Source: an uncultured Chloroflexia bacterium (GTDB taxonomy: Bacteria > Chloroflexota > Anaerolineae > CG2-30-64-16). Taken from it: a DNA stretch of 64,000 nt. Under the pieces are notes generated by a model. The model saw only the letters and a program-made list of their open reading frames with translations, had not been told where the DNA came from and did no database searches. The DNA lies in assembly GCA_963808455.1 (NCBI GenBank), contig CAWEHT010000143.1, positions 89 through 64,088 of the forward strand, read 5' to 3'. Below are positions 1 through 64,000 of this stretch, piece by piece; the stretch's first letter is position 1; each line of letters opens with the position of its first letter. The translations under genes and the position numbers were made by a program.

Positions 1-7
1 CCATTTT

Positions 8-31
8 GATCATCGAAAACAGACCCACCCC
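8..31. repeat. IS21 terminal inverted repeat (istB-proximal end)
   Basis: reverse complement matches 2480-2503 at 22 of 24 positions. Confidence 0.75.
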
Positions 32-146
32 GATAAGCAGAGCGCTGTCCAGGCCGTCGTCGTAGCGGTAGCAGCAGGGGCTGTGGGTAAGTGCGTAACC
101 GCCATCTCTTTGGCGGTTATGCACTTATCCATCAGCCCGGTCGGGC

Positions 147-896
147 TCACGCCTGGTCTTGCTTCAGGCGTTGGCGGAAGCGGTACGATTCGCCAACCAG
201 TTCCAGGATGTGGGCGTGATGCGTCAAGCGGTCCAGCAGCGCCGCGGTCAGGCGTTCATCACCAAAGACCTGCGTCCAGTCTGCGAATTTGAGGTTACTG
301 GTGATGATCACCGCCACGCGCTCGTGCAAAGCCGAGCAGAAAGTAAACAGCGCCTGGGCAGCCGTGGGCGCAAAGGGGATGAAACCCAACTCGTCCAGGA
401 CGATCAGGTCCAGTTTGAGCGCCTGGGTACTGAAACGGTGCAGGCGGTGCTCGTCTTGGGCCTGGAGCAGCTCGTTGGCCAGGCTGGCGGCCGTCCAGAA
501 GCGCACCTTGCGGCCTTGGCGGCAAGCCAGCAGGGCCAACGCCGTCGCCACATGCGTTTTTCCCAAGCCCGGGTTGCCGATTAACAGGATAGGTTCGTGC
601 CGGGTGATGTACTCACCCCGGGCCAGGTCCAGGAGGTAAGCCTTGTTCAGGCTGGGCACCAGCGAGAAGTCGAAGTCGGCCAGCTCCCGCAGCACCGGGA
701 AGCGGGCGGCTTTGACCCGGCCCTGGTGCAGGCGCTGCTCACGCTGGTTCACCTCCTGTTCGGCCAGGGCCAGCAGGTAGCGCACGTGGTCCTGGTTGGT
801 GCGGGCGGCGTCGGCTGCAAAGGGGCGGTAGTAGGTCAGGAAATTCGTCAGGTGCAGCTGGCGCAGGTACGACTCCAAGAGCGCATCGCTGTCCAT
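147..896 (-). CDS. istB: IS21-family transposition helper ATPase IstB
   Basis: 249 aa; Walker A motif GNPGLGKTH; DnaC/IstB-like; immediately downstream of istA. Confidence 0.9.
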   Translation of the reverse strand: MDSDALLESYLRQLHLTNFLTYYRPFAADAARTNQDHVRYLLALAEQEVNQREQRLHQGRVKAARFPVLRELADFDFSLVPSLNKAYLLDLARGEYITRHEPILLIGNPGLGKTHVATALALLACRQGRKVRFWTAASLANELLQAQDEHRLHRFSTQALKLDLIVLDELGFIPFAPTAAQALFTFCSALHERVAVIITSNLKFADWTQVFGDERLTAALLDRLTHHAHILELVGESYRFRQRLKQDQA

Positions 897-899
897 GGC

Positions 900-2423
900 T
901 TACCTCCCGCCCGCGGAGGCCAGTAGGCGATCGTACTGGCCCAAGTTGACCGGCTGGACGCCAATGTCCTGTAATTGTGGGTAGCCACTCAAATCGAGGG
1001 CCACGGGCGCATGCTGGTCCGTCTCTAATTGGCGCAGGCACAGTTCCACGCCGTCCAGGTGGGCGGCGCCCAGCGCCAAGGCGGCGCGGATGGCCTGCTC
1101 GACGCGCTCAGCCGGGTGCGCCAGGTGCAGTTTGAGGATCGCCAGGAACTCGCGCAGGCCGCGACCGTCTGGCCAGGTGGCCCGCAGCTGCTGCAAGAGC
1201 TGTTCGTAGACCTCCGACCACTGGGCCCGCCAGCGCCGCATGGGGATGGCGTGCTCGAAGGCGCCGGGCCGTTGCGCCAGCAGCCCGAGATAGTGCAGCG
1301 GGTCCAGGATGTCCTGTTCCCGGCCCAGGCAGCGCACATGGGTGGCAATCACCGCATCCTGGGCCAGGATGTCCACGCGAAACACGTAGGCCCGCAGCAC
1401 CAGGGCGTCGGCCAGATGCTCGGTGGGCACCGAGTAACGATTGGTCTCGAAGACCACCTGGCTGTAAGGATTCGGTTTCACCGCGTGCGTGGTGCAAGCC
1501 TTGTAATCGCTCGTGGGCCGCGGCAGCAGCTGCGCCTTTTCGGCCGCCCACTGCTCGGCGACCGTGTGGTCTGCGCCGCGCACCCGGCGCTCGGCATTGG
1601 CCAGGCAAGCCTGCTCCAAATAGGCGTTCAACTCGCCAAAGGAGCCGACCTTGGGTACCGGCGAGAAGAAATTGCGCTGGATGAAACCCACATCGCTCTC
1701 GACGCCGCCTTTCTCGTGACCCTGGGCCGGCATGCAGTAGTAGCTGTCGAACAGATAATGGCTGCGAAAGCCGGTGAACGCCTGCTGTTCGCGCCGGTTG
1801 TGGCCTTTGAGCACCTGAAACACGGCCGTTTTCAAGTTGTCATAGGTGATCTGATGCGGCACACCCCCGAAAAAGCGAAAAGCCTGGACGTGACCCTCGA
1901 AAAAAGCTTCCTGCTTCTGGAACGGGAAGGCGATCACAAAACGCGCCCGCGAGTAATTCAGCCGCATCGCCAAGAACTGCACCGTGATACGCGCACCGCC
2001 CAACTCGACCTCGGCCTCCCCCCAATCCGCCTGGGCGTCCTGGCCGGGGTCGAATTCCAGCGGCAGGAAGACTTGGCGGGCTTGGCGGGCTTGCCGTTGC
2101 TGGCCGACGTAACGGCGCACGCTGATCTCGCTGCCCGCATAGCCCTCCTTCTGGATTTGCGTGTAAATGTTGTGCGCCGTGTAGCGCTGCTTGCGCCGCT
2201 GCCGGTCGCTCTCATCCAGCAACTCGGCGATCCGCGTCTTGTAGGGACCCAGGACGGGCGCCTCCCGCGGCGCCTGCAACAGGTAGCCTTGCGGCTCGGC
2301 CTGCGCCAACGCTTTGCGCACGACCACCCGGCCGTGATGAAACTGCTGAGAAATCTGCCGGACGCTGAGCCCTTCTCGCACGTGGGCCCGGCGCATGGCT
2401 TCGTAGTCTTCCACCTTAAGCAT
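900..2423 (-). CDS. istA: IS21-family transposase IstA
   Basis: 507 aa; N-terminal HTH; integrase (DDE) core; classic istA-istB arrangement. Confidence 0.9.
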   Translation of the reverse strand: MLKVEDYEAMRRAHVREGLSVRQISQQFHHGRVVVRKALAQAEPQGYLLQAPREAPVLGPYKTRIAELLDESDRQRRKQRYTAHNIYTQIQKEGYAGSEISVRRYVGQQRQARQARQVFLPLEFDPGQDAQADWGEAEVELGGARITVQFLAMRLNYSRARFVIAFPFQKQEAFFEGHVQAFRFFGGVPHQITYDNLKTAVFQVLKGHNRREQQAFTGFRSHYLFDSYYCMPAQGHEKGGVESDVGFIQRNFFSPVPKVGSFGELNAYLEQACLANAERRVRGADHTVAEQWAAEKAQLLPRPTSDYKACTTHAVKPNPYSQVVFETNRYSVPTEHLADALVLRAYVFRVDILAQDAVIATHVRCLGREQDILDPLHYLGLLAQRPGAFEHAIPMRRWRAQWSEVYEQLLQQLRATWPDGRGLREFLAILKLHLAHPAERVEQAIRAALALGAAHLDGVELCLRQLETDQHAPVALDLSGYPQLQDIGVQPVNLGQYDRLLASAGGR

Positions 2424-2479
2424 CTCCTGACCTCCGTCACCAATACGACACCTCGTTATGGTAACAGAGATCCCGCCCA

Positions 2480-2544
2480 GGTGGGCTTGTTTTCGATGAT
2501 CACTTTTCGCCCGGGTGGGCTCGTTTTAGAATATCAAAAACAGC
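2480..2544. repeat. IS21 terminal inverted repeats (istA-proximal end, two tandem copies)
   Basis: gggtgggcttgttttcgatgatca followed by gggtgggctcgttttagaatatcaaaaacag. Confidence 0.7.
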
Positions 2545-2662
2545 TATGGGTTGAGTTTACGCTGGAGACTTACTGCGGTATCCCGTTCCTCGCGTCCTTG
2601 CTGACTGTCGCTCTGGAAGGAGGGAGGCCCCCGATTTCCGCAGGAATGTTACAATTCGCCTA

Positions 2663-2691
2663 TTGACAGAGCCAAGCAGAGGTGGTAGTAT
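2663..2691 (+). promoter_or_regulatory. sigma70-like promoter (TTGACA, 17-nt spacer, TAGTAT) for the RraA-like/Ldh2/SDR operon
   Basis: perfect -35 hexamer; 17-bp spacer; same architecture as the promoter at 20597-20625. Confidence 0.45.
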
Positions 2692-2705
2692 TGGCATGAC
2701 CAGTT
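2690..2705 (+). promoter_or_regulatory. putative FadR-type GntR operator ATTGGCATGACCAGTT overlapping the -10 and +1 region
   Basis: identical 16-mer recurs at 20624-20639 in front of the GntR gene; the right half GACCAGTT equals the FadR-box half-site. Confidence 0.5.
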
Positions 2706-2727
2706 TCTCAGTTACCTAGATATCCAC

Positions 2728-3455
2728 ATGTGTGGAAATGCACAAGGAGAGAGCATTGTGGCCGCCTTGCCTTCGCACATCTTGGAAGCCCTTACTTGCA
2801 TCGACTCCCCCACGATCTCCAACGCTATCGAATCTTTCCAAGTGCGCGATCCGACTACCGGCTACGCGTCAATGGATATCCGCTGTCTGACCACGGATCT
2901 CCCGCCGATGGCCGGGTATGCTTTCACTGTCACCGCGGACAGCACCACAGCACTGCCCAGACGTGCCAACCGGGAGCCCGAGCTCTATGAAGCCCTGCTG
3001 GCGGCGCCCAAACCCGCCATCGTCGTGATCAAGGACGTCGGTCCTGTCCCAGCCCGCAGCTGTCATGCCGGCGACAACCTTTCCAGTATCTTCCAACGCC
3101 TGGGCGCGGTCGGTCTCATCACCGATGGTGGCATCCGCGATCTGAGCGGCATCCGCCAGCGCGCCCCGGTTTTCACGTCTATGCCCCCGGGCTGGTGGTT
3201 TCGCACGGCGTGCCCACCTTCCTGGAGTTCGGCGTGACCGTAAACATCGGTGGGATGACTGTGCAGCCCGGCGACCTGATCCATGGCGACGAAAATGGGC
3301 TTGTGGTCGTTCCCATCGAGATCGCGCCTCAGCTGATTGAGAGAGCACAGGCCATCCTTGCCAGAGAACGCGATCTGGTCAGCTTTGTCCACGGCGACGA
3401 GTTCTCTCTGCCGGACTTGGTGCGTCGTATGTACGGCAATAACGGTGGGCACTAG
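2728..3455 (+). CDS. RraA-family protein (4-hydroxy-4-methyl-2-oxoglutarate aldolase / RNase E inhibitor-like); frameshift near 3185
   Basis: motif GDNLSSIFQRLGAVGLITDGGIRD; C-terminal GMTVQPGDLIHGDENGLVVVP lies in a second frame (ORFs 2728-3237 and 3195-3455); likely true start is the GTG at 2758, after AGGAGAG. Confidence 0.7.
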
Positions 3456-3555
3456 CCTCTCCTTCTGCGCTGGCTCAGGACCTAAGTCGAGGCAGCCCAC
3501 CGGTGTAGCAGACTGTTCCCAAAGAACGCCGACGGCAACACAAGAAGAGGAATCA

Positions 3556-4621
3556 ATGCCGGTATTCACCCCTGAGTATCTAAGAAGCCTGACTGCGCAG
3601 GTCTTTGTGGCGCAGGGTGCAGTTGAAGCAGAAGCGGCCATCGTGGCCGAGCAATTGGTGGCCAGCAACCTGGCCGGGCTGGATTCGCACGGTGTCGTGC
3701 GCATCCCTCTTTACAGCCTCTGGAATCCGGGAGGGCACCATTGTCCCCGGTGCGCCGATCCGGGTTGTCAAGGAGGAAGGTGCAACGGCGGTGTTGGACT
3801 GTGGCGGCAACTTCGGCCAGGTGGGCGGCAGGCGGGCCACGGAGGTGGCGCTCGCCAAAGCGCGCGAGCACAAGGTCGCGTGTGTCGTGACGGTCAACTG
3901 CCGGCACGTGGGTCGCCTGGGCTATTTCACCGAGATGGCCAGCAGAGCTGGCTTCTTTGCTTTCGCATCGGTAAACAGCGCGCCGGCCGGACACGCCGTG
4001 GTGCCATTTGGGGGCCTGGCGGGACGCCTGTCGCCCAATCCGCTCTCCTACGGCGCGCCCGGTCTGGACCATCCCATCGTGGCCGATATGACCATGAGCA
4101 CGACGGCTCAAGGCAAAGTGGTGATTTGCCGCAACAAAGGTCAGCAGGCGCCAGAAGGTTGGATGATCGACGCGCAGGGACATCCCACCACGGATCCCGA
4201 TGTGCTTTTCCAGAAGCCGCGTGGATGGATCCTGCCAATGGGGGGAAACGTTGGTTACAAGGGCACTGCCCTGTTGTTGATGGCCGAGATCCTGAGCGGC
4301 GCACTCGGGGGCGTCTCCATCACAGACCCGGTGCTCGACGGCACCAACGGCCTTTGTTTGATCGTGATCGATGTCTCCGCTTTCGTGCCGCTGGAGCAGT
4401 TCAGAGCAGAAATGGCGGTGATAACCGACTACATTAAGTCGGCGCCGCCGGCGCCCGGCTTTGACGAAGTGCTGATGCCCGGGGAAATCGATGAGCGCAT
4501 CAAGGCCGATCGGGAAGCCAATGGCATTCCTGTTGACCCCGTGACGTGGCAAAGTATTCGGGAGACCGCGGAGTCTCTCGGGATATCGGTAGTTGAGCCC
4601 GTGCCGGCAGGGCAGGTATGA
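3556..4621 (+). CDS. Ldh2-family (malate/L-lactate/ureidoglycolate-type) NAD(P)-dependent dehydrogenase; frameshift near 3725
   Basis: N-terminal MPVFTPEYLRSL...GLDSHGVVRIP in frame 1, then the remainder in the 3605-4621 ORF with GYKGTALLLMAEILSGAL. Confidence 0.7.
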
Positions 4622-4727
4622 GTCTGGGCCTTGCAGTGAGCTGAGGGCCGCCAGTGGGCGTAGGGCAGCTTGTCCCAGGCCCAACGCGCAGGCGGCAGGC
4701 CCAGGTAACAAGGATGCGGGAGGGAGA

Positions 4728-5594
4728 ATGGCTGTGGCGAATTCGCCATCCTTTGGGGATTGGGCTGAAAAGACCGTTCTGGTAACGGGCGGCAGCAAGG
4801 GGATCGGCGAGGGTTGTGCGCGAGCTTTCTGTGGCTCAGGCGCTGCAGTGGTGATTTGCGCTCGAGGGCGCAACGCGGGGGAGAAACTGGCCGCCGAGCT
4901 GACGGCGCACGGCCCGGGCAAATGTACCTTTCTCCAGTGCGACGTTAGCCAGCCAGATCAGATCCGATCCGTGATCGACCAAACCGTCAACCGCTGTGGG
5001 CGGCTCGATGTGCTGGTGAATAACGCTGGCTACCACCCGCCGCACAAACCCATCGATGATTTCTCCGAACACGACCTGATGGATGTGCTTCAGACGAACC
5101 TGTTTAGCTACTTCGTGGCTGCTCGGCACGCCCTGCCGCATCTGCGCAAGGTGCGCGGCTGCATCGTCAATGTAGGTAGCCTGGTCAGCACCATGGGCCA
5201 GCAATTGGCTACGACCTACTGTGCCAGCAAGGCCGCGATCAGCGGCTTCAGTCGAGCGCTGGCCATCGAGGAGGCACGGCATGGAGTTCGGGTCAACGAG
5301 ATTTTGCCGGGCAACATCCTAACCCAGAGCCGCATGGACGGCGTCAGCCAAACGCCCAACGGGGCGGAAATAGACCGTTTGGTCGATAGTTGGCAATGGC
5401 CGGGCCGCAGCGGCGCTATCGAGGAAGTGGGGCAGGCTTGCCTGTTTCTGGCTAGCGATTGCGCTAGCTATATTACCGGCACACAGTTGATCATCAGCGG
5501 CGGCTCCGAGCTGGGTTACGGCATCAAGGCTCCCTGGAAGCTAGGGCTAGACTTGGAGCAGACCCTGTACCCCCGCCCGGTAGACCCACTGTAA
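4728..5594 (+). CDS. SDR-family oxidoreductase
   Basis: TGGSKGIG Rossmann motif; NNAG; catalytic YxxxK (YCASK). Confidence 0.8.
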   Translation: MAVANSPSFGDWAEKTVLVTGGSKGIGEGCARAFCGSGAAVVICARGRNAGEKLAAELTAHGPGKCTFLQCDVSQPDQIRSVIDQTVNRCGRLDVLVNNAGYHPPHKPIDDFSEHDLMDVLQTNLFSYFVAARHALPHLRKVRGCIVNVGSLVSTMGQQLATTYCASKAAISGFSRALAIEEARHGVRVNEILPGNILTQSRMDGVSQTPNGAEIDRLVDSWQWPGRSGAIEEVGQACLFLASDCASYITGTQLIISGGSELGYGIKAPWKLGLDLEQTLYPRPVDPL

Positions 5595-5783
5595 GGGCTT
5601 CCGAGCCCGTGTGGCCGGTGGCCGCTGACTTGCACCAACGGGCCAGGGCCAGCCGGTCGGCTGGCTGGCCGAAAGGAGGTGGGTGACATCGAACGAGTCC
5701 AGGCAGGTCAACAGGTGTGGTGCTGATCATTGCAAGCGTCTCTCATGCTAGTGGCGGCTTGTCCCTTCAAGGAGGGGGAGCAC

Positions 5784-7274
5784 ATGAAGTACCTCAGACT
5801 TTTCAGCATCCTGGTTGTAGTCAGCACAGCGTTCGTGGCCTGCGCGGCGCCGGCGGCGCCCACCGCGGCACCGGCAGCGCCCACCGCGGCACCGGCAGCG
5901 CCCACCGCGGTACCGGCAGCGCCCACCGCGGTACCGGCGGCCCCTACCGAGGCGCCGGCAGCAGTGGTTACTCCTACGCAGGCAGCGGCAGTTAGCTCCA
6001 CGCAGGCGGCGGTGCCAACGCTGACTGGCACGCTCAACTTCTGGGACCATCCGACGGCCTTCGATAGCACACAAGAGCAGAAGTTCTGGAGCGATTTCAA
6101 CGCGGCCTTCGAACAGAAGTATCCTGGCACCACGGTCAATCTGACATGGGTGCCATGGGACCAGGAGACCACGTCCAAGGTCAGCGCCATCCAGAGCGGC
6201 CAAGTGCCGGACATGAGCTTCATGGGGGTAGAAGAGTCTGTCGAGTTTGCCCAGATGGACGCCATCATCCCCGTGGATGATATGGTCCAGGAGATGGGTG
6301 GACCGCAGACCTTCACCGGTCTGCTGAAGAACGGCAAATGGAATGGGCACTACTGGGGCATGCCCTATCAGGAGGGTGGCTACCTTCTCTACGTGCGAAA
6401 GGACTTGCTGCAGAAGGCCGGCTATTCTGACCCTTGCCCCAAGACCTGGGATGACATGGTCAAGATGGCGCAAGCCATCAATGATCCTAAGAACAATGTG
6501 TACGGAATGGCCATGGACTACAGTGCTGGCAACGGTACCGCGCAACTCTATACCACCTTCTGGGCTGCGGGCGGCGGGCAGACTTTGGACCCGAACGACA
6601 AGGTTGCCGTCAACACGCCTGAGAATGCCAAGACGCTGCAGTTCTACACCGACCTGTGGCTCAAGTATCATCTGATGCCTCCGGGTGTCACGACCGTCAC
6701 CACCTATGGCACGTCAAGCGCAACTCCTATCGACGACTGGTACCTGGCGGGTCAGGTCGGGATGATGGTCCGCAACATGAGCAACGCCGTCGTCTGGGCG
6801 CAACAAAAACCGCCGATGTGGGCGAACACGCAGGTCTGCGAAATGCCCGTTGGCCCTTCGGGACACACCGGCACTTTCTCACAGCCTGGGGTCCTCTACA
6901 TCTTCAAGGGCGCGAAGAACCCGGAACTGGCCAAGGCGTACATCCGCTTCTTCTATCAGCCGGAGTGGCAGACGCGCTGGGCCCAGGTAGATGGGATCAT
7001 CCCACTCCTCAAAAGCACCCAGGTGCCAGGCGTGACTGACCAGTACTGGTACCCGTTCATTGTCGACGAACAGACGTATGGTGCTCGCCCGGGATTGTGG
7101 CAAACCGATCCCAAGAACATGGAGGCCACCAACTCGTTTTGGCCGGCGCTGATGGTCCAGGATGTCGTGCTGAAGGGGATGAGCGTAAGCGATGCCCTGG
7201 CAAAGTACCAGACGGTGGTTGAAAAGATCTATGGCCACGCTTGCTCGACTCTGGTAGCTGGCTGCTCGGGATAG
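5784..7274 (+). CDS. ABC transporter substrate-binding lipoprotein (CUT1 / sugar SBP family 1) with Ala/Pro/Thr-rich linker
   Basis: signal peptide with lipobox (FVAC); family-1 SBP body; followed by two permeases. Confidence 0.8.
   Translation: MKYLRLFSILVVVSTAFVACAAPAAPTAAPAAPTAAPAAPTAVPAAPTAVPAAPTEAPAAVVTPTQAAAVSSTQAAVPTLTGTLNFWDHPTAFDSTQEQKFWSDFNAAFEQKYPGTTVNLTWVPWDQETTSKVSAIQSGQVPDMSFMGVEESVEFAQMDAIIPVDDMVQEMGGPQTFTGLLKNGKWNGHYWGMPYQEGGYLLYVRKDLLQKAGYSDPCPKTWDDMVKMAQAINDPKNNVYGMAMDYSAGNGTAQLYTTFWAAGGGQTLDPNDKVAVNTPENAKTLQFYTDLWLKYHLMPPGVTTVTTYGTSSATPIDDWYLAGQVGMMVRNMSNAVVWAQQKPPMWANTQVCEMPVGPSGHTGTFSQPGVLYIFKGAKNPELAKAYIRFFYQPEWQTRWAQVDGIIPLLKSTQVPGVTDQYWYPFIVDEQTYGARPGLWQTDPKNMEATNSFWPALMVQDVVLKGMSVSDALAKYQTVVEKIYGHACSTLVAGCSG
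5848..5965 (+). repeat. about 5.5 tandem copies of a 21-bp repeat (ccggcagcgcccaccgcggca) encoding an AAPTAAP linker
   Basis: direct tandem repeats visible in the sequence; in frame within the SBP gene. Confidence 0.85.
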
Positions 7275-7395
7275 TGTCGTAGGTCCGCCGCGCTCATGTA
7301 GGCGTGGCGGCTTCTGAGCCAGGTCGGGGATCCATGAGCTCACTCGATCTGGCTCAGGCCGGTTTGATTTTCCCTGCGATAAGCTGGAGTCGCTT

Positions 7396-8265
7396 ATGTC
7401 TCACTCGAAAGCTCTGCCCTATCTTCTGCTGCTTCCAGCCGCGGTTCTGCTGCTGGCTGTCGTGCTCTATCCTATGGTCTATGGCGTTACACTGGCGCTG
7501 ACAGATAGGACACTTCTTACGTTTCATCCTAACTACGTCGGTCTCGATAACTTCAAGGCCATGCTCCAAGACGACAGGTTCATGCACGCGGCGCGCAATA
7601 GCGTGTCCTGGTCGGTGCTCACCGTCGTGGGGACCATGTTGTCGGGGTTTGCGCTGGCGCTCATCCTCAACAAGCAGTTCTTCGGCCAACGGTTCGCCCG
7701 TGGGATCCTGCTTGTGCCGTGGACCATTCCCTCTGTGGCACTTGCATTCGTATGGATCTGGCTGTATGACCCGCTGCTTGGCGTTTTCAACCAGATCATC
7801 CAGTTGCTAGGCGGCACGCGCATTGAGTTCCTGTCCAACATGAAGATGACCCAGGTCTGGGTCGCTGTAGCGGTAATCTGGCGCTACTATCCTTTCGTAA
7901 TGCTCATGCTGCTGGCCGGCCTGCAGGCAATCGACCGAGAACTCTACGAGGCAGCGGCGGTGGACGGTGCCAATGCCTGGCAGAAGTTTTGGAGCATAAC
8001 AGTCCCTGGCATTCGGGCTATCTTTGGCCTCGTAACGGTTCTGGAATTCATCTGGCTATTCAACCACATAGACGTAATCTGGATCATGACCGGCGGCGGG
8101 CCAGCGGATGTTAGCCATACGCTGGCCACCTACGCTTACTACGTTGGCTTCAGGGAGTTTCAGTACGCTTATGCTGCGGCCATCGGTGTGGTCATGATGG
8201 TGATCCTGGCCATATCGGCCCTTGTTTACTTGCATATGCAGGAGCGTGTGGAGGTCGAACTATGA
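7396..8265 (+). CDS. ABC transporter permease (MalF/UgpA-like)
   Basis: six predicted TM helices; EAAxxDGA permease signature (EAAAVDGANAWQ). Confidence 0.8.
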   Translation: MSHSKALPYLLLLPAAVLLLAVVLYPMVYGVTLALTDRTLLTFHPNYVGLDNFKAMLQDDRFMHAARNSVSWSVLTVVGTMLSGFALALILNKQFFGQRFARGILLVPWTIPSVALAFVWIWLYDPLLGVFNQIIQLLGGTRIEFLSNMKMTQVWVAVAVIWRYYPFVMLMLLAGLQAIDRELYEAAAVDGANAWQKFWSITVPGIRAIFGLVTVLEFIWLFNHIDVIWIMTGGGPADVSHTLATYAYYVGFREFQYAYAAAIGVVMMVILAISALVYLHMQERVEVEL

Positions 8266-9170
8266 CAAAGGCGATAGAACTCCGGCCGCCAACTCGGGTT
8301 GACCACTGGCCGCCAGCCAGGCGCACGGTGACGGGCAGGCGGATCTGGAGAACCGTGCGCAGCCTTCCGCTCTATCTCGCGATGGTGCTCATCATCCTGT
8401 GTTTCGTGTATCCTATCTGGGTCGCGGTGGACACCTCCATCAAGCCGGCCTATCAGCTGCGGACTTTCCCGACCAGTCTGTTTACTACCAGGCCCACATT
8501 CGAGAAGTACGCCGAAGCCTTAGGCCCGTTGCAATTTCCCCACTACATGGGGAACACGGTGTTTATTGCCGTGTTGACCACCCTGCTCGGCGTGTCCGTG
8601 GGCAGTCTGGCCGGGTATTCCCTCTCCCGCTTCCGGTTCAGGGGCAGACAGTTCTTCTCCCGCAGCGTCCTTTTCATCTACATGTTTCCGTCCATGCTGC
8701 TGTTGATACCTCTGTATCTTATGCTCACAAGCCTCAGGGTGCGGGATACTCTTTGGGCCCTTGTGGTATGTGACACGACGTTTGCATTGCCTTTTTCGAT
8801 ATGGATGCTGAAGAGCTTCTTCGATACAGTGCCGCGTGAGCTTGACGATGCGGCGCTGATCGATGGCTGCTCGCCCCTCGGCGCGCTTTTCCGCGTCATC
8901 TTGCCCGTATCAGGGCCAGGCGTGATGGCTACAGCGGTGTTTGCTTTCATGTTGGCCTGGGGCGAGTATCTCTTCGCCGTGACACTTATCACTACTCAAA
9001 GTTACCAGCCTATCAGTGTCGCCGTTTATGCGACGATGCAGCCGTTTGCCCTGGATCCTGGCATGCTGATGGCTATTTCTGTCATCTCAGCCGTGCCTCC
9101 AGTAATCTTCTTCTTCGCGGCCCAGAAGTGGATTGTGCAGGGCCTGACGGCCGGAGCCATTAAAGGTTGA
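8262..9170 (+). CDS. ABC transporter permease (MalG/UgpE-like)
   Basis: ATGA start overlap with the upstream permease; motif DDAALIDGCSPLGALFRVILP. Confidence 0.8.
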   Translation: MTKAIELRPPTRVDHWPPARRTVTGRRIWRTVRSLPLYLAMVLIILCFVYPIWVAVDTSIKPAYQLRTFPTSLFTTRPTFEKYAEALGPLQFPHYMGNTVFIAVLTTLLGVSVGSLAGYSLSRFRFRGRQFFSRSVLFIYMFPSMLLLIPLYLMLTSLRVRDTLWALVVCDTTFALPFSIWMLKSFFDTVPRELDDAALIDGCSPLGALFRVILPVSGPGVMATAVFAFMLAWGEYLFAVTLITTQSYQPISVAVYATMQPFALDPGMLMAISVISAVPPVIFFFAAQKWIVQGLTAGAIKG

Positions 9171-9208
9171 GTGGCCAGTCTGCAAGCTACTGTGGAGGCA
9201 AGTCTGTC

Positions 9209-9532
9209 ATGAGGCGCTTCGGCACGGTCCTGAGGTTGAAACCTGGCAAACTCGACGAATACAGGGAGTGGCACCGCCATGTCTGGCCCGAGATCCAGCA
9301 ACTAGGCCACGAATGTGGCATCCGTAACCAGACCATCTACCATCGCGACGGTTATCTGTTTCGCTACTTCGAATACGTCGGCGACGACTGGGAGGAGGAT
9401 GTAGCCAGGATGGCCGCCAATCCCAAGAACGCCGAATGGTGGGATATCATGATGCCGCTGCAAGAACCTATCGCGACGGCGAAAGAGGGCGAGTGGTGGG
9501 TTGACATGGAGGAAATCGGTCACTGGGATTGA
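9209..9532 (+). CDS. L-rhamnose mutarotase family protein (RhaM/YiiL-like)
   Basis: collinear with RhaM (DEYxxxHxxxWPE ... WW); about 107 aa from the ATG at 9209. Confidence 0.75.
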   Translation: MRRFGTVLRLKPGKLDEYREWHRHVWPEIQQLGHECGIRNQTIYHRDGYLFRYFEYVGDDWEEDVARMAANPKNAEWWDIMMPLQEPIATAKEGEWWVDMEEIGHWD

Positions 9533-9560
9533 TCGGCCTCAGTTTCCACAAGGGGTGGCC

Positions 9561-10631
9561 ATGAACAGCCGCGAGCGAGTGTACAAGGCGTTACGCTTCG
9601 AGCAGCCCGATCGTGCGCCCAGGGATCTCTGGGCGGTGCCAGCGGTGGCCATGTTTAGGCCGCATGAACTGCAGGCCGTGCTTGAGAAGTACCCCTCGGA
9701 TATCGTATTGCCGGTAGATACGGCAGGCACCGCGGTGTCCGCAGCTGGAAATCTCGCCACACCCCGGCCAGATGAACTCGTATTCCGCTATGGCCCGGCC
9801 CGGTTGGCCCATGGGACCGCTTTTGTCGTAGGTAGCTATGTGGATGAATGGGGTTGTGTGTGGGAAGTGGGCGAAGACGGCGTTGTGGGCGAAGTCAAGC
9901 AGGCACCTCTGGCCGAATGGCGGCTGCTGGATACACTGCAGGCACCCTGGGAAGTGCTCGATGAGGCTTACTGGGAAGATGTTGACCGGGTCTGCGCTGC
10001 CACCGATAGGTTCGTTCTGATGCCGTGGCACTGCGACCCGTTCGAGCGCATGCAATTCCTGCGCGGCACCCAGAACCTGTTCATGGACCTGGCTTGGGGT
10101 GCACCTGAGGTCTACCGGCTGCGCGACTTGGTTTTCGAATTCATGAGCCGAGAGATCGAGTTGTGGTGCAAGACGGACATCGACGGCATCCGTTTTTCGG
10201 ATGATTGGGGCGCCCAGCGTAGCTTGCTTATGTCGCCAAAACTGTGGCGTGAGTTCTTTAAGCCCGGATATGCCGAGTTCTGCCGCCTTGCCCACAGCGC
10301 AGGCAAGTTCGTCTTCTGCCATTCGGACGGCAACATCAGCGCCATCTATCCTGACTTGATCGAGATCGGCGTAGACGCTCTCAATTCGCAGCTATTCTGC
10401 ATGGACCTCGAAGAGTTAGGGCGCCTGTACCGGGGCAAGCTCACTTTCTGGGGCGAGCTGGATCGCCAACGCACTTTGCCCTTCGGCACGCCGGAAGATG
10501 TGCGCCAGGATGTGCGCCGGGTAAGACGGGCGCTGGACTGCGGCAGCGGAGGCATCATCGCCCAGCTGGAATGGGGCAAGCTCGACCCACGCGAAAATGT
10601 GGAGGCGGCTTTCGAGGAGTGGACGCAGTGA
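9561..10631 (+). CDS. URO-D / MtaA-like family protein, paralog 1
   Basis: N-terminal NSRERVxxAL..QxPDRxP; HxCG-type motif (FCHSDGN); about 356 aa. Confidence 0.7.
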   Translation: MNSRERVYKALRFEQPDRAPRDLWAVPAVAMFRPHELQAVLEKYPSDIVLPVDTAGTAVSAAGNLATPRPDELVFRYGPARLAHGTAFVVGSYVDEWGCVWEVGEDGVVGEVKQAPLAEWRLLDTLQAPWEVLDEAYWEDVDRVCAATDRFVLMPWHCDPFERMQFLRGTQNLFMDLAWGAPEVYRLRDLVFEFMSREIELWCKTDIDGIRFSDDWGAQRSLLMSPKLWREFFKPGYAEFCRLAHSAGKFVFCHSDGNISAIYPDLIEIGVDALNSQLFCMDLEELGRLYRGKLTFWGELDRQRTLPFGTPEDVRQDVRRVRRALDCGSGGIIAQLEWGKLDPRENVEAAFEEWTQ

Positions 10632-10746
10632 TGAGCCAACGAACACGTCAGGCAGAAGGCTCAGCTCGAAGCCGATAGCCGCAGGAGCTTCACCACTGCA
10701 CGGATTGCGCGGAGGACAACGCCTTGGGCGTCATAGAAGGGATCTC

Positions 10747-11922
10747 ATGCCGATCAAGAGCCAAAAGGGGTTGGCAAAAACGGACCGGGTGCTGAAGGCG
10801 CTGCATCATGCGGAAGCCGACCGGGTGCCGATTTTCGAATACTACTGGACCAGCTTCATCCGACGTTGGCGGCAGGAGCTGGGCCTGGCAAAGGATGCCG
10901 ACCCATACAAGTACTACGACATCGACATTATCAACATTTCGCCCAACGTCGACCCCTGGATCCGGCCTTTCGAGATCCTCAGCCAGACCGAGGAAGAAAC
11001 GATTCTGCGCACCGGATTTGGAGCCGTGGTGCGCAAGGTTCATGCCTTTCCGATGCCTGAATACGTCTGCTTCGACACAGACACGATCGAGAAGGTGCGG
11101 TCGTTCGAGTTCGATGATCCTTGGGACGAGCGACGATACTTCCGGGGCGGCGATGATCACATCAACTGCGTGGGAGATGATGAAATCGTCCGTAACGTCG
11201 CTCCCTTTACGGAGCGCGCCCGGGAATGGGCTCCCGACATGGCCCTCTTCGGCAGCGTGCTGGAAGCCACCGAATTCATGGTCCGATCCATCGGTCAGAA
11301 GAACATGTTGCTCTGGATGGGGTTGTACCCGGAAGATATCGGGCGCTTTGCGCAACGCATCAACGAGTATTCTGTCCAGCTCGTGAAAGGCCAGGTGCAA
11401 AGTGCTGGCGGGATGCTTGACGGGTTCCTGATTGCCGGCGATGTCGCGTACGGCAAGGGGCTCTTCTTTTCGCCGGCCTACTGGCGCCGGTACTTCAAAC
11501 CCGGCCTGGCGGAAATCATAGCTACCATACATGCTTATGGTCTGCCTGTGATCTATCACGGATGCGGCAACGTCGCGGCGATACTCCCTGACTACATCGA
11601 GATCGGCTTGGATGGTTACCATCCGCTCGAGGCCAAAGCCGGGCTCGATGTCATCGAGCTTCGCCGGCGATACGGCCACAAGCTGTGCTTTGTCGGCAAC
11701 AACGATGTGCGCCTGTGGGCCGAAGGGGCTCGGGATCGTATCGCAGCCTGCACGCTGAGGAAACTCAACGCAGCCAAAGGCGGCGGCTACATCTTCGGCT
11801 CAGACCACTCCGTGCCCGGCGATGTATCCGGGGGGACTTACGACTACATCGTGTCGCTGGTCCGGCAATACGGCGACTATCCCTTACACCTGGGTGCATT
11901 CGACATGCCGGATCTCCATTAG
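10747..11922 (+). CDS. URO-D / MtaA-like family protein, paralog 2
   Basis: KTDRVLKALHHAEADRVP; YHGCGN motif. Confidence 0.7.
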   Translation: MPIKSQKGLAKTDRVLKALHHAEADRVPIFEYYWTSFIRRWRQELGLAKDADPYKYYDIDIINISPNVDPWIRPFEILSQTEEETILRTGFGAVVRKVHAFPMPEYVCFDTDTIEKVRSFEFDDPWDERRYFRGGDDHINCVGDDEIVRNVAPFTERAREWAPDMALFGSVLEATEFMVRSIGQKNMLLWMGLYPEDIGRFAQRINEYSVQLVKGQVQSAGGMLDGFLIAGDVAYGKGLFFSPAYWRRYFKPGLAEIIATIHAYGLPVIYHGCGNVAAILPDYIEIGLDGYHPLEAKAGLDVIELRRRYGHKLCFVGNNDVRLWAEGARDRIAACTLRKLNAAKGGGYIFGSDHSVPGDVSGGTYDYIVSLVRQYGDYPLHLGAFDMPDLH

Positions 11923-11931
11923 GAGGCGGCC

Positions 11932-12759
11932 ATGCTTGAGCCAGCGGTTTGTATCGACACTTTCTTCGTGGACCGGGAGTTTCTTGACCGGGTTGATGCC
12001 ACCGCGCAGGCTGGGTTCACTGCTTTTGAGTTATGGGGCTGGGAAGGCCGTGACATAGCGGCGATGGCCGAACGGCAGCGTTATCATGGGCTGACCGTGG
12101 AGAATATCAACGTCACACCTGTTCTCTATCTTCTGGAGGACCCGGACATGGCGCTGGCCGCCCAGGCCGTGCGCGATACCTGCCGGGTGGCGAAACAACT
12201 GGGATGTCCACGGATCACGCTGCACGGTGACCACGTGGGGTGGGGCCCGGGGCGGCCCTGGTACGTCGAGATGGAGAGCGTGGAGGGACGCGAGCGCTAC
12301 CTGCGGCGGCGCGATGTGATGGTTCAGTCCATCCGTGCGCTTATGCCGATTGCGGCCAATGAGGGGCTGACCATGATGTTGGAGCCCCTCAACACTGTTG
12401 TCGACCATCGCAACTATTTCCTGGGTTCTGCAGAGCAGGCGCTGGACGTGATCCGACGGGTAGATCACCCTGCCTTGAAGCTGCTGTTCGATATCTACCA
12501 CATGCAGATCGCGCAAGGCAACGTAACCGATACGAGCGTGCACGCCATCGATCATATTGGCCACCTGCACGTAGCGGATGTGCCGGGCCGGCACGAGCCG
12601 GGCACGGGGGAACTGAACTTCGCCAACATCTTGCGGGCCGTGCGCTGCGCCGGCTATCGGGGAGCGGTGGGGCTGGAGCTTTACCCGCTGCGCGACGACC
12701 TGGCAGCCCTGCGTGCCTGTCGGGCGACCATCGACGCCGCCTTGCTCGACGCGGCCTGA
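11932..12759 (+). CDS. sugar phosphate isomerase/epimerase (xylose-isomerase-like TIM barrel; hydroxypyruvate-isomerase-like)
   Basis: TIM-barrel metal-binding pattern (ELW..E, HLHVAD, E). Confidence 0.7.
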   Translation: MLEPAVCIDTFFVDREFLDRVDATAQAGFTAFELWGWEGRDIAAMAERQRYHGLTVENINVTPVLYLLEDPDMALAAQAVRDTCRVAKQLGCPRITLHGDHVGWGPGRPWYVEMESVEGRERYLRRRDVMVQSIRALMPIAANEGLTMMLEPLNTVVDHRNYFLGSAEQALDVIRRVDHPALKLLFDIYHMQIAQGNVTDTSVHAIDHIGHLHVADVPGRHEPGTGELNFANILRAVRCAGYRGAVGLELYPLRDDLAALRACRATIDAALLDAA

Positions 12760-12801
12760 CAGGCTTTCGCAGCCTGGAAAGAGGCCCAAGGGGGGCCGAT
12801 A

Positions 12802-13725
12802 ATGATCGTTGATGCTCACGTGCACATCTTTGACCGGCTGAGCGGGTTCACCGCGCAAGGCTTCGCCACTCCGCTGCCTTACGGGCGGGCGCGCCTGGGC
12901 TCGGGCGAGATCCGCCGGTTCCTGCCGCCGCTGGCCCCCGAAACCGCCTTTCCCGCCGAGACCGCCTTGGAATACCTGGATTGGGCTGGCGTAGACAAGG
13001 CCGTGTTGCTCCAGGGGCCGTGGTACGGTGACATGAACCAGTATGTTGCGGCTGCGGTCCGCCGCTGGCCGGATCGCTTCATCGGCGCAGCGCTCATCGA
13101 TCCCTGGTTGCCCTCCGGCTCGCAGTCACTGACCTGGCTAATCGAGGATCTGGGTTTCCGGATCTTCAAGCTCGAACTCACCGAGGACGCGGGATTGTGT
13201 GGCATCCATCCTGACCTGGACCTCGCCAGCGAGCGGCTGGTTTGGCTGTGGGAAGCAGTTGACCAGGCGGGGCTGACAGTGACGCTGGATCTCGGCCAGC
13301 CCGGCAGCCGGTCCTTTCAGACAAGCGCTGTGCGCCAGTTGATCGACCGCTACCCCCATGTCCGATGGGTTATCGCCCACCTGTGCCAACCCTCGCCGCG
13401 CGTTCTCGCAGATCCGGAGGTGGAGCGACTGTGGCTGGAGCAGGTAGCACTAGCGGAGCGCCCGCGTGTCTGGCTGGACCTGGCCTCGCTACCCTATTAC
13501 TTCCAGGACGAGGGCTATCCCCATCCCGGTCTGGCTCGCGCATTTCGGACCGCGGCCGGTCGCGTGGGACCTGACAGGCTGCTTTGGGGCACGGATATCC
13601 CAGGTGCCTTGACCGGCCACACCTACCCGCAGTTATTGGAACTGTGCCGGGGGCAGTGCGAGACGCTAGGCCAGGGCGCGGCGCAATTGGTGCTGGGTAC
13701 GAACGCACTGGCGGCATATGGCTGA
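12802..13725 (+). CDS. amidohydrolase-2 family protein (sugar-lactonase / decarboxylase-type)
   Basis: N-terminal MIVDAHVHIF metal-binding HxH; about 307 aa. Confidence 0.7.
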   Translation: MIVDAHVHIFDRLSGFTAQGFATPLPYGRARLGSGEIRRFLPPLAPETAFPAETALEYLDWAGVDKAVLLQGPWYGDMNQYVAAAVRRWPDRFIGAALIDPWLPSGSQSLTWLIEDLGFRIFKLELTEDAGLCGIHPDLDLASERLVWLWEAVDQAGLTVTLDLGQPGSRSFQTSAVRQLIDRYPHVRWVIAHLCQPSPRVLADPEVERLWLEQVALAERPRVWLDLASLPYYFQDEGYPHPGLARAFRTAAGRVGPDRLLWGTDIPGALTGHTYPQLLELCRGQCETLGQGAAQLVLGTNALAAYG

Positions 13726-13796
13726 GGCCGATCTGTAGGACAATTTGAGGAGTTCCTGGCGCTGGCCCGGTAACCTCGGGTTGGGGAGACTTGTCT

Positions 13797-14915
13797 ATGG
13801 AGACCTCGCGCGAGCGAGTGCTGAAAGCCATCCGCCATATTCAGCCGGAAGTGACGCCGATCCACATCATGGGGATCGATCCCCTGCCCCAGTGGCTTGC
13901 GCATTTCGGGGCGCACGACTACGTAGACCTGCGCGAGAAGCTGGACCTGGATCTGCAGGCGGCGCGGGTCGTGTACTGTGGTGAGAATGGCCGCCGCGGC
14001 CTGAGTGCCCTCGGGCTGGCGGACGAAGGGGCTGGCTCGGCAGGGGCTGGCTACTCTATGGGGCGCGGCAGCTTCCCGCTTGCCGGTGCCCGTTCGGTCA
14101 CTGAAGTCCGTGCGTACCCATGGCCTGGCCCGGGCGACTTCGATTACGCAGCGGCGGCAGAGGCGCTGCGCGGCATCTCGTCAGACCGTGCGCGCTGGGC
14201 GAAGACCCAGTACACGGTCGAAGAGTCAGGCAAGCCGCATGCCCAGTCCGCGCGCAACGGCGGGCCGTGGCTGCCTTACATCTGCTCGGCTTTCAATTTA
14301 TTTGGCATCGATGAGACGCTGGTGCGTATGAAGACGGAGCCGACCATCATCGAAGCCGCGCTGGACCAGATCGAGGCGTTCGTCTACGAGTTCAGCAGGC
14401 GCATGCTGGAGGCGACCCGCGGGCTGGTCGATATCTTCTACTTTGGCGACGACTTCGCCACACAGCGTAGCATGCTCTTCTCGCCCAAGGACTGGCGGCG
14501 CTTCCTCAAATCCCGCTACCAGCGGCTGTTCGCACTGGCGAAGTCCTACGGGCTGTATGTCTGGTTTCACAGTTGCGGCACCTTTCGCCCGGTGCTGTCG
14601 GACCTGATTGAGATCGGCATGGACGTGTGGGAGACGGTGCAAGTGCACTTGCCGGGCAACGAGCCAGAAGTGCTAAAGCGGGAATACGGCAAGGACCTGG
14701 CCTTCTACGGCGCGGTCAGCACTCAGAAGACCCTGCCCTTCGGGACGCCGCTCGAAGTACGGGCGGAAGTGCGCGAGCGTATCCGAGTATTGGGCAAGGG
14801 CGGCGGCTACATTTGCGGCAGTGATCATTCCATCCTGCCCGACGTCCCCATCGACAACGTCCTGGCGATGCTGGACGAGGCGAGGAGATTCCGATTCGAG
14901 GACAGGCTCCCATGA
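13797..14915 (+). CDS. URO-D / MtaA-like family protein, paralog 3
   Basis: SRERVLKAIRHIQPEVTP; FHSCGT motif; ICGSDHS. Confidence 0.7.
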   Translation: METSRERVLKAIRHIQPEVTPIHIMGIDPLPQWLAHFGAHDYVDLREKLDLDLQAARVVYCGENGRRGLSALGLADEGAGSAGAGYSMGRGSFPLAGARSVTEVRAYPWPGPGDFDYAAAAEALRGISSDRARWAKTQYTVEESGKPHAQSARNGGPWLPYICSAFNLFGIDETLVRMKTEPTIIEAALDQIEAFVYEFSRRMLEATRGLVDIFYFGDDFATQRSMLFSPKDWRRFLKSRYQRLFALAKSYGLYVWFHSCGTFRPVLSDLIEIGMDVWETVQVHLPGNEPEVLKREYGKDLAFYGAVSTQKTLPFGTPLEVRAEVRERIRVLGKGGGYICGSDHSILPDVPIDNVLAMLDEARRFRFEDRLP

Positions 14916-16183
14916 ACTCGCGCGAGCGCGTTATCGCCGCCATCCACCACCAACCGCCGGACCGGGTGCCGATCGACCTGGGAGGCACCCAGGCTACCGG
15001 CATCAATGTAACGGCCTACTCAGGGCTACGCCAGGCGCTTGGGCTGTGCCGGCGCCCGTCGCGCGTCTTCGACGTTTTCGGTATGTTGGCCGAAGTCGAA
15101 CCTGATGTCCTTGCCGCAACGGGTGGAGATGTTGCGATGGTGCCTGCTCTGGCGCCTCGCTTTGACATCCCGGTTGCCTCCTTCAAACCTTGGCGTCTGC
15201 CTAGCGGCCTCCCGGTCGAGGTTCCCGAGGGCTTGGAGACGGCATTGGATGACGATGAGGGCTTGCTCCTCATGGTGGCTGGGCGAGCGGTCGGCAAGAT
15301 GCCGAAAGGTGGCTTCTACTTCTCTGAGCTGGCCAACGCCACCATGGGCGGTCTGGATGCCCTGAGAGAACCGCCGGACCCCGATACCGTCAGCTTCCCT
15401 CTGCTGACCGATGAGGACTTGTGTTTCCGCCAGGAGGGTGCCCAACGGCTGCGCCAGGAGACCGATAAGGCGTTGGTCATCGACCTGACCGATAACTGCC
15501 GCTGGGACACCTCCATACCCAACTGGCTCTATGCCATGGCCTCCGACCCTGGCCGTACGGCTGAGCTACACGCGAAGAAGGTGGAGAACTTGCTGGCCAA
15601 AGTGCAGCAGCTGGCCCAGGCTGTGGAGCCCGACGTAGAAGTGTTTGCCATCTACCAGGACTACGGCACGCAGAGGGGCGAGATGGTGGCGCCAGCCACA
15701 TTTGCCCGCCTGATTGCGCCCCATTACCGGGTTCTCTTCGACTGGATCCACCAACATACGCATTGGAAGGTGTTCTTCCATTCTTGTGGCTCAATCTATC
15801 GCCTGATCCCACACATGATCGAGATGGGAGTTGACATCTTGAACCCGCTGCAATCCAACGCGGCCAGAATGGAGCCCGCTCGCCTGAAAGCCGAGTTTGG
15901 CGATCGCCTGGTGTTCTGGGGCGGCGGCGCAGACACGCAAACGACATTGCCCTTCGGCACACCTGATGACGTGCGGGAGCAGGTTGCGCAACGGATAGGG
16001 GTCCTGGGTCGCAACGGGGCCTATGTCTTTGCGCCAACCCAAGATATCCAGGCTGATGTGCCGCCTGAGAACCTGGTGGCGATGTATGCAGCCGCGCAGA
16101 AGCATGGGGTCTACCCGTTGGCGCCCCACGCGCCGGGATTAGAGCCGGAATCTGACAACGGCTTGAGCGAGGCAGTTTGTTGA
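14912..16183 (+). CDS. URO-D / MtaA-like family protein, paralog 4
   Basis: MNSRERVIAAIHHQPPDRVPID; FHSCGS motif; ATGA overlap with paralog 3. Confidence 0.7.
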   Translation: MNSRERVIAAIHHQPPDRVPIDLGGTQATGINVTAYSGLRQALGLCRRPSRVFDVFGMLAEVEPDVLAATGGDVAMVPALAPRFDIPVASFKPWRLPSGLPVEVPEGLETALDDDEGLLLMVAGRAVGKMPKGGFYFSELANATMGGLDALREPPDPDTVSFPLLTDEDLCFRQEGAQRLRQETDKALVIDLTDNCRWDTSIPNWLYAMASDPGRTAELHAKKVENLLAKVQQLAQAVEPDVEVFAIYQDYGTQRGEMVAPATFARLIAPHYRVLFDWIHQHTHWKVFFHSCGSIYRLIPHMIEMGVDILNPLQSNAARMEPARLKAEFGDRLVFWGGGADTQTTLPFGTPDDVREQVAQRIGVLGRNGAYVFAPTQDIQADVPPENLVAMYAAAQKHGVYPLAPHAPGLEPESDNGLSEAVC

Positions 16184-17334
16184 ACTCACGTGTACGGATA
16201 TTGACGGCGCTAAACCACCAGGAGCCCGATCGCTTGCCGTTCGATCTGGGGGGCACTGTGGCATCGGGTATGCACGTCCACGCATACCGGCAGCTACGCC
16301 ACTACCTCGCGTTACCCGAGGTGCCGATACGCTTGGAGCAGGTCCACTCTCAAATGGCGAGGTTGGACGATGATCTGCTCGATCGGCTCGGCGTGGATAC
16401 CCGCTTTATCGGCCGGCGGTCCACCACCCCCGAACTCATCCACCCCCAGCTCGCTGGTGACTACCTCACCTACGAGGACGAATGGGGCATTGGCTGGCGC
16501 ATGCCGGCGCTGGGGGGACTCTACTTCGATGCCTATCTGCACCCCTTCGATGTGGACGACATCAGGGAGCCGCTGGCCGCCTTCCGTTGGCCGGATGCCC
16601 GTGATCCTTGGCGCTTTGAGCTGTTGCGGGCGCAAGCCGAGGAAGCGCGAGCCAAGGGCAAAGCCACAATCCTTCTCGGCCTCTGCGCTGGCACCACCGA
16701 ACAGTACACCTCCCTCCGTGGGTACCTGCGCTACTACACGGACATGGGCGCCGACACTCAAAATGCGGAGTTCTTCCTGGACAAGATGCTGGAGCTCAAG
16801 GCTGCATTCTGGCAGCAAGCTCTGGACCGGGTAGGAGACCTGATCGATGTCGTAAACGAGAGCGATGACTTGGCCGGCCAGCAGTCGATGCTTATGTCTC
16901 TCAAAGCCTACCGCAAGCTGGTGAAGCCCCGGCACCGTGAGCTGTTCGCGACCATCAAGCGCTCGGCGCCGCATGTCAAGCTGCTCCTGCACTCTTGCGG
17001 CGCTATGCGGCCCGTGATCCCGGATCTTATCGAGATCGGGGTGGATATTCTCAATCCCATTCAGTTGGGCGCCCAAGGGATGGATGGCGCCGGGTTGAAG
17101 CGCGATTTTGGCAAGGATCTGGTATTCTGGGGCGGTGGTGTGGATACGCAGGCCACGCTCGTCCGCGGCACCCCCGACGAGGTGCGCGCCGAGGTGCGCC
17201 GGAACATCGAGACGCTGGCACCGGGCGGCGGGTATGTCTTTGCCGCCCAACATGTCATCCAGCCCGATGTACGGCCCGAGAATTTCATGGCGATGTGGGA
17301 AACACTCCAGCAGTATGGCGGTCGTGCCTGGTAA
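16177..17334 (+). CDS. URO-D / MtaA-like family protein, paralog 5 (TTG start)
   Basis: LNSRVRILTALNHQEPDRLPFD; LHSCGA motif. Confidence 0.7.
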   Translation: MLNSRVRILTALNHQEPDRLPFDLGGTVASGMHVHAYRQLRHYLALPEVPIRLEQVHSQMARLDDDLLDRLGVDTRFIGRRSTTPELIHPQLAGDYLTYEDEWGIGWRMPALGGLYFDAYLHPFDVDDIREPLAAFRWPDARDPWRFELLRAQAEEARAKGKATILLGLCAGTTEQYTSLRGYLRYYTDMGADTQNAEFFLDKMLELKAAFWQQALDRVGDLIDVVNESDDLAGQQSMLMSLKAYRKLVKPRHRELFATIKRSAPHVKLLLHSCGAMRPVIPDLIEIGVDILNPIQLGAQGMDGAGLKRDFGKDLVFWGGGVDTQATLVRGTPDEVRAEVRRNIETLAPGGGYVFAAQHVIQPDVRPENFMAMWETLQQYGGRAW

Positions 17335-17473
17335 GACGGACGGCATCGAGGGACGGATTAGTCGCTGGTCATCTGCCTGAACAGGCATCCAACTTGCGGC
17401 TCCTTCTGATTGCAGGATCCGGTCGCTGCGTAGCGGCCTTTTGCTTCGAATTCATGATTCTAGGGAGGTTGAC

Positions 17474-18577
17474 ATGGTAACGGACGGCAACCTGCTGGCG
17501 ACAAACCAGCCTGATCTATGGTTTGAGGATAACGCGGTCGGACGCATGAAGAGGGAGCTTTGGGTTGCGTCCGACGAAGAGATCGATGCGGTTCTGGCAG
17601 AGTACCAGATGCCGCTACCCTGCGAATGGGCCAAGCCCGGATCGTACATCCAGACAACTGTCCGCCATGAAGTGGAAGCGAACCGCCGCAGAAACGACAT
17701 CGTGCTGATTCCGGTGGGCTGCACAGAAAACCATGGCCGGCACATGGTGAGCGCGGCCGACACGCTCTATGTGAGCCAGATCTGCGAGGGCGTACGCCGT
17801 TACACAGCCAGCCGAGGTGCGGCGGTGAACCTCGCGCTCCCGCCCCTGATGTATGGAGGTCACCCTTACCACCACGTCGGGATGCCGGGTACCGTTATTC
17901 TGCGAGAGACTGTCGTGCGCGAGCTCATGATCGATGTCATGCTCGGCCTTTGGAATGACGGCTTCCGCAAGCAGATCATCGTGAACAATCATGGGCAACT
18001 GTGGATACTGGAGTCAGCGATCCAAGAGTTCATGAAACGCTATCAGTTGCCCGGCATCTTCCAGGTGTTAGACTGGCATCGGGCCGTGCGTGAATTCTTC
18101 CGGACCACAGATGCTGGTGGCCAATACGATACACCCTTCATCCATGCCGACGAATCGGAAACGTCGTTGTCGCTCTTTCTTTACCCGGAAATGGTCGATA
18201 TGGCTTACGCCGTCGATACCGAGAGTAAGCAGTACTTACCTGCAGGGCACTTCGATACTTCCGTGGATTCCTACCGCCGTCCCCACCGCTGGAGCGAGGG
18301 CGAAGGGCATTTCGCGATCGAGATCAAGGGCACGCCGGAGGGGGTGGTCGGCAAGGCGACCGGCGGCAACGCCCAAAAGGCCAAGCGCCCCCTGGCCGCC
18401 ATCCTGCGCTACCTGACTCTGGTCAACGACGAGATCCTGGCTCGATTCCCTGCTGGCGCAGTACCGCCTGTGGAAGAAGTGACGCTGCGCAGCGCGGAGG
18501 AGCTGGAGCCCTACTTGCGTGAACCACTCAGTCCCGGCTGGAAGTCCGTCTATGGCCTTCCGAGGATCGGAGCATAG
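17474..18577 (+). CDS. creatininase-family amidohydrolase-like protein
   Basis: IVLIPVGCTENHGRH signature; RBS GGGAGG 5 nt before the ATG at 17474. Confidence 0.6.
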   Translation: MVTDGNLLATNQPDLWFEDNAVGRMKRELWVASDEEIDAVLAEYQMPLPCEWAKPGSYIQTTVRHEVEANRRRNDIVLIPVGCTENHGRHMVSAADTLYVSQICEGVRRYTASRGAAVNLALPPLMYGGHPYHHVGMPGTVILRETVVRELMIDVMLGLWNDGFRKQIIVNNHGQLWILESAIQEFMKRYQLPGIFQVLDWHRAVREFFRTTDAGGQYDTPFIHADESETSLSLFLYPEMVDMAYAVDTESKQYLPAGHFDTSVDSYRRPHRWSEGEGHFAIEIKGTPEGVVGKATGGNAQKAKRPLAAILRYLTLVNDEILARFPAGAVPPVEEVTLRSAEELEPYLREPLSPGWKSVYGLPRIGA

Positions 18578-18595
18578 CTCAAGGGGAGGCGGCGC

Positions 18596-19414
18596 GTGAA
18601 ACTGTCATTTACTGCGACGCCAAAGGCTTCTACTTTCGCGCCCATTCTATGGCGTGGCGATCCAGTCACGACGTTTGATCTTGCGACGGAACTCGGGTAC
18701 GAAGGCGTCGAGTGGCACCTCCGCGAGCCCGACGATATCGATGCCGAAGCAGTTTGTGCCCTGCAACAGGCAACGCGGCTGGGTGTGCCGACCATTGGCA
18801 CGGGGTTGGCCGCGGGGGTGGATGGGTTGACGTTCGCGGATGCAGATCCGGAAGTACGCCGCCGGGCAACCGCACGAGTCAAGGCGCATATCCAGTTGGC
18901 AGCGCGATGGCGGTCAGCTGTGACCATCGGCCTGATCTGGGGACGTGTGGGCAATGAGCCGCGCGAGCGGGCGGCCCGGATCGAAGCGGCTACGGAATGT
19001 CTGGCCGAATGCTGTCGGGCAGCAGCAGATGCGAATGTGACAGTGCTCCTCGAGCCGCTGAACCGTTACGAATCGGACTATCCGAACAGGCTGGACCAAG
19101 GGCTTGAGATTGTGGCAGCCGTGGGCGCCACCAACCTGAAGCTACTTGCCGACACCTTCCATATGAATATTGAGGAGCAGAGCATCGATGATGCTTTGCT
19201 CCGTGCGGCGCCCTATCTGGGTCACGTCCACCTGGTGGACTCGAACCGGCGGGCTCCTGGTGATGGCCATCTGGACATGGAGAGCATTCTCCATACGCTT
19301 GTCGAGATCGGATTTCAGGAATATCTGTCTTTCGAAGTCTTGCCGCTCCCGAACGCGCATCAGGCAGCGCAGTGTGCCTTGAGCCGGATCCGCAGATTAT
19401 TGGAGCGCAACTGA
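18596..19414 (+). CDS. sugar phosphate isomerase/epimerase (xylose-isomerase-like TIM barrel), copy 2 (GTG start)
   Basis: EWHLRE, HVHLVDSNRRAPGDGHLD, FE metal-site pattern; RBS AAGGGGAGG. Confidence 0.7.
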   Translation: MKLSFTATPKASTFAPILWRGDPVTTFDLATELGYEGVEWHLREPDDIDAEAVCALQQATRLGVPTIGTGLAAGVDGLTFADADPEVRRRATARVKAHIQLAARWRSAVTIGLIWGRVGNEPRERAARIEAATECLAECCRAAADANVTVLLEPLNRYESDYPNRLDQGLEIVAAVGATNLKLLADTFHMNIEEQSIDDALLRAAPYLGHVHLVDSNRRAPGDGHLDMESILHTLVEIGFQEYLSFEVLPLPNAHQAAQCALSRIRRLLERN

Positions 19415-19482
19415 CATGACCGCTTCCCGCTCCGCTTGCGGGGACGCTAGGCAGCTCAGCTTCACAAGAAAGGTGCGTCAAG

Positions 19483-20472
19483 ATGGCAACCGAACCCAAG
19501 ACAGCTCTGATTTGCGATTACGCCTGGCCCACGATCGATATCGAACGCGAGGCGCTGGCCAGGATCGGCGCAGAAACAATTGCCGCGACCACGGGTGACG
19601 AAGAAGAGTTAGTGACCCTGGCGCCCGAAGCCGATGCCATCCTAATCAACTGGCGCCGCATGACCCGGCGCGTCATTGCCGCCGCCAGGAAATGCGTGCT
19701 CATCGTACGTTATGGAGTAGGCGTCAACAATATCGACGTGGAAGCCGCCACGGAGAGCGGCATTGCCGTGGCGAACGTGCCCGACTATTGCATGGATGAG
19801 GTTTCGAACGAGGCGATGGCGCTGCTGCTCTGTGGCGCCCGCAACATCATGACCTATGATAAGTCGGTGCGTTCGGGAGTGTGGGATGTTAAGGTCGGGA
19901 TGCCGTTGTACCGCACGCGAGCTCTGACTCTGGGTATCATCGGCTTTGGCCGGATCGGCCGCGCCGTTGCGCCCAAAGCACATGGACTGGGCTTCCGAGT
20001 GATTGCCTGCGATCCCTATATCGCGCCCCAGGAGATGGCAGATCGGAACGTGGTGTCCGTCGACCTCGATACGTTGTTGGCTTCTGCGGATTTTATCACG
20101 CTGCACGTTCCGCTGACATCAGCGACGCGCGGGTTGATCGGGGAGGCGGCGTTGAACAAGACGAAGCACACCGCCTGGCTCATCAATACCTCGCGTGGGC
20201 CCGTCGTGGATACGTCCGCGCTCTATCGAGCGTTGTGTGATGGCCGGCTGGCAGGCGCAGGTTTAGACGTGCTGCCAGAGGAACCACCCAGCCTCGAGGA
20301 CCCATTGTTTACTCTTCCGAACGTGATCTTCACGCCGCACAGCGCCTTCTATTCGGAAGGCTCGCTTCAAGAGCTGCAGGCGAAGGCTGCTCAGCGGGCG
20401 GTGGAAGCGCTCTCGGGCCAGGTGCCATCGACGGTCGTCAATACGGAGGTGCTGGACCGTCCTAACTGTTGA
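19483..20472 (+). CDS. D-isomer-specific 2-hydroxyacid dehydrogenase (PGDH/GHPR-like)
   Basis: GFGRIGRAVA NAD-binding motif; catalytic R/E/H pattern; 329 aa. Confidence 0.8.
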   Translation: MATEPKTALICDYAWPTIDIEREALARIGAETIAATTGDEEELVTLAPEADAILINWRRMTRRVIAAARKCVLIVRYGVGVNNIDVEAATESGIAVANVPDYCMDEVSNEAMALLLCGARNIMTYDKSVRSGVWDVKVGMPLYRTRALTLGIIGFGRIGRAVAPKAHGLGFRVIACDPYIAPQEMADRNVVSVDLDTLLASADFITLHVPLTSATRGLIGEAALNKTKHTAWLINTSRGPVVDTSALYRALCDGRLAGAGLDVLPEEPPSLEDPLFTLPNVIFTPHSAFYSEGSLQELQAKAAQRAVEALSGQVPSTVVNTEVLDRPNC

Positions 20473-20596
20473 ACTGCTCATGGGAATAGGCCGGCAATCA
20501 ACTCATGTCGGCCGACGCGAGTGAAGAAAGCTATAGACAAAGACCGCCACCTTTGCTTCACAAGTCACCTTGTGCAGTAATGGCGTCTTTCCGGCT

Positions 20597-20625
20597 TTGA
20601 CACAGCACTCTGCAGCTGCTATCAT
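20597..20625 (+). promoter_or_regulatory. sigma70-like promoter (TTGACA, 17-nt spacer, TATCAT) of the GntR gene
   Basis: same architecture as the promoter at 2663-2691. Confidence 0.45.
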
Positions 20626-20639
20626 TGGCATGACCAGTT
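20624..20639 (+). promoter_or_regulatory. putative operator ATTGGCATGACCAGTT (autoregulatory site)
   Basis: identical 16-mer to 2690-2705. Confidence 0.5.
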
Positions 20640-20693
20640 ACCCAGCGTAAGTGGGTATTCCCCTGGCACTATGGCCAGGGCCTTGTGGAGTAG

Positions 20694-21417
20694 ATGATGA
20701 GCAGCGACTTGGACCTTTATAACAACATGACGCTTGTGCGTGAGCCTTTGCACGAACAGATTGCCGACCGCATCCAGCAGCTCGTCGCCGAACAGCACCT
20801 GCAGGCTGGTGGACGGCTCCCGTCAGAAAGAGATCTGGCACTCCAGCTGAGCGTCAGTTCGACCAACTGTGCGCGAGGCCATGCGCCTGTTAGAGCATCG
20901 CGGGCTGGTGGTTAGGCGCGCCGGCAGCGGCACCTACGTGATTCCGATGAGTTCTGACCCGGTCGTTGAATCGTTGGATCGATTCTTTTGGGTGACCGAA
21001 TCTTCTTTCGAAGACCTGGCACAAGTCCGGGAGATGATCGAGCCCGGTGCCGCCGCGCTGGCAGCCGTACATGCAAGCGAAGAGGATATGGCCCGGCTGC
21101 TGGAAACGGTGCACGCTCTGGAGGAAGCGTTTGCAACTGGCCAACCCATCCGGCTTTCACAGGCCGAGGCCGAATTCCACGGCGCACTGGCCAAAGCCTC
21201 GGGGAATCAATTGCTGGCGGCCATTACCGCCAGTCTGAACCACCTGACGGAGAAATGGACCATGAAGCACTCTTCGGTGGTCTTTGATGCTGACGTGAAC
21301 CACACGCATCGCATGATCGTCGAAGCCATTGTTGCCCGCGATCCGGACCGCGCGGCGAGGCAGCCAGCCTACATATGTACCTGGCTCGGCGGTCCTACGC
21401 CGACCACCCGGTTGTAG
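20694..21417 (+). CDS. GntR-family transcriptional regulator (FadR/FCD subfamily); frameshift near 20870
   Basis: wHTH PSERDLALQLSVS, then a frame switch (ORFs 20694-20915 and 20869-21417); all-alpha FCD C-terminal domain. Confidence 0.7.
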
Positions 21418-21511
21418 GGTCAAATGGACTCGGCAAAACTGAGTGATACACGAAGGCAGTAACAGCAGCAGGTTGAGAAGCAAGATACCACATTGCGCAG
21501 GAGATCAATAC

Positions 21512-22541
21512 ATGAAAGCAGCAGTACTACACGGCGTCAACGATCTGCGCCTGGACGAGGTTCCTATCCCCGTGCCAGGGCAAGACGAAGTCCTCATCAA
21601 GATCAAGGCATGCCGGCGTCTGTGGCACAGACGTACACATGTGGGCAGGAACAAATTACGAGGGCACGTTCCCCTTTATTCCTGGCCACGAATGGATGGG
21701 CGAGATTGTCGAGGCGGGACCGGGCGTACGAAAGTTGAGGGTAGGAGACCGAGTCACTGGGGAGCCCTTCATCGGCTGTGGCATCTGCCCCGTCTGTCAT
21801 AGCGGTGGAGCCCCTCACTTCTGCCCCGATCACAGATACTTTGGTTTTGCGCCCGACACACCGGGAGGCATGGCCGAATACCATGTTTCACCCGAAATCC
21901 CCCTTTTCAAGGTGCCAGCCGACTTCAGTGACGAGCTGGGGGCGCTGGTCGAGCCTGTATCGGTCGCGTACCATGCTATCTGGGGACGCGGGGCGGCGTG
22001 GCGCCGCACGATCGGGTGGCAGTCTTCGGTACCGGTCCAATCGGACTGCTGGCAGTCCAGATCGCCAAGGTTGCCGGCGCACAGACCATCGTGGTCGAGC
22101 CAGCGCCTTTCCGTGCCAGGATGGCGGCTGATTTTGGAGCTGACGTGGTGATCGACCCCACCCAAGAGGACCTGATTGCCCGAGTCAATGATCTGACCGA
22201 TGGGCTAGGCTTGAGCCTGATCATCGAGTGCTCGGGAAGCGCGGCAGGCATTGCATCCACAGTCGACGTGATCGGTGTGAACGGCCGCATTGTGCTCACC
22301 GGCCAGAGCTTTGGTCTCAAGCCGGCCGCATCCCTCGGCAAGACAATCTGGACGCACGCCACGATCATTGGCTCCTGTGGCGCGCCGGACTTCTTCCCTA
22401 AGACCCTGGCCTATATCGGCGCGGCGCCTGGCTGATCCCACCAAGGTCATCACCCACACCTTCCCCTTGAGCCAAGTGTGCGAGGGTTTCGAGTTGGCGC
22501 TTCGGGGCACCGAGAGCGGCAAAGTGATGATCAAGGTGTAG
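21512..22541 (+). pseudogene. Zn-dependent medium-chain alcohol/polyol dehydrogenase, broken by at least 3 frameshifts
   Basis: MKAAVLHG...GHEWMGEIV...GTGPIGLLAVQIAK...GKVMIKV is spread across ORFs 21443, 21639, 21998 and 22290 in alternating frames. Confidence 0.7.
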
Positions 22542-22718
22542 GCTGGGTCATCGGCCGTACGAGGCAGGCAGTTGGTCCGCATGTGCGGGGCAGAGTCCCT
22601 GTGTACCGACCGCAGAAAGGCCCTGACCGCGTTTTACTGCCCTCAGCATCGCGCAGCGGCACTGCCTGCGAGTGTAGCTTGATATAAGAGCAGAACCTGT
22701 TCGGCAACGAGGGCTCAG

Positions 22719-24332
22719 ATGCAGCTGGTCAACGCGGAATATGTCGAAAGCCTGGTCAACCTGCCCATCTATGCCCGTTCGCTGACGGCTGCCGGGAGGG
22801 CGGTTTTCTTCCTGGCCCACGGCCCACGCGGGAAACTGCTCGGCGTCATCGCGGGGCCCGGCGATACCCGGCCGGAGCACTTCGACGGCGAGCACGTCAA
22901 CCTGACGGACGGGCGCCTGACTCTGTGCCCGCTCACACACGCCAACGCCTCAGTGTTGCGCCAGGAAGTTCCCGGACTATGCCCTTCGCCCATCGGCCTG
23001 CGCACTTCGGCAGGCTGCGGCGACAGGCTTGGACTGGCAACCCCCGGTCATTCACGCGCCGCGCGCCGGTTCCCTGCCCTGGCGATGATCTTCGCCCAAC
23101 AATCCATTCGTGAGATGAGCCGGACGGCGCGCACGCCTGAAGAAGTCATGGACGACGCTACCTGGGGCCTCTTCCAGGAAGGCTGGCAGGCTGGCCAGTC
23201 AAGGACTAAAGGCGAAAGCGGGGCTTGCCTGGGCGCTGATGCCGATCACCTCAAAACCCCCGCCGATATCGATCGTTCCGCGGAGGCAGGCTTCACTTTC
23301 TACACAGTGGATCCCGGTGACTACGTCGACGCGCATGCAGACAGCGCCAACGAGGCTGCGCTGCGCGATCGCTACGCCACCCTGCCATGGGATGAGCTGC
23401 AGAGCAGCCCCGCCGGCTTGTGGGCATCGTATCGCGGCAAGCGCTTCGAGGTTGAGGAACGTTCTTGGGAATTGGACGAGCCCACCCTGGTTCGGGCCGC
23501 CGTGAAGTATGGCCGGGCAGTTGCTCACACGCTGCGCATGTACCGGCATCTCATAGAGGTCACGACGGGCCGGACCGGCGCCGTGCAACCAGGGAACGCG
23601 CGCGCTGCGACTGTTGGCAATAGCGATTCCCCGCCGGTGGATCAGGAAGCCAGCCCGCTGGGGTTCGATTTCGAGGTATCGGTGGACGAGACCGCCACCC
23701 CTACCACACATACAGAGCACCTTTTCGTTGCCGCCGAACTGCGCCGCCTGGGGGTGCGCTGGACGAGCCTCGCCCCGCGATACGTCGGGCGGTTCGAGAA
23801 AGGCGTCGATTACATCGGCGACCTCACGGAATTCGAACACGATTTCGCGGCGCACGCTGCGATCGCCCGTGCCCTGGGCCCTTACAAACTGAGCCTCCAT
23901 TCGGGTTCCGACAAGTTTAGCATCTATGCGATGGCTGCCCAGCATACCCGCGGACTGGTGCACCTGAAAACAGCCGGCACGAGCTACCTGGAGGCGCTGC
24001 GCGCGCTGGTTGCCTTCGATCCCGCGCTCTTCCGCGACATTCTGGGGGCGGCACTGAGGCAGTACGAGACCGACCGGGCTTCATACCACGTGTCGGCGGA
24101 TGTGCGGCAAGTGCCGCGCCCAGAAAGCCTGTCGGACGCACAACTCCCGGCCTTGCTCGATCAGTCTGACGCGCGCCAGGTGCTGCATGTGACGTTCGGC
24201 AGCATCTTGACTTCTCGGCAGGGTCATAGGGCCAGGCTATTGGCAGCCCTGGCTGCACACGAAGAAGAGCATTACACCGCCCTGGAGAAGCACCTTGCCC
24301 GGCATCTGCGGCCGTTTTCGGGAACCGCTTGA
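22719..24332 (+). CDS. UxaE-like tagaturonate/fructuronate epimerase family protein (GatZ/KbaZ-related); tentative
   Basis: 537 aa; motifs GCGDRLGLATPGH, AQQSIRE, GADADHLKT, HSGSDKFS recalled from the UxaE family; no search run. Confidence 0.4.
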   Translation: MQLVNAEYVESLVNLPIYARSLTAAGRAVFFLAHGPRGKLLGVIAGPGDTRPEHFDGEHVNLTDGRLTLCPLTHANASVLRQEVPGLCPSPIGLRTSAGCGDRLGLATPGHSRAARRFPALAMIFAQQSIREMSRTARTPEEVMDDATWGLFQEGWQAGQSRTKGESGACLGADADHLKTPADIDRSAEAGFTFYTVDPGDYVDAHADSANEAALRDRYATLPWDELQSSPAGLWASYRGKRFEVEERSWELDEPTLVRAAVKYGRAVAHTLRMYRHLIEVTTGRTGAVQPGNARAATVGNSDSPPVDQEASPLGFDFEVSVDETATPTTHTEHLFVAAELRRLGVRWTSLAPRYVGRFEKGVDYIGDLTEFEHDFAAHAAIARALGPYKLSLHSGSDKFSIYAMAAQHTRGLVHLKTAGTSYLEALRALVAFDPALFRDILGAALRQYETDRASYHVSADVRQVPRPESLSDAQLPALLDQSDARQVLHVTFGSILTSRQGHRARLLAALAAHEEEHYTALEKHLARHLRPFSGTA

Positions 24333-24426
24333 CGCAGCGAGTTCACCGCCTGCATTCTCATGGGCAGCCCCTGGCTTTGCGTGCCGATTGACCTGGACCG
24401 GGTCGGCTTGAAGTCAGAGAGGTAGA

Positions 24427-26580
<2,154 letters not shown>

Positions 26581-26879
26581 GAACTTTCACTTAGATAGAC
26601 GAGGTACAGCGGTGAAAGGCGGCGCTTTGAGACTAGACGTGGCATCGCTGGGCCCGCTGGTTCAGCGGCTGGATTCTGGCATTGTGCCTTTCCACAAAGC
26701 AGCTGTGTGCCAGATCTAAGCCAGTGGCGGCGAATTCACCGTGGCCCCCAACCTGTCGCATTGCTCTGGCCTACGAGCAGGCATCGTAACCACCAGGCAA
26801 ATGTTCGGGTTGTAGACCATGTGCTACTGACTGCCCACTGTAGCGATCGAAGCGCCTGGGACCGCGGGTTGACGGCCAG

Positions 26880-27176
26880 ATGCGGGTCTGGCACCTGGAG
26901 AAACTGGCCGGTGCGGATGCCGTGCTGACGGTCTTCCCCAATATCTGGGAAGCGTTCATCGCCGGTTATCGCGACCTGCCCCTGCAGCCGCAGATCGATG
27001 AGCCGGTGCCGGCCGACGTACTGGAACGCTTGCTGCAGGTGCCTTATTTTGCACAGGCATACGATGAGCAGGGCATTTCCGACGCCGACTTTGCAGCCCA
27101 CCCGGCCTTGAAGGCCACGGCTGCCAGCTTCGGCGAAGCCATGGCCAAAATCGAACAGTTTGCCGCACAAGCCTGA
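26880..27176 (+). CDS. hypothetical small protein (98 aa)
   Basis: ORF only; lies between the LarA-fusion and the transketolase-like gene; no recognised motif. Confidence 0.2.
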   Translation: MRVWHLEKLAGADAVLTVFPNIWEAFIAGYRDLPLQPQIDEPVPADVLERLLQVPYFAQAYDEQGISDADFAAHPALKATAASFGEAMAKIEQFAAQA

Positions 27177-27185
27177 GGAGCAAGA

Positions 27186-29596
27186 ATGATGGAGCCAACC
27201 GCCACGGGCGAAGTGCTCGTCCGATGTGAGGAACTAGCTGGTGAATTTGCCTATTGGGAGAAGACCAAGGACCTGATCGAGCAGCTGCTCGACATCATAA
27301 TGAACTACCGGCAGAGCGGCCACCCGGGCGGCTCTCGTTCTAAGGTGCATGGCCTGCTCGCCACCCTGCTTAGCGGCATCATGCGCTGGGACATCCGCCA
27401 CCCCGAAAAGCGCTTCGGCGATCGCTTCGTTTTGGCCGGCGGACACACCGTCCCCCTGGTCTACTGCACGCTGGCCGTCTTCAATGAGGCGTTGCGCATC
27501 AAGCAGGCCCAGACCGGCGATGCGCGCTACGCCGTGCCCAATCCGGAAAAGCGGGCACTGTATTGGGAGGACCTGCTGGGCTTCCGCCAACGCGGCGGCC
27601 TGTCGGGCCACGCTGAGATGGCCGGCAAGAGCCTGTTCCTCAAGTTCAACACGGGGCCCTCCGGCCACGGCACCCCGGCCGCCGCCGGCGAGTCCCTGGC
27701 CCTCAAGCGGGCCGGCGCAGCCGGCGTCAAGGTCTTCGTCTTCGACGGCGAGGGGGGCCTGACACCCAGCATCGTCCACGAAACGCTGAACTCCGCCTGG
27801 GGCCTGGCCCTGGACAACCTGTATTTCGTTCTGGACTGGAACGATTTCGGGATCGACGACCACCCGATCAGCAGTGTGGTCTATGGCTCACCCCAGGATT
27901 GGTTCGGCTCGCACGGCTGGCGGGTGTTCGGTGCCGAACAGGGCAGCCAGTGGGAAGCGGTCACCCAGGCGCTGCTTTCCATGACCCTGAGCGAAAACCC
28001 GGGGCGGGCTCCCAGCGTCACCTGGCTCAAGACGCGCAAGGGCCGCGGCTATCTCAAGTACGACAACGCCTCGCATGGCGTGCCGCATACGATGAATTGT
28101 GAGGCGTTCTGGGAGACCAAGCAGGCCTTCGCCGAACAGTACGGCGCCCGCTTCGCCAATTTCGGCGGGCCGGCGCCGTCCGATCCGGCGGCGCTGGGCG
28201 CCGAGTTCGCCGCCAACCTGCAGGCCGTGATGGCAGATCTTGCATGAAGACCAGGCGCTGGTGGATTTCCTGGCCGATCGGCTGGTGGCCTTAGGCGAGA
28301 GTGTGCCGGACGATCTGCCCACCTTCCGGCTGGGCGGGACGCGGCACGCCCTTCGCCGACCGCGCGGCTTTTCGATTATCGCGGCTACCCTGAGGACCTG
28401 TACGTGCAGCCCGGCACGGTGATCGCCAACCGGGCTGCCCTGGCCAGGTGGGGGGCCTGGATCAACGCCTTCGGCGCCCGCGAGTATGGCCGCCCACTGT
28501 TCATGGCCTGCTCGGCCGACCTGGCCGAGTCGACCAACATCAGCGGATTCGCCAAGCCTTACGGCGGCTTCCCCGGGTATGGCTGGTACGAACGCTACGG
28601 GAACGACCAGGGAGTTTTGTTGCCGCAGGAAATCACCGAACTGGCCAACGCCGGCATGCTGGCCGGCATGGCTACGGTGAACCTGGCGTCGGACCCGGAA
28701 CGGGAGTTCGACGGATTCTGGGGCGCCTGCTCGACCTATGGGTCCTTTTCGTACCTCAAGTACGGGCCACTGCGCTTGCTCAGCCAGCTGGCGCAGGATT
28801 GCCCCCTCAAGGTCGGCAAGATCATTTATGTCGCCGGCCACTCCGGCCCCGAGACCGCCGACGATAGCCGGACACATTTCGGCATCTTCGCGCCGGGCGT
28901 GATGCAGCTCTTCCCGGCCGGGCAGATCATCAACCTCCACCCGTGGGAATATAACGAGGTGCCCGTCCTGCTGGCAGCGGCGCTCGAGCAGGACGTGCCT
29001 ATCGTCGTGCTGCACCTGACCCGCCCACCAATCAGGGTGCCGGACCGCACCGGGGCGGGCTTGCCCTCGCACTTCGAAGCGGCGCGTGGGGCCTATGTCG
29101 TGCGCGACTACCGGCCCGACGCACCGCGCGGCGGCACGTTCATCGTGCAGGGCACCAGTGCGATGGACAACATCGTGAGGCTCTTGCCGAACTGGACGCA
29201 CGCGGCCCGAATGTCAAACTGGTGTGTGCGGCCAGCAGCGAGCTGTTTGCCCGCCAACCAGAAGCGTACCGGCGGAAGGTGCTTGCGCCCGGTGACCGCG
29301 CCAATTCGACGATCATCACGACGCAGGGCCGCTCGTTGATGCGGGAGTGGATCTTCAACCCGCTGGCCGAAGCGTACGCCTTGTCGGGCGATTGGGACAA
29401 CCGCTGGCGCACCGGCGGTTCGCTCGAGCAAGTGCTTGACGAAGCCCATCTCACGCCTCAGTGGTTGCTGGCCGGCATCGAGCGCTTCGTGCAGGAGCGC
29501 GAGACCCGCCTGGCCCGCCTGCGGGCCGATCTCGACGCCATCGAAACACCAGACTACAGGGAGGGAACATGGACCGTCATTGGAGCGCGTACCTGA
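27186..29596 (+). CDS. transketolase-like TPP-dependent enzyme (long form, about 800 aa); at least 3 frameshifts
   Basis: SGHPGGSRS and FDGEGG TPP motifs (27186-28247); Pyr and C-terminal domains in ORFs 28240, 28404 and 29222. Confidence 0.6.
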
Positions 29597-30486
29597 CTCT
29601 GAGCGTTGTACATTTCATGGCCTATCCCGAAACCACTCTAGGAGACGGGCCGGTCGTGGAAACGGTGCGAAAGATCGCCGAAGACGAGTTCTTCGGCGGC
29701 ATCGAGCTGACCTGGATCAAAGACCCGGCGGTGCGCAAGCAGGTGCGGGCCCTGCTCGAGACGGCGCACATACCCGGCGCCTTCGGCGCCCAGCCGACGC
29801 TGTTGACGCAAAAGCTGAACCTGAACTCGGCCGATCCGGAGATGCGGGCGCGGGCCGTGGCGCAGCTGAAGCAAGACATCGACTACGCTGAGGATCTGGG
29901 CATCGCCCGCATGTCGACCCTCAGCGGGGCCGATCCGGGCGATGCGGACCGCGCCAGTGCCGTGGGTTGGCTGGTCGAGTCGTTGATGGAAGTCTGTCGC
30001 TATGGACAGGCGCACGGGGTGAGCCTGGCCGTGGAAACCTTCGACCGCACGGTGGAGAAGAAGGCCCTGATCGGGCCGGCCGGCGAATCGGCGGCATTCT
30101 CCGCCCAGATGCGGCAGGCTTTCCCCGATTTCGGGCTTTTGTATGATCTGAGCCATCAGCCGCTGTTGGAAGAGGAGATGTTGCCGGCACTTTACACCGT
30201 GAAGGAGCACCTGGTACACGCCCACGTGGGCAACTGCGTCAAAGTCCCGGGGCGGGCTGCCTACGGCGACCAGCATCCGCGCTTCGGGTTCCCAGGGGGC
30301 GAGAACGACGTCGAGCAGTTGGTGGACTATCTGCGAGCCTTATTCGCGGTCGGTTACCTGAAGCGGACGCCTGACGGCCAGAAGCCTTGGGTAGGCATCG
30401 AGGTGAAACCCCAGCCGGGTGAGAGCAGCGATCTGGTGCTGGCCAGCACCAAGCGGGTCTGGATCGAAGCCTGGGCCCGCGTCTGA
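29569..30486 (+). CDS. sugar phosphate isomerase/epimerase (xylose-isomerase-like TIM barrel), copy 3
   Basis: ELTW..., AVETFD, HAHVGNC metal-site pattern; about 305 aa. Confidence 0.65.
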   Translation: MDRHWSAYLTLSVVHFMAYPETTLGDGPVVETVRKIAEDEFFGGIELTWIKDPAVRKQVRALLETAHIPGAFGAQPTLLTQKLNLNSADPEMRARAVAQLKQDIDYAEDLGIARMSTLSGADPGDADRASAVGWLVESLMEVCRYGQAHGVSLAVETFDRTVEKKALIGPAGESAAFSAQMRQAFPDFGLLYDLSHQPLLEEEMLPALYTVKEHLVHAHVGNCVKVPGRAAYGDQHPRFGFPGGENDVEQLVDYLRALFAVGYLKRTPDGQKPWVGIEVKPQPGESSDLVLASTKRVWIEAWARV

Positions 30487-30518
30487 GGGCACAGGACGAA
30501 CCGCGTTGGTATAGGATT

Positions 30519-30552
30519 CGGGGTGGGCGGTGCGCCGCCGCCATGCCCACCC
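30519..30552 (+). terminator. GC-rich hairpin (9-bp stem ggggtgggc/gcccacccc) downstream of the sugar island
   Basis: stem-loop found by eye, followed by gtctgt; no strong U-tract. Confidence 0.35.
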
Positions 30553-31477
30553 CGTCTGTAGACAGAGCCAACAAGGGAGAAGTGCTGGACAACGCCGAAT
30601 TGAAGAACCGTCCAGCAGCAGCTGGTCGACGGCGGCAGGCGTGACAACTGCCCGTGCCCGGCACACTGCCGGGCGGCTCTCTACGGGCCAGGTGCTGGTG
30701 GCCGGGGCGCCTCAATTCGAGAGGCAATGCTCTGTCCAGCGCCAAGCTGCACACTCCCTGAGGCGCCGGGCAGTCAGCCTTGGCTAAAGCACAGGTGCCG
30801 ACGGAGGCTTACTGGCCGAACGTTGGTGTCAGCGTTGGCCAGGCGGCGCGCCAGGGCCTGTGCGGCTACGCCAGCCGAGCCTGGACACCTCAGGGGATGG
30901 ACATAACTTCTAATAGGGTAAACATCTCTCTTTCACAATCACATCACAACTAACAAGCTTCTGTTGGCAAGTATAATGCGGGCCGACGTGGCCCATTAAA
31001 TGGGCCGCCCAGTTGTCTAGCCAGACGGGGTCAGTTTGCGTGAGCATTGTGCCAGCCAGTACTTTCTCTGGTCATAGGCCCGCCAGTCACGGCACGCCGA
31101 ACGGTATCCGCTCTTAACCTTGGCGCCGGTCCGAGTGGCCAAGGGCGCTTTCAAGCGGCGGGGCACGGTGTTGCTGACCCTTGGCGACCAGTTGGGCGCA
31201 CGCTTCGGTGACGCCGATTTTTGTGACAGTTCAGCGTTACCCTTGACAAGGTGTGGCATGATTATGTTATGTATCTTGAGCCGGAGGTTGACCGTTTGTG
31301 GGCGGAGAATGCGGAACTGTGGCAGTTGCTGACCATGACACAGCAACAGTGGGCCGCGGCGCAACGGCGCATCGCGTACTTGCGGCCAGGTATTCTCGAA
31401 CCACTTGTTTCGCCCAAGCGTTGCGTTTACGTGCCACTGCCATGGCTGACCGACCAGAGGAGGTGACAAACGGTCAA

Positions 31478-31522
31478 ACTCTTTTGCACGTGCGTACTAG
31501 CGGCCAAGTAATCATTCACTGC
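31478..31522. repeat. about 45-bp element, copy 1 (ACTCTTTTGCACGTGCGTACTAGCGGCCAAGTAATCATTCACTGC)
   Basis: about 75% identical to the copy at 31683-31727; contains a GGCCAAGTAAT submotif. Confidence 0.5.
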
Positions 31523-31682
31523 AATCCAGGCAAAGGTCTACCGGCATATGACTGGGCCGGCATTTTGTGGGATCCCTTCGCCTAACGCTGTTCTCGACGA
31601 GGACTTGGTCCGCCATCCGAGGGACGACCTTGTTGTGTGAAGCGCATCGCAGTCGCAAAAGCCCGGTTTACTAGCGGCCAGA

Positions 31683-31727
31683 CTTTCTTGCACGTTCGCA
31701 CTTCCGGCCAGATATTACTGCACTACT
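31683..31727. repeat. about 45-bp element, copy 2 (ACTTTCTTGCACGTTCGCACTTCCGGCCAGATATTACTGCACTAC)
   Basis: direct repeat of copy 1; additional GGCCA(A)G(A)TATT submotifs at 31671-31684 and 31782-31792. Confidence 0.5.
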
Positions 31728-31915
31728 GTCTGACACGACGAGCCGGAACGCCCTTCCACAAGCGATTAGAGCCGTATTGGCGGCCAAGTATTCGTGTTAG
31801 GCGCGGCCCTGTTACGCGGCAAGTCACATGCAGGCCGGCTTCATTTAAGGATCGTACGATCGCCCGTCACGATCGTACATGGCCGCGTGCGCCTCGCGCC
31901 GGGCGAGGGGATCGA

Positions 31916-32482
31916 CTATAGGTAGCTGGCCCTTCCCTGACATGCCGGACACAGCCCGCTGCCTTCTTCGAAATAGGCCTCACCACATGATCTGCATAAG
32001 GCGATCGGGATCGGCGCGTGTTTAGCGAGAAAAGCCGGCGAAACCCTGACAGCGTCCACGGAAAGTATCGAGTTCCCGGCTTCCTGGATCTCGCTGACCA
32101 GCGCATCTCTGTCCTGCTCGCGCTTTGGCACGAGTCGCATGAACCATCTCTTGATTTCCGGGTACCGGTCAAGTTTTGACGCATCCACGCCGACGCGAAC
32201 CCCGTTACCGCTCTTCTTCTCATACAAGGTGAGGGCAAAACGACCCGTGTTGACTATTTTGAGCCAGCCGTTGCCGATGGTACAGGGGGTGAGGATCTGT
32301 ATGGCGTCAGGCAGGCACTGGGAGGTCTCACATATCGCATCGAAGTACTCGTAGGCGGTCATTCGCTTTACAGCAGCGTCAACCATGAACCCGCCGACCA
32401 GGACGCCCGGGGCCAGGTGGGCATGAAAGCTGGTGAGTTTGTCAATATACTGCTCAACCGTGTATTGGCAGATCGCATTCAT
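31916..32482 (-). CDS. FmdE/FwdE-family protein with C-terminal zinc ribbon
   Basis: HLAPGVLVGGFMVD FmdE motif; C-terminal CRSCGE...CPAC. Confidence 0.7.
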   Translation of the reverse strand: MNAICQYTVEQYIDKLTSFHAHLAPGVLVGGFMVDAAVKRMTAYEYFDAICETSQCLPDAIQILTPCTIGNGWLKIVNTGRFALTLYEKKSGNGVRVGVDASKLDRYPEIKRWFMRLVPKREQDRDALVSEIQEAGNSILSVDAVRVSPAFLAKHAPIPIALCRSCGEAYFEEGSGLCPACQGRASYL

Positions 32483-33276
32483 TCCACGATCCTATCGGGG
32501 TGGGTGTAGACGTTCAGGGTGTTGCCTCGGGCAAAACCCACCAGCGTAATCCCCAATTGTTCAGCCATGGCGATGGAAAGGCATGTCGGCGCTGCTAGAG
32601 AAACCACCAACGGCACACCGATCCGTGCGACCAGGCCCAACCTCTCTGAACCGATCCGTCCACTCACTATTACAGCCTTCTCGGACGTTTCAACGTCGTT
32701 GAGAAACGTATAGCCAAGTAATCGGTCAAGCGCATTGTGGCGGCCAACATCTTCATAGCTGACGACAAAGCCCTCTCTGTGGGCCAAAGCTGCTTCGTGA
32801 ACGCCGCCCGTAAGCCTGAAGCTGTGCGCCTCCTCATTGAATTGGGCAACAAAGCCTCGCAGTTCTCTCAGCGTAAAGCGTGCCCCGTGTGCGACCGGTT
32901 GCACTTGTTCATCATCGCTGAGAGAGCGGAGCGATAGTTCTTCTTTCCTGGAATACCTGGCGGGATTCCTCTTCAGAAAATCCTCATTCCGCTCTGCGCC
33001 ACTCGTGGTCGTCTCAACCCATACGGCCCCCTGCTCCGGCCGATAGGCTATGCTCTTCAGATCATCGCGGTGTTGCAGAATACCTTCACTGACCAGGAAC
33101 CCGAGGGCCAGCAGTTCAAGCGCATAGGGCGAACACAACAAGGTAGCCAGCTTCACCCCGTTCAGCATGATGGCTAGCGGCACCTCTTTGGCTATGGGCC
33201 GTCGGACGGTATGTTTTTCCCCATCCATATACTCGGTCAGTTCACGCTCCTCGTAGATCTCGTGTGGCTCCGCCAT
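32479..33276 (-). CDS. fdhD: formate-dehydrogenase-family accessory sulfurtransferase FdhD
   Basis: DVGRHNALDRLLG signature; about 265 aa. Confidence 0.8.
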   Translation of the reverse strand: MAEPHEIYEERELTEYMDGEKHTVRRPIAKEVPLAIMLNGVKLATLLCSPYALELLALGFLVSEGILQHRDDLKSIAYRPEQGAVWVETTTSGAERNEDFLKRNPARYSRKEELSLRSLSDDEQVQPVAHGARFTLRELRGFVAQFNEEAHSFRLTGGVHEAALAHREGFVVSYEDVGRHNALDRLLGYTFLNDVETSEKAVIVSGRIGSERLGLVARIGVPLVVSLAAPTCLSIAMAEQLGITLVGFARGNTLNVYTHPDRIVE

Positions 33277-33281
33277 GTCTC

Positions 33282-34149
33282 TCAGCAGGCCTCCTCACGA
33301 ATAAGGGCTATAAACGCCGCGGCCGCCATGATGTCAGCGGTCGTGCCGGGGTTGAGCAAATGGCGGTCGTCGCGCAGCGACCGGTCGAAGCTCGCCAGCG
33401 TCTGCTGGCCGGCTTCCGTGAGCGCGCCGCCCGCCTGCAGCACCAGGGCCGCCTCCCGCGAGACGCGCTCCGCCACGGCGCGCCCCAGCTTGCGCGCGAT
33501 CAGCGTGTCTGGGACGTTCGCCAGGACTACCAGGTAGGCCTGAACCATCGCGGGCGTGATGTCTCCGGCCAGCCGGCAAGCCTCTTCGAGCGCCGGAAGC
33601 GCCAGATCGAAGGTCACCGCAAAGTCAGTCGCGTATTCCCGGGCGATCGTGTCGCGATCCTGGGCCAGCGCCATGGCGTCGCGCAGCGTGATTGCCGGCT
33701 CGTCCCCTACGTCGGCGTCCGAAACCTTGCCGAGCCCGCCGGCCGAGGCAAGGCGGATGGCCGCGTAGGCCAGCCAGCGCGTCCTCCACCGTGAGCTCTG
33801 CCAGGACGCGCGCCAGATTTGCCCGCGTCTCGCCAGCCTTCATCATGGCCCTGGCAAGCGGTGCCATGAGCAGCACGGTGCCCAGGTTCGTGTTCGTGTG
33901 GACCAGCCGCCGGGTCGCCGAGACGGCATTCCAGATGATCTGCCCAACGCAATCTTGAGAAGCCTGCCTCATTGCCGGCCCGATAGCCACGGCGCTGAGA
34001 AGGAAATCCTCGAAGCGGGCATCGGTAAAACCGGTGGAGCGCCCTACGTTCCCGGGCTTCGGCGCGCTGACTTCCAGCAGGCATGCTGCCTGAGCCGCCA
34101 GCCCGATGCCATCAGGCGTGCGGTCGAAGGCCGGAAGATCGCACGTCAC
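33282..34149 (-). CDS. triphosphoribosyl-dephospho-CoA synthase (CitG/MdcB)-family protein, H4MPT-island type; frameshift near 33640
   Basis: SAPKPGNVGRS motif; GTG start overlaps the stop of the upstream gene (GTGA); two ORFs, 33625-34278 and 33282-33674. Confidence 0.5.
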
Positions 34150-35021
34150 GCCTGCATCCGATCCAACACATAGTCGGCGATCGCGCCGGCTATGTCGAAT
34201 TGAACGGTGCTCTGCAAACCGCGCCAGCCCGGTATGCAGTTGATTTCGAGCACGAACGGCTGGCCGTGTCGATCGCACACGATATCAACGCCCGCGTAAT
34301 CCATCCCGATCAGCCGAGCCGCACGCAGCGCCAGCGACTCCAATGCTGGGTCCAGCGTCAGGGCTGTGCTGTGGGCGCCTTGGGCCATGTTCGTCTTCCA
34401 GCCGACGCCACGGCGGGCCATCGCCGCCAGTAGCCGATCTCCCAGCACAAAAGCGCGGATATCCCAATCATCATGCGGCACATATTCCTGCACATAGTAG
34501 ACATAGCGTCCAAGCTCTAGGGCCCGGAAGATGCGATGCGCCAGGTCGCGATCGACGATGCGCATCATGCCCTTGCCCTCGGAGCCGAAGAGCGGCTTGA
34601 CCACGACGTCACCGCCCAACTCATCGAAGGCCAGCATGGCTTCGTCAAAGCACTCGGTCGCGATCGTGCGCGGCGTCGGCAGGCCGGCGTCTTCGAGGAG
34701 GCTGGACGTGTAGTACTTGTCCACCGTCTGCTCGATGGCCCGGGCGCTGTTGATGACGCGCACGCCCATGTTCTCCAGCCGATGCAAGACATCGACCCGG
34801 TAGATGATCTGCTCCAGCGAGGCGATGGGAATGCCGCGCACGATGACAGCGGCACAATCATCCAGGGGGATGCCAGACGCCCCGGCACGAGGCGTGCCCA
34901 TCACGCGGGTCAGGAGGTGCGTGCTGCTAAAGTGTGCCACCGTCACGCCGCGTTGCTCCAGAGCTTCCTGGAGACGGAGGACGTGCCAGCTGGCTTCAGA
35001 AGCCATGATGCCGACTTTCAA
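34146..35021 (-). CDS. RimK-family ATP-grasp ligase (MptN/CofF-like glutamate ligase)
   Basis: ATP-grasp motifs VVKPLFGSEGKGM and EINCIPGW. Confidence 0.65.
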   Translation of the reverse strand: MKVGIMASEASWHVLRLQEALEQRGVTVAHFSSTHLLTRVMGTPRAGASGIPLDDCAAVIVRGIPIASLEQIIYRVDVLHRLENMGVRVINSARAIEQTVDKYYTSSLLEDAGLPTPRTIATECFDEAMLAFDELGGDVVVKPLFGSEGKGMMRIVDRDLAHRIFRALELGRYVYYVQEYVPHDDWDIRAFVLGDRLLAAMARRGVGWKTNMAQGAHSTALTLDPALESLALRAARLIGMDYAGVDIVCDRHGQPFVLEINCIPGWRGLQSTVQFDIAGAIADYVLDRMQA

Positions 35022-35051
35022 CGTGTAGCCTTTCGCCTGTAGGATGCCACT

Positions 35052-36024
35052 TCACGCGCCGAGCAGTGAGGCGCGCAAGACCGAGGCGTTGAGATGCCCG
35101 GCTGAGAAGGTCTTACCGGTGTTCAGGTTGTTGATCGTGACGCGCGCCGGGCTGAACAGCATGGGATCGATCGAGTAGAAGTCGCCGTAGCGCTTGAAGA
35201 TCTTGTAAAACGGCTGGCCGTAATCGCGCGAGGCCGACGATGGGATGCGTTCGACCAGGTCGGCCAGCTCGGCGTCGTCAGCCCGCACCGCGTAGTAGAC
35301 CTGACCGCCGTAGAGGACGCAGTCGTTCGTGCGTCCGATAGCATGCAGGTCGTCCTTATCGATGGGGGCAACGGGTGCGGTGCCGAAGCCGCTCAACACC
35401 TTGCAGACGTCGAATCCCAGCTCGACCAGCTTGTGCAGCCCCGTCTCGACCACGCGCCGACACCTGCACGGAGCCCGCCAGCGAGGCTGTGGGCGCGATC
35501 AGCAGGGCGAGGTTTTCGGGGGAGACGCCGCACTTGCCCGCGATATACGCCGCAACCTCGTCGCCGGGCAGTTGGCGGCCTTCCAGCACGAGGACAGCGG
35601 CCCCGGCCTGATCGCGGTAGCCCAGCTTCTCGTAGAGCTTCTCGACCAGCGCCAGGGCGCGGGCAGGGCCGGAGCCCATGGCGAAGTACTTGTCCCTCTT
35701 GATTGCCCAGCCCGCGTATTGGGCGGCCATGCAGCCGATGGCCGGTTGGTCCACCGTCACCCCGACACCGGGCAGCCAGAATCCGGAGCCGGCCTCCTCA
35801 TCGAATTGCAGGGGAAGGAATGACACTTCGCCGAGCCCACCCATGCACACCTCGGCGAGGCATTTGCCCGCCTGGAGCCCGCCCAGGGCCGCAACACCGC
35901 AGTCCAGCACCTGCGCGCCGCCGGGCAGCCGGATGACCTGAATGCCGTAGGGCTCGGCGTGCGCCACCATCTTCTCGACGATAAGGGCCGCTTCCTGATT
36001 GACGCTGATCACCCTTCCTCCCAC
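35052..36024 (-). CDS. mch: methenyltetrahydromethanopterin cyclohydrolase, copy 1; frameshift near 35410
   Basis: ISVNQEAALIVEKM, GGLGEVSF, AAQYAGWAI, GRTNDCVLYGG, LPSSASRDYGQPF, IDPMLFSPARVTINNL; paralog of the gene at 44817-45764. Confidence 0.8.
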
Positions 36025-36823
36025 AACAAGATCTCGCCCTTGCCAAGCGCCACTAAGTCACCACAATAGCGGCGGAAAAGGCCGCCGCGGTAGGCGGCCG
36101 GGATCTCCACGCCTAGCGACGCGACGTGCCGGAGCAGCAGGTCAACATAAGAGGCTACAAACGTGCAGGAATATTTGAACGACGCCAACAGCGTAGTCGG
36201 CCCGAAGCCGACCAAGGTCCCGCGCTTCAAACCGGCGCCGGCGCGTTCGCCGAGCCGGCCCATCACCAGGATCGTGCCTGCGATCATGAAGACGCCGGTG
36301 TAGTCGCCGCTATTGCCCCCGATCACGATCAGCCCGCGCCGCATGCTCGAGCCCGCCTCGTTCCCCACGTTGCCGTCGAACGAGGATCACGCCGCGGTTC
36401 ATCCCCTTCGTGCTGCCGCGGTAGCCACCGCCCAGATCATTGCCGGCATTGCCACGAATGCGGATGGAACCGCCGTGCATCTCGGCGCCGGCCCAGTCCG
36501 CGACATTGCCGTTCACGACGATGGACCCGCCGCTCATCTCCGCGCCCAGGTGCATGCCGGCGTTGCCTTCCACGGTGATCCGGCCCTGGGTCATGCCGGC
36601 GCCGATCATCTTGACGCGCTCCAGATCTCCTTCGACCAGGATATCGGGTTGGCCGTCCTCGCCGATCTCGAAGAAGTCGCCCAGGCAGGCCAGCTGGTTG
36701 CCGCAGTTGGCGGGCAGCGCGCTGATCTCGAGCGGGCTCTTGCCGATGAACAGCTCTGGCCGGATCGTCTCGACCTCGATGGGGATCTGTGGCACCTCTC
36801 TGAGCTTCAAGGTTGTCATAGCT
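36009..36823 (-). CDS. fwdC: formylmethanofuran dehydrogenase subunit C; frameshift near 36370
   Basis: GXGXG beta-helix repeats (ITVEGNAGMHLGAEMSGGSIVVNGNV...); C-terminus GLIVIGGNSGDYTGVFMIAGTILVMG in the 36009-36368 ORF. Confidence 0.75.
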
Positions 36824-37703
36824 GGCCCCCCACGACCTTTTGCAGGTGGATCTGGAACTGGCCGAGCGTCCCACCGTAGTTGCCGGCCGTGATGCGGCGG
36901 ATGCCTGGGATGCAGGCTGCCAGGATGCCCACGCGCGTGGCCTCTTCCACGGCGGCCAAGTCCAGCCCATCGATGACGATCTCCAGGACGCTGTTGACGC
37001 CTTCGGGCAGGCCACTCGTAGTTATACCCCGCAACGTTGGACAGAAGGCATCGTTGGTCGAGGCGATCAGGAATTTGTAGCGCGAGCTCGTCTTGCTTCC
37101 GCTGCGCACGATGCCGCCGGGGAACGGCATGATCGCCCCTCGCACCTGCGTCATGGCCGAGATGGCGCATTCGGCAGCTTCCAGCGTGGCGTCGATCGTC
37201 TCGCCAAGGATCAGGAAATTGCCGCCGCCGACGGACTTCTGCATGCCGAACTTCTCCTCGACGAGGAACTCTCCCTCCATCACGGGAATGCGCCAGAAAC
37301 GGCGCTCGCCGAGGAGCTTGCTCATCTGATAACCATCGCCGAAGAAGCGCAGCTGGCCGCCGATGGGCATGGTGGTCGCGCTCTCGAGGCCATTGAAGCA
37401 CGACGTCGTGGGGCAGGTCATCACGCACTGGCCAACGCGATCCATCAGGCGCTTGGGCAGGTCGTCCTTGCCGGGCGTAAAGAGCAGCACGCTCACGCCG
37501 GGCCGGCCGTCGGGCGTGTCGGCCACGGGGCCCTCGATGCCGGCCTCGCACTTGCAACCGATCACGGATGTCGCAAAGCCGGCCATCGAAGTGGCAGCCG
37601 TCATGGCCCAGCGCTGGTTGCACGCCGTGATGATGACCCGCGTGCCCCACATCTTGAAGGCTTCGGCGAAGGTGTCTTCGATTTCTACGCCGTTAATGTC
37701 CAT
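36816..37703 (-). CDS. ftr: formylmethanofuran:tetrahydromethanopterin N-formyltransferase
   Basis: MDINGVEIEDTFAEAF N-terminus; collinear with Ftr throughout; 295 aa. Confidence 0.85.
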   Translation of the reverse strand: MDINGVEIEDTFAEAFKMWGTRVIITACNQRWAMTAATSMAGFATSVIGCKCEAGIEGPVADTPDGRPGVSVLLFTPGKDDLPKRLMDRVGQCVMTCPTTSCFNGLESATTMPIGGQLRFFGDGYQMSKLLGERRFWRIPVMEGEFLVEEKFGMQKSVGGGNFLILGETIDATLEAAECAISAMTQVRGAIMPFPGGIVRSGSKTSSRYKFLIASTNDAFCPTLRGITTSGLPEGVNSVLEIVIDGLDLAAVEEATRVGILAACIPGIRRITAGNYGGTLGQFQIHLQKVVGGQL

Positions 37704-39378
37704 GGGCAGCCTCCATTACCGGGTTCCCGGTCGCAATGTCGAGGAAGCAAGGCACCGAAGCACGCAACGGCAGGTAAGCGTCATAGTCTACCGGATAGTT
37801 CGCGAAATCGACGGTATAGTACTGCTCGAAATCGTCGCATATCGCTTCCTGGATATGCGGGTCGTATTCAGGCGCCACGTAGAGGAGAGTGCCAGGCTGG
37901 ACGCGCACGATGCGTCCGTTCTCGGCCACGATCTCGCCAGCCTTGATCGTGTAGCGCGGGCGGGCAAACATCTCCCCGACGTCGGCGCAATCGGCCGGCC
38001 GCCGATAGATGGCCACGTCGGCGTCGGCGCCGATGCCCAGGTGTCCTTTGTTGGGCAGGCCGAGCCGCCGCGCCGGCCCGGCGCGCGTGATGGTCACGAT
38101 CTCGGGCAGCGTATACTCGCGCGTGAGGTCTTTTAGGCCGGTGCGCGTCCTGGCGGCGCTATGGACCCCCTCCAGCTTGCTCATCCGGTAATCGTGATCC
38201 ATGAGGAGCCTGATGATGTCCGGATAGGCATGGAATGGGCCGGCGTTGGGATGGTCGGTGGTGAGGAAGACGCGCCACGGGTCCTTGATGAGCAAAGCCA
38301 ATTCAAGGCCGATCGCCCATTGCACGGCGTTCACGGCATTGCGTCTGACGAACCGGTAAGGCACCACGCCTGAGCCGCTTTCCATCTCGACGTCGCTGTT
38401 GGCCCACTTGTGGCCTGAAAGCTGGAACAGATGGTACTGCCATGGCCCGTCGGCGGTCATGGTCGTGACGGGCCCAAAGACGACCTGGCCCAGGTCAACG
38501 GTCACGTTGTCATGCTCGTTGACGTAGGCCGCCAGCTGGGGCGCACCGGAGCTGATGTCGGCCCAACCGGTGCCGCCATAGCCGTTGAACTGGGCGTGGG
38601 TGATGTGGATGGGCAGCCCTTCGACGGCCCGGATGCTTTCCAGGGTCGTCTCGATATTCCCCGGCGAGCCGAGGTTGTTGCAGTGGACATGGATCGGGTG
38701 CGGCACGCCCAGCTCTTGCTGCACGCGCGCCAGGTTGACAAGGATCTGGCGCGGCGTCACCGGGAAGGTATCGGCCAGGTCGTCCAGGCTGTGCACGTTG
38801 CGGCCCCACTTCCACGTGTCAACGCCGGCCGGGTTGACGATCTTGATCCCGAAGCCCCCGGTAACATTCAACAGCCAGGCCACATAGTCCTTGAGGCGGG
38901 CGAAATCGCCCAGGGCGATGTATTTCAGGACGAAGTAGTTGTTGCCCATCAGCACCAGGAAGCCCTTGTCCACGATGGGCGTGTCCTGCAGCTCTTCGTG
39001 GACATGGCGCGCCGTGAGCGGCGGGGCTGCTGCCTCGATGACCGTGGTGTAGCCTAACTGCGTGAAGTGATAGCCCGTAACGAATGTCGAGGGGATCGTA
39101 TGCCCCGTGCCCGACCGGGTCAGCTCCGTACGACGGATGGGCATGCCGCGGTGGTCTTCCGGGCACATCTTACGCGCGGCATTGACCTTGCTGCCGGCGA
39201 TATGCGCGTGAAACTCCACCCCCCCGGGCATCACGACCAGGTCACGCGCGTCGAGCACGGGCGCGTCCAGCGCGTCGGCCGCGGCGACGACCTTGCCGCC
39301 CGCGATGCAGATATCCCGCACCTCCCCGTTGATGCCGTTCTTCGGATCATAAACCGTGCCGTTAGTGATTCGCAGCAT
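37693..39378 (-). CDS. fwdA: formylmethanofuran dehydrogenase subunit A (amidohydrolase fold)
   Basis: 561 aa; HAHIAG metal-binding motif; FwdA/FhcA family. Confidence 0.8.
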   Translation of the reverse strand: MLRITNGTVYDPKNGINGEVRDICIAGGKVVAAADALDAPVLDARDLVVMPGGVEFHAHIAGSKVNAARKMCPEDHRGMPIRRTELTRSGTGHTIPSTFVTGYHFTQLGYTTVIEAAAPPLTARHVHEELQDTPIVDKGFLVLMGNNYFVLKYIALGDFARLKDYVAWLLNVTGGFGIKIVNPAGVDTWKWGRNVHSLDDLADTFPVTPRQILVNLARVQQELGVPHPIHVHCNNLGSPGNIETTLESIRAVEGLPIHITHAQFNGYGGTGWADISSGAPQLAAYVNEHDNVTVDLGQVVFGPVTTMTADGPWQYHLFQLSGHKWANSDVEMESGSGVVPYRFVRRNAVNAVQWAIGLELALLIKDPWRVFLTTDHPNAGPFHAYPDIIRLLMDHDYRMSKLEGVHSAARTRTGLKDLTREYTLPEIVTITRAGPARRLGLPNKGHLGIGADADVAIYRRPADCADVGEMFARPRYTIKAGEIVAENGRIVRVQPGTLLYVAPEYDPHIQEAICDDFEQYYTVDFANYPVDYDAYLPLRASVPCFLDIATGNPVMEAAHGH

Positions 39379-40684
39379 GTGAGTTCGCCTCCTTGCGGGC
39401 CGCCAGCAATTGCCGCACGCGCTGCGTGATCCCGCTCAGCACCTCTTCATCGCTGGGAAAAGGCGAAGGCAGGAATTTGTGCATGCGCACCGGCACGTTG
39501 TCCATGCGGTAGAACGTCCCTTCGACGTTGATGCCAGAAGTCCCCGTATGGATCACGACCCTGGCGGCCTTGGTCGTATCCGTGTCATGATTATCGAGGC
39601 AGATCGTCGGGATCTCGCTCAGGTACCGGGACGAAGCTCGTGGGAAGTTGCAGACGGGATCGGCAGCCACGATCAATGCAGCATCGACCTCGCGGCGGGC
39701 CAGGAGATCGACGGCCGTGTATTCACCAGGGTTGAAGCGGGGGTAGCCGCGACCGAAATTGACGGCGAAGGGATACCCGGTCTGCCAGGCGATCACTTGG
39801 TCGTGGCCTGTAACGTTGCCGTGGCCGCGCAGCGGCTGCAGCGCGAATTTGGTATGGGCGTTCAGATCGCGTACCAGCAACATGGCCGCCGCCGTGTTCA
39901 ACTGCCGGCCTCGGGTCTGAGTGAGGCCCAAGCCGACGAACAGGACACCGAACTTGCAAGACATCATGCGTTGGGCGAGGTCTTGGAGCTGGGCCAGGGT
40001 CAGGCCCGTAGCGGCGATCGCGCTTTCATCGACCGGGATGCCCTGCACCAGGCAGCGCAGCGCCCAGATGGCCTCGAAATCACGCGCGGGACGGATCTGC
40101 AAGAACAGATCCGCCAGGCGAGCAGTGGAGGTCGGACGGATGTCGATCACGACCGCGGTGCGCTCTTTACGGCCGGCGGGCCTGTACAGGCCTTTGGGCA
40201 TCACGGCATAGCGCGCGAAATGCCGCGGGTGCGCCTCGGCCGAGTTGGCTCCCCAGTAGATGCACAGGTCAGCCCGATTCTTGACTTCCCCCAGCGTGCA
40301 AGTGGAGTCGCCGGCATACTGGAATCCCATACCGCTGGGCCCATGGCAGACAGAAGCACAAGTGTCGAGGTTGGAGCCCAACAAGTCGGCCAGAGCCACA
40401 GCCTCGCGTTGGGCCTCGCAAACGGTGCTGCTGAGGCCGTAGATCAACGGGTTGCGGCTCGAGGCGAGGTAGCCCGCCGCCGCATCCAAGGCTTCGTCCA
40501 GCGTCGCCGGGCTCTCATCGATCGTGGCTACGTGGTTGCAGGATTGGGTCGAGTGGCCCATGAGCCAGGCGCGCCCCAGCGCGCAGGCTTGCTTGACGCC
40601 GGTGACGTGCCCATCCTCCACCGTAACCTTTATGTCATCACAAACGCAGCCGCAAAACCCACAAACAATGTGCTCGAATTGCAT
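39362..40684 (-). CDS. fwdB: formylmethanofuran dehydrogenase subunit B (Mo/W-bisPGD subunit)
   Basis: N-terminal Fe-S motif CGFCGCVC; putative Mo/W ligand motif SVCHGPSG (Cys-His, as in formate dehydrogenases); ATG at 40684 overlaps the fwdD stop. Confidence 0.8.
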   Translation of the reverse strand: MQFEHIVCGFCGCVCDDIKVTVEDGHVTGVKQACALGRAWLMGHSTQSCNHVATIDESPATLDEALDAAAGYLASSRNPLIYGLSSTVCEAQREAVALADLLGSNLDTCASVCHGPSGMGFQYAGDSTCTLGEVKNRADLCIYWGANSAEAHPRHFARYAVMPKGLYRPAGRKERTAVVIDIRPTSTARLADLFLQIRPARDFEAIWALRCLVQGIPVDESAIAATGLTLAQLQDLAQRMMSCKFGVLFVGLGLTQTRGRQLNTAAAMLLVRDLNAHTKFALQPLRGHGNVTGHDQVIAWQTGYPFAVNFGRGYPRFNPGEYTAVDLLARREVDAALIVAADPVCNFPRASSRYLSEIPTICLDNHDTDTTKAARVVIHTGTSGINVEGTFYRMDNVPVRMHKFLPSPFPSDEEVLSGITQRVRQLLAARKEANSHAANH

Positions 40685-41034
40685 CAGTCCCTCCCGCCGC
40701 CCAACGCCCGCGCGACCACATCCTGAGTCTTGAAATCGGGCATGCCGGAAGCATAGGTTTCCGTGCCCGTCAGATCGCTGGTAGGTGGTCCGTAGGCAAT
40801 GAAAGCCATCCCCGCAGGCAGGTTGCCGGGCTTGCAATGCACGCAAGTCTGCCCGTATGGGCTGGTGAGCTCGACTTCGTCGCCGTTCTGCACCCCCAAG
40901 GCTGTCATGTCGCCGGCGTTCATCTCCAGAGTTGAAACGGCCTCGCGGTATTCTGCATTGTGCTTGCCCATGCTGATCCCGACACCTTGCTTGAGGATCC
41001 GGCCGACGACCAGCAGCAGCTTGATTTCAGGCAT
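40684..41034 (-). CDS. fwdD: formylmethanofuran dehydrogenase subunit D (molybdopterin-dinucleotide-binding domain)
   Basis: 116 aa; DMSO-reductase-family C-terminal-domain-like beta-barrel. Confidence 0.7.
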   Translation of the reverse strand: MPEIKLLLVVGRILKQGVGISMGKHNAEYREAVSTLEMNAGDMTALGVQNGDEVELTSPYGQTCVHCKPGNLPAGMAFIAYGPPTSDLTGTETYASGMPDFKTQDVVARALGGGRD

Positions 41035-42182
41035 ACAGTTCTCCTTTTAGCTCCCCTGCCCGGCGCACGAGGTTCATATAGCAAGAGCTGGCGGTGGGCC
41101 CATCGGCCAGGATGGTACAGACCGGATCGCCCAGCGCGATCTCCTCGCCCGGAAATGGTATATCGCGGATGCCGCGTTTGAGCCAATCGCGGGTGTCCGG
41201 GGTGCGGCAGTCGCGTTCCGCGAATAAGATGGCCTTGCCGTAGAAAGCTCGCGCAACCGCGGCAGGCCCGGGCGACACCCGACCCGGCAAGTATTTTTCT
41301 CGCACCGCCCGCGCATGCCAGCCAAACAACGGCACCCCGAGCGCTTGCTCGACCAGCTCCATGGACGCCGAATAGCGCGGATTGACCTCGAGCGGGCAAA
41401 TGCGCCCATCGTTCAATATGAAGTCCACGCCGTTGAGCCCGGCCAGGTGAAATTCGCGGGTCAGGCCGGCGACCAGCTCCTGCCGCGCGCGCCGCCAGTT
41501 CGGGACGGGCACGCTCGTCTTCCAGCGCCAGAGGGTAGATGTTGCCGCAATAGGTGAAGCCCGTGGCGCCAAATTCGGGCCGGCCGATCAGTTGCTCGCT
41601 GAGCCCAAGGAGCAGGGCATCCTCGCCGTTGGCCAGGAAAGCAGCCGAACAGCTCCGTCCGGCCACACATTCCTGTAAGAACCAGCCCGCTCCTACGAGA
41701 CCTTTGCCATCCCAGAAAGCGATGCCGTGCCCGCCACCGCTGCGCACCGGCTTGCGCAGCCAGCGCACGCCGGAATCCGAGGGCGGCGAAGCCCCCCCAA
41801 GAACCGTCTGCGGCACAGGGAAGCTATGACTCTGCAAGAAACCGGAGAGGGCCGGCCAGTGTCTGACCCGAGCCAGCACATCGGGGCTGTTGCCCAGCAT
41901 TTCTGCCGGCCGCGCAGCCAGCGCGGCGACGATCCTCGGATGGTTTTCGAGGCTGGAGGCATAGGCCACGGCATCATATGCCAGGCTGCAGCTGGCCTCG
42001 AAGAGCCTGGCAGGCTCGAAAGGCCAGCCGAAATCCCTTTTCAGCGAGTAGTTCTCGCAGCAGAGCTTTTGATCGTAGTCACCATAATAATCCAGGGTGA
42101 CGAACTCGAAGCCCGCGGCTTTGGCCGACTGGGCCAAAGCCCGGGTGCTCATGCCGGCGATCAGAATGCGCATGGCCGCCAA
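41027..42182 (-). CDS. ATP-grasp-domain protein of H4MPT/methanofuran islands (MfnD-like?); frameshift near 41570
   Basis: N-terminal MRILIAGMSTRALAQSA; C-terminal GVDFILNDGRICPLEVNPRYSASMEL in the 41027-41572 ORF. Confidence 0.5.
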
Positions 42183-42368
42183 CCGCGCTTCTTAGGGCCC
42201 GCATGACACGGGCCCAGTTTCTCACTCCCGGTCACGCTGGCAAGTGCGCCGGGGTATAGCCGCTCGCCTCAGCCTGCAATCCGCAGACCGGAGGTGCAAA
42301 GCTTTCGCAATAAGATGCAATTCGATCTTTGCCTCCGCTCGATCCGCGGGCATCTGCGGACAGCGGGC

Positions 42369-43463
42369 TCAGCGCGACAGGAGGCGCTGTCGAAGGGCCT
42401 CCGCGCCCTGAACGTGCAGATGATCCAACACTGTTCCGCTGGCGCCCCGGATCTCCAGGATCTCCACCAGGCGTGCAAACCGGCCGCCGGCCAGACCATC
42501 GGCAATTAGCGCTGCTCCCTGGGCAGCTTCTTTGGCCACCCGGGCGATACTTTCGACGCGGCGCACCGGGCCAAAGCTGCTGAGCCGCCGCACCAGCTCT
42601 TCACGGATCACGGCCGTGCGACACAGCCGGCCCGAGACCAGGATCTCGCGCGGCCGTGGCACGACCGCCAACTCCGCGGCCACACTCTTGACCACACCCT
42701 CCAGCAGCGCCTCCCAGGCGATACGGGCCCGCTCGTCGTGCTGGGCAAGGCCGGCGAACTCCTCGGGCGCAAGGGTGGGCCGGCCGGCCACGTAGGCCGC
42801 GCCGCCACTGAACAAGACCTCTTTGTGGAACGCACCCAGCAAGTAGGCAAGCTCGGCGTCCATGCTTCCCAGCGACTGATAGCCCGGGCCGCCGCTGGTG
42901 CCACCCATCCCATCCACTACCCGACCGCCGTCCACTGCCATGACAGCAGTGTAGGCACCGCCAACCTCGACATACACGAAAGACGTCTCGGCAAAGCCGA
43001 TCCCAAAGCACCGCGCCTGGTCGAAGATGCCCAACGCCAGGCAGCACAGCTTGTCTGCGGTGCCCATGTCCACCTTGTTTGCCTTGCGATGTTCAGGGAC
43101 GGTGGGCAGATGGATCACCCCCGGCAGGAACACGATAGGCAGCCCGCTCTCTTTCATCAGCGGGATCAGCTTGCCCATCCCGCCCAGCCCAGAGGCATGA
43201 TGGCGCTCGCGCTCATCCACCAGCGTGAACAGGAAGCGTTCTTGGGCGCCGAAATCTGCCAGGGGGGTCAACGGGAGCCCATAACCCGAAGGCGCGGCAA
43301 TCAGATCGACCGGCGCTGCGGACTTCAACAGATCGACCAGGGCTCCCGGGTGCGCTGCGAACTCGGAAGAAGGCAGCGTCGTATCCAGGAAGACCTGGCC
43401 GTTGTCGATCCCGCATACGTCGAAGCTGACGGTGCCTGGATCGATGCCGACCGCGCGGGTCAC
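42369..43463 (-). CDS. ASKHA-fold conserved protein (DUF1464-like) found in H4MPT C1 islands
   Basis: N-terminal AVGIDPGTVSFDVCGIDNG; conserved context between an ATP-grasp gene and mtdB. Confidence 0.4.
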   Translation of the reverse strand: MTRAVGIDPGTVSFDVCGIDNGQVFLDTTLPSSEFAAHPGALVDLLKSAAPVDLIAAPSGYGLPLTPLADFGAQERFLFTLVDERERHHASGLGGMGKLIPLMKESGLPIVFLPGVIHLPTVPEHRKANKVDMGTADKLCCLALGIFDQARCFGIGFAETSFVYVEVGGAYTAVMAVDGGRVVDGMGGTSGGPGYQSLGSMDAELAYLLGAFHKEVLFSGGAAYVAGRPTLAPEEFAGLAQHDERARIAWEALLEGVVKSVAAELAVVPRPREILVSGRLCRTAVIREELVRRLSSFGPVRRVESIARVAKEAAQGAALIADGLAGGRFARLVEILEIRGASGTVLDHLHVQGAEALRQRLLSR

Positions 43464-43471
43464 GGCGTCAC

Positions 43472-44326
43472 CTACAACGCCTTACCGATGGCGTAGATTT
43501 CTTCGACGTCGAGCACCAGGTCGTTCTGCTCGAAGAGTCTGGCCACAGCCGCCCGGTGGATCTTCATCTTCAGCCCGCCGATGCCGAGGGCGCCAAAAGC
43601 CAACCTACCGTCGCGCTCTTTGCCGTCGTCGGTGGCCTTGATGCCTTCGATGCCCAGCGGCGGCACGGCGTTGATATCGGCGAGGACCCGCAGGGCCGGT
43701 CGAGCGGCCCACAGGGCTTTGGAAACGAGCTGGATGCCGGCCGCGCCCGCGGCCAGGGCCACGGCCGCCCCTTCCAGCGCCCTAGCTGCCGTGCCGTCAT
43801 CGGAGACCTCCGCCGGCAGGACTTCCAGGCCAAAACGGGCTTTGATTTCCTGGGCCGCCTGTTGCGCGCGGGCAAACACGCGCGACGTGAGCGTCACCCT
43901 GGCACCTTCCTTGGCCAGAAGAGTCGCCGCCCGGACGCCCACGGGGCCCGTGCCGGCGAAGATCGTGGCCACCTGGCCGGCCACCGGCATGGCGCGCGTG
44001 ATCTTCAACACGGCCGCGGCGGCAGTCGTATTGGAGCCGTTGGGGTCGGCCATGACCGAAACGCGCACCGGCCCGAAGAAGGCAGAAGCGGCGGCCTTCA
44101 GCATTTCTTCGCCCAGCGGCACCGAAGACCCACCGATGAAGATCGCGCTGTTCTTGAGCGCATCGCCACCGCGGGTGAACATGGCGCCATAGACCAGGCC
44201 TCGCACGTCTTTCACGGCCACATCGCCATACCCGATGACATGGTCCACGCCTGCGTCGTAGGCGGTAATGCAGTCAAAAGAACTCGGGTGTTTGTCGCTG
44301 TCGAGTTGTATCAGGAGTTTGTGCAT
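43472..44326 (-). CDS. mtdB: NAD(P)-dependent methylene-tetrahydromethanopterin dehydrogenase
   Basis: collinear with MtdA/MtdB (HKLLIQLDSD, AYDAGVDHVIGYG, FFGPVRVSVMADPNGSNTTAAA); 284 aa. Confidence 0.8.
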   Translation of the reverse strand: MHKLLIQLDSDKHPSSFDCITAYDAGVDHVIGYGDVAVKDVRGLVYGAMFTRGGDALKNSAIFIGGSSVPLGEEMLKAAASAFFGPVRVSVMADPNGSNTTAAAAVLKITRAMPVAGQVATIFAGTGPVGVRAATLLAKEGARVTLTSRVFARAQQAAQEIKARFGLEVLPAEVSDDGTAARALEGAAVALAAGAAGIQLVSKALWAARPALRVLADINAVPPLGIEGIKATDDGKERDGRLAFGALGIGGLKMKIHRAAVARLFEQNDLVLDVEEIYAIGKAL

Positions 44327-44346
44327 CCTTCCCCTCCTTCGCGGCC

Positions 44347-44685
44347 TTAAAGCAGGCCCCTGATTCGTGCTTTCTCCATCCAGGCATCCCAGGCCGCATT
44401 GGCCTCGCGCCGCTTGCCGGCACGCTGCAATTCCCGTACTTCCAGATAATCGCCCTGGAGGTCCCAGGGCAACAATGCGAAGGCATCCCGGATGAGTGCC
44501 CGCGCCGCCTCCCGCTCGAGCTCGGCATAATGCGCGTCCGCCACATCAGCCGCCTGGCTGAGCACATCTCCCCACGGCCCATTTTCCGCCACCGCATGAC
44601 CCTCCAGCCCGATATTGGCCGCAACATGCCAGGTCGCGGCCCCAGGAGAATCATAGCAAGGCACGGAGCCGGCCTCAAGAGACAC
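44347..44685 (-). CDS. hypothetical small protein (112 aa) upstream of mtdB
   Basis: ORF only. Confidence 0.2.
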   Translation of the reverse strand: MSLEAGSVPCYDSPGAATWHVAANIGLEGHAVAENGPWGDVLSQAADVADAHYAELEREAARALIRDAFALLPWDLQGDYLEVRELQRAGKRREANAAWDAWMEKARIRGLL

Positions 44686-44816
44686 GCATTACTGATCCAG
44701 CCTTTCGGGCCTCCGGCAAAAACTGCCGGCACTTCGGACCGCCGATCTGTGCTATACTGTGGCCGGTAGCGCACGGTGCGGGCACGCAGGCACCGACTTG
44801 CCACAGGAGGCATCGC

Positions 44817-45764
44817 ATGATAAGTGTCAATCAACAGGCTGCCCTGATCGTTGCGGACATGGTCAGCCAGGCAGAGCGGCTCGGCATCAGTGCCACGAGC
44901 CTGGACTGTGGTACCCAGGTGATCGACGTCGGCCTCAGGTCGCCCGGCGGGCTGCTGGCCGGGCTGCAAACCGCCCGTGCCAGCATGGGCGGGATGGGCC
45001 AGGTCGAATTCCTGCCGCTGGACTTCGACGGTCTGTGGCTCCCGGGGGTCGGCATCACGGTTGACCAACCGGAAATCGGCTGCATGGCCTCGCAGTACGC
45101 CGGCTGGGGCATCCGCAAGCCCGGCTTCTTCGCCATCGGCTCTGGGCCGGCACGTGCCAGGGCCAGGGTCGAGCCGCTGTTTCAGAAGTTAGACTACGCC
45201 GACGATGCCGATCTCGCTGTGCTGATCCTCGAAGGCCAGAGCCCTGTCACTGAGGCGATGGCCGAATACATCGCACGCAAATGCCGGCTGCAACCCTCGG
45301 CGCTGACCCTCATCATGGCTCCGGCGGCCTGCCAGGCGGGCCTGGTCCAGCTTTCTGCCCGCGCCGTAGCAACCGGCATGCACAAGATGTTCAAGCTCGG
45401 TTTCGACGTACGCAAGGTGTTGCACGGCTACGGCAGCTGTCCCATCGCGCCGGTGGTTCCCGACGAAGACCTGGCCTCGGCCCGGGCCAACGATTGCGTC
45501 CTGTACGGCGCACGCGTGCAGTACGCGGTCCGGGCGGACGATGCCGAGCTGGCGGCGTTGATCGAGCGGCTCCCTTCCCTTTCGTCGCCCGAATGCGGCA
45601 CGCCCAGCTACGAGCTGTTCAAGCACTATGGCGGCTTCTACGACGTCGATCCGATGCTCTTCTGCCCGTCGGAAGTGACGATCAACAACCTCGCCACCGG
45701 GAAGACATTCCATTCCGGACATCCCCATCCGGAGGTGCTAAAGAAATCGCTGCTCGGCAACTAG
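44817..45764 (+). CDS. mch: methenyltetrahydromethanopterin cyclohydrolase, copy 2 (intact)
   Basis: 315 aa; full Mch motif set; the only plus-strand gene in the C1 island. Confidence 0.85.
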   Translation: MISVNQQAALIVADMVSQAERLGISATSLDCGTQVIDVGLRSPGGLLAGLQTARASMGGMGQVEFLPLDFDGLWLPGVGITVDQPEIGCMASQYAGWGIRKPGFFAIGSGPARARARVEPLFQKLDYADDADLAVLILEGQSPVTEAMAEYIARKCRLQPSALTLIMAPAACQAGLVQLSARAVATGMHKMFKLGFDVRKVLHGYGSCPIAPVVPDEDLASARANDCVLYGARVQYAVRADDAELAALIERLPSLSSPECGTPSYELFKHYGGFYDVDPMLFCPSEVTINNLATGKTFHSGHPHPEVLKKSLLGN

Positions 45765-45806
45765 CTGGCGATCGCCGGGCGCTTGTGATCTGCCCGTGGT
45801 AAAGGC

Positions 45807-45848
45807 GTGCGGGGCTCATCGGCCGCTACCGCGGGATGAGCCCCGCAC
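45807..45848. terminator. bidirectional hairpin (14-bp perfect stem gtgcggggctcatc/gatgagccccgcac) between convergent mch (copy 2) and the 519-aa gene
   Basis: seen in the sequence; 14-nt loop; no U-tract. Confidence 0.4.
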
Positions 45849-45871
45849 ACCTGTCAGGTCAAGCGATCAGG

Positions 45872-47431
45872 TTAGACCGCCAGGTTCCACTCGTCGTAGC
45901 CCTTCGCGCCACGGCCAGCGCCGGTCACGTAGGGCACATTGACCTTGATCAGGTCAGTCTGGGCGCTCCCCTTGTCGACGCGGGCCGGAGCAGCCGGCTC
46001 GCCCGGATGCAAGGCCACGATGTTGGTCATCAACGTCGCGGTCACGCACTCGGTGGTCAGGAAGCACGGGTAGTCGGCCAGGCTCATCAGAGCGGCGAAG
46101 CGCTGGGTGATAGCGCAGGCGGGATAGGTGTACCGCTGCGGGTTCATGATCACCGGGTTCTTGTCAATCGGGGCCAGGTCCACCGGGATGCCCTTGATCT
46201 TGGCGCCCTTGCCGCCGGGTTCCGGTGCCAGGATTTCCTCGCCGCGCTTGAGGATGTCCATGAAGTTGACATTGTGCAGCTCGTCGGCCGCCCCGCGGTT
46301 CGGGTGCATGGCGACGTAGTTGCTGAAGCGCTTGGACAGCAGGTCGATCACCATCGGGACCGTGAAGGAGTCGAGCCACAGGATGTAGGCCACGGCGCAG
46401 GCGCCCGCGCCGGTCGCGACCGTCAGGACCGCGTACTCGTTCTTGTAGGCGTTCGCATGGAGGCCTGCCTGCAGCGTGCCCTCGAAGCTCTTCGTGACCG
46501 CTTCGTAGATGGCAAAGGCCATGTCATCCTTGAACATGTTGAAGGTCGCCGGGCCAAGATGATGGCCCACATCGCCCACGCAGTAGGCCGGAACGGTCAC
46601 GATGTTCGCCGGATGAACGCCCGCCTTGAGAGCGGCCAGGACGACCGGTTTCATCCGTTCTTTGTACTGGCGCATGTAGTCGCGGGTGTCGAAAGAGGAG
46701 TGAGGCCCGTGGCCACCCAGGTTGTGGGTGTCCATCAGTCTCCCCTGGCCTTCGATCGGCTCGCGATAGATGAACTGTAACTGCTCGACTTCTTCCTTCT
46801 CAGCTTCGGCGGCATCCTTGCCAGACTCCAGGGCTCCCCGGAAGGCCGCGCCGATACCGTACGAAGAGTTCATGCCCCACGACTTGGAGGCCAGGATGGT
46901 CTGCTTGTGCGCCACCGGGATATCGAGCTTGTGGGCCTCCCCACGCAGGATCCTGTTCACGACGTTGGAGGTCGAGCCGGGCGAGAAGGCGAAGTCCACG
47001 ACGCAGCTCATGCCGTACATGCCGCCGTAGATGCGGGCCGCTTCGCGGCTGATCAAAGCCTTGTTGGCGGCGATGGCATCGATGAACTTCCACATGGAAG
47101 CCTTGAACTCAGGGTCGGCCTCGTAGAGGATCTCGAGGATGGGCGGTGTTTGATAGTGCTCGACGAAGGGATCGTCCTCAGGTCGAATGGTTCCGTTGAC
47201 CGCGATCTTGGTCAGGATGTCATAGTGCGCGTTCACCGACTGCACGTGCAGATCGAACACTTCTTTCGACTGGCCTGCACCCGGCTTCATCCCGTTGACG
47301 GCATCAACATAGGGTTTGGCATCGGTAAAAACAAAGGGGCCGCCACGCTTCTTCGAGATCACATGCAGGTCGGCGTCGGCTGCTGCCGATGCTTCGGCGA
47401 TCATCTTCTCGTAAATTGCCTTGTCTGCCAT
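45872..47431 (-). CDS. conserved hypothetical protein (519 aa) embedded in the C1 island; family not recognised
   Basis: long uninterrupted ORF with coding-like composition; no Fe-S, PLP, P-loop or Rossmann motif recognised. Confidence 0.5.
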   Translation of the reverse strand: MADKAIYEKMIAEASAAADADLHVISKKRGGPFVFTDAKPYVDAVNGMKPGAGQSKEVFDLHVQSVNAHYDILTKIAVNGTIRPEDDPFVEHYQTPPILEILYEADPEFKASMWKFIDAIAANKALISREAARIYGGMYGMSCVVDFAFSPGSTSNVVNRILRGEAHKLDIPVAHKQTILASKSWGMNSSYGIGAAFRGALESGKDAAEAEKEEVEQLQFIYREPIEGQGRLMDTHNLGGHGPHSSFDTRDYMRQYKERMKPVVLAALKAGVHPANIVTVPAYCVGDVGHHLGPATFNMFKDDMAFAIYEAVTKSFEGTLQAGLHANAYKNEYAVLTVATGAGACAVAYILWLDSFTVPMVIDLLSKRFSNYVAMHPNRGAADELHNVNFMDILKRGEEILAPEPGGKGAKIKGIPVDLAPIDKNPVIMNPQRYTYPACAITQRFAALMSLADYPCFLTTECVTATLMTNIVALHPGEPAAPARVDKGSAQTDLIKVNVPYVTGAGRGAKGYDEWNLAV

Positions 47432-47558
47432 AGTTGATAGACCTCCATTGGTATTGCGCTTCGTGTCGCGCTAGCAAAATTCGACTGCGATCAGGGAACT
47501 AGAGACGACAAACGATCCGGCGGTGTCGCAAGCCTTGCTTTTCACCTCCTTTCCGCGT

Positions 47559-47819
47559 TCAGTAGCGTGATGGGACGATTGAGTCGAGGACTGCTGGATC
47601 GTAGCCGATGAGCACCTCGTCGGCGACGAGGATCACCGGACGATCCGCCTGGCCCGAAAGCGCCAGCATCTGTTCCCGAGCATCGGGGTCGGCGACCGAG
47701 TCCAGCTCTTCGCACCGCACGCCCTTGCGTTCAAAGTATTCCCGCGCGCTCTGGCCTTCGGCGGAAGCCGGATCACTATACAACCTGATGCTAACCGAGG
47801 CGATACAGCGACAGCCCAT
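47559..47819 (-). CDS. glutaredoxin-like small protein (possibly lacking the CxxC active site)
   Basis: Grx-like pattern IRLYS...EYFERKGVRCEELD...RPVILVADEVLIGYD. Confidence 0.3.
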   Translation of the reverse strand: MGCRCIASVSIRLYSDPASAEGQSAREYFERKGVRCEELDSVADPDAREQMLALSGQADRPVILVADEVLIGYDPAVLDSIVPSRY

Positions 47820-48035
47820 AACAACCCCCGTACCGATAAAATCAGCCGAGCGCCATTGGAACGTTCCATGGCAGCTCGGCTGTGCGTTTCACAACGGACC
47901 AGCAGCTTCGCAGTCCCACGTTGCTTGGGTAGCCCATGTATTCAATTACATCAGTGATATGGAAGAACATGGCTAATATAACACATCCTGATGACCTTGT
48001 CAAGGGCCAGCATGGATTTCATACGGATTTTGTAC

Positions 48036-49022
48036 CTAAGCCGTAGGGTTAAGCACGCGGATCTGGGCGCCGTGGCTCGCGGCGCGCGCCAGGTGCGCCT
48101 CGCCATGGCCGGAATGGGCCAGATAATCTTGCGCCGATTCCAGCAGGCTGGCCGCGTGTCGATCGTCCCGTGCCAGTGCGTAGACGGCCGGACCCCAGGA
48201 ACTCTGGCCGGCGCCGTGCGCACCGCGTGCCAGGAGGTAGGCGATCAGGTCGCTCGAAAGGGTATTGGCGTAGCGCCCGCCCTGGATGGCGGCGAAGCTA
48301 TCGCCCACCAGTTGCTGGATGGCGGTCAGGGCTTCGCCAAAAGAGATGATATCTTGCTCTATGAGCGCCGGCAGCAGCTGCATCACCAGGCGCCGGCAAA
48401 CCTGCTCGACCAGCCCCTGCGGCGCGGGTGGCAACGTCTGGAAGGCGTGGTCCTCGGAGGCACCGGAGATGCCCGGTGGCGCGCCCGGCACGACCACGAC
48501 CCAGCGCCAGGCCTCCGGGAACGGGCGCTGGACGAGCACCGGTGGGGCCTTGTGATCCGCCCCGGCCAAAGCATGCCCGCCGTCCAGGATAAAACCGCCC
48601 CCTTGAAAAGCGGCAATCCCCACCCCGGAATGTGTCCCCCGCCCCATAGCCTCTGCTATGGCAGGCGGTTCCAGATCGGCACCGGCCAACCGCGCCAGGA
48701 CCGCACCCACCGCCAGGGCCAACTGGGTGCCCGAGCCCAGGCCCACATGCGGCGGGATGCCACCCTTGAGACGTAAGCGCACCGGCGCGCGGCACGGATA
48801 ATGCTGCTGGAAGCGACGCGCCATGGCGTCTACCCGCTCGGCCTCGAGTCCTTCGACCTGCACGGCGCCACCTTCTGCGCCCGAAGGCAGCAGTTCGGCT
48901 TCCAGCACGACATTAGGGCGGTCGATGGCGACGCCGAGGCTACCATACATCCGGCCCAGGTTGCCGTTCATGTCGATGAGCCCGAGGTGGAGGCGAGCGG
49001 GCGTCTCAATGAGCAGCTTCAT
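48036..49022 (-). CDS. mptG: beta-ribofuranosylaminobenzene 5'-phosphate synthase (H4MPT biosynthesis; GHMP-kinase fold)
   Basis: ARLHLGLIDMNG and GLGSGTQLALAVG motifs; 328 aa. Confidence 0.75.
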   Translation of the reverse strand: MKLLIETPARLHLGLIDMNGNLGRMYGSLGVAIDRPNVVLEAELLPSGAEGGAVQVEGLEAERVDAMARRFQQHYPCRAPVRLRLKGGIPPHVGLGSGTQLALAVGAVLARLAGADLEPPAIAEAMGRGTHSGVGIAAFQGGGFILDGGHALAGADHKAPPVLVQRPFPEAWRWVVVVPGAPPGISGASEDHAFQTLPPAPQGLVEQVCRRLVMQLLPALIEQDIISFGEALTAIQQLVGDSFAAIQGGRYANTLSSDLIAYLLARGAHGAGQSSWGPAVYALARDDRHAASLLESAQDYLAHSGHGEAHLARAASHGAQIRVLNPTA

Positions 49023-49569
49023 CGTGCCACTCCCTTAGGTAGTCCCACAGACGTTGTAGGGCCAGGCGTTCTGCCGCATCACCTGTCTTGCGCACGATCG
49101 ACTCGTGCTGTGCGAAAACTGCCGGCAAGCCGGCGTGATCCACCAGATTCAACCGTGTGGCCAGGATCGCCGCTTCGATGACCGCGCCGCGTGCCCGGCT
49201 GAAGCCCAGGAAGTCGCGCCGCCATCCGCGGCCCACCACGCGGCAGCGCATCTCGGCCCGTTCCGGAGTGCCACCGGACGAAACAAGCTCGAGCTCGCGC
49301 CAGTAACAGACCCCACCGAACACGACGCCCGGCACGACGCTGGCGGGGAAGTGCGGCAAATCCACATCTCCCAGCGCGCTCTCCACGAAAGCTTGCACGT
49401 CATCGGTAACGTTGACGACGCCGAAGCCGGTGGCAAGCAGATTACGGCAGGTATCGGTAGCCCGAAACGGGCGGACGATGACCTCTTCCTCGCCCCACGT
49501 GACGCCCATGGGCGCGAAGTTGGGCCGGCCGGCCGGGTCGAGCGTTGACAGGATCGTCTCGACGATCAT
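49006..49569 (-). CDS. DUF447-family protein (H4MPT-island associated; flavin-reductase-like fold)
   Basis: about 187 aa; conserved position next to mptG. Confidence 0.45.
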   Translation of the reverse strand: MIVETILSTLDPAGRPNFAPMGVTWGEEEVIVRPFRATDTCRNLLATGFGVVNVTDDVQAFVESALGDVDLPHFPASVVPGVVFGGVCYWRELELVSSGGTPERAEMRCRVVGRGWRRDFLGFSRARGAVIEAAILATRLNLVDHAGLPAVFAQHESIVRKTGDAAERLALQRLWDYLREWHDEAAH

Positions 49570-50621
49570 AGCCCGGCCGGCACCAGATACTCGCGCCCAC
49601 TCCGGTGGCTGCTGCCGATGACCAGGCGATGGGCCGGCCCGCCATCGATCCGTTCGAGTTTGCCCTGGGCTTCGATAAGCTGGCCGGCATCTGCCGCCTG
49701 GGCAAACAACCCCTCATAGGAGCAGATCTGTTGGACCTGGGCCTGAGGGCCGTCGAGGATGGTGACCTGCTCGATCCCGTAAACGGCCGGCAAGTAGATG
49801 GCATCCGCCGCATCGGCCACGACCGCCTGCAGCCGGCAAACCCCGGCATCACGGTAGTAATGGTCGCCGTAGCTCTCGTGAATCTCCGTGTCGCTGCGCA
49901 CAGGGTGCAGCGATAGATAGCGATGGCCTTCGTAGTAGGCGAAATTCCAGCGGCCTCTCACAAGCCATTCGACCTGAGGGGCCGTCAACCCGTGATGGTC
50001 AATGATCTCGCGCCGCCAGCCGTCCATAAAGGTGGCATCTATGGGCCCGATGCCAGGCACGCCTCCCTGGGCGAGCGTGGCGCGCAGGCGCTCGACGGCA
50101 TCTCGCCCATAGACGGTGACGTCTATGTCGGAGAAGGAGGGGTCATGAATATTCAGGAGGATGGAGCCCGTGATGCCGAGATCCTCCGGCGGAATGCCTG
50201 TGGTACGCAGCAGGGCCTCCGCCAGGCGGGCAGCCTCCTCCTCCAGCGGGTCGGCCGGTCCGCCGGACAGCAGCTGTGCCAGGCGGGATTCAGGGCAATA
50301 GTAACGGCTGACCCGATCTTGCGGCACCATCGAGAAACGCATGTCGCGCACCGGGCAGTAATCGACGTAGGCCGGGAAATTCGCGTCCAGATAGTCCACG
50401 GTGTGGGCGACCTGATGGGCGTGGTAATAGGCGAGCTCTCGATGGTAGGCGGTGCCGCCACGCTGCCAGCGGCCGCGCGGCGCCGGCGAGTACTTGAGGT
50501 AAGCGGTGTACTTACCCGGGGGATGCAAATAGTCAACCACACAGAAGAGTAGCCCTTCGGTGGTCTCGATGAAGTCGCGATCTTTGGGCAGCCGGCCGGC
50601 GCCCATCACAGGTAGCCCCAC
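49566..50621 (-). CDS. Pol-beta-type nucleotidyltransferase-domain protein (COG1665-like), paralog 1
   Basis: GITGSILLNIHDPSFSDIDVTVYGRD NTase motif; paralog of the gene at 61635-62669. Confidence 0.45.
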   Translation of the reverse strand: MGLPVMGAGRLPKDRDFIETTEGLLFCVVDYLHPPGKYTAYLKYSPAPRGRWQRGGTAYHRELAYYHAHQVAHTVDYLDANFPAYVDYCPVRDMRFSMVPQDRVSRYYCPESRLAQLLSGGPADPLEEEAARLAEALLRTTGIPPEDLGITGSILLNIHDPSFSDIDVTVYGRDAVERLRATLAQGGVPGIGPIDATFMDGWRREIIDHHGLTAPQVEWLVRGRWNFAYYEGHRYLSLHPVRSDTEIHESYGDHYYRDAGVCRLQAVVADAADAIYLPAVYGIEQVTILDGPQAQVQQICSYEGLFAQAADAGQLIEAQGKLERIDGGPAHRLVIGSSHRSGREYLVPAGL

Positions 50622-51918
50622 CGTAAGTCCTCCTCCTGCATGTATCTCTTGTGCAGCCGCACGGCAAGCGCTGCTTTTTGCAGCTCCTTGCCGATATAAA
50701 AAGCGTGCGCCGGCTCGATGCTCCCGAGCTGATTGTACAGGGCCTGGATGTCGGTGCCTTTCAGGAAGAGACGGTTGTTGAAGATGAAGATGTTGTCGTC
50801 GTCGGTGAAGATCCGGAAGTTGCGGTCCTTGATGAGGGCCTGCATGGCGCGCAACTCGGCTTCGCTGTAGCCCTCGTGCGGCGGGTCCTTGATGGTGAGC
50901 AGGCTATCGTCGAGGTGTTTCGGCAGCATGTGATGGCTGCAGGCGTAGTGCATCAGCTTGCGTGCCCGATCCAGCTCACGGACGGCTCCGTGCGCCCAGC
51001 TGATCACCTCCGTCGTCAGGACATAATCGATGCCCAGCTCGGCGATGATCCCGGCCATGACACCATTGATCCCGGTCGAGTCGGCATCCGTCAGCTCGAT
51101 GAGATTGCCCAGCCCCATCAGCATCTCCGCCTGCGGGTGGCGGCGCCGGGTCTCGTAGAAGCGGTGCAAGGATTCGGCGAAGCCGAAGCTGATGGGGTTC
51201 AGGATGGGGTCGGCAATGAACGGCACATGCCAGCCCTCGAGCTGCGCCATGTTGCGTTCCAACGATTCGAGCCCCTGGTCGAAGTCGGGGATGACCACGA
51301 CGCGGCAATGCAGGTCCCGCGCGAGCTCCAGGTTGGTCGAATTGACGCTGAGGAGCAGGTCGATGCCCGCGCGGTCGGCCTCCAGGATGTCGGCGCTGTT
51401 GAAAGTATCGAGGCTGACCGTGTAGCCGCCGTTCTTGAGAGCGGCCACAGCCTCGCCGAGCCGCGGATAGTTGCCGTGGACCGGGCAGCCGAGGTCGATG
51501 ATGTCGGCACCGCTCTCGCGAAAGTATTCGGCCTGGGCCAGGACCAGGTCGAGCGGCATCTTGTGGGCGTCCACGATCTCGGCCAGGATCTTGGCGTGAT
51601 ACTCGCCGTAGCCGTCTAGCTGCCGCTTCTGGCCGAAGACCGCGGGCAGGTCTTTGAAATTTTCGGCCCTTTCTGGACGGGCAGGCCGAGGCTGTCGGCG
51701 ATCGGCGCGGTATCGCCCTGGCACAGGCCGGGGATCATGACCGCCTCGCACTGACGGGGATCTCTAAGATATTTCGCAATGAACCGCGTGTCCATGAGCG
51801 CCACGACCCAGATGGGCATCACGGCCACCTCGTAGGAGAAATCGGGCGCCATCCGGGTGAGCGTGGCGGCCAGCGCTTCGGCGGCCAGCTTGCCCGTCAC
51901 AAACAGGAAGCGAGGCAT
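50606..51918 (-). CDS. dihydropteroate-synthase-related pterin-binding protein (MptH-like), left-arm copy; frameshift near 51630
   Basis: N-terminal MPRFLFVTGKLAAEAL in ORF 51616-51918; body in ORF 50606-51751 (DIIDLGC, DTFNSADI). Confidence 0.5.
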
Positions 51919-52427
51919 TGAGCCATCTCCTCAACATTGCTGACAACTTTAACGCCGGGGAAAACTGCAGAGCTTCGCCGTGTTTTCCAGATCGATGGGC
52001 CTCGGGTAGACCTTGATGATATCGCCGTGGGGGCCGGTAGAATCCATCTCGGGAGCGAGATTCTGTGGGCAGCACGACGATGGGCACGCGCGGACTTGCC
52101 TGCCTGGGCGAACAGATTCGATACGAGCGAGTCGGAGATGCCGTGGACGAATTTGGCGACGGAGTTGGACGTGGCCGGAGCGACCAGCAGCACGCTGTAC
52201 ATGCCGTGCGCAAAGCCGGCCACAGCCGGCGAACTGGCCGTAGTCTCGCGCCGCACCCGCGCTCCGCCGACCCGCAGGAATTCTTGTAGCCGGTACATGC
52301 GGACCACCTCTTCGGCAGCTCGGGACAGGTAGATGTCTACCTGTGGATAAGTCAGCACGTGCGCGGCGCACGCCGACAGAAAATGCCCGGCTCCGGTGAC
52401 CGCCCAGGCTATCCTACGCTCGGCCAC
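51897..52427 (-). CDS. HFCD-family flavoprotein (AfpA/DmrX-like; possible dihydromethanopterin reductase), left-arm copy
   Basis: AWAVTGAGHFL and PATSNSVAKFVHGISDSLVSN flavoprotein motifs. Confidence 0.55.
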   Translation of the reverse strand: MAERRIAWAVTGAGHFLSACAAHVLTYPQVDIYLSRAAEEVVRMYRLQEFLRVGGARVRRETTASSPAVAGFAHGMYSVLLVAPATSNSVAKFVHGISDSLVSNLFAQAGKSARAHRRAAHRISLPRWILPAPTAISSRSTRGPSIWKTRRSSAVFPGVKVVSNVEEMAQCLASCL

Positions 52428-53465
52428 GCTTCACCTCCACGGCAGCATCGTGTCATCAGCAGCGTTGCCGAGCAGCAGCCGGTGCCAGGTGCCGGCAGAG
52501 CGCGACTCGACTTTCTCCAGGAGACCACTCGCTCGCACCAACTGGCCCTCCTGGGCTTGCTCACAGAAGCGCCCTCGATAGGAAACGATCTCTCGCAGAT
52601 GGGGGGCCGGCACGCCGTCGAGAAAAGTGACGTCTCCCACAGGATAGCGGCACGGCGTGAAGACGGCTTCCCTGGCATCCAGCACGGTGGCCCGATCACA
52701 GCGTGCCCCGCCGGTTCGTAGCACCGATCCCCATAGCGCTCGCCCAGATCCTGGGGCCGTAGCACAAAACGGAGGAAGTACGGGCGGCCACCGAACTCTC
52801 CCTGGTTGATCTTGTCCCGCTCGACGCCGATGAAATCTTCGAAGGCCATGTGCGTATCGGCAACGTGTTCCGCGTACAGCATCCGCTGGCCCGACGGATC
52901 GAGACGGCGCAACTCGGGGTAGGTGCCGGCGTCCAGCGCGCGATGCAGTGCGCCGGCACCGCCCGGCCGTCCTCTCTGCCGTAGACGGTTACGTCCAGGT
53001 CGGAGGCCGGCGTGTGCAGGCCGATCAAGAGGGAACCCGAAACGCCAAGCGCGCTTCATGGCACGCCGGCAGCCTGCCGAAGCAGGCCGGGGAAAGCGAC
53101 GCTGTCACGTATCACGGGATAGAGCAGCGGGCCGGTACGCAGTTCCTGCAGGCGCCGGCGAGGATCGTATCCGGGCCACATCCCCACGCCGCACGCCCTG
53201 GCAGGACAGCCTGACAGCTCGGCTCGAAGGCAAGAGGTAGTGCGGGGCATGAGCCCGCAGCCATTCTTCCCGCTCCGCAAAGTGATACAGCCGCCGGTAG
53301 CGCAGGCCGTCCTTTTGCCGTTCGCCGGCCGGGTCGGGCGCGTAGCGCAGGCACCCCAAGTAGCGCTCGGGAGGATGGACCAGGCCCTTGATGCGCAAAG
53401 AACAACCCCTCCAGAGTCTCTATGTAGTGGCTTTCGATCACCTCATCCGGCGAACATTCCATCAT
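52409..53465 (-). pseudogene. nucleotidyltransferase-domain protein, paralog 2, left-arm copy with multiple frameshifts
   Basis: matches the intact right-arm copy at 61635-62669 but is split across ORFs 53112, 52696 and 52409. Confidence 0.5.
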
Positions 53466-53518
53466 TGGCCTGATCTCCTCCTAGAAATTGACATGCAATG
53501 TAGCACGAATTAAAATCG

Positions 53519-54250
53519 GTGTCAACGGAGGCCCGCGTGCAGCTGCTGATCAGTGTGGTGAACGCCGGGGAAGTCGAGGCGGCCCTGTCCGGAGGCGCCG
53601 ATATCCTGGACATCAAGAACCCCGGCGAAGGCTCGCTGGGCGCGCCGGCGCCCGGCCTGATCCGGCAGGCCCGGCGCCTGGCGCCGCGGCCCCAGGCGGT
53701 CAGCGTTGCGATCGGCGACATGCCAAACCTGCCTGGCACGGCCGCGTCGGTGGCCCTGGGTGCGGCATCCTGCGGGGCCGACTACGTCAAGGTCGGGCTG
53801 TGGGGTCCGTGGACCGTGGGCGAGGCGGAGTCCCTCTTGCTGCTGAGGTTGGCGCCGCCTTGCGAGAGGCGCCGCGCTGCGTGTTGATCGCAGCGGCCTA
53901 CGCCACGCCGACCGCACCGGGACGCTCGACCCGCGGTTGCTGCCCGGGATTGCTGAGCGGGCGGGCGCGGCCGGCCGCCCTATCGACACAGCGATCAAGG
54001 ATGGCCATCGCCGACTGGACTTCCTGGCCCCGGAAGCGCTGCGGGCCCTGGCAGAACAGGCCGACGTGCCGGCCTGCTCTTCGCCCTGGCCGGCGCCCTC
54101 CAAGAAGCGGATCCCCTCGTGCTCCGCGACCTGGGAGCAGACGTCGCGGCATTCGGTCGGCCGCTGGCCGGGATGGGCAGCGGGCCGGCCCGCTGGACGC
54201 CGGGCGGGTGCGCCGGCTGCGCGTGATGCTGGCCACGCCTCTGGCGCAAC
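53519..54250 (+). CDS. MfnB-like (4-(hydroxymethyl)-2-furancarboxaldehyde-phosphate synthase / DUF556 family), left-arm copy; frameshift near 53860
   Basis: QLLISVVNAGEVEAAL..GADILDIKNPGEGSLGA; intact copy at 60844-61563. Confidence 0.55.
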
Positions 54251-54405
54251 CTTGATCCGGAAGCTTCCGGCGCCTTCTGAGCGCTGAACCGCCGCGCTGC
54301 TGGGCGGCGCCAGGTTCAGGCCAGCGCACATCCCGCGGCAATGGTGCCCGAATCGGCCGGCGATCTGGTCTCCCAACTCTCCATCGGGCCTGAATACGGC
54401 CGGGC

Positions 54406-55103
54406 TCACTTCCTGCCGGCCCGCAAACGGCTCAATGCTTCCGGATGCACGTGCCCAGCGTGCGCCCGGTCGCCGAGAAGTTCCGCCAGGCGCTCGGGGT
54501 GCTGGCCGTTGATGGCCAAGGTCTCCAGTTCCAGCCCCATCAGGACCACTGCAAGATAGTCGTCGACGCCGCCCGGCTGGCGGACGAGGTCTGCGACGTC
54601 GAGTTCCTGGCATGGCTCGGCGGGCTGGCCCGGCCGTGGATCTCCGGGTACAGGCCATCGACGTCTTTCAGGAGCACGAGGCACGCTGCGCCCGCGAGCC
54701 CGGCGATCCACGCGGCCAGGCTATCGGAGGTGACATCCCAGGAATTAGGCAGCGGGTCGGCCTGCAGCACCAGCGCGGCCGGCAAGAGGATGGGAAGGCG
54801 CCCATCGTCCGCGATCCGGCGGGCAGACCAGAGGTCCTGCACCGCGGAACTGCCCGGGATCAATTCCGCGAGGAGACAGCCATATTGGTCCATGGCCAGC
54901 AACGCCATGCGATGGGCCGCAGTCTCGCTCAGGCGATAGCGCCGGTACTGATAGCGCACCACATCGGCGAACTGGCCCCCGCCCGGCACGAGGAGGAGGC
55001 GATAATGCCGGCCCAGCTGGCCGAGCGCCTGGCCCAGGTGCTCCAGGTCCGGGCCACGACTGAGGCTGCCTCCAACCTTGAGCACCGCGTCGAACCCGTT
55101 CAT
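54406..55103 (-). CDS. amino-acid-kinase-family protein (H4MPT/MFR island orf21-type), left-arm copy; frameshift
   Basis: MNGFDAVLKVGGSL...LLLVPGGG; ATGA overlap with the upstream gene. Confidence 0.5.
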
Positions 55104-56146
55104 CGGCGTGCCTCCAGTTGTTCGGCGAGGAGGCGTGCCGCGGCCCAGCTCGGCGCGGCCGCGGCGACCGCGGGGTCCCGGCGCGCGCCGCGCCTCCGGA
55201 TGGGACAAACCCCAGGCGCCTGGCCGCCTCCTCGGCCAGGCTGGCGCCCATCCCCACGGCGATGATCGGGAAATCCGGGCGCCTGCCCAGCCGTGAAAGC
55301 ACCTGGAGCAAGCCCCGGCCGATCTGCGCCGATTTGCTGCCGCGGACAAAGGCGGCGATCGCGTCGATCTGGATGTCGCCAAGCTGTTCGGCATCGGCAC
55401 AGACCAGGCGTGCCAGCCGGCGGCGCGCCGCCGGAACCGTGGCAGGGCGCCCATCGGGGGTCGGGCAGGTGTAATCTTCCGGCGCCAGCTCCCCGAGCAC
55501 GAGATGCACGTCGCCGCTGATCGCAAAGTACTCCGATGAGACGGGGCACATCCGGCCACTTACCGGCACGGCCCGCACGATGGCTGCCAGATGGGTGCGC
55601 AACATGCCGGTATAGACCAGCTCGCCGGCCTGCAGCCGGGCCAGGTCCGTCCGGCCCTCGGCGGCCACCCGTCCGCCCAGGATAGGTATGATGTCGGTGG
55701 TCGTGCTTCCCACGTCGAGGAGCAGGCAGTCGGGGCAAGCGCGAGCGGCCCACAGCGCGCTGGCCAGCCAGTTGGCAGCGGCGAAGTCCAGCGGATGGGA
55801 ACACGCCCTCGGCCAGGGGCGAGAACTCGCCCGACAGGCTCAGGGTATAAGCCGGGCAACCCGGAAAGGCGCTCTCGAAGCTGTCCAGCACGAAGGTCAC
55901 CCCCTCGCGCTTCGTGGCAAAGACGTCAGACAGCTCCGCGGTCATAGTCAGCGCCATGGCGTCAGGAAAACCGCCGGCCAGCCGGGCCAGGGCGGCCTGC
56001 AGCACCTGCGGCAGGCGTTCTCTGGCATGCCGAATCTCGAAAGGCAGGCTCACCACGCGGGGGGCGCCCGGATCGCGGATCGCGTCGTCGATCCGGGTAG
56101 CCTTGACATTCGCCCCACCGACATCCCAGCCTATCACGGTTGCCAT
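55100..56146 (-). CDS. hydantoinase/oxoprolinase-N-terminal-like 'H4MPT-linked C1 transfer pathway' protein, left-arm copy; frameshifts
   Basis: MATVIGWDVGGANVKATRID; LLLDVGSTTTDIIPI motif in the mirror copy. Confidence 0.5.
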   Translation of the reverse strand: MATVIGWDVGGANVKATRIDDAIRDPGAPRVVSLPFEIRHARERLPQVLQAALARLAGGFPDAMALTMTAELSDVFATKREGVTFVLDSFESAFPGCPAYTLSLSGEFSPLAEGVFPSAGLRRCQLAGQRAVGRSRLPRLPAPRRGKHDHRHHTYPGRTGGRRGPDGPGPAAGRRAGLYRHVAHPSGSHRAGRAGKWPDVPRLIGVLCDQRRRASRARGAGAGRLHLPDPRWAPCHGSGGAPPAGTPGLCRCRTAWRHPDRRDRRLCPRQQIGADRPGLAPGAFTAGQAPGFPDHRRGDGRQPGRGGGQAPGVCPIRRRGARRDPAVAAAAPSWAAARLLAEQLEARR

Positions 56147-57199
56147 AGCGCCTCCCCTAGCCCGCCCGGCCGATCCTTGCCAAAGCTGGCCTGCCCGGCC
56201 AGGGCGACCGAGGCCGGCAAGACGCCCTGCGTGCAGGCTTCCCACATGGCGCGGGCCAGGTTGATGCCGGCGACGCGCCGCAAGCCAATGTAGGCTGTCG
56301 TCAGGCGCGGGTTGAGCTCGACGGCCCAGGCCCGGCTGTCGTCCAGCACCAGATCGACGCCCACATACCCTTGCAGCCCGGGTATGGCGCCTGCCGCCGC
56401 CACGGCCACGGCCAGCGCCTCGTCATGCAAGGGATGCGCCAGCGGCACGGTGCCCCCGCGATAGCTGAACGGGCGGCCTACCCGGATATCCTGGCCGTTG
56501 AGGCTCAGAGGCAGGACGCGCTCGCCCGCAACCAGGAGCGAAACGCTGGCGGGCTTGCCGGGCAAATAGCGCTGGAGTAGAATCCGTGGCCGGGGCTCGA
56601 TGAGATCGGTCGATGCGAGCGCCAGCGCCAGCTCACGATCGTCGCGGGCCAACGAGATGCCCTCGCAGCCGACGCCGTCGAACGGGCTTCACCACCAGCG
56701 GGTAGCCCAGGCCCAGTTTGGCGGGCCTCGCCGGGCCTGGATCGGCCAGGCAGGTAAGCGGCGTTGGCACCCCGGCGGCCTGCCAACGCTGATAGCAAGC
56801 CCATTTGTCGCCCGCCAGCTGCACGGCCGCCGGGGCACTGCCAATCAGGCAGGCACCGGCCTCCAGCACCCACCGGTTGAGTTCGGCCAGGAGGCCGGCG
56901 GTCTCCGGCGCGATGACCAGCGCGGCGTCGCAACGGGCCAATGCGGCCCGGAAGGCCGGAGCATGCCCGCCGGGCGCGACCCGGATGATGTGCTCTGCCG
57001 GCAGATCCAGGTCAGCCAGGCGCCAGTCGAGGGTGCTGAGGGTACGAACGCCACCCCAGCGCGCGGAGTCGGCCAGGACCGCCTGCAGCATGGCAGCCCC
57101 TTCGGCCGCCAGCTCGCCTGGCAGCTCGCGCGAGCTCAGGCCGCCGCCCGTGACATACTCGTGAACGAACAACCAAGGAAGTGCACCCATGCGTATCAT
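56134..57199 (-). CDS. ATP-grasp ligase (second island-type ATP-grasp), left-arm copy; frameshift near 56640
   Basis: MIRMGALPWLFVHEYVTGGG...YPLVVKPV...VELNPRLT. Confidence 0.5.
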
Positions 57200-57551
57200 T
57201 CCGGTTATGGACCTGCTGGGCGAGAAAGCCGTGCACGCCGTCAGAGGCGAGCGATCACATTATCTGCCGATCACGAACCGGCTGACAGCCAACGGCGATC
57301 CGTTCGCCCTGGCCCGGGCCTACCGCGAGCAATTTGGGCTGGCTGAGCTCTACGTTGCCGATCTCGATGCCATCCAGAGGCGCGGCAGCCACGCCGGACT
57401 CATCGCCCGCCTGGCCGAGGAGTCAGGGCTGGCGCTGATGGTCGATGCCGGGGCTGCCGACGCCGAGCAAGCCCGGCAGGTCCTGGCACTGGGCGCCCGG
57501 AAGGTCATCTTCGGGGCGGAGACGGCTCCGGACTGGGACGCGGCTCGCACC
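57189..57551 (+). pseudogene. HisA/HisF-family (beta/alpha)8-barrel gene, 5' ~121 codons only, truncated at the fold point of the inverted duplication
   Basis: MRIIPVMDLLGEKAVHAVRGER...; the ORF continues into its own reverse complement after ~57551. Confidence 0.55.
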
Positions 57552-57913
57552 CTGGCGACCGCGTCCCAGTCCGGAGCCGTCTCCGCCCCGAAGATGACCT
57601 TCCGGGCGCCCAGTGCCAGGACCTGCCGGGCTTGCTCGGCGTCGGCAGCCCCGGCATCGACCATCAGCGCCAGCCCTGACTCCTCGGCCAGGCGGGCGAT
57701 GAGTCCGGCGTGGCTGCCGCGCCTCTGGATGGCATCGAGATCGGCAACGTAGAGCTCAGCCAGCCCAAATTGCTCGCGGTAGGCCCGGGCCAGGGCGAAC
57801 GGATCGCCGTTGGCTGTCAGCCGGTTCGTGATCGGCAGATAATGTGATCGCTCGCCTCTGACGGCGTGCACGGCTTTCTCGCCCAGCAGGTCCATAACCG
57901 GAATGATACGCAT
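57552..57913 (-). pseudogene. HisA/HisF-family gene fragment, mirror copy
   Basis: mirror of 57189-57551. Confidence 0.5.
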
Positions 57914-58968
57914 GGGTGCACTTCCTTGGTTGTTCGTTCACGAGTATGTCACGGGCGGCGGCCTGAGCTCGCGCGAGCTGCCAGGCGAGCTGGCGGCCGA
58001 AGGGGCTGCCATGCTGCAGGCGGTCCTGGCCGACTGCGCGCGCTGGGGTGGCGTTCGTACCCTCAGCACCCTCGACTGGCGCCTGGCTGACCTGGATTTG
58101 CCGGCAGAGCACATCATCCGGGTCGCGCCCGGCGGGCATGCTCCGGCCTTCCGGGCCGCATTGGCCCGTTGCGACGCCGCGCTGGTCATCGCGCCGGAGA
58201 CCGCCGGCCTCCTGGCCGAACTCAACCGGTGGGTGCTGGAGGCCGGTGCCTGCCTGATTGGCAGTGCCCCGGCGGCCGTGCAGCTGGCGGGCGACAAATG
58301 GGCTTGCTATCAGCGTTGGCAGGCCGCCGGGGTGCCAACGCCGCTTACCTGCCTGGCCGATCCAGGCCCGGCGAGGCCCGCCAAACTGGGCCTGGGCTAC
58401 CCGCTGGTGGTGAAGCCCGTCCACGGCGTCGGCTGCGAGGGCATCTCGTTGGCCCGCGACGATCGTGGAGCTGGCGCTGGCGCTCGCATCGACCGATCTC
58501 ATCGAGCCCCGGCCACGGATTCTACTCCAGCGCTATTTGCCCGGCAAGCCCGCCAGCGTTTCGCTCCTGGTTGCGGGCGAGCGCGTCCTGCCTCTGAGCC
58601 TCAACGGCCAGGATATCCGGGTAGGCCGCCCGTTCAGCTATCGCGGGGGCACCGTGCCGCTGGCGCATCCCTTGCATGACGAGGCGCTGGCCGTGGCCGT
58701 GGCGGCGGCAGGCGCCATACCCGGGCTGCAAGGGTATGTGGGCGTCGATCTGGTGCTGGACGACAGCCGGGCCTGGGCCGTCGAGCTCAACCCGCGCCTG
58801 ACGACAGCCTACATTGGCTTGCGGCGCGTCGCCGGCATCAACCTGGCCCGCGCCATGTGGGAAGCCTGCACGCAGGGCGTCTTGCCGGCCTCGGTCGCCC
58901 TGGCCGGGCAGGCCAGCTTTGGCAAGGATCGGCCGGGCGGGCTAGGGGAGGCGCTATGGCAACCGTGA
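57903..58968 (+). CDS. ATP-grasp ligase, right-arm (mirror) copy; frameshift near 58470
   Basis: mirror of 56134-57199. Confidence 0.45.
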
Positions 58969-60002
58969 TAGGCTGGGATGTCGGTGGGGCGAATGTCAAG
59001 GCTACCCGGATCGACGACGCGATCCGCGATCCGGGCGCCCCCCGCGTGGTGAGCCTGCCTTTCGAGAATCTGGCATGCCAGAGACGCCTGCCGCAGGTGC
59101 TGCAGGCCGCCCTGGCCCGGCTGGCCGGCGGTTTTCCTGACGCCATGGCGCTGACTATGACCGCGGAGCTGTCTGACGTCTTTGCCACGAAGCGCGAGGG
59201 GGTGACCTTCGTGCTGGACAGCTTCGAGAGCGCCTTTCCGGGTTGCCCGGCTTATACCCTGAGCCTGTCGGGCGAGTTCTCGCCCCTGGCCGAGGCGCGT
59301 TCCCATCCGCTGGACTTCGCCGCTGCCAACTGGCTGGCCGAGCGCGCTGTGGGCCGCTCGCTTGCCCCGACTGCCTGCTCCTCGACGTGGGAAGCACGAC
59401 CACCGACATCATACCTATCCTGGGCGGACGGGTGGCCGCCGAGGGCCGGACGGACCTGGCCCGGCTGCAGGCCGGCGAGCTGGTCTATACCGGCATGTTG
59501 CGCACCCATCTGGCAGCCATCGTGCGGGCCGTGCCGGTAAGTGGCCGGATGTGCCCCGTCTCATCGGAGTACTTTGCGATCAGCGGCGACGTGCATCTCG
59601 TGCTCGGGGAGCTGGCGCCGGAAGATTACACCTGCCCGACCCCCGATGGGCGCCCTGCCACGGTTCCGGCGGCGCGCCGCCGGCTGGCACGCCTGGTCTG
59701 TGCCGATGCCGAACAGCTTGGCGACATCCAGATCGACGCGATCGCCGCCTTTGTCCGCGAGCAGCAAATCGCGCAGATCGGCCGGGGCTTGCTCCAGGTG
59801 CTTTCACGGCTGGGCAGGCGCCCGGATCTCCCGATCATCGCCGTGGGGATGGGCGCCAGCCTGGCCGAGGAGGCGGCCAGGCGCCTGGGGTTTGTCCCAT
59901 CCGGAGGCGCGGCGCGCTCGGGACCCCGCGGTCGCCGCGGCCGCGCCGAGCTGGGCCGCGGCACGCCTCCTCGCCGAACAACTGGAGGCACGCCGATGAA
60001 CG
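58956..60002 (+). CDS. hydantoinase-like H4MPT-linked C1 transfer pathway protein, right-arm copy; frameshifts
   Basis: mirror of 55100-56146. Confidence 0.45.
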
Positions 60003-60666
60003 GGTTCGACGCGGTGCTCAAGGTTGGAGGCAGCCTCAGTCGCGGCCCGGACCTGGAGCACCTGGGCCAGGCGCTCGGCCAGCTGGGCCGGCATTATCGC
60101 CTCCTCCTCGTGCCGGGCGGGGGCCAGTTCGCCGATGTGGTGCGCTATCAGTACCGGCGCTATCGCCTGAGCGAGACTGCGGCCCATCGCATGGCGTTGC
60201 TGGCCATGGACCAATATGGCTGTCTCCTCGCGGAATTGATCCCGGGCAGTTCCGCGGTGCAGGACCTCTGGTCTGCCCGCCGGATCGCGGACGATGGGCG
60301 CCTTCCCATCCTCTTGCCGGCCGCGTGGTGCTGCAGGCCGACCCGCTGCCTAATTCCTGGGATGTCACCTCCGATAGCCTGGCCGCGTGGATCGCCGGGC
60401 TCGCGGGCGCAGCGTGCCTCGTGCTCCTGAAAGACGTCGATGGCCTGTACCCGGCAGATCCACGGCCGGGCCAGCCCGCCGAGCCATGCCAGGAACTCGA
60501 CGTCGCAGACCTCGTCCGCCAGCCGGGCGGCGTTGACGACTATCTTGCAGTGGTCCTGATGGGGCTGGAACTGGAGACCTGGGCCATCAACGGCCAGCAC
60601 CCCGAGCGCCTGGCGGAACTTCTGGCGACCGGGCGCACGCTGGGCACGTGCATCCGGAAGCATTGA
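59996..60666 (+). CDS. amino-acid-kinase-family protein, right-arm copy; frameshift near 60320
   Basis: mirror of 54406-55103. Confidence 0.45.
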
Positions 60667-60843
60667 GCCGTTTGCGGGCCGGCAGGAAGTGAGCCCGGCC
60701 GTATTCAGGCCCGATGGAGAGTTGGGAGACCAGATCGCCGGCCGATTCGGGCACCATTGCCGTGGGATGTGCGCTGGCCTGAACCTGGGGCGCGCCCAGA
60801 GCGCGGCGGTTCAGCGCTCAGAAGGCGCCGGGAAGCTTCCGGA

Positions 60844-61563
60844 TCAAGGTTGCGCCAGAGGCGTGGCCAGCATCGCGTGCAGCCGGCGCACCCGCCCGGC
60901 GTCCAGCGGGCCGGCCCGCTGCCCATCCCGGCAAGCAGCCGACCGAATGCCGGCAACGTCTGCTCCCAGGTCGCGGAGCACGAGGAGATCCGCTTCTTGG
61001 AGGGCGCCGGCCAGGGCGAAGAGCAGGCCGGCCGCGTGGGCCTGTTGTGCCAGGGCCCGCAGCGCTTCCGGGGCCAGGAAGTCCAGTAGGCGATGGCCAT
61101 CCTTGATCGCTGTGTCGATAAGGCAGCCGGCCGCGCCCGCCCGCTCGGCGATCCGAGGCAGCAACCGCGGGTCGAGCGTCCCGGTGCGGTCGGCGTCGGC
61201 GTAGGCCGCTGCGATCAACGCGCAGCGCGGCGCCTCTCGCAAGGCGGCGCCAACCTCGCGGAAGAGGGACTCCGCCTCGCCCGCGGTCCGCGGACCCCAC
61301 AGCCCGACCTTGACGTAGTCGGCCCCGCAGGATGCCGCACCCAGGGCCGCCAGCGCGGCCGTGCCAGGCAGGTTTGGCATGTCGCCGATCGCAACGCTGA
61401 CCGCCTGGGGCCGCGGCGCCAGGCGCCGGACCTGCCGGATCAGGCCGGGCGCAGGCGCGCCCAGCGAGCCTTCGCCGGGGTTCTTGATGTCCAGGATATC
61501 GGCGCCTCCGGCCAGGGCCGCCTCGACTTCCCCGGCGTTCACCACACTGATCAGCAGCTGCAT
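60844..61563 (-). CDS. MfnB-like (DUF556) protein, right-arm copy (intact, 239 aa)
   Basis: mirror of 53519-54250; single ORF. Confidence 0.55.
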   Translation of the reverse strand: MQLLISVVNAGEVEAALAGGADILDIKNPGEGSLGAPAPGLIRQVRRLAPRPQAVSVAIGDMPNLPGTAALAALGAASCGADYVKVGLWGPRTAGEAESLFREVGAALREAPRCALIAAAYADADRTGTLDPRLLPRIAERAGAAGCLIDTAIKDGHRLLDFLAPEALRALAQQAHAAGLLFALAGALQEADLLVLRDLGADVAGIRSAACRDGQRAGPLDAGRVRRLHAMLATPLAQP

Positions 61564-61634
61564 CGCGGGCCTCCGTTGACACCGATTTTAATTCGTGCTA
61601 CATTGCATGTCAATTTATCGCGGAGATCAGGCCA

Positions 61635-62669
61635 ATGATGGAATGTTCGCCGGATGAGGTGATCGAAAGCCACTACATAGAGACTCTGGAGGGGTTGTTC
61701 TTCGCCGTCAAGGGCCTGGTCCATCCTCCCGAGCGCTACTTGGGGTGCCTGCGCTACGCGCCCGACCCGGCCGGCGAACGGCAAAAGGACGGCCTGCGCT
61801 ACCGGCGGCTGTATCACTTTGCGGAGCAGGAGGATTGGCTGCGGGCTCATGCCCCGCACTGCCTTGCCTTCGAGCCGAGCTGTCAGGCTGTCCTGCAGAG
61901 CGTGCGGCGTGGGGATGTGGCCCGGATCTACGATCCTCGCCGGCGCCTGCAGGAACTGCGTACCGGCCCGCTGCTCTATCCCGTGATACGTGACAGCGTC
62001 GCTTTCGCCGGCCTGCTTCGGCAGGCTGCCGGCGTGCCGTGGAGCGCGCTTGGCGTTTCGGGTTCCCTCTTGATCGGCCTGCACACGCCGGCCTCCGACC
62101 TGGACGTAACCGTCTACGGCAGAGAGGACGGCCGGGCGGTGCAGCGCGCGCTCCATCGCGCGCTGGACGCCGGCACCTACCCCGAGTTGCGCCGTCTCGA
62201 TCCGTCGGGCCAGCGGATGCTGTACGCGGAACGCGTTGCCGATACGCACATGGCCTTCGAAGATTTCATCGGCGTCGAGCGGGACAAGATCAACCAGGGA
62301 GAGTTCGGTGGCCGCCCGTACTTCCTCCGTTTTGTGCTACGGCCCCAGGATCTGGGCGAGCGCTATGGGGATCGGTGCTACGAACCGGCGGGGCACGCTG
62401 TGATCCGGGCCACCGTGCTGGATGCCAGGGAAGCCGTCTTCACGCCGTGCCGCTATCCTGTGGGAGACGTCACTTTTCTCGACGGCGCGCCGGCCCCCCA
62501 TCTGCGAGAGATCGTTTCCTATCGAGGGCGCTTCTGTGAGCAAGCCCAGGAGGGCCAGTTGGTGCGAGCGAGTGGTCTCCTGGAGAAAGTCGAGTCGCGC
62601 TCTGCCGGCACCTGGCACCGGCTGCTGCTCGGCAACGCTGCTGATGACACGATGCTGCCGTGGAGGTGA
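61635..62669 (+). CDS. nucleotidyltransferase-domain protein, paralog 2, right-arm copy (intact, 344 aa)
   Basis: GVSGSLLIGLHTPASDLDVTVYGRE; C-terminal OB-like region. Confidence 0.45.
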   Translation: MMECSPDEVIESHYIETLEGLFFAVKGLVHPPERYLGCLRYAPDPAGERQKDGLRYRRLYHFAEQEDWLRAHAPHCLAFEPSCQAVLQSVRRGDVARIYDPRRRLQELRTGPLLYPVIRDSVAFAGLLRQAAGVPWSALGVSGSLLIGLHTPASDLDVTVYGREDGRAVQRALHRALDAGTYPELRRLDPSGQRMLYAERVADTHMAFEDFIGVERDKINQGEFGGRPYFLRFVLRPQDLGERYGDRCYEPAGHAVIRATVLDAREAVFTPCRYPVGDVTFLDGAPAPHLREIVSYRGRFCEQAQEGQLVRASGLLEKVESRSAGTWHRLLLGNAADDTMLPWR

Positions 62670-62672
62670 AGC

Positions 62673-63199
62673 GTGGCCGAGCGTAGGATAGCCTGGGCGG
62701 TCACCGGAGCCGGGCATTTTCTGTCGGCGTGCGCCGCGCACGTGCTGACTTATCCACAGGTAGACATCTACCTGTCCCGAGCTGCCGAAGAGGTGGTCCG
62801 CATGTACCGGCTACAAGAATTCCTGCGGGTCGGCGGAGCGCGGGTGCGGCGCGAGACTACGGCCAGTTCGCCGGCTGTGGCCGGCTTTGCGCACGGCATG
62901 TACAGCGTGCTGCTGGTCGCTCCGGCCACGTCCAACTCCGTCGCCAAATTCGTCCACGGCATCTCCGACTCGCTCGTATCGAATCTGTTCGCCCAGGCAG
63001 GCAAGTCGCGCGTGCCCATCGTCGTGCTGCCCACAGAATCTCGCTCCCGAGATGGATTCTACCGGCCCCCACGGCGATATCATCAAGGTCTACCCGAGGC
63101 CCATCGATCGGAACAGTGCGAAGCTCTGCAAGTTTTCCCGGCGTTAAAGTTGTCAGCAATGTTGAGGAGATGGCTCAATGCCTCGCTTCCTGTTTGTGA
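62673..63199 (+). CDS. HFCD-family flavoprotein, right-arm copy; frameshifts
   Basis: mirror of 51897-52427. Confidence 0.45.
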
Positions 63200-64000
63200 C
63201 GGGCAAGCTGGCCGCCGAAGCGCTGGCCGCCACGCTCACCCGGATGGCGCCCGATTTCTCCTACGAGGTGGCCGTGATGCCCATCTGGGTCGCGGCGCTC
63301 ATGGACACGCGGTTCATTGCGAAATATAGAGATCCCCGTCAGTGCGAGGCGGTCATGATCCCCGGCCTGTGCCAGGGCGATACCACGCAGATCGCCGACA
63401 GCCTCGGCCTGCCCGTCCAGAAAGGGCCGAAAGATCTCAAAGACCTGCCCGCGGTCTTCGGCCAGAAGCGGCAGCTAGACGGCTACGGCGAGATCTCGCC
63501 AAGATCCTGGCCGAGATCGTGGACGCCCACAAGATGCCGCTCGACCTGGTCCTGGCCCAGGCCGAATAGTTTCGCGAGAGCGGTGCCGACATCGTCGACC
63601 TCGGCTGCCCGGTCCACGGCAACTATCCGCGGCTCGGCGAGGCTGTGGCCGCTCTCAAGAACGGCGGCTACACGGTCAGCCTCGATACTTTCAACAGCGC
63701 CGACATCCTGGAGGCCGACCACCGCGGGCATCGACCTGCTCCTCAGCGTCAATTCGACCAACCTGGAGCTCGCGCGGGACCTGCATTGCCCGCGTCGTGG
63801 TCATCCCCGACTTCGACCAGGGGCTCGAATCGTTGGAACGCAACATGGCGCAGCTCGAGGCTGGCATGTGCCGTTCATTGCCGACCCCATCCTGAACCCC
63901 ATCAGCTTCGGCTTCGCCGAATCCTTGCACCGCTTCTACGAGACCCGGCGCGGCCACCCGCAGGCGGAGATGCTGATGGGGCTGGGCAATCTCATCGAGC
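63178..64000 (+). CDS. MptH-like pterin-binding protein, right-arm copy (partial at the window end; frameshifts)
   Basis: MPRFLFVTGKLAAEALAATL...; mirror of 50606-51918. Confidence 0.45.
   Translation, partial: MPRFLFVTGKLAAEALAATLTRMAPDFSYEVAVMPIWVAALMDTRFIAKYRDPRQCEAVMIPGLCQGDTTQIADSLGLPVQKGPKDLKDLPAVFGQKRQLDGYGEISPRSWPRSWTPTRCRSTWSWPRPNSFARAVPTSSTSAARSTATIRGSARLWPLSRTAATRSASILSTAPTSWRPTTAGIDLLLSVNSTNLELARDLHCPRRGHPRLRPGARIVGTQHGAARGWHVPFIADPILNPISFGFAESLHRFYETRRGHPQAEMLMGLGNLIE

Follow-up and report, generated by a model that had tools for sequence, protein, structure and literature searches.

The minus strand of positions 31916-41034 in the window (the whole 64-kb stretch of uncultured Chloroflexia DNA analyzed here) carries the gene string fwdD-fwdB-fwdA-ftr-fwdC-mch-mptN-citG-like-fdhD-fmdE, which probably encodes a redox-active bacterial formylmethanofuran dehydrogenase (FMD) joined operationally to the formyltransferase in a FwdABCD-Ftr complex. 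The complex is predicted to oxidize formyl-H4MPT to CO2, because a true FwdB is combined with an operon order and a FwdC C terminus like those of the methylotroph Fhc complex. Genomic studies have described such clusters before, but no bacterial FMD has been assayed biochemically, and the metal, reaction direction and composition of the complex are thus predicted here; we likewise infer its formation and its electron acceptor.

Gene identities, residue conservation, synteny and purifying selection form the observed part of this account. The subunits match solved archaeal counterparts with E values of 1e-113 to 1e-165, a sequence likeness far beyond chance. All genes named for this interval in the earlier note, including the FwdD subunit, were recovered on the minus strand by profile matches (Table 1). 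Its order of FwdDBAC followed by Ftr had to be corrected to D-B-A-ftr-C, with ftr embedded between fwdA and fwdC. The two mch copies and mtdB that it placed with ftr in the same string exist, but the second mch and the mtdB-like gene lie outside the interval. Inside it are also a MptN/RimK-type ligase gene and a CitG-like gene, which the note had omitted. The fwdD stop codon overlaps the fwdB start codon (TGATG), and the two genes are translationally coupled. The module comprising ATP-grasp, fwdD-B-A, ftr, fwdC, mch, rimK and citG recurs in synteny across the clade; the DUF1464 gene is kept in L034, L039 and the P0010 contig, and the ATP-grasp_3 ligase is MfnD/orf1-like by position. The five complex genes are under purifying selection, with dN/dS values of 0.06-0.19 against a 91%-identical relative, L034 (FwdB 0.15, FwdD 0.12).

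Table 1. Features of the FMD cluster and its neighborhood in the window
Feature	Position	Strand	Details
FmdE-family protein, C-terminal zinc finger	31916..32482	-	188 aa; PF02663 3e-37, PF23475
FdhD-family protein	32479..33276	-	265 aa; TIGR00129 197 bits
CitG-like (triphosphoribosyl-dephospho-CoA synthase family)	33282..34149	-	PF01874 split over two ORFs; 1-nt insertion ~33776
RimK/MptN-type alpha-L-glutamate ligase	34146..35021	-	291 aa; PF08443; NF040720 MptN 247 bits, under cut-off 350
mch copy 1 (methenyl-H4MPT cyclohydrolase)	35052..36024	-	PF02289 split over two ORFs; 2-nt deletion ~35457 in GC repeat; dN/dS 0.12
fwdC/fhcC-like beta-helix subunit	36009..36819	-	1-nt insertion ~36380 breaks frame; corrected product 269 aa
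ftr/fhcD, formylmethanofuran:H4MPT formyltransferase	36816..37703	-	295 aa; PF01913 + PF02741; TIGR03119 423 bits
fwdA, binuclear-metal amidohydrolase	37693..39378	-	561 aa; TIGR03121 745 bits; formyl-MFR to formate + MFR, and reverse
fwdB, catalytic Mo/W-bisPGD subunit	39362..40684	-	440 aa; TIGR03129 512 bits, cut-off 328
FwdB motif PLRGH (Arg286)	39821..39835	-	Arg288 of M. wolfeii FwdB
FwdB active-site motif SVCHGPS (Cys113-His114)	40334..40354	-	aligns with Cys118-His119 of 5T5I_B
FwdB [4Fe-4S] ligands Cys8, Cys11, Cys15, Cys34	40580..40666	-	N-terminal VCGFCGCVCDD...KQACA; align with Cys9/12/16/35 of 5T5I_B
fwdD, cap ("fourth domain") of pterin site	40684..41034	-	116 aa; PF01568 4.8e-10; NCBIfam FwdD 1.6e-19
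ATP-grasp_3 ligase, upstream of fwdD	41027..42173	-	PF02655 split over two ORFs; 1-nt insertion ~41483
DUF1464 protein	42369..43463	-	PF07318 1e-96; conserved module member
MtdB-like methylene-H4MPT dehydrogenase	43472..44326	-	284 aa; PF09176 Mpt_N 2e-31; dN/dS 0.05
mch copy 2, intact	44817..45764	+	315 aa; PF02289 8e-104
DUF2193 protein	45872..47431	-	519 aa; PF09959 1e-213; adjoins module across clade (synteny)
H4MPT-biosynthesis-type genes	48036..51751	-	four ORFs, next four lines
beta-RFAP synthase	48036-49022	-	
DUF447	49006-49569	-	
ORF between DUF447 and DUF6513/DUF4346-like gene	49566-50621	-	
Pterin-binding DUF6513/DUF4346-like gene	50606-51751	-	

The proposal that the enzyme is competent to oxidize formyl-MFR, and not merely to hydrolyze it, is backed by the catalytic residues and FwdD, while four side arguments of the earlier note proved weaker. 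Both FwdB motifs quoted there were located in the translated sequence. FwdB shares 42% identity with its M. wolfeii counterpart (5T5I_B; E 1.7e-113) and has its best PDB match in 8RJA_B (E 1.3e-119); M. extorquens FhcB (6S6Y_B) is matched only at E 7.5e-20 in the C-terminal half, and proteobacterial FhcB at 28-31% identity. Judged by these comparisons, the protein is a true FwdB and not an FhcB. Alignment against archaeal FwdB and FhcB equates Cys113, His114 and Arg286 with M. wolfeii Cys118, His119 and Arg288, which FhcB lacks. The three residues are invariant in all 120 nearest FwdB homologues (60-93% identity), of which 119-120 also keep the four Fe-S cysteines. In FhcB, Ser62 replaces Cys118, His119 and Arg288 are not conserved and the Fe-S domain is missing, and the Fhc complex has no FwdD and releases formate (Hemmann 2019); the proteobacterial FhcB of L037 and L038 reads Ala-Leu and Gly/Ala at the Cys-His and Arg positions. 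The residue alignment thus supports a formate-dehydrogenase-type FwdB active site with a FwdD cap (2.6e-15 to 1.5e-7 against PDB FwdD chains), unlike the Fhc scaffold. The N-terminal CxxCxxxC motif fails as a distinguishing mark, because the FhcB of L037 and L038 retains it. Six more distant bacterial FwdB loci of Firmicutes and Actinomycetota, with the same gene order, carry an in-frame TGA (Sec) exactly at the Cys113 position, and so costly a residue there argues for catalysis.

FwdA is likewise of archaeal type (6e-165 against 5T5I_A; 1e-99 against FhcA) and keeps all metal-ligand motifs: HxH, IK(178)IVNP, IHxH, TH and LTTD(385). Ftr matches 1FTR (2e-94) and FhcD 6S6Y_D (2.5e-91). FwdC aligns to FhcC 6S6Y_C over residues 3-265 and to archaeal FwdC only up to ~217-222; its C terminus matches FhcC residues 205-262, the segment that attaches FhcD (Hemmann 2019). 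FwdC is thus predicted to end in a helix-loop-helix of the Fhc type, the element by which the methylotroph complex binds its formyltransferase. The contrast with Fhc drawn previously therefore holds for the FwdB active site and FwdD, but not for the operon order or the FwdC C terminus, and the enzyme looks like an evolutionary intermediate with Fhc architecture and a retained archaeal dehydrogenase.

An FdhD-family member is present, as stated before, but when aligned with 4PDE (E. coli FdhD) and an L042 paralogue it proves to lack the sulfur-carrying cysteine loop (E. coli Cys121/Cys124). Its role as Mo-bisPGD sulfurtransferase is consequently only putative, and the locus leaves maturation of a sulfido-ligated cofactor unexplained. 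The fmdE start overlaps the fdhD stop. FmdE, which had been cited in support of a redox Fwd, is at least 90% identical to its orthologue in a close relative, but that orthologue belongs to a Sec-FdhA formate dehydrogenase operon; synteny with the relative breaks at the fdhD/fmdE junction. The relative's separate Sec-FdhA is NuoEF-linked and has its own FdhD and FmdE. The 64-kb window holds no moeA or mobA (Moco biosynthesis), W or Mo transporter or fae gene, but L034 has, after its fwd cluster, a moeA-mobB fusion and a mobA-like gene; in a more distant relative (L040), fae comes after citG of the module. The separate formate dehydrogenase and the loop-less FdhD, like the operon order and the FwdC C terminus, would suit a functional Fhc that releases formate for oxidation by Sec-FdhA, with FwdB/FwdD as a mere scaffold or a loosely coupled formate dehydrogenase. 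We consider this highly unlikely, since everything lost in FhcB is present here, the catalytic residues are invariant and replaced by other residues in genuine FhcB, selection on FwdB and FwdD is purifying, and the Firmicutes and Actinomycetota versions place Sec at the catalytic site.

As sequenced, fwdC, mch copy 1, the citG-like gene and the ATP-grasp gene each carry one frame-breaking indel in a GG, TT or (GC)n context; the frames of fwdD, fwdB, fwdA and ftr are intact. With fwdC frameshifted, the FwdABCD-Ftr complex is not encoded intact in the present record. L034 is intact at all four sites (its ATP-grasp orthologue has 380 aa), so that every break is on the window side. Four uncompensated indels in 9 kb, together with synteny breaks and IS-like remnants beside fdhD/fmdE that suggest a locus in flux, could indicate real frameshifts in a decaying remnant whose complex is no longer made. 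This is unlikely given the four intact genes, the indel contexts and dN/dS values of 0.12-0.30 in the affected genes, similar to those of intact neighbors. At its end the contig folds back head to head over 6.5 kb; 41 indels (gap openings) separate the two arms, and the genes there are likewise split over two frames, which points to a noisy long-read assembly. Broken genes of a similar kind occur in L039, a further contig of the clade with the look of a long-read product. Given dN/dS values of 0.05-0.31 in the cluster comparison, unbroken frames in the relative and the terminal foldback of the contig, the four frameshifts are probably long-read sequencing errors.

In the proposed oxidative complex, Ftr would formylate methanofuran at the expense of formyl-H4MPT, FwdA would split formyl-MFR hydrolytically to formate, and formate would pass to the FwdB/FwdD site, where a Mo- or W-bis-pyranopterin guanine dinucleotide with Cys113 as ligand and His114 and Arg286 nearby would oxidize it to CO2. 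The two electrons would exit through the one [4Fe-4S] cluster that FwdB has, at its N terminus, and be taken up by a soluble carrier, most probably ferredoxin. Together with Mch and the MtdB-like NAD(P)-type dehydrogenase of oxidative type, which alone accompany the complex, this would form an oxidative route from methylene-H4MPT to CO2 with no free formate. FMDs are reversible, the study of the Ca. Ethanoperedens enzyme assigns direction to the electron partner and not the active site, and Merino 2020 discusses such clusters in Wood-Ljungdahl-carrying bacteria; the cluster might thus reduce CO2 via formyl-MFR to formyl-H4MPT as in methanogens, feeding H4MPT-dependent C1 assimilation or a Wood-Ljungdahl-like route. 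That direction is quite improbable in view of the MtdB-like dehydrogenase (Mpt_N plus NAD(P) fold), the fae (formaldehyde activation) gene after the module in L040, and the lack of mer, mtr, F420-dependent mtd and CODH/ACS in the window or 21-kb relatives. Moreover, no low-potential electron-donating module (FwdF/G, Hdr) lies nearby for a couple of about -530 mV. All structurally characterized FMDs carry an electron-transfer module of the FwdF/G/I type; neither such subunits nor ferredoxin genes were found in the window or related loci.

With archaeal FwdABCD(FG) (M. wolfeii 5T5I; Ca. Ethanoperedens 8RJA) the window shares the Cys-His pair, Arg, four Fe-S cysteines, separate FwdD cap, FwdA metal ligands and FwdC beta-helix core. 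It differs in encoding no FwdF/FwdG/FwdI electron-transfer subunits, in placing ftr within the operon, in a FwdC that ends in the bacterial Fhc-type helix-loop-helix instead of a beta-hairpin, and in an NAD(P)-type MtdB context instead of F420-dependent enzymes. Methylorubrum extorquens FhcABCD (6S6Y; Hemmann 2019) has in common with it the gene order B-A-D(ftr)-C, the formyltransferase-docking FhcC-type C terminus and an H4MPT/MFR cofactor-biosynthesis neighborhood, but is without Cys118, His119, Arg288, the Fe-S domain and FwdD, all of which the window has. A redox-type bacterial fwd operon is not a new idea: fwdDBA-ftr-fwdC operons with the Fe-S domain and Cys118 were described in Hakuba Actinobacteria (Ca. 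Hakubella; Merino 2020, PMC7325909), which share the operon order and the absence of fwdF/G and whose FwdA is 56% identical to that of the window. They differ in lineage, the nearest labeled homologues of the window being Chloroflexia and Anaerolineae, and are reported without fwdE and methanopterin-synthesis genes, whereas the window has H4MPT-biosynthesis genes, FdhD and FmdE beside the operon. Sec-type FwdB clusters occur in Ca. Formimonas warabiya DCMF, Peptococcaceae, Gracilibacter, Syntrophomonadaceae, Thermoleophilia and Actinomycetota MAGs; their FwdB is 49-52% identical to that of the window in six of six loci, with the catalytic residue encoded by TGA (SSY-U-HGPG) where the window has Cys (SV-C-HGPS), and Ca. 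Formimonas warabiya (L005) shares the module of mtdB-like, ATP-grasp, fwdD-B-A, ftr, fwdC, mch, rimK and citG. The FMD of the window thus keeps all catalytic residues of the archaeal metal enzyme, with the formyltransferase apparently wired as in the methylotroph hydrolase complex.

The gene string at 31916-41034, together with the genes upstream of it, is a bacterial version of an 'archaeal-like' H4MPT/methanofuran C1 module. The ftr gene is positioned between fwdA and fwdC, with ends that overlap or abut, and two glutamate-ligase-type genes, one ATP-grasp_3 and one RimK-type, lie on either side of the operon. Upstream, the order is ATP-grasp_3, DUF1464, MtdB-like, mch copy 2 and DUF2193, followed by beta-RFAP synthase, DUF447 and a pterin-binding protein. 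The surroundings are bacterial (IS21, a GntR/FCD regulator, a sugar ABC transporter and uronate metabolism genes), and the nearest labelled homologues come from Chloroflexia (66-67% identity) and Anaerolineae. The DUF2193 protein (45872-47431, minus strand, 519 aa; 'conserved in archaea') shows a dN/dS of 0.08 and consistently lies beside the module across this bacterial clade, as does a small glutaredoxin-like ORF.

Genes of the C1 module and positions of the frame-breaking indels within it
Feature	Position (nt)	Strand	Remark
mch copy 2	44817-45764		divergent orientation
MtdB-like dehydrogenase	43472-44326		
ATP-grasp_3 ligase	41027-42173		upstream of fwdD
fwdD	40684-41034	-	116 aa, PF01568
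fwdB	39362-40684	-	440 aa; ATG shares one base with fwdD stop
fwdA	37693-39378	-	561 aa
ftr	36816-37703	-	295 aa
fwdC	36009-36819	-	frameshifted
mch copy 1	35052-36024	-	frameshifted
RimK/MptN-type glutamate ligase	34146-35021	-	
CitG-like gene	33282-34149	-	frameshifted
fdhD	32479-33276	-	
fmdE	31916-32482	-	
Indel in ATP-grasp gene	~41483		+1 nt
Indel in fwdC	~36380		+1 nt
Indel in mch	~35457		-2 nt, in GC repeat
Indel in citG-like gene	~33776		+1 nt

Both FwdB motifs quoted in the earlier note, the N-terminal Fe-S motif and SVCHGPS, were found in the translation. Comparison with all PDB sequences placed FwdB close to the formylmethanofuran dehydrogenases (FMDs) of Ca. Ethanoperedens (8RJA_B, 1.3e-119) and M. 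wolfeii (5T5I_B, 1.7e-113), while the match to FhcB of the formyltransferase/hydrolase complex (Fhc) of the methylotroph M. extorquens (6S6Y_B, sixth in rank) reached just 7.5e-20 and covered the C-terminal half only. Sequence identity is 42% to 5T5I_B, 45% to Methanocellaceae FwdB and 28-31% to proteobacterial FhcB. The alignment to 5T5I_B showed Cys113-His114 (SVCHGPS) on Cys118-His119, Arg286 (PLRGH) on Arg288, and Cys8/11/15/34 on the Fe-S ligands Cys9/12/16/35; the Cys, His and Arg of the triad thus all occupy the catalytic positions of archaeal FwdB, in agreement with the intact active site claimed previously. Cys113 also falls at about the position of Sec140 in a match to E. coli FdhH (FwdB residues 100-208 against chain residues 127-229). 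Among the 120 closest FwdB homologues in the database (60-93% identity), the catalytic Cys, His and Arg are invariant (120/120), as are two of the Fe-S cysteines, and the other two are present in 119.

FhcB was represented by the proteobacterial proteins of two plasmid records carrying fhcBADC clusters (L037 and L038) and by published residue statements for M. extorquens. In the latter, Ser62 stands in place of Cys118, His119 and Arg288 are not conserved, and FwdD is absent (Hemmann 2019). The plasmid-encoded FhcB proteins have Ala-Leu at the Cys-His position and Gly or Ala at the Arg position. However, whereas M. extorquens FhcB reportedly has no Fe-S domain at all (Hemmann 2019), CxxCxxxC is still present in FhcB of Paraburkholderia and Ca. 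Thiodictyon (L037 5971-7299 and L038 5968-7266). The Fe-S motif, which had been listed among the features that set the enzyme apart from Fhc, is therefore not diagnostic by itself; the Cys-His-Arg triad and FwdD are. Fhc is characterized by an FhcB without Cys, His and Arg and by the absence of FwdD, and here the three residues and FwdD are all present.

FwdB proteins 49-52% identical to that of the window are encoded at six bacterial loci, all in species-representative genomes (Peptococcaceae, Gracilibacter, Syntrophomonadaceae, Ca. Formimonas warabiya DCMF, Thermoleophilia and Actinomycetota). At precisely the position of Cys118, all six have a TGA in frame (SSY-TGA-HGPG), beyond which the frame stays open for at least 300 further codons; this codon specifies selenocysteine. 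A scaffold protein would have no use for such a residue at the catalytic position. In Formimonas (fwdB at 9983-11290 of locus L005), the module is arranged as in the window: mtdB-like, ATP-grasp, fwdD, fwdB, fwdA, ftr, fwdC, mch, rimK and citG. A formate dehydrogenase gene, fdhA, of a close relative (896 codons; 5737-8427 of L041 and 4167-6857 of L042), previously called as two genes, also contains an in-frame TGA, in HCART-U-HAPTVAG. The relative's lineage probably uses selenocysteine in formate dehydrogenase (FDH) and cysteine in FwdB.

The remaining subunits combine archaeal-type and Fhc-type features. Identity of the subunits to solved structures is 40-45%. FwdA matches 5T5I_A at 6e-165 and FhcA at 1e-99, and alignment to 5T5I_A shows that its binuclear metal ligands are kept: HAH (HxH), the carboxy-Lys of IK(178)IVNP, IHVH, TH and LTTD(385). 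FwdD, a separate pterin-cap subunit, scores 2.6e-15 to 1.5e-7 against FwdD chains, and Ftr is about equally near archaeal Ftr (2e-94) and FhcD (2.5e-91). When one inserted T is removed, FwdC is full length and aligns to FhcC (6S6Y_C) over residues 3-265, including RRYCGDLVALGKGE versus RRYSGDLATLGKGE; the alignment to archaeal FwdC ends at about 217-222. In FhcC, two helices and a loop (216-246) replace the beta-hairpin of FwdC and form the main attachment site of FhcD (Hemmann 2019). Comparison of C-termini revealed an insert of ~30 residues in all bacterial FwdC/FhcC proteins extracted, namely those of this clade, the selenocysteine-type Firmicutes/Actinomycetota and the proteobacterial FhcC, whereas archaeal loci have a short hairpin in its place. 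FwdC of the window appears to carry the FhcC-type helix-loop-helix that docks FhcD in Fhc. Together, this C-terminus and the operon order B-A-ftr-C, which is the fhcBADC order of Fhc (Hemmann 2019), predict that Ftr is docked on the FwdABCD complex.

The frameshifts in four genes of the module were evaluated against a peat metagenome contig of a close relative (L034; JGI 3300035696, 130 kb), which is collinear with the window over 32486-50669 at 83-92% nucleotide identity (mostly about 91%) and in which all genes are intact. Relative to L034, the four indels of the window are uncompensated, break the frame and lie in short repeats. For the 15 genes compared, dN/dS between the two sequences ranges from 0.05 to 0.31, and the values of the four broken genes fall within this range (0.12-0.30; fwdC, 0.19). 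Moreover, the window contains a head-to-head inverted duplication that extends to its end, with 51094-57548 mirroring 57555-64000 at 98.2% identity (67 mismatches and 41 gap openings). The junction (about 57548-57555) cuts a His_biosynth-like gene short at aa 124. In both arms, the pre-ATP-grasp gene and the Hydantoinase_A gene each fall into two frames, and an AA_kinase gene is duplicated too. The duplication at 51094-64000 bears the marks of a foldback chimera from a noisy long-read assembly. The intact relative, the low dN/dS and the foldback with its split genes imply that the four frameshifts are probable sequencing errors. Pseudogenization was rejected as the main explanation, given the dN/dS of the broken genes and the foldback on the same contig. 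A programmed frameshift in fwdC was likewise rejected, because the frame of L034 is plainly open at the same site.

Several other features were recorded elsewhere in the window. An IS21-type element occupies 147-2423 on the minus strand; its IstB-like ATPase spans 147-896 and its transposase, which carries a Mu-transposase C-terminal domain, 900-2423. Downstream of the ABC transporter at 5730-9170, a seven-gene run on the plus strand (9501-17334) contains five URO-D (uroporphyrinogen decarboxylase/MtaA-like) paralogues, among which lie genes for a xylose-isomerase-like TIM-barrel protein and an amidohydrolase. A tagaturonate epimerase gene (22719-24332) adjoins a gene (24427-26478, plus strand) whose 683-aa product joins an SDR (D-mannonate oxidoreductase-like) domain to a domain of the nickel-pincer type, a putative hexonate epimerase. 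A high-GC3 ORF (28404-29339, plus strand) lies at the site expected for the C-terminal transketolase subunit, after the N-terminal subunit (27186-28247); none of the ORFs tested there had a Pfam or NCBIfam match, and it may represent another frameshifted or mis-assembled gene. The 1.4 kb at 30487-31915 have a lower GC content, lie at a synteny break and contain no convincing gene. A coiled-coil ORF fragment resembling the N-terminus of an IS transposase was found at 31251-31466, and a repeat coding for a ...LHVRTSGQ... peptide is present in two copies (31298-31585 and 31637-31921).

FdhD scored 197 bits against TIGR00129 (cut-off 141) and keeps the C-terminal cofactor-binding motif of FdhD/NarQ as YEDVGRHNALD (EDVGRHNA(L/V)D region). 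Alignment to the E. coli protein (4PDE) showed that the GCGVCG loop (Cys121/Cys124) is deleted in FdhD of the window and in its L034 orthologue (17644-18441). The corresponding loop reads PCCAC in the paralogue from the relative's FDH operon (L042 7583-8434), GCGVCG in E. coli and GCGG in D. psychrophila. Cys121 and Cys124 of E. coli FdhD reportedly carry the persulfide. Since this cysteine loop is missing, the fwd-linked FdhD may be a mere cofactor chaperone, and the role of sulfurtransferase ascribed to it in the earlier note is not sustained, though the fold and the C-terminal motif are kept. The fwd-linked FdhD has a Cys in APTCLS where the other FdhD proteins aligned have Ser or Thr.

FmdE is encoded in the same gene string, as had been noted, and its domains are intact (PF02663, 3.4e-37; C-terminal treble-clef zinc finger PF23475, 2.9e-6), but its position next to fdhD is weak evidence that it serves Fwd. 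The protein is at least 90% identical to FmdE of a separate locus of the relative (regions L041 9597-10567 and L042 7583-8997), where the gene order is NuoE-like, NuoF/GltD-like, FdhA with in-frame TGA (HCART-U-HAP), rubrerythrin, FdhD and FmdE. Because the orthologue belongs to this FDH operon, a functional link between FmdE and Fwd is uncertain. Sliding identity switches from L034-like to L042-like at ~32,520, the 3' end of fdhD, and homology stops at the FmdE stop codon; the 1.4 kb beyond it hold merely an IS-like coiled-coil ORF remnant. The adjacency of fdhD and fmdE thus stems either from recombination between fdhD paralogues in this lineage or from a chimeric assembly.

Downstream of the cluster in L034 are fdhD, an IS fragment, a different FmdE (210 aa), a MoeA-MobB fusion and a MobA-like gene. 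In tblastn searches, the relative's MoeA-MobB, MobA and FmdE had no match in the 64-kb window. A search of the same 64 kb with Fae from L040, a more distant module locus in which fae follows citG, found no fae. No Mod/Tup transporter was found in the window, the ABC transporter at 5730-9170 being of the sugar type (SBP_bac_1), and scanning the window, L034 and L041 with Rfam, with a Moco riboswitch in mind, returned no hit.

No gene of the FwdF, FwdG, FwdI or ferredoxin type was found in the cluster, the window, L034 or three further related module loci (L039, L040 and the P0010 contig). The bacterial fwdDBA-ftr-fwdC operon described earlier is likewise without electron-transfer genes (Merino 2020, PMC7325909). 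All solved FMDs have FwdG and the FwdF polyferredoxin or FwdI, a module believed to determine which way the reaction runs. Genes for an electron-transfer module could lie in another part of the genome. Electrons would pass from the [4Fe-4S] cluster of FwdB to a soluble ferredoxin as the presumed acceptor. The gene context favours the oxidative direction, because the module combines MtdB-like and Mch proteins, none of mer, mtr and CODH occurs near it in the loci examined, and fae is present in a relative. A more tentative proposal, which as a whole is somewhat improbable, is that the five-subunit FwdABCD-Ftr is a living intermediate between the CO2-fixing Fwd of archaea and methylotroph Fhc that would oxidize formyl-H4MPT to CO2 without releasing formate. 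Tethered polyglutamylated methanofuran would swing between Ftr and FwdA as in Fhc, a single Fe-S cluster would pass electrons directly to soluble ferredoxin, and the pterin would be inserted by a dedicated, loop-less FdhD paralogue. If so, FwdABCD-Ftr would be the smallest redox-active FMD known.

The idea of a bacterial redox-type FMD is already published (Merino 2020; Chistoserdova 2016; Wells 2023). Homologues of fwdD are kept in Firmicutes, Synergistetes and NC10 and were lost in Proteobacteria and Planctomycetes (Chistoserdova 2016). A full fwdDBA-ftr-fwdC operon, with the Fe-S domain and Cys118 and without fwdEFG, was found in single-cell genomes of Actinobacteria; its Fhc-like organization was noted, and activity was suggested to be possible (Merino 2020, PMC7325909). 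A total of 149 bacterial FwdB representatives have been counted (Wells 2023). The cluster in the window belongs to this kind already known from genomics, and the central finding of the earlier note is correct; the value of the present analysis is confirmatory and comparative. It adds the residue test on 120 homologues, the selenocysteine variants, the Fhc-type C-terminus of FwdC, the loop-less FdhD and the caveats on assembly quality.

The window supplies a well-resolved case from a large clade of uncultured bacteria whose nearest labelled homologues are Chloroflexota. More than 100 homologues (60-93% identity) occur in metagenomes, and the dehydrogenase site is complete in all of them, with purifying selection and an Fhc-style operon. 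Should the enzyme prove active, oxidation of formaldehyde and other C1 units would yield low-potential electrons directly from formyl-MFR and not from free formate, models of C1 flux in peat and soil bacteria would change, and a minimal FMD without polyferredoxin would be available for studies of CO2 conversion. According to a 2024 review of FMDs, only the archaeal enzymes and Fhc have been characterized, and Fhc, which has lost the redox site, is the sole bacterial relative studied. The enzyme described here is a mosaic of the two, with an archaeal-type dehydrogenase and hydrolase set within an Fhc-type architecture, and the cluster documents an intermediate state on the path from Fwd to Fhc that Hemmann et al. 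proposed.

Follow-up and report, generated by a model that had tools for sequence, protein, structure and literature searches.

The main new result of this work is the synteny of genes encoding DUF2193 proteins with the genes of H4MPT-linked C1 metabolism, and this gene context makes DUF2193 a strong candidate for the step by which a C1 compound enters the H4MPT pathway. H4MPT/methanofuran C1 genes are scattered in Chloroflexi, Synergistetes, Deltaproteobacteria, Actinobacteria and other non-methylotrophs (PMC5020050). The question addressed here is what feeds such bacterial pathways: across hundreds of bacterial genomes, DUF2193 is among the most conserved genes of the islands, usually stands first in them and is often paired with a gene for an AqpM-type channel. 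The literature on DUF2193 or its locus tags is sparse, and a link to H4MPT was not found there; the H4MPT gene context is new relative to PMC12375889, in which DUF2193 was read as an Fe-S carrier or regulator. A DUF is thus turned into a concrete biochemical hypothesis around formaldehyde and H4MPT.

The DUF2193 gene of the window and its family

The gene that prompted this analysis lies in a 64-kb stretch of DNA from an uncultured Chloroflexia bacterium; this whole stretch is called the window, and its relevant features are collected in Table 1. An earlier note, made from the sequence alone, had described the product as uncharacterised and had found no match to a C1-pathway enzyme or a common 500-aa family. 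A family match does exist: the protein is a full-length member of the Pfam family DUF2193 (PF09959; E 1.2e-213, 710.6 bits against a cutoff of 25, profile positions 2-491 of 498). Nor is it uncharacterised as far as databases go, since this family has been the subject of a biochemical paper (PMC12375889). DUF2193 was the sole Pfam match at E <= 1, and NCBIfam and PDB sequences returned nothing. The Pfam search detected no nucleotide- or flavin-binding motif in the protein, and Pfam and NCBIfam gave neither a DNA-binding domain, as in Fe-S transcription regulators of the FNR/IscR type, nor another known regulatory domain. Likewise, the protein had no NCBIfam or Pfam match to the Mpt and Mfn biosynthesis families, whereas its neighbours match RFAP synthase, DHPS-like and AfpA-like models. 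A phmmer search of 1.84 billion representatives retrieved the DUF2193 family alone (134 matches, about 15 full-length clusters) and no distant relatives. The AlphaFold2 model of the protein is all-alpha with 24 helices (pLDDT 93.4, pTM 0.93), and a Foldseek search against the PDB, a check that the earlier note had suggested, gave no match (best E 0.07, TM <= 0.15).

InterPro lists 340 DUF2193 members, 82% of them archaeal (PMC12375889). The archaeal hosts that carry names are methanogens, Archaeoglobales and Thermoprotei MAGs. An alignment of 63 sequences contains 34 invariant columns, including H69, E91, D146, E214, H273, H291, H386, D453, C456 and E461, and the window protein keeps all 34; it departs from the columns conserved at >=85% only at T189S, D389N and three Cys positions discussed below.

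Table 1. Features of the window around the DUF2193 gene
Feature	Position	Strand	Remarks
Mch copy 1, syntenic operon end	35058..36012	-	frameshifted near 35460
FhcC/FwdC-like subunit	36024..36822	-	two reading frames, apparent 1-bp insertion near 36375
Ftr/FhcD formyltransferase	36816..37703	-	
FhcA/FwdA-like amidohydrolase	37693..39378	-	
FhcB/FwdB-like subunit	39362..40846	-	weak Molybdopterin domain match
FwdD-like small subunit	40717..41034	-	tblastn
ATP-grasp_3 protein	40920..42182	-	type known from methanofuran/H4MPT-linked clusters
DUF1464 protein	42369..43463	-	weakly similar to ASKHA/butyrate kinase; kept in Chloroflexi-type islands
MtdB-like methylene-H4MPT dehydrogenase	43472..44326	-	Mpt_N domain
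Mch copy 2, methenyl-H4MPT cyclohydrolase	44817..45764	+	intact, inverted relative to operon; Pfam MCH, E 8e-104
GC-rich hairpin	45803..45852	.	between the stop codons of the convergent genes DUF2193 and mch copy 2
DUF2193-family protein	45872..47431	-	519 aa, 56.4 kDa, all-alpha; without C-terminal Cys triad (D486, S489, D513), C456 kept
GAAAGGAGGTGA motif in DUF2193 leader	47542..47553	-	112 nt upstream of ATG; kept in 10/10 Chloroflexi-type loci
Glutaredoxin-fold (Grx-like) protein	47559..47819	-	86 aa, N-terminal M-x-C-x-C, without canonical CPxC
Sigma-70-like promoter match	47975..48003	-	TTGACA-17-TATATT, 11/12, with TG, upstream of Grx-like gene; consensus match only
mptG, beta-RFAP synthase family	48036..49022	-	H4MPT biosynthesis; TIGR00144, 197.7 bits vs cutoff 113.5

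The window gene is real and intact. It starts with ATG, has a GGAGG ribosome-binding site 7 nt upstream, shares its GC3 (0.83) with its neighbours and, as had been claimed, is a long clean reading frame without frameshift, its product aligning with homologues end to end. The convergence with mch copy 2 across a perfect 14-bp hairpin was also borne out: an inverted repeat (45803-45820 / 45835-45852) has 18-nt arms that are 94% complementary around this core, and its RNA fold has an energy of -51.4 kcal/mol (z = -6.1 against shuffles). The hairpin probably serves as a terminator in both directions, despite the lack of a U tract. The Grx-like gene and mptG, which the earlier note had placed after the reading frame, are in fact both upstream in the direction of transcription. 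Apart from the short motif listed in Table 1, neither a conserved RNA structure nor a conserved small ORF was found in the DUF2193 leader, and an Rfam search of the window gave no family. MIP, Isf and DUF2180 genes are absent from the window, in the case of MIP as judged by tblastn over the 64 kb.

Gene neighbourhoods in bacteria and archaea

In bacteria, mtdB, fhc, ftr or mch accompany DUF2193 in 53 of the 58 loci having at least 8 kb of downstream sequence, and four of the other five contain H4MPT biosynthesis genes. Across 85 loci, from Chloroflexota, Thermoleophilia/Actinomycetes, Desulfobacterota-type lineages, Synergistaceae, Caldisericota and others, the DUF2193 gene shares the strand of mtdB, ATP-grasp, fwdD-like, fhcB, fhcA, ftr, fhcC and mch and typically precedes them all; minimal operons read DUF2193-MtdB-...-Mch. 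Loci were picked by best DUF2193 matches, which biases the comparison of median pairwise identities: 75% for DUF2193, 57% for MtdB, 55% for FhcA, 56% for FhcB and 51% for Mch. Its sole equal is DUF1464 (77%), measured over far fewer, mostly Chloroflexi-type loci; DUF2193 is thus one of the two best-conserved island proteins. This conservation and the invariant columns fit an enzyme better than a carrier. In high-GC loci, DUF2193 and MIP were located by seeded ORF calls and tblastn. A cluster of putative genes upstream of DUF2193 in Thermoleophilia (c30) was rejected as an Arg-rich frame artefact.

A frequent partner outside the pathway itself is a channel. In 39 of 84 bacterial loci, the gene directly downstream of DUF2193 is a MIP gene of the same strand (median gap 117 nt). 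The linked protein is orthologous to AqpM (E 2e-65 to 3NE2), and 27 of 28 cases show the AqpM filter F-I-S/A-R. The pairing is present in methanogens too, where a MIP/aquaporin gene adjoins 91% of the DUF2193 homologues (PMC12375889). Small redox proteins form a second group of partners. Either DUF2180 or a Grx-like CxC protein always adjoins DUF2193; the two are mutually exclusive, the Grx-like gene being found directly upstream of DUF2193 in Chloroflexi-type loci. Moreover, genes downstream of DUF2193 encode Isf-like FMN/[4Fe-4S] proteins bearing a CX2CX2CX5-7C motif in 32 loci; together with the cluster of DUF2193 itself, they suggest a redox reaction, and this weighs against the condensation favoured below, which would have no need of one. 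An arsenic-resistance module (MIP, ArsH-like FMN reductase and Grx) was considered for these genes and rejected: the FMN_red proteins bear the Isf Cys motif, and the module sits within H4MPT operons.

Archaeal paralogues occur in other surroundings, where they are translationally coupled to the enzymes MtrH and AFOR. In three Archaeoglobales loci, two of Geoglobus type and one of Archaeoglobus, the MtrH and DUF2193 genes share 4-8 nt, and in the archaeal order AFOR, DUF2193, Mer the first two genes overlap by 4 nt. In addition, two Anaerolineae loci have the order DUF2193-SDR-ThiS-AFOR. The independent archaeal contexts point to the same C1 node. A role as a substitute for Mer, the methyl-H4MPT oxidoreductase, was rejected for bacteria, whose loci contain neither MtrH nor another source of methyl-H4MPT.

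The absence of fae from the window, which had been noticed before, was confirmed: tblastn with the 1Y5Y sequence gave nothing at E <= 10 in 64 kb. Fae was likewise not found in 88 of 89 DUF2193 loci. The sole exception, locus L015, has DUF2193, MtdB and Fae in one operon, an arrangement that speaks against DUF2193 simply standing in for Fae and for a step that precedes free formaldehyde. The earlier note had put the gene forward as a candidate for the missing formaldehyde-generating or -activating step, or alternatively for one in cofactor biosynthesis, and had named a match to a housekeeping family without conserved synteny as the finding that would speak against it. No such match was obtained, and the synteny with C1 genes is very strongly conserved; the idea of a formaldehyde-related step is therefore a well-founded hypothesis, backed also by the rarity of fae, the linked AqpM and the archaeal MtrH, Mer and AFOR neighbours, and drawn from gene context.

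C-terminal cysteines and the [4Fe-4S] cluster

A C-terminal motif CX2C...C (in methanogens CX2CX6DX2(H/C)X2C) has been stated to be present in all DUF2193 members and to ligate a [4Fe-4S] cluster, one per subunit, on which a switch between tetramer and monomer depends (PMC12375889). In our data set, the CxxC...C motif is present in 179 of 189 full-length relatives. Eight of the ten that miss it are close relatives of the window protein (P0001-7, P0032), and the other two are divergent members. The earlier note was correct in seeing no Cys clusters in the window protein, which has six scattered cysteines (positions 143, 284, 345, 439, 456 and 462), and it is this lack that sets the protein apart from most of the family. 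Its substitutions C486D, C489S and C513D fall at positions occupied by Cys in 57-58 of the 62 other aligned sequences. Judged from the alignment, three of the four likely cluster cysteines have been lost in the window protein and a few close relatives, and only C456 remains; because of this loss, the window protein is unlikely to bind a cluster by the same mode. The Cys-less subclade nevertheless retains the operon and the channel (L001, L093). Since the lineage of the window has dispensed with the cluster, it is probably accessory, that is, regulatory or electron-transferring, and not required for the core chemistry. These natural variants should be useful to separate catalysis from cluster-dependent behaviour.

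Candidate function, alternatives and comparison with known systems

We tentatively favour DUF2193 as an enzyme of new fold at the formaldehyde/methylene-H4MPT entry point, a reading that we hold with low confidence. DUF2193 would be a soluble all-alpha enzyme at the entry of the H4MPT-linked C1 pathway, its substrate and reaction being inferred. A small neutral C1 compound, the simplest candidate for which is formaldehyde hydrate (methanediol), would enter the cytoplasm, in most lineages through the co-encoded AqpM-type channel. DUF2193 would then capture it and pass the C1 unit to H4MPT to give methylene-H4MPT, and MtdB, Mch and Ftr/Fhc would oxidise the C1 unit to formate; in the reverse direction, DUF2193 would free formaldehyde from methylene-H4MPT. 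The putative active site comprises the invariant Cys456 and about 16 further invariant polar residues. In most members, the C-terminal [4Fe-4S] cluster may couple DUF2193 to its small Cys-rich partners (DUF2180, the Isf-like flavoprotein). It is conceivable, though somewhat less likely than not, that DUF2193 and the AqpM-type channel together form a module, so far overlooked, for the uptake and activation of formaldehyde/methanediol, a precursor of it or, in general, a small neutral C1 compound, with a new-fold enzyme feeding the H4MPT pathway. If true, such a module would explain the purpose of the 'orphan' bacterial H4MPT pathways, the cargo of AqpM and the role of DUF2193; it would span archaea and hundreds of bacterial lineages, most of them uncultured and, to judge by their names, from groups mainly known as anaerobes; and the Cys-less form of the window would represent an enzyme that works independently of the cluster.

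The partners of DUF2193 also allow a different reading, which we consider unlikely: DUF2193 may be an oxidoreductase that makes formaldehyde from another small neutral C1 compound able to pass the AqpM-type channel, such as methanol or methanethiol. Its electrons would be passed on via the [4Fe-4S] cluster, either to the Isf-like flavoprotein or to the small Cys proteins, and the product would join the H4MPT pathway spontaneously or through Fae. The documented cluster (PMC12375889), the downstream Isf-like proteins and the ever-present DUF2180 or Grx-like neighbour fit this idea, as do the co-occurrence with Fae in L015 and the AFOR neighbour in several loci, which could remove an aldehyde product. 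However, the window clade lacks three of the four cluster ligands and an Isf gene and has still kept the operon, so that cluster-dependent redox chemistry cannot be the conserved core function, unless C456 and thiol/disulfide chemistry of the Grx-like protein substitute for it. Nor does the lack of a nucleotide- or flavin-binding motif favour an oxidoreductase, and the DUF2193-AqpM pair is also found in hydrogenotrophic methanogens, which are not known as methanol oxidisers.

It is similarly improbable that DUF2193 makes, modifies, repairs or loads a cofactor, either H4MPT or methanofuran/methylofuran. What recommends this alternative is the company of the gene: more than half of the genes of the island serve cofactor biosynthesis (mptG, DHPS-like, AfpA-like, HPPK-GCHY, mfnB, DUF447, ATP-grasps), and DUF2193 lies directly downstream of the mptG/DUF447 block. 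Furthermore, the named archaeal hosts all belong to the three groups given above, and the coupled neighbour in Archaeoglobales, MtrH, binds a pterin. On the other hand, a role in cofactor synthesis would give no obvious reason for the close association with an AqpM-type channel and would not suit AFOR and Mer as neighbours, and DUF2193 typically comes first before catabolic genes and not within the biosynthesis block. The M. maripaludis homologue is reported to be non-essential, and the family is small and largely archaeal (PMC12375889), so that DUF2193 is not a universal step.

Least probable, and in our view quite doubtful, is a role as Fe-S carrier or as Fe-S-dependent sensor or regulator, suggested earlier for the M. 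voltae homologue, in which DUF2193 would control only neighbouring genes or the channel. MIP channels are tetramers, and gating by a DUF2193 tetramer is conceivable; in vitro the cluster shifts the M. voltae protein from apo tetramer towards holo monomer, the protein is up 13-fold on pyrite, and it co-purified with E. coli RNA polymerase subunits, CRP and Hfq (PMC12375889, PMC9431491), but no DNA-binding or known regulatory domain was found in the window protein, a 519-aa protein with this many invariant columns is more conserved across phyla than the pathway enzymes, the window clade lacks the sensing cysteines and is otherwise fully conserved, and archaeal paralogues are coupled to enzymes.

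The closest known protein is MvoDUF2193 (Mvol_0354, Methanococcus voltae; FEBS Lett 2025, PMC12375889), which belongs to the same full-length Pfam family as the window protein and shares its all-alpha predicted fold. Both fall in the MIP-linked clade, which holds the methanogen proteins and all bacterial ones. They differ in that MvoDUF2193 has the Cys triad of the family, replaced in the window protein by D486, S489 and D513, and in that MvoDUF2193 is archaeal, whereas the window gene is bacterial and lies inside an H4MPT/methanofuran island, a link unmentioned in that study.

At the level of gene organisation, the locus resembles GlpF-GlpK and PduF-type pairs: as there, a MIP channel gene adjoins the same-strand gene of a cytoplasmic protein heading a catabolic operon. 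In contrast to those pairs, the channel here belongs to the archaeal AqpM type, its partner has no kinase or other known fold, and the window itself has no channel gene, which we read as a loss.

Finally, Fae (PDB 1Y5Y, Pfam Fae) has 170 aa and is unrelated to the 519-aa all-alpha DUF2193 in size and fold, without sequence similarity. In methanogens with DUF2193, Fae is generally expected too, and this weighs against the favoured reading. So do the M. maripaludis homologue, reported to be non-essential (PMC12375889), and the lack of MIP, Isf and DUF2180 genes in the window. In methylotrophs, fae is linked to mtdB, mch and fhc, and DUF2193 has this linkage (53/58 loci) and holds the island position expected for the step from formaldehyde to methylene-H4MPT. 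On the favoured reading, DUF2193 would be a functional analogue of Fae, not a homologue, teamed with its channel as GlpK is with GlpF.

The DUF2193 gene and its probable transcription unit

According to the earlier note, the 519-aa protein could be matched to no C1-pathway enzyme or common 500-aa family. It belongs, over its full length, to Pfam DUF2193 (PF09959; E 1.2e-213). Searches of NCBIfam and PDB sequences with this protein returned nothing beyond DUF2193, and when 1.84 billion cluster representatives were searched exhaustively by phmmer, all 134 matches, about 15 full-length clusters included, belonged to DUF2193, which marks it as a small, isolated family. With a GRAVY of -0.095, the protein has a soluble character.

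The gene had been described as long and clean, and indeed no frameshift interrupts its full-length alignment with hundreds of homologues. GGAGG is present 7 nt 5' of its ATG, and its GC3 (0.83) agrees with that of the neighbouring genes. As also proposed, it converges with mch across a hairpin, for which the RNA fold has an energy of -51.4 kcal/mol (z = -6.1). Given this hairpin and the sigma-70-like match upstream, DUF2193 and the Grx-like gene appear to form a separate two-gene unit that has a promoter and a terminator of its own. Both the Grx-like gene and mptG (TIGR00144 score above the cutoff) are neighbours of DUF2193 as stated, but they lie upstream in the direction of transcription instead of following it.

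Besides the normal ribosome-binding site there is an extra, perfect Shine-Dalgarno-like motif, GAAAGGAGGTGA, which is strictly conserved 74-130 nt 5' of the DUF2193 start in 10 of 10 Chloroflexi-type loci (the window, L002, L006, L007, L008, L010, L011, L012, L013 and L018). A conserved small ORF, an RNA structure and an Rfam family were sought as its explanation, and none was found.

Coordinates of features in the window and in comparison loci encoding DUF2193
Locus	Feature	Position	Strand	Remark
Window	DUF2193	45872-47431	-	519 codons, ATG start
Window	mch copy 2	44817-45764	+	intact
Window	Inverted repeat	45803-45820 / 45835-45852		between DUF2193 and mch stop codons; perfect 14-bp core
Window	GAAAGGAGGTGA	47542-47553	-	
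Window	Sigma-70-like match	48003-47975		5' of Grx-like gene
Window	mch copy 1	35058-36012	-	syntenic end of fhc operon; frame switch near 35460 (SAR/VVETG junction)
Window	FhcC/FwdC-like gene	36024-36822	-	two frames; apparent 1-bp insertion near 36375 (GTT C GAC GGC)
Window	mfnB (4-HFC-P synthase)	60844-61563	-	intact; 73% identity to L001 MfnB
Window	mfnB, second copy	53537-54240	+	fragmented over three frames
Window	Five URO-D-family paralogues	9501-17334	+	one first, then two adjacent pairs; two other genes interspersed
Window	IS21-type element	147-2423	-	window edge; IstB-like ATPase, IstA-like gene with Mu-transposase-C
L024	Gene pair	13116-15434		
L067	Gene pair	9408-11792		
L038	Gene pair	3634-5958		
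L090	DUF2193-DUF2180-MIP	1-1952		
L090	MtrH-DUF2193	5186-7449		strand opposite to the other L090 group

Elsewhere in the window, the split of mch copy 1 may be genuine, making the gene a pseudogene, or may come from an indel in the assembly, and the second mfnB copy is likely a decayed duplicate. The URO-D (uroporphyrinogen decarboxylase/MtaA-like) cluster is accompanied by an ABC sugar-type transporter, xylose-isomerase-like TIM barrels, an amidohydrolase and a creatininase-family gene; the scanned ORFs included no corrinoid protein.

Gene neighbourhoods in bacteria and archaea

With one genome scanned per species, 485 stretches encoding relatives were found. The best 80 of these share 66-79% identity with the window protein, and their hosts are Chloroflexota/Anaerolineae, Thermoleophilia and other Actinomycetota, Synergistaceae, Caldisericota, Syntrophobacteraceae, Desulfovibrionaceae, other Desulfobacterota-type lineages, and one MAG each of Spirochaetaceae and Armatimonadetes. 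ORFs were called and clustered in 85 loci, and cluster representatives were annotated with Pfam. DUF2193 shares its strand with MtdB, ATP-grasp, FwdD-like, FhcB, FhcA, Ftr, FhcC and Mch genes and typically comes first, and H4MPT and methanofuran biosynthesis genes surround them. The suggested synteny with a C1 island is conserved: of the 58 loci whose downstream flank reaches 8 kb or more, 53 have at least one C1-transfer gene, and four of the other five carry biosynthesis genes, leaving only Dethiosulfatarculus (L079) with DUF2193 and the channel gene MIP alone.

In 39 of 84 loci, the gene directly 3' of DUF2193 and on its strand is MIP (median gap 117 nt), and the two genes adjoin in 91% of methanogens (PMC12375889). 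The linked MIP is orthologous to archaeal AqpM (3NE2, E 2e-65; only 1e-25 to 1e-20 for AqpZ and GlpF), and in 27 of 28 cases it has the selectivity filter of AqpM, F-I-S/A-R. Other partners are an Isf-like FMN reductase with a CX2CX2CX5-7C motif (32 loci), the small Cys-rich protein DUF2180 (31 loci) and, always directly 5' of DUF2193, a Grx-fold protein with an N-terminal CxC (11 loci and the window); the last two were never found together. MIP, Isf and DUF2180 genes are missing from the window, which is a loss, and the inverted mch occupies the expected MIP position. Two Anaerolineae loci have the order DUF2193-SDR-ThiS-AFOR. A recurring gene pair (L024, L067 and L038) between DUF2193/MIP and the H4MPT genes encodes a protein of ~595 aa with no Pfam match and one of ~170 aa whose only match, to the LarC nickel-insertion family, is confined to its C-terminal part.

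Among archaea, the order is DUF2193-DUF2180-MIP in Methanospirillum and DUF2193-MIP in a Methanobacteriaceae MAG. A second paralogue overlaps MtrH by 4-8 nt in two Geoglobus-type genomes, where genes for a PNPOx-like and a NirSir/ferredoxin protein follow, and in Archaeoglobus sulfaticallidus (L090, CP005290.1), whose genome has both family types, separated by 4 kb. A third type, in GCA_003935005.1, has the order AFOR-DUF2193-Mer (AFOR/DUF2193 overlap 4 nt) beside URO-D, corrinoid, RACo and MtrH methyltransferase genes. Thus, the repeated partners are enzymes that bind methylene- or methyl-H4MPT or oxidise aldehydes.

Conservation and loss of likely cluster cysteines

Median pairwise identity in the 85 loci is 75% for DUF2193, a figure inflated because loci were picked by DUF2193 similarity, 68% for Ftr, and 57, 55, 56 and 51% for MtdB, FhcA, FhcB and Mch; DUF1464 reaches 77%, over far fewer, mostly Chloroflexi-type loci. 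Despite the selection bias, neighbour genes of the same genomes are far more divergent than DUF2193. Of its 34 invariant columns, 17 hold polar or charged residues, among which are C456 and five His.

In an alignment of 63 sequences, the likely cluster ligands are C456, which is invariant, and C486, C489 and C513, which 57-58 of the other 62 sequences have; the window protein has D486, S489 and D513. The C-terminal Cys motif is missing in 10 of 189 full-length relatives, eight of them close relatives of the window protein (P0001-7, P0032), and Cys-less proteins are also encoded by L001 and L093. Two Cys-less relatives retain the DUF2193-MIP-MtdB-...-Mch order. In a neighbour-joining tree, most of the Cys-less proteins (the window protein, P0001, P0002 and P0004) form a derived group within the Chloroflexi-type bacterial clade; P0032 is placed apart, near the base of that clade, and may therefore represent an independent loss. 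Among columns conserved in at least 85%, the window protein deviates otherwise only at T189S and D389N, and since nearly all are kept it looks functional rather than decaying. Residue 389 is Asp in all 62 other aligned members; Asn also occurs in the nearly identical protein P0320, which is encoded on a 64.6-kb NCBI/ENA contig.

Possible functions of DUF2193

These neighbourhoods place DUF2193, putatively, at the formaldehyde/methylene-H4MPT node. The absence of fae from the window, noted earlier, was confirmed by tblastn with the 1Y5Y Fae sequence, which gave no match there and none in 88 of 89 loci; the exception, L015, carries it within the operon (DUF2193-MtdB-Fae-ATP-grasp). Our best explanation, a tentative one, is that DUF2193 is a new-fold enzyme: formaldehyde (methanediol) would enter through the AqpM-type channel in loci that have one, and DUF2193 would capture it and transfer it to H4MPT. 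It seems rather unlikely that DUF2193 is instead a redox enzyme generating formaldehyde from another small C1 compound; Isf and the cluster partners, and Fae alongside DUF2193 in L015, would fit this, whereas the existence of a Cys-less clade argues against it. We give the same low probability to a putative role in cofactor biosynthesis or repair. In the literature searched, DUF2193 is mentioned in two papers only: the M. voltae protein increases 13-fold on pyrite (PMC9431491), and an Fe-S carrier or regulator role has been proposed (PMC12375889). Such a sensor or carrier is the least probable function, since the family is conserved in the manner of an enzyme, has no regulatory domain and, in the window protein, has lost the sensing cysteines.

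The family is already catalogued, and so is no new kind of object, and the Cys-less form contradicts its stated defining motif. A linkage of DUF2193 to H4MPT was found nowhere in the literature searched, PMC9431491 and PMC12375889 included.

Follow-up and report, generated by a model that had tools for sequence, protein, structure and literature searches.

The window, that is the whole 64,000-nucleotide stretch of DNA analysed here, closes with a large inverted duplication, and we put the probability at roughly 85% that its right arm, from 57559 to the contig end, is not genome but half of a foldback molecule which was read by a noisy long-read platform and along which the assembler extended the contig. 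Judged from the sequence, an artefact is strongly favoured over a palindrome formed in vivo, without being proven. This reading rests on a right arm that is terminal, on relatives that run on natively past the fold, on a junction that is both native and self-priming, on differences between the arms that resemble errors and on arms about ten times noisier than their surroundings. The initial annotation had likewise preferred an artefact to a real palindrome, and the terminal right arm, the continuation in relatives and codon-blind errors at about ten times the density of the flanks all speak for that preference.

An inverted-repeat search of the window showed 51094-57543 to be mirrored by 57559-64000 in blocks that chain inward and are 94-100% complementary. 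In a global alignment the left arm (51094..57543) and the reverse complement of the right arm (57559..64000) were about 98.3% identical over about 6,450 bp, with 67 substitutions and 42 indel events (109 places), just as the sequence right of the fold had been described as the reverse complement of the left with scattered indels and substitutions. The inverted repeat is confirmed to be genuinely in the sequence, far above chance expectation. As in a foldback, the two halves are the same locus on opposite strands with coinciding breakpoints and form a near-perfect palindrome. The left arm is the genomic copy, contiguous and syntenic with unique flank, and the right arm is the extra mirror-image copy, which reaches the window end. 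The source contig (NCBI/ENA) is 64,594 bp long and ends at most 594 bp past the window, so that the right arm has no exit into unique sequence before the contig end (the last 594 bp or less lying outside the window) and the palindrome can be no larger than about 14.1 kb; the earlier estimate of at least 13 kb was thus near the full size. The same inverted-repeat search made no second chimera visible in the remaining 51 kb of the window.

Pfam matches in the arms comprised pterin-binding/DUF4346, flavoprotein, a weak NTase, 4-HFC-P synthase (MfnB), amino-acid kinase, hydantoinase_A, ATP-grasp and His_biosynth, in agreement with the gene labels proposed initially, for the NTase-like gene weakly. 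Gene order and frames in the left arm were delineated through synteny and frameshift-aware alignment to proteins of the relatives L003 and L002. Together with Pfam, this placed on the minus strand an MptH-like pterin-binding gene (50609-51998), the flavoprotein (51900-52421), the NTase-like gene (52443-53691; Pfam match weak), the amino-acid kinase (about 54444-55191), the hydantoinase-like gene (55213-56311) and ATP-grasp (56149-57253), and on the plus strand MfnB 4-HFC-P synthase (53537-54234) and the N-terminal half of a hisA-like gene (57189-57543). The right arm carries their mirror copies, with the hisA-like N-terminal half (57913-57539) and MfnB (61563-60865) on the minus strand, and ATP-grasp (57849-58953), the hydantoinase-like gene (58791-59984), the amino-acid kinase (59929-60654), the NTase-like gene (61409-62657) and the flavoprotein (62679-63196) on the plus strand, followed by the mirror copy of the MptH-like gene (63172-63999+), which is cut by the window end.

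The fold interrupts the hisA-like gene, which is about 252 codons long in relatives. It had been said to be cut after about 121 codons; the cut stands, and the count becomes 118 codons up to 57543 or 125 native codons when the centre is included. Reading across the fold produces a chimeric 187-aa ORF (57350..57913, minus strand) made of the 125 native hisA-like codons and an out-of-frame read-through of the opposite arm. This ORF is deposited as the predicted protein P0001 (100% identity) on a single NCBI/ENA contig, and its mirror twin in the opposite arm (57189-57752, plus strand) was absent from the contig index on exact look-up, as were P0001 and the other window ORFs looked up there.

Comparison with relatives, which the initial annotation had suggested, shows what follows the N-terminal half elsewhere, namely the C-terminal half of the hisA-like gene and MptA-HPPK, both missing from the window. 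An exact 40-mer scan of GTDB genomes gave no match, and the same 40-mer in JGI metagenomes led to one relative, L001, whose DNA is 90% identical to both arms up to the fold and then runs on natively. In each of the three closest relatives (L001, L002 and L003) the order is ATP-grasp (minus), full-length hisA-like (plus) and MptA-HPPK (minus). A long hisA-like match was present at 80/80 genome loci; 76 of these matches run beyond residue 230 of the 252-residue query, and the shortest, on a 2-kb contig, stops at residue 206. In a homology search, neither the hisA-like C-terminal half nor MptA-HPPK had a homologue in the window. A search of the public protein set did not bring up the organism's own MptA-HPPK but the protein of L001 itself (100%) and otherwise identities of at most 68%, so that the claim that the hisA-like gene normally continues rests on relatives and not on the same genome.

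The junction itself is composed of native sequence. Its centre, described earlier as 16 nt (57544-57559), is 15 nt long (57544..57558) and is not foreign, as alignment with L001 identifies it as the native continuation of the hisA-like gene; on the minus strand it reads TCGCCAGGGTGCGAG, where L001 has TCGCCAGGGTGCGCG. It is bounded by a 5-nt inverted repeat, CGCGG (57539-57543) and CCGCG (57559-57563), a junction microhomology spanning 57539..57563 that is also found in the native gene of L001 and that appears to be the priming or template-switch point. In DNA folds a natural hairpin has its 6-nt loop and inner 4-bp stem within the centre, and the native strand ending in ...CCGCG forms an imperfect 9-bp hairpin (5-bp + 4-bp stem, 6-nt loop) of -10 kcal/mol with its 3' end paired, which makes this strand a ready self-primer. 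A comparable complement of the 3'-terminal 5-mer 3-20 nt upstream occurs at just 2.9% of window positions, and in a background scan of the window only 0.2% of 34-mers folded at -10 kcal/mol or below with the last 5 nt paired. The join lies at short complementarity between a 3' end and a new template on the same molecule, and the junction looks like one left by snap-back self-priming, or by template switching, where a small natural hairpin forms. SMRTbell and ONT adapter cores gave zero matches anywhere in the window with up to 3 mismatches allowed, and a missed hairpin adapter (PacBio SMRTbell or ONT 2D) was rejected on this ground and on the native gene sequence of the centre. Among the routes proposed initially, the missed hairpin adapter and the 2D-like read fall away and MDA-type snap-back remains as one that fits the junction. 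The native asymmetric centre and the lack of an adapter also indicate that the chimeric molecule was physically real and not a software concatenation.

The differences between the arms carry the marks of read error. Frameshift-aware alignment located 20 frameshifts in the left arm and 14 in the right, mostly at differing places, while substitutions fell on codon positions 1/2/3 in the proportions 12/15/14, were mostly non-synonymous and in one case made a stop codon. Codon-neutral substitutions and frameshifting indels of this kind point to read errors and not divergence, and strain variation was rejected as their source on the same substitutions and on indels that frameshift both copies. By homology there were 34 frameshifts in 12.9 kb of arms against 3 in about 12 kb of flank, a density about 10 times that of the flank, and a reference-free scan gave 16 candidates in 12 kb against 10 in 52 kb elsewhere. 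Within the unique flank, 46.1-51.6 kb is clean; sporadic frameshifts occur in the flanks too, which together with the independent indels and codon-blind substitutions of the arms fits a noisy long-read assembly. The 109 differences with their independent indels imply that the two arms were derived separately from noisy reads. The possibility of a raw-read right arm beside a polished left arm was discarded, as each arm has errors of its own, in patches that alternate. A real palindrome, too, would be expected to show high noise in its two arms if the polisher had dropped multi-mapping reads.

Strand-displacing polymerases self-prime by snap-back, or switch template, during MDA or library repair. 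On the reading we prefer, a strand of the hisA-like gene would have ended, or a nascent strand stalled, just past ...CGCGG-TCGCCAGGGTGCGAG-CCGCG, and its 3' end would have folded on itself through the natural imperfect hairpin with its 5-bp and 4-bp stem and 6-nt loop. Extension of the folded 3' end by a polymerase along its own strand would give a hairpin-capped duplex that is read as the left arm, the native loop and the reverse complement of the left arm; a strand-displacing polymerase switching to the displaced strand at the same 5-nt complementarity would leave an identical product. An assembler following such a foldback read would make the contig double back and stop, and the true continuation would be lost, that is the C-terminal half of the hisA-like gene and then, most likely, the convergent MptA-HPPK gene. 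Reads from the one real copy would be split between two identical arms, or go unused in polishing, which may have left both arms near raw-read quality. We infer from these features that the event took place in vitro, as we do the enzyme involved and a nanopore-type platform.

In-vivo fold-back inversions and palindromic duplications arise at short inverted repeats after a break, as in yeast and cancer genomes, and such a rearrangement in at least some cells of the population is the foremost rival, which we consider improbable; a double-strand break within the hisA-like gene, or a fork stalled there, would have been repaired with the 3' tail snapping back or the template being switched at this natural hairpin, and long reads would have sampled the product. 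A short inverted microhomology, a native spacer and a site of stable hairpin are what such events leave; the microhomology and native loop are an identical signature for both origins, a junction of this kind might in principle arise in cells, and the native asymmetric centre without adapter fits a physically real molecule in either case. Real fold-back inversions have many non-symmetric supporting reads and exit into unique sequence, whereas the duplication here shares with them the short inverted repeat, native spacer and mirror duplication and yet is terminal on its contig, with no exit on the right and the contig end at most 594 bp past the window end, is laden with errors and disrupts a conserved gene cluster. 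It would destroy a gene that is full length in all relatives and remove the expected MptA-HPPK neighbour, and the roughly tenfold noise of the arms better fits a few reads, or the reads of one copy spread over two arms, than a fixed duplication. Bacteria are not known to maintain palindromes that span several kb around a short spacer, as these are cut by nucleases of the SbcCD type, and this counts further against an origin in vivo. It appears, if anything, slightly less probable still that the foldback formed in cells of this uncultured Anaerolineae-like bacterium and that a palindromic fragment of at least 13 kb persisted or recurred enough to be assembled. The base rate of foldback artefacts, roughly 0.1-4% of long reads (PMC12870357), also weighs against the inversion.

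Two further explanations were weighed. A purely algorithmic misassembly without any chimeric molecule, in which the graph joins a contig to its own reverse complement at a short inverted repeat, would suit a fold that sits at an inverted repeat, and assembly graphs are known to yield palindromic unitigs and inverted loops as artefacts (PMC9528984). Such a join calls for about k-1 bases of inverted overlap and yields exactly identical arms, but the repeat here is just 5+4 bp, the arms show 109 differences that include independent indels, and turning round in the graph at a palindromic k-mer would not give an asymmetric native 15-nt loop; a palindromic unitig of a de Bruijn or bidirected graph was rejected on these differences, and we hold this explanation to be very unlikely. 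A covalently closed hairpin telomere of a linear replicon (Borrelia or N15 type), with the fold as the true replicon end, would account for a terminal palindrome, as reads around such ends give terminal inverted duplications. The fold, however, falls midway through a conserved biosynthetic gene that runs on in the 90%-identical L001 and all other relatives, the turn is a 15-nt asymmetric coding piece with no non-coding telomere-like sequence, and no telomere resolvase was noticed in the window, though without a systematic search; a natural replicon end inside a conserved gene was rejected, and its probability is close to negligible.

A class of foldback artefact reads has been documented for ONT and PacBio data; such reads are attributed to library preparation and often have no adapter between their halves (Heinz, Meyerson & Li 2026, BMC Genomics 27:144, PMC12870357). 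The near-perfect palindrome, native centre and missing adapter described here match them, with the difference that those were single reads compared to a reference and the putative artefact here lies within an assembled, deposited contig and its predicted proteins. That study offers no junction mechanism, and the hairpin-primed junction is our reading of the present sequence. The inverted chimeras of MDA, in which a displaced 3' end re-primes on the same molecule to give an inverted join, are similar (Lasken & Stockwell 2007, BMC Biotechnol 7:19, PMC1855051); inversions make up more than 85% of MDA chimeras, and more than 70% are primed at 2-21 nt of complementarity, compared with 5 nt here, or 9 bp with the inner stem, and they usually carry an intervening deletion of variable size, whereas the "deletion" here is just the 15-nt loop. 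Inverted duplicates are also known to lower nanopore base-calling accuracy (PMC7229812). On contig-end palindromes in long-read assemblies, we found nothing specific in the literature beyond the graph-theory paper (PMC9528984).

If the artefact reading holds, the deposited 64.6-kb contig contains about 6.5-7 kb of false sequence. Seven genes of the tetrahydromethanopterin/methanofuran cofactor cluster are then spuriously doubled, many of the copies frameshifted, and an eighth, the hisA-like gene, is cut off. NCBI/ENA-derived protein collections already include at least one 187-aa chimeric "protein" (P0001). Estimates of copy number, completeness/contamination and pathway content for the genome bin would be skewed, and the cluster would seem to be without mptA. 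A palindrome at a contig end, with a small hairpin supplying a native loop and a burst of errors in each arm, may serve as a diagnostic recipe. Had the duplication arisen in vivo, it would be a rare, direct single-molecule view of hairpin-primed palindrome formation in an environmental bacterium; the evidence is against this, and the significance of the finding appears to be practical and not biological.

The repeat search of the window recovered inverted-repeat blocks forming a colinear chain, 94-100% complementary, from 51094/64000 inward to 57543/57559, with 15 nt separating the innermost arms of the palindrome. The left limit of 51094 arises solely because the window stops at 64000. In the global alignment of 51094-57551 with the reverse complement of 57552-64000, the ~6,450 bp compared contain 67 substitutions as well as 42 indel events, and the block chain and this alignment bear out the inverted duplication proposed in the initial annotation. 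Its gene labels were also confirmed by Pfam and by alignment to proteins of related loci: the arms encode an MptH-like pterin-binding protein, a flavoprotein, an NTase-like protein, the 4-HFC-P synthase MfnB, an amino-acid kinase, a hydantoinase-like protein and an ATP-grasp protein, and the fold interrupts a His_biosynth (hisA-like) gene. As the left arm and its unique flank are contiguous and syntenic in two Anaerolineae MAGs (loci L002 and L003), it is the left arm that is genuine, the right one being the additional copy.

A search of 5.8 billion proteins with the 125 native N-terminal residues of the hisA-like product gave one 100% match, a 187-aa protein (P0001) identical in sequence to the chimeric ORF on the minus strand at 57350-57913. 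NCBI and ENA place it on one contig only, 64,594 bp long; therefore the window is the whole contig minus 594 bp, which answers the earlier suggestion to locate the contig end. The right arm is terminal: no more than ~7.0 kb separate the fold from the contig end, and in the assembly this arm has no exit into unique sequence.

The 40-mer immediately left of the fold matched one JGI metagenome contig, L001 (Ga0326727_10078384, 4,640 bp), to which both arms are ~90% identical as far as the fold. Beyond it L001 runs on for 2.8 kb without counterpart in the window. This stretch encodes the C-terminal half of the hisA-like protein (252 aa in full), a 484-aa HPPK + FolE2/MptA fusion in convergent orientation, and a hemerythrin. 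The comparison with related genomes that had been advised revealed a common gene order in L001, L002 and L003, namely ATP-grasp (-), full-length hisA-like (+) and MptA-HPPK (-). A long hisA-like match was present in all 80 genome loci recovered with this protein, extending beyond query residue 230 of 252 in 76 of them, and the shortest, from a contig of 2 kb, stops at residue 206. No MptA-HPPK homologue was found in the window and, besides L001's own protein, the search for the organism's own MptA-HPPK returned nothing closer than 68%; the native continuation is therefore drawn from the relatives.

Alignment of L001 with both window strands identified the 15-nt centre as native sequence on the minus strand, ...GGACTGGGA-CGCGG-TCGCCAGGGTGCGAG-CCGCG, after which the window reverses (TCCCAGTCC...) and L001 proceeds (GTGCCGG...). 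CGCGG/CCGCG is a 5-nt inverted repeat pre-existing in the native gene. As DNA, the native 3' end folds into one stem of 5 + 4 bp with a single bulge, capped by a 6-nt loop (-10 kcal/mol), its 3' terminus being base-paired, and the corresponding site of L001 folds in the same way. Such a site is uncommon: 2.9% of window positions have a 3'-terminal 5-mer with its complement 3-20 nt upstream, and among random 34-mers 0.2% reach -10 kcal/mol or lower while pairing their last five bases. The window is free of SMRTbell and ONT adapter cores. The native centre, the self-pairing hairpin and the lack of an adapter rule out both an unrecognised hairpin adapter and software joining of template and complement reads, and point to snap-back (self-primed) synthesis of a physical molecule, or to its equivalent, a template switch to the displaced strand. 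Chimeras from strand displacement are for the most part inversions whose priming involved 2-21 nt of complementarity (PMC1855051), and foldback artefact reads are a known category in data from ONT and PacBio, judged to be library-preparation products in which the adapter between the halves is often absent (PMC12870357).

Frameshift-aware protein-to-DNA alignment with L003 and L002 proteins as reference placed 20 frameshifts in the left and 14 in the right arm, mostly at different positions and in agreement with the arm-to-arm indels. The ATP-grasp gene is disrupted in both arms (56680 and 58467), the NTase-like and MfnB genes are shattered in the left arm and intact in the right, and the MptH-like gene is intact in the left arm (50609-51656) and has four shifts in the right. 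Where the reference frame is intact, in two genes, substitutions fall 12/15/14 on codon positions 1/2/3, are mostly non-synonymous and in one case create a stop codon, and therefore do not represent strain polymorphism or divergence; the differences are errors. Between 53700-54300 (left) and 60800-61400 (right), many differences are T in the left arm and C in the right in a G_G context (CGCG to CGTG at 53810, 53817, 53882 and 54224; CGGCGG to CGGTGG at 53751), and the MfnB frame stays intact in the right arm. These differences may be systematic miscalls specific to one strand, perhaps where a motif is methylated.

In the flanks, the frameshift-aware aligner detected three frameshifts in ~12 kb (33.3-40.7 kb and 46.1-50.8 kb), all recovered by a reference-free GC-periodicity Viterbi scan, whose candidates number ~10 for 1-52 kb and 16 for 52-64 kb. 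Thus the contig is a long-read assembly that still carries residual indels, at a roughly ten-fold worse level in both arms. The isolated flank frameshifts (~33771, ~35457 and ~36378), seen by homology and periodicity scan, affect otherwise conserved genes, among them one Mch copy and a neighbouring gene of the ATP-grasp region, and resemble leftover indel errors of long reads more than pseudogenes. Noise in the arms would be expected if the reads of one real copy were divided over two identical arms, if polishing ignored multi-mapping reads, or if a single foldback read supplied most of both arms; inverted duplicates are also known to lower nanopore accuracy (PMC7229812). The outermost ~550 bp of the left arm, adjoining unique sequence, are clean, which fits unique read anchoring there.

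With a probability of roughly 0.85, the right arm is a snap-back foldback artefact without counterpart in the real genome, a reading that accounts for every observation. A foldback molecule would have formed at the natural hairpin of the hisA-like gene and been read on a noisy long-read platform, and the assembler would then have extended the contig with its sequence. We infer the in vitro timing of the fold event from base rates and context. A real fold-back inversion in vivo would leave an identical junction, but is improbable, as the palindrome is terminal on the contig, a conserved gene and its neighbour are lost, the noise pattern of the arms is unfavourable, and long palindromes are known to be unstable in bacteria. 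Still less probable is a misassembly in the graph alone, without any chimeric molecule, which the 109 arm differences exclude (cf. PMC9528984), and a hairpin telomere is hardly credible at a fold site that is coding and conserved, which excludes it. The preference of the initial annotation for a foldback or chimeric artefact therefore stands, its missed hairpin adapter gives way to a native, adapter-free hairpin junction, and the cause is sharpened to snap-back synthesis.

The contig is most closely related to MAGs of the Anaerolineae (Chloroflexota). The stretch 33291-57543 of the window holds an apparently full tetrahydromethanopterin/methanofuran-linked C1 module together with a cofactor-biosynthesis cluster, with FTR/FhcD (36816-37703, -), an FhcA-like amidohydrolase (37693-39378, -), FhcB-like (39362-40846, -), MtdB-like (43472-44326, -), MfnB (53537-54234, +), DUF1464, DUF2193, a GHMP kinase and DUF447. 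Also in this stretch, two methenyl-H4MPT cyclohydrolase (Mch) paralogues (35058-36024, -; 44817-45764, +) form a diverged inverted pair with 70-73% DNA identity, unrelated to the terminal palindrome. In the window the fhc/mch block (33291-41317) is upstream, ~7 kb before the cofactor cluster; in L003 (12687-20705) it is downstream of hisA-like/mptA. This is either a lineage rearrangement or a further sign that contig order near the end should be checked. The fold-created ORF P0001 sits in NCBI- and ENA-derived collections as a predicted protein with a Pfam His_biosynth annotation. The practical value of the finding is that it flags a contaminated public record.
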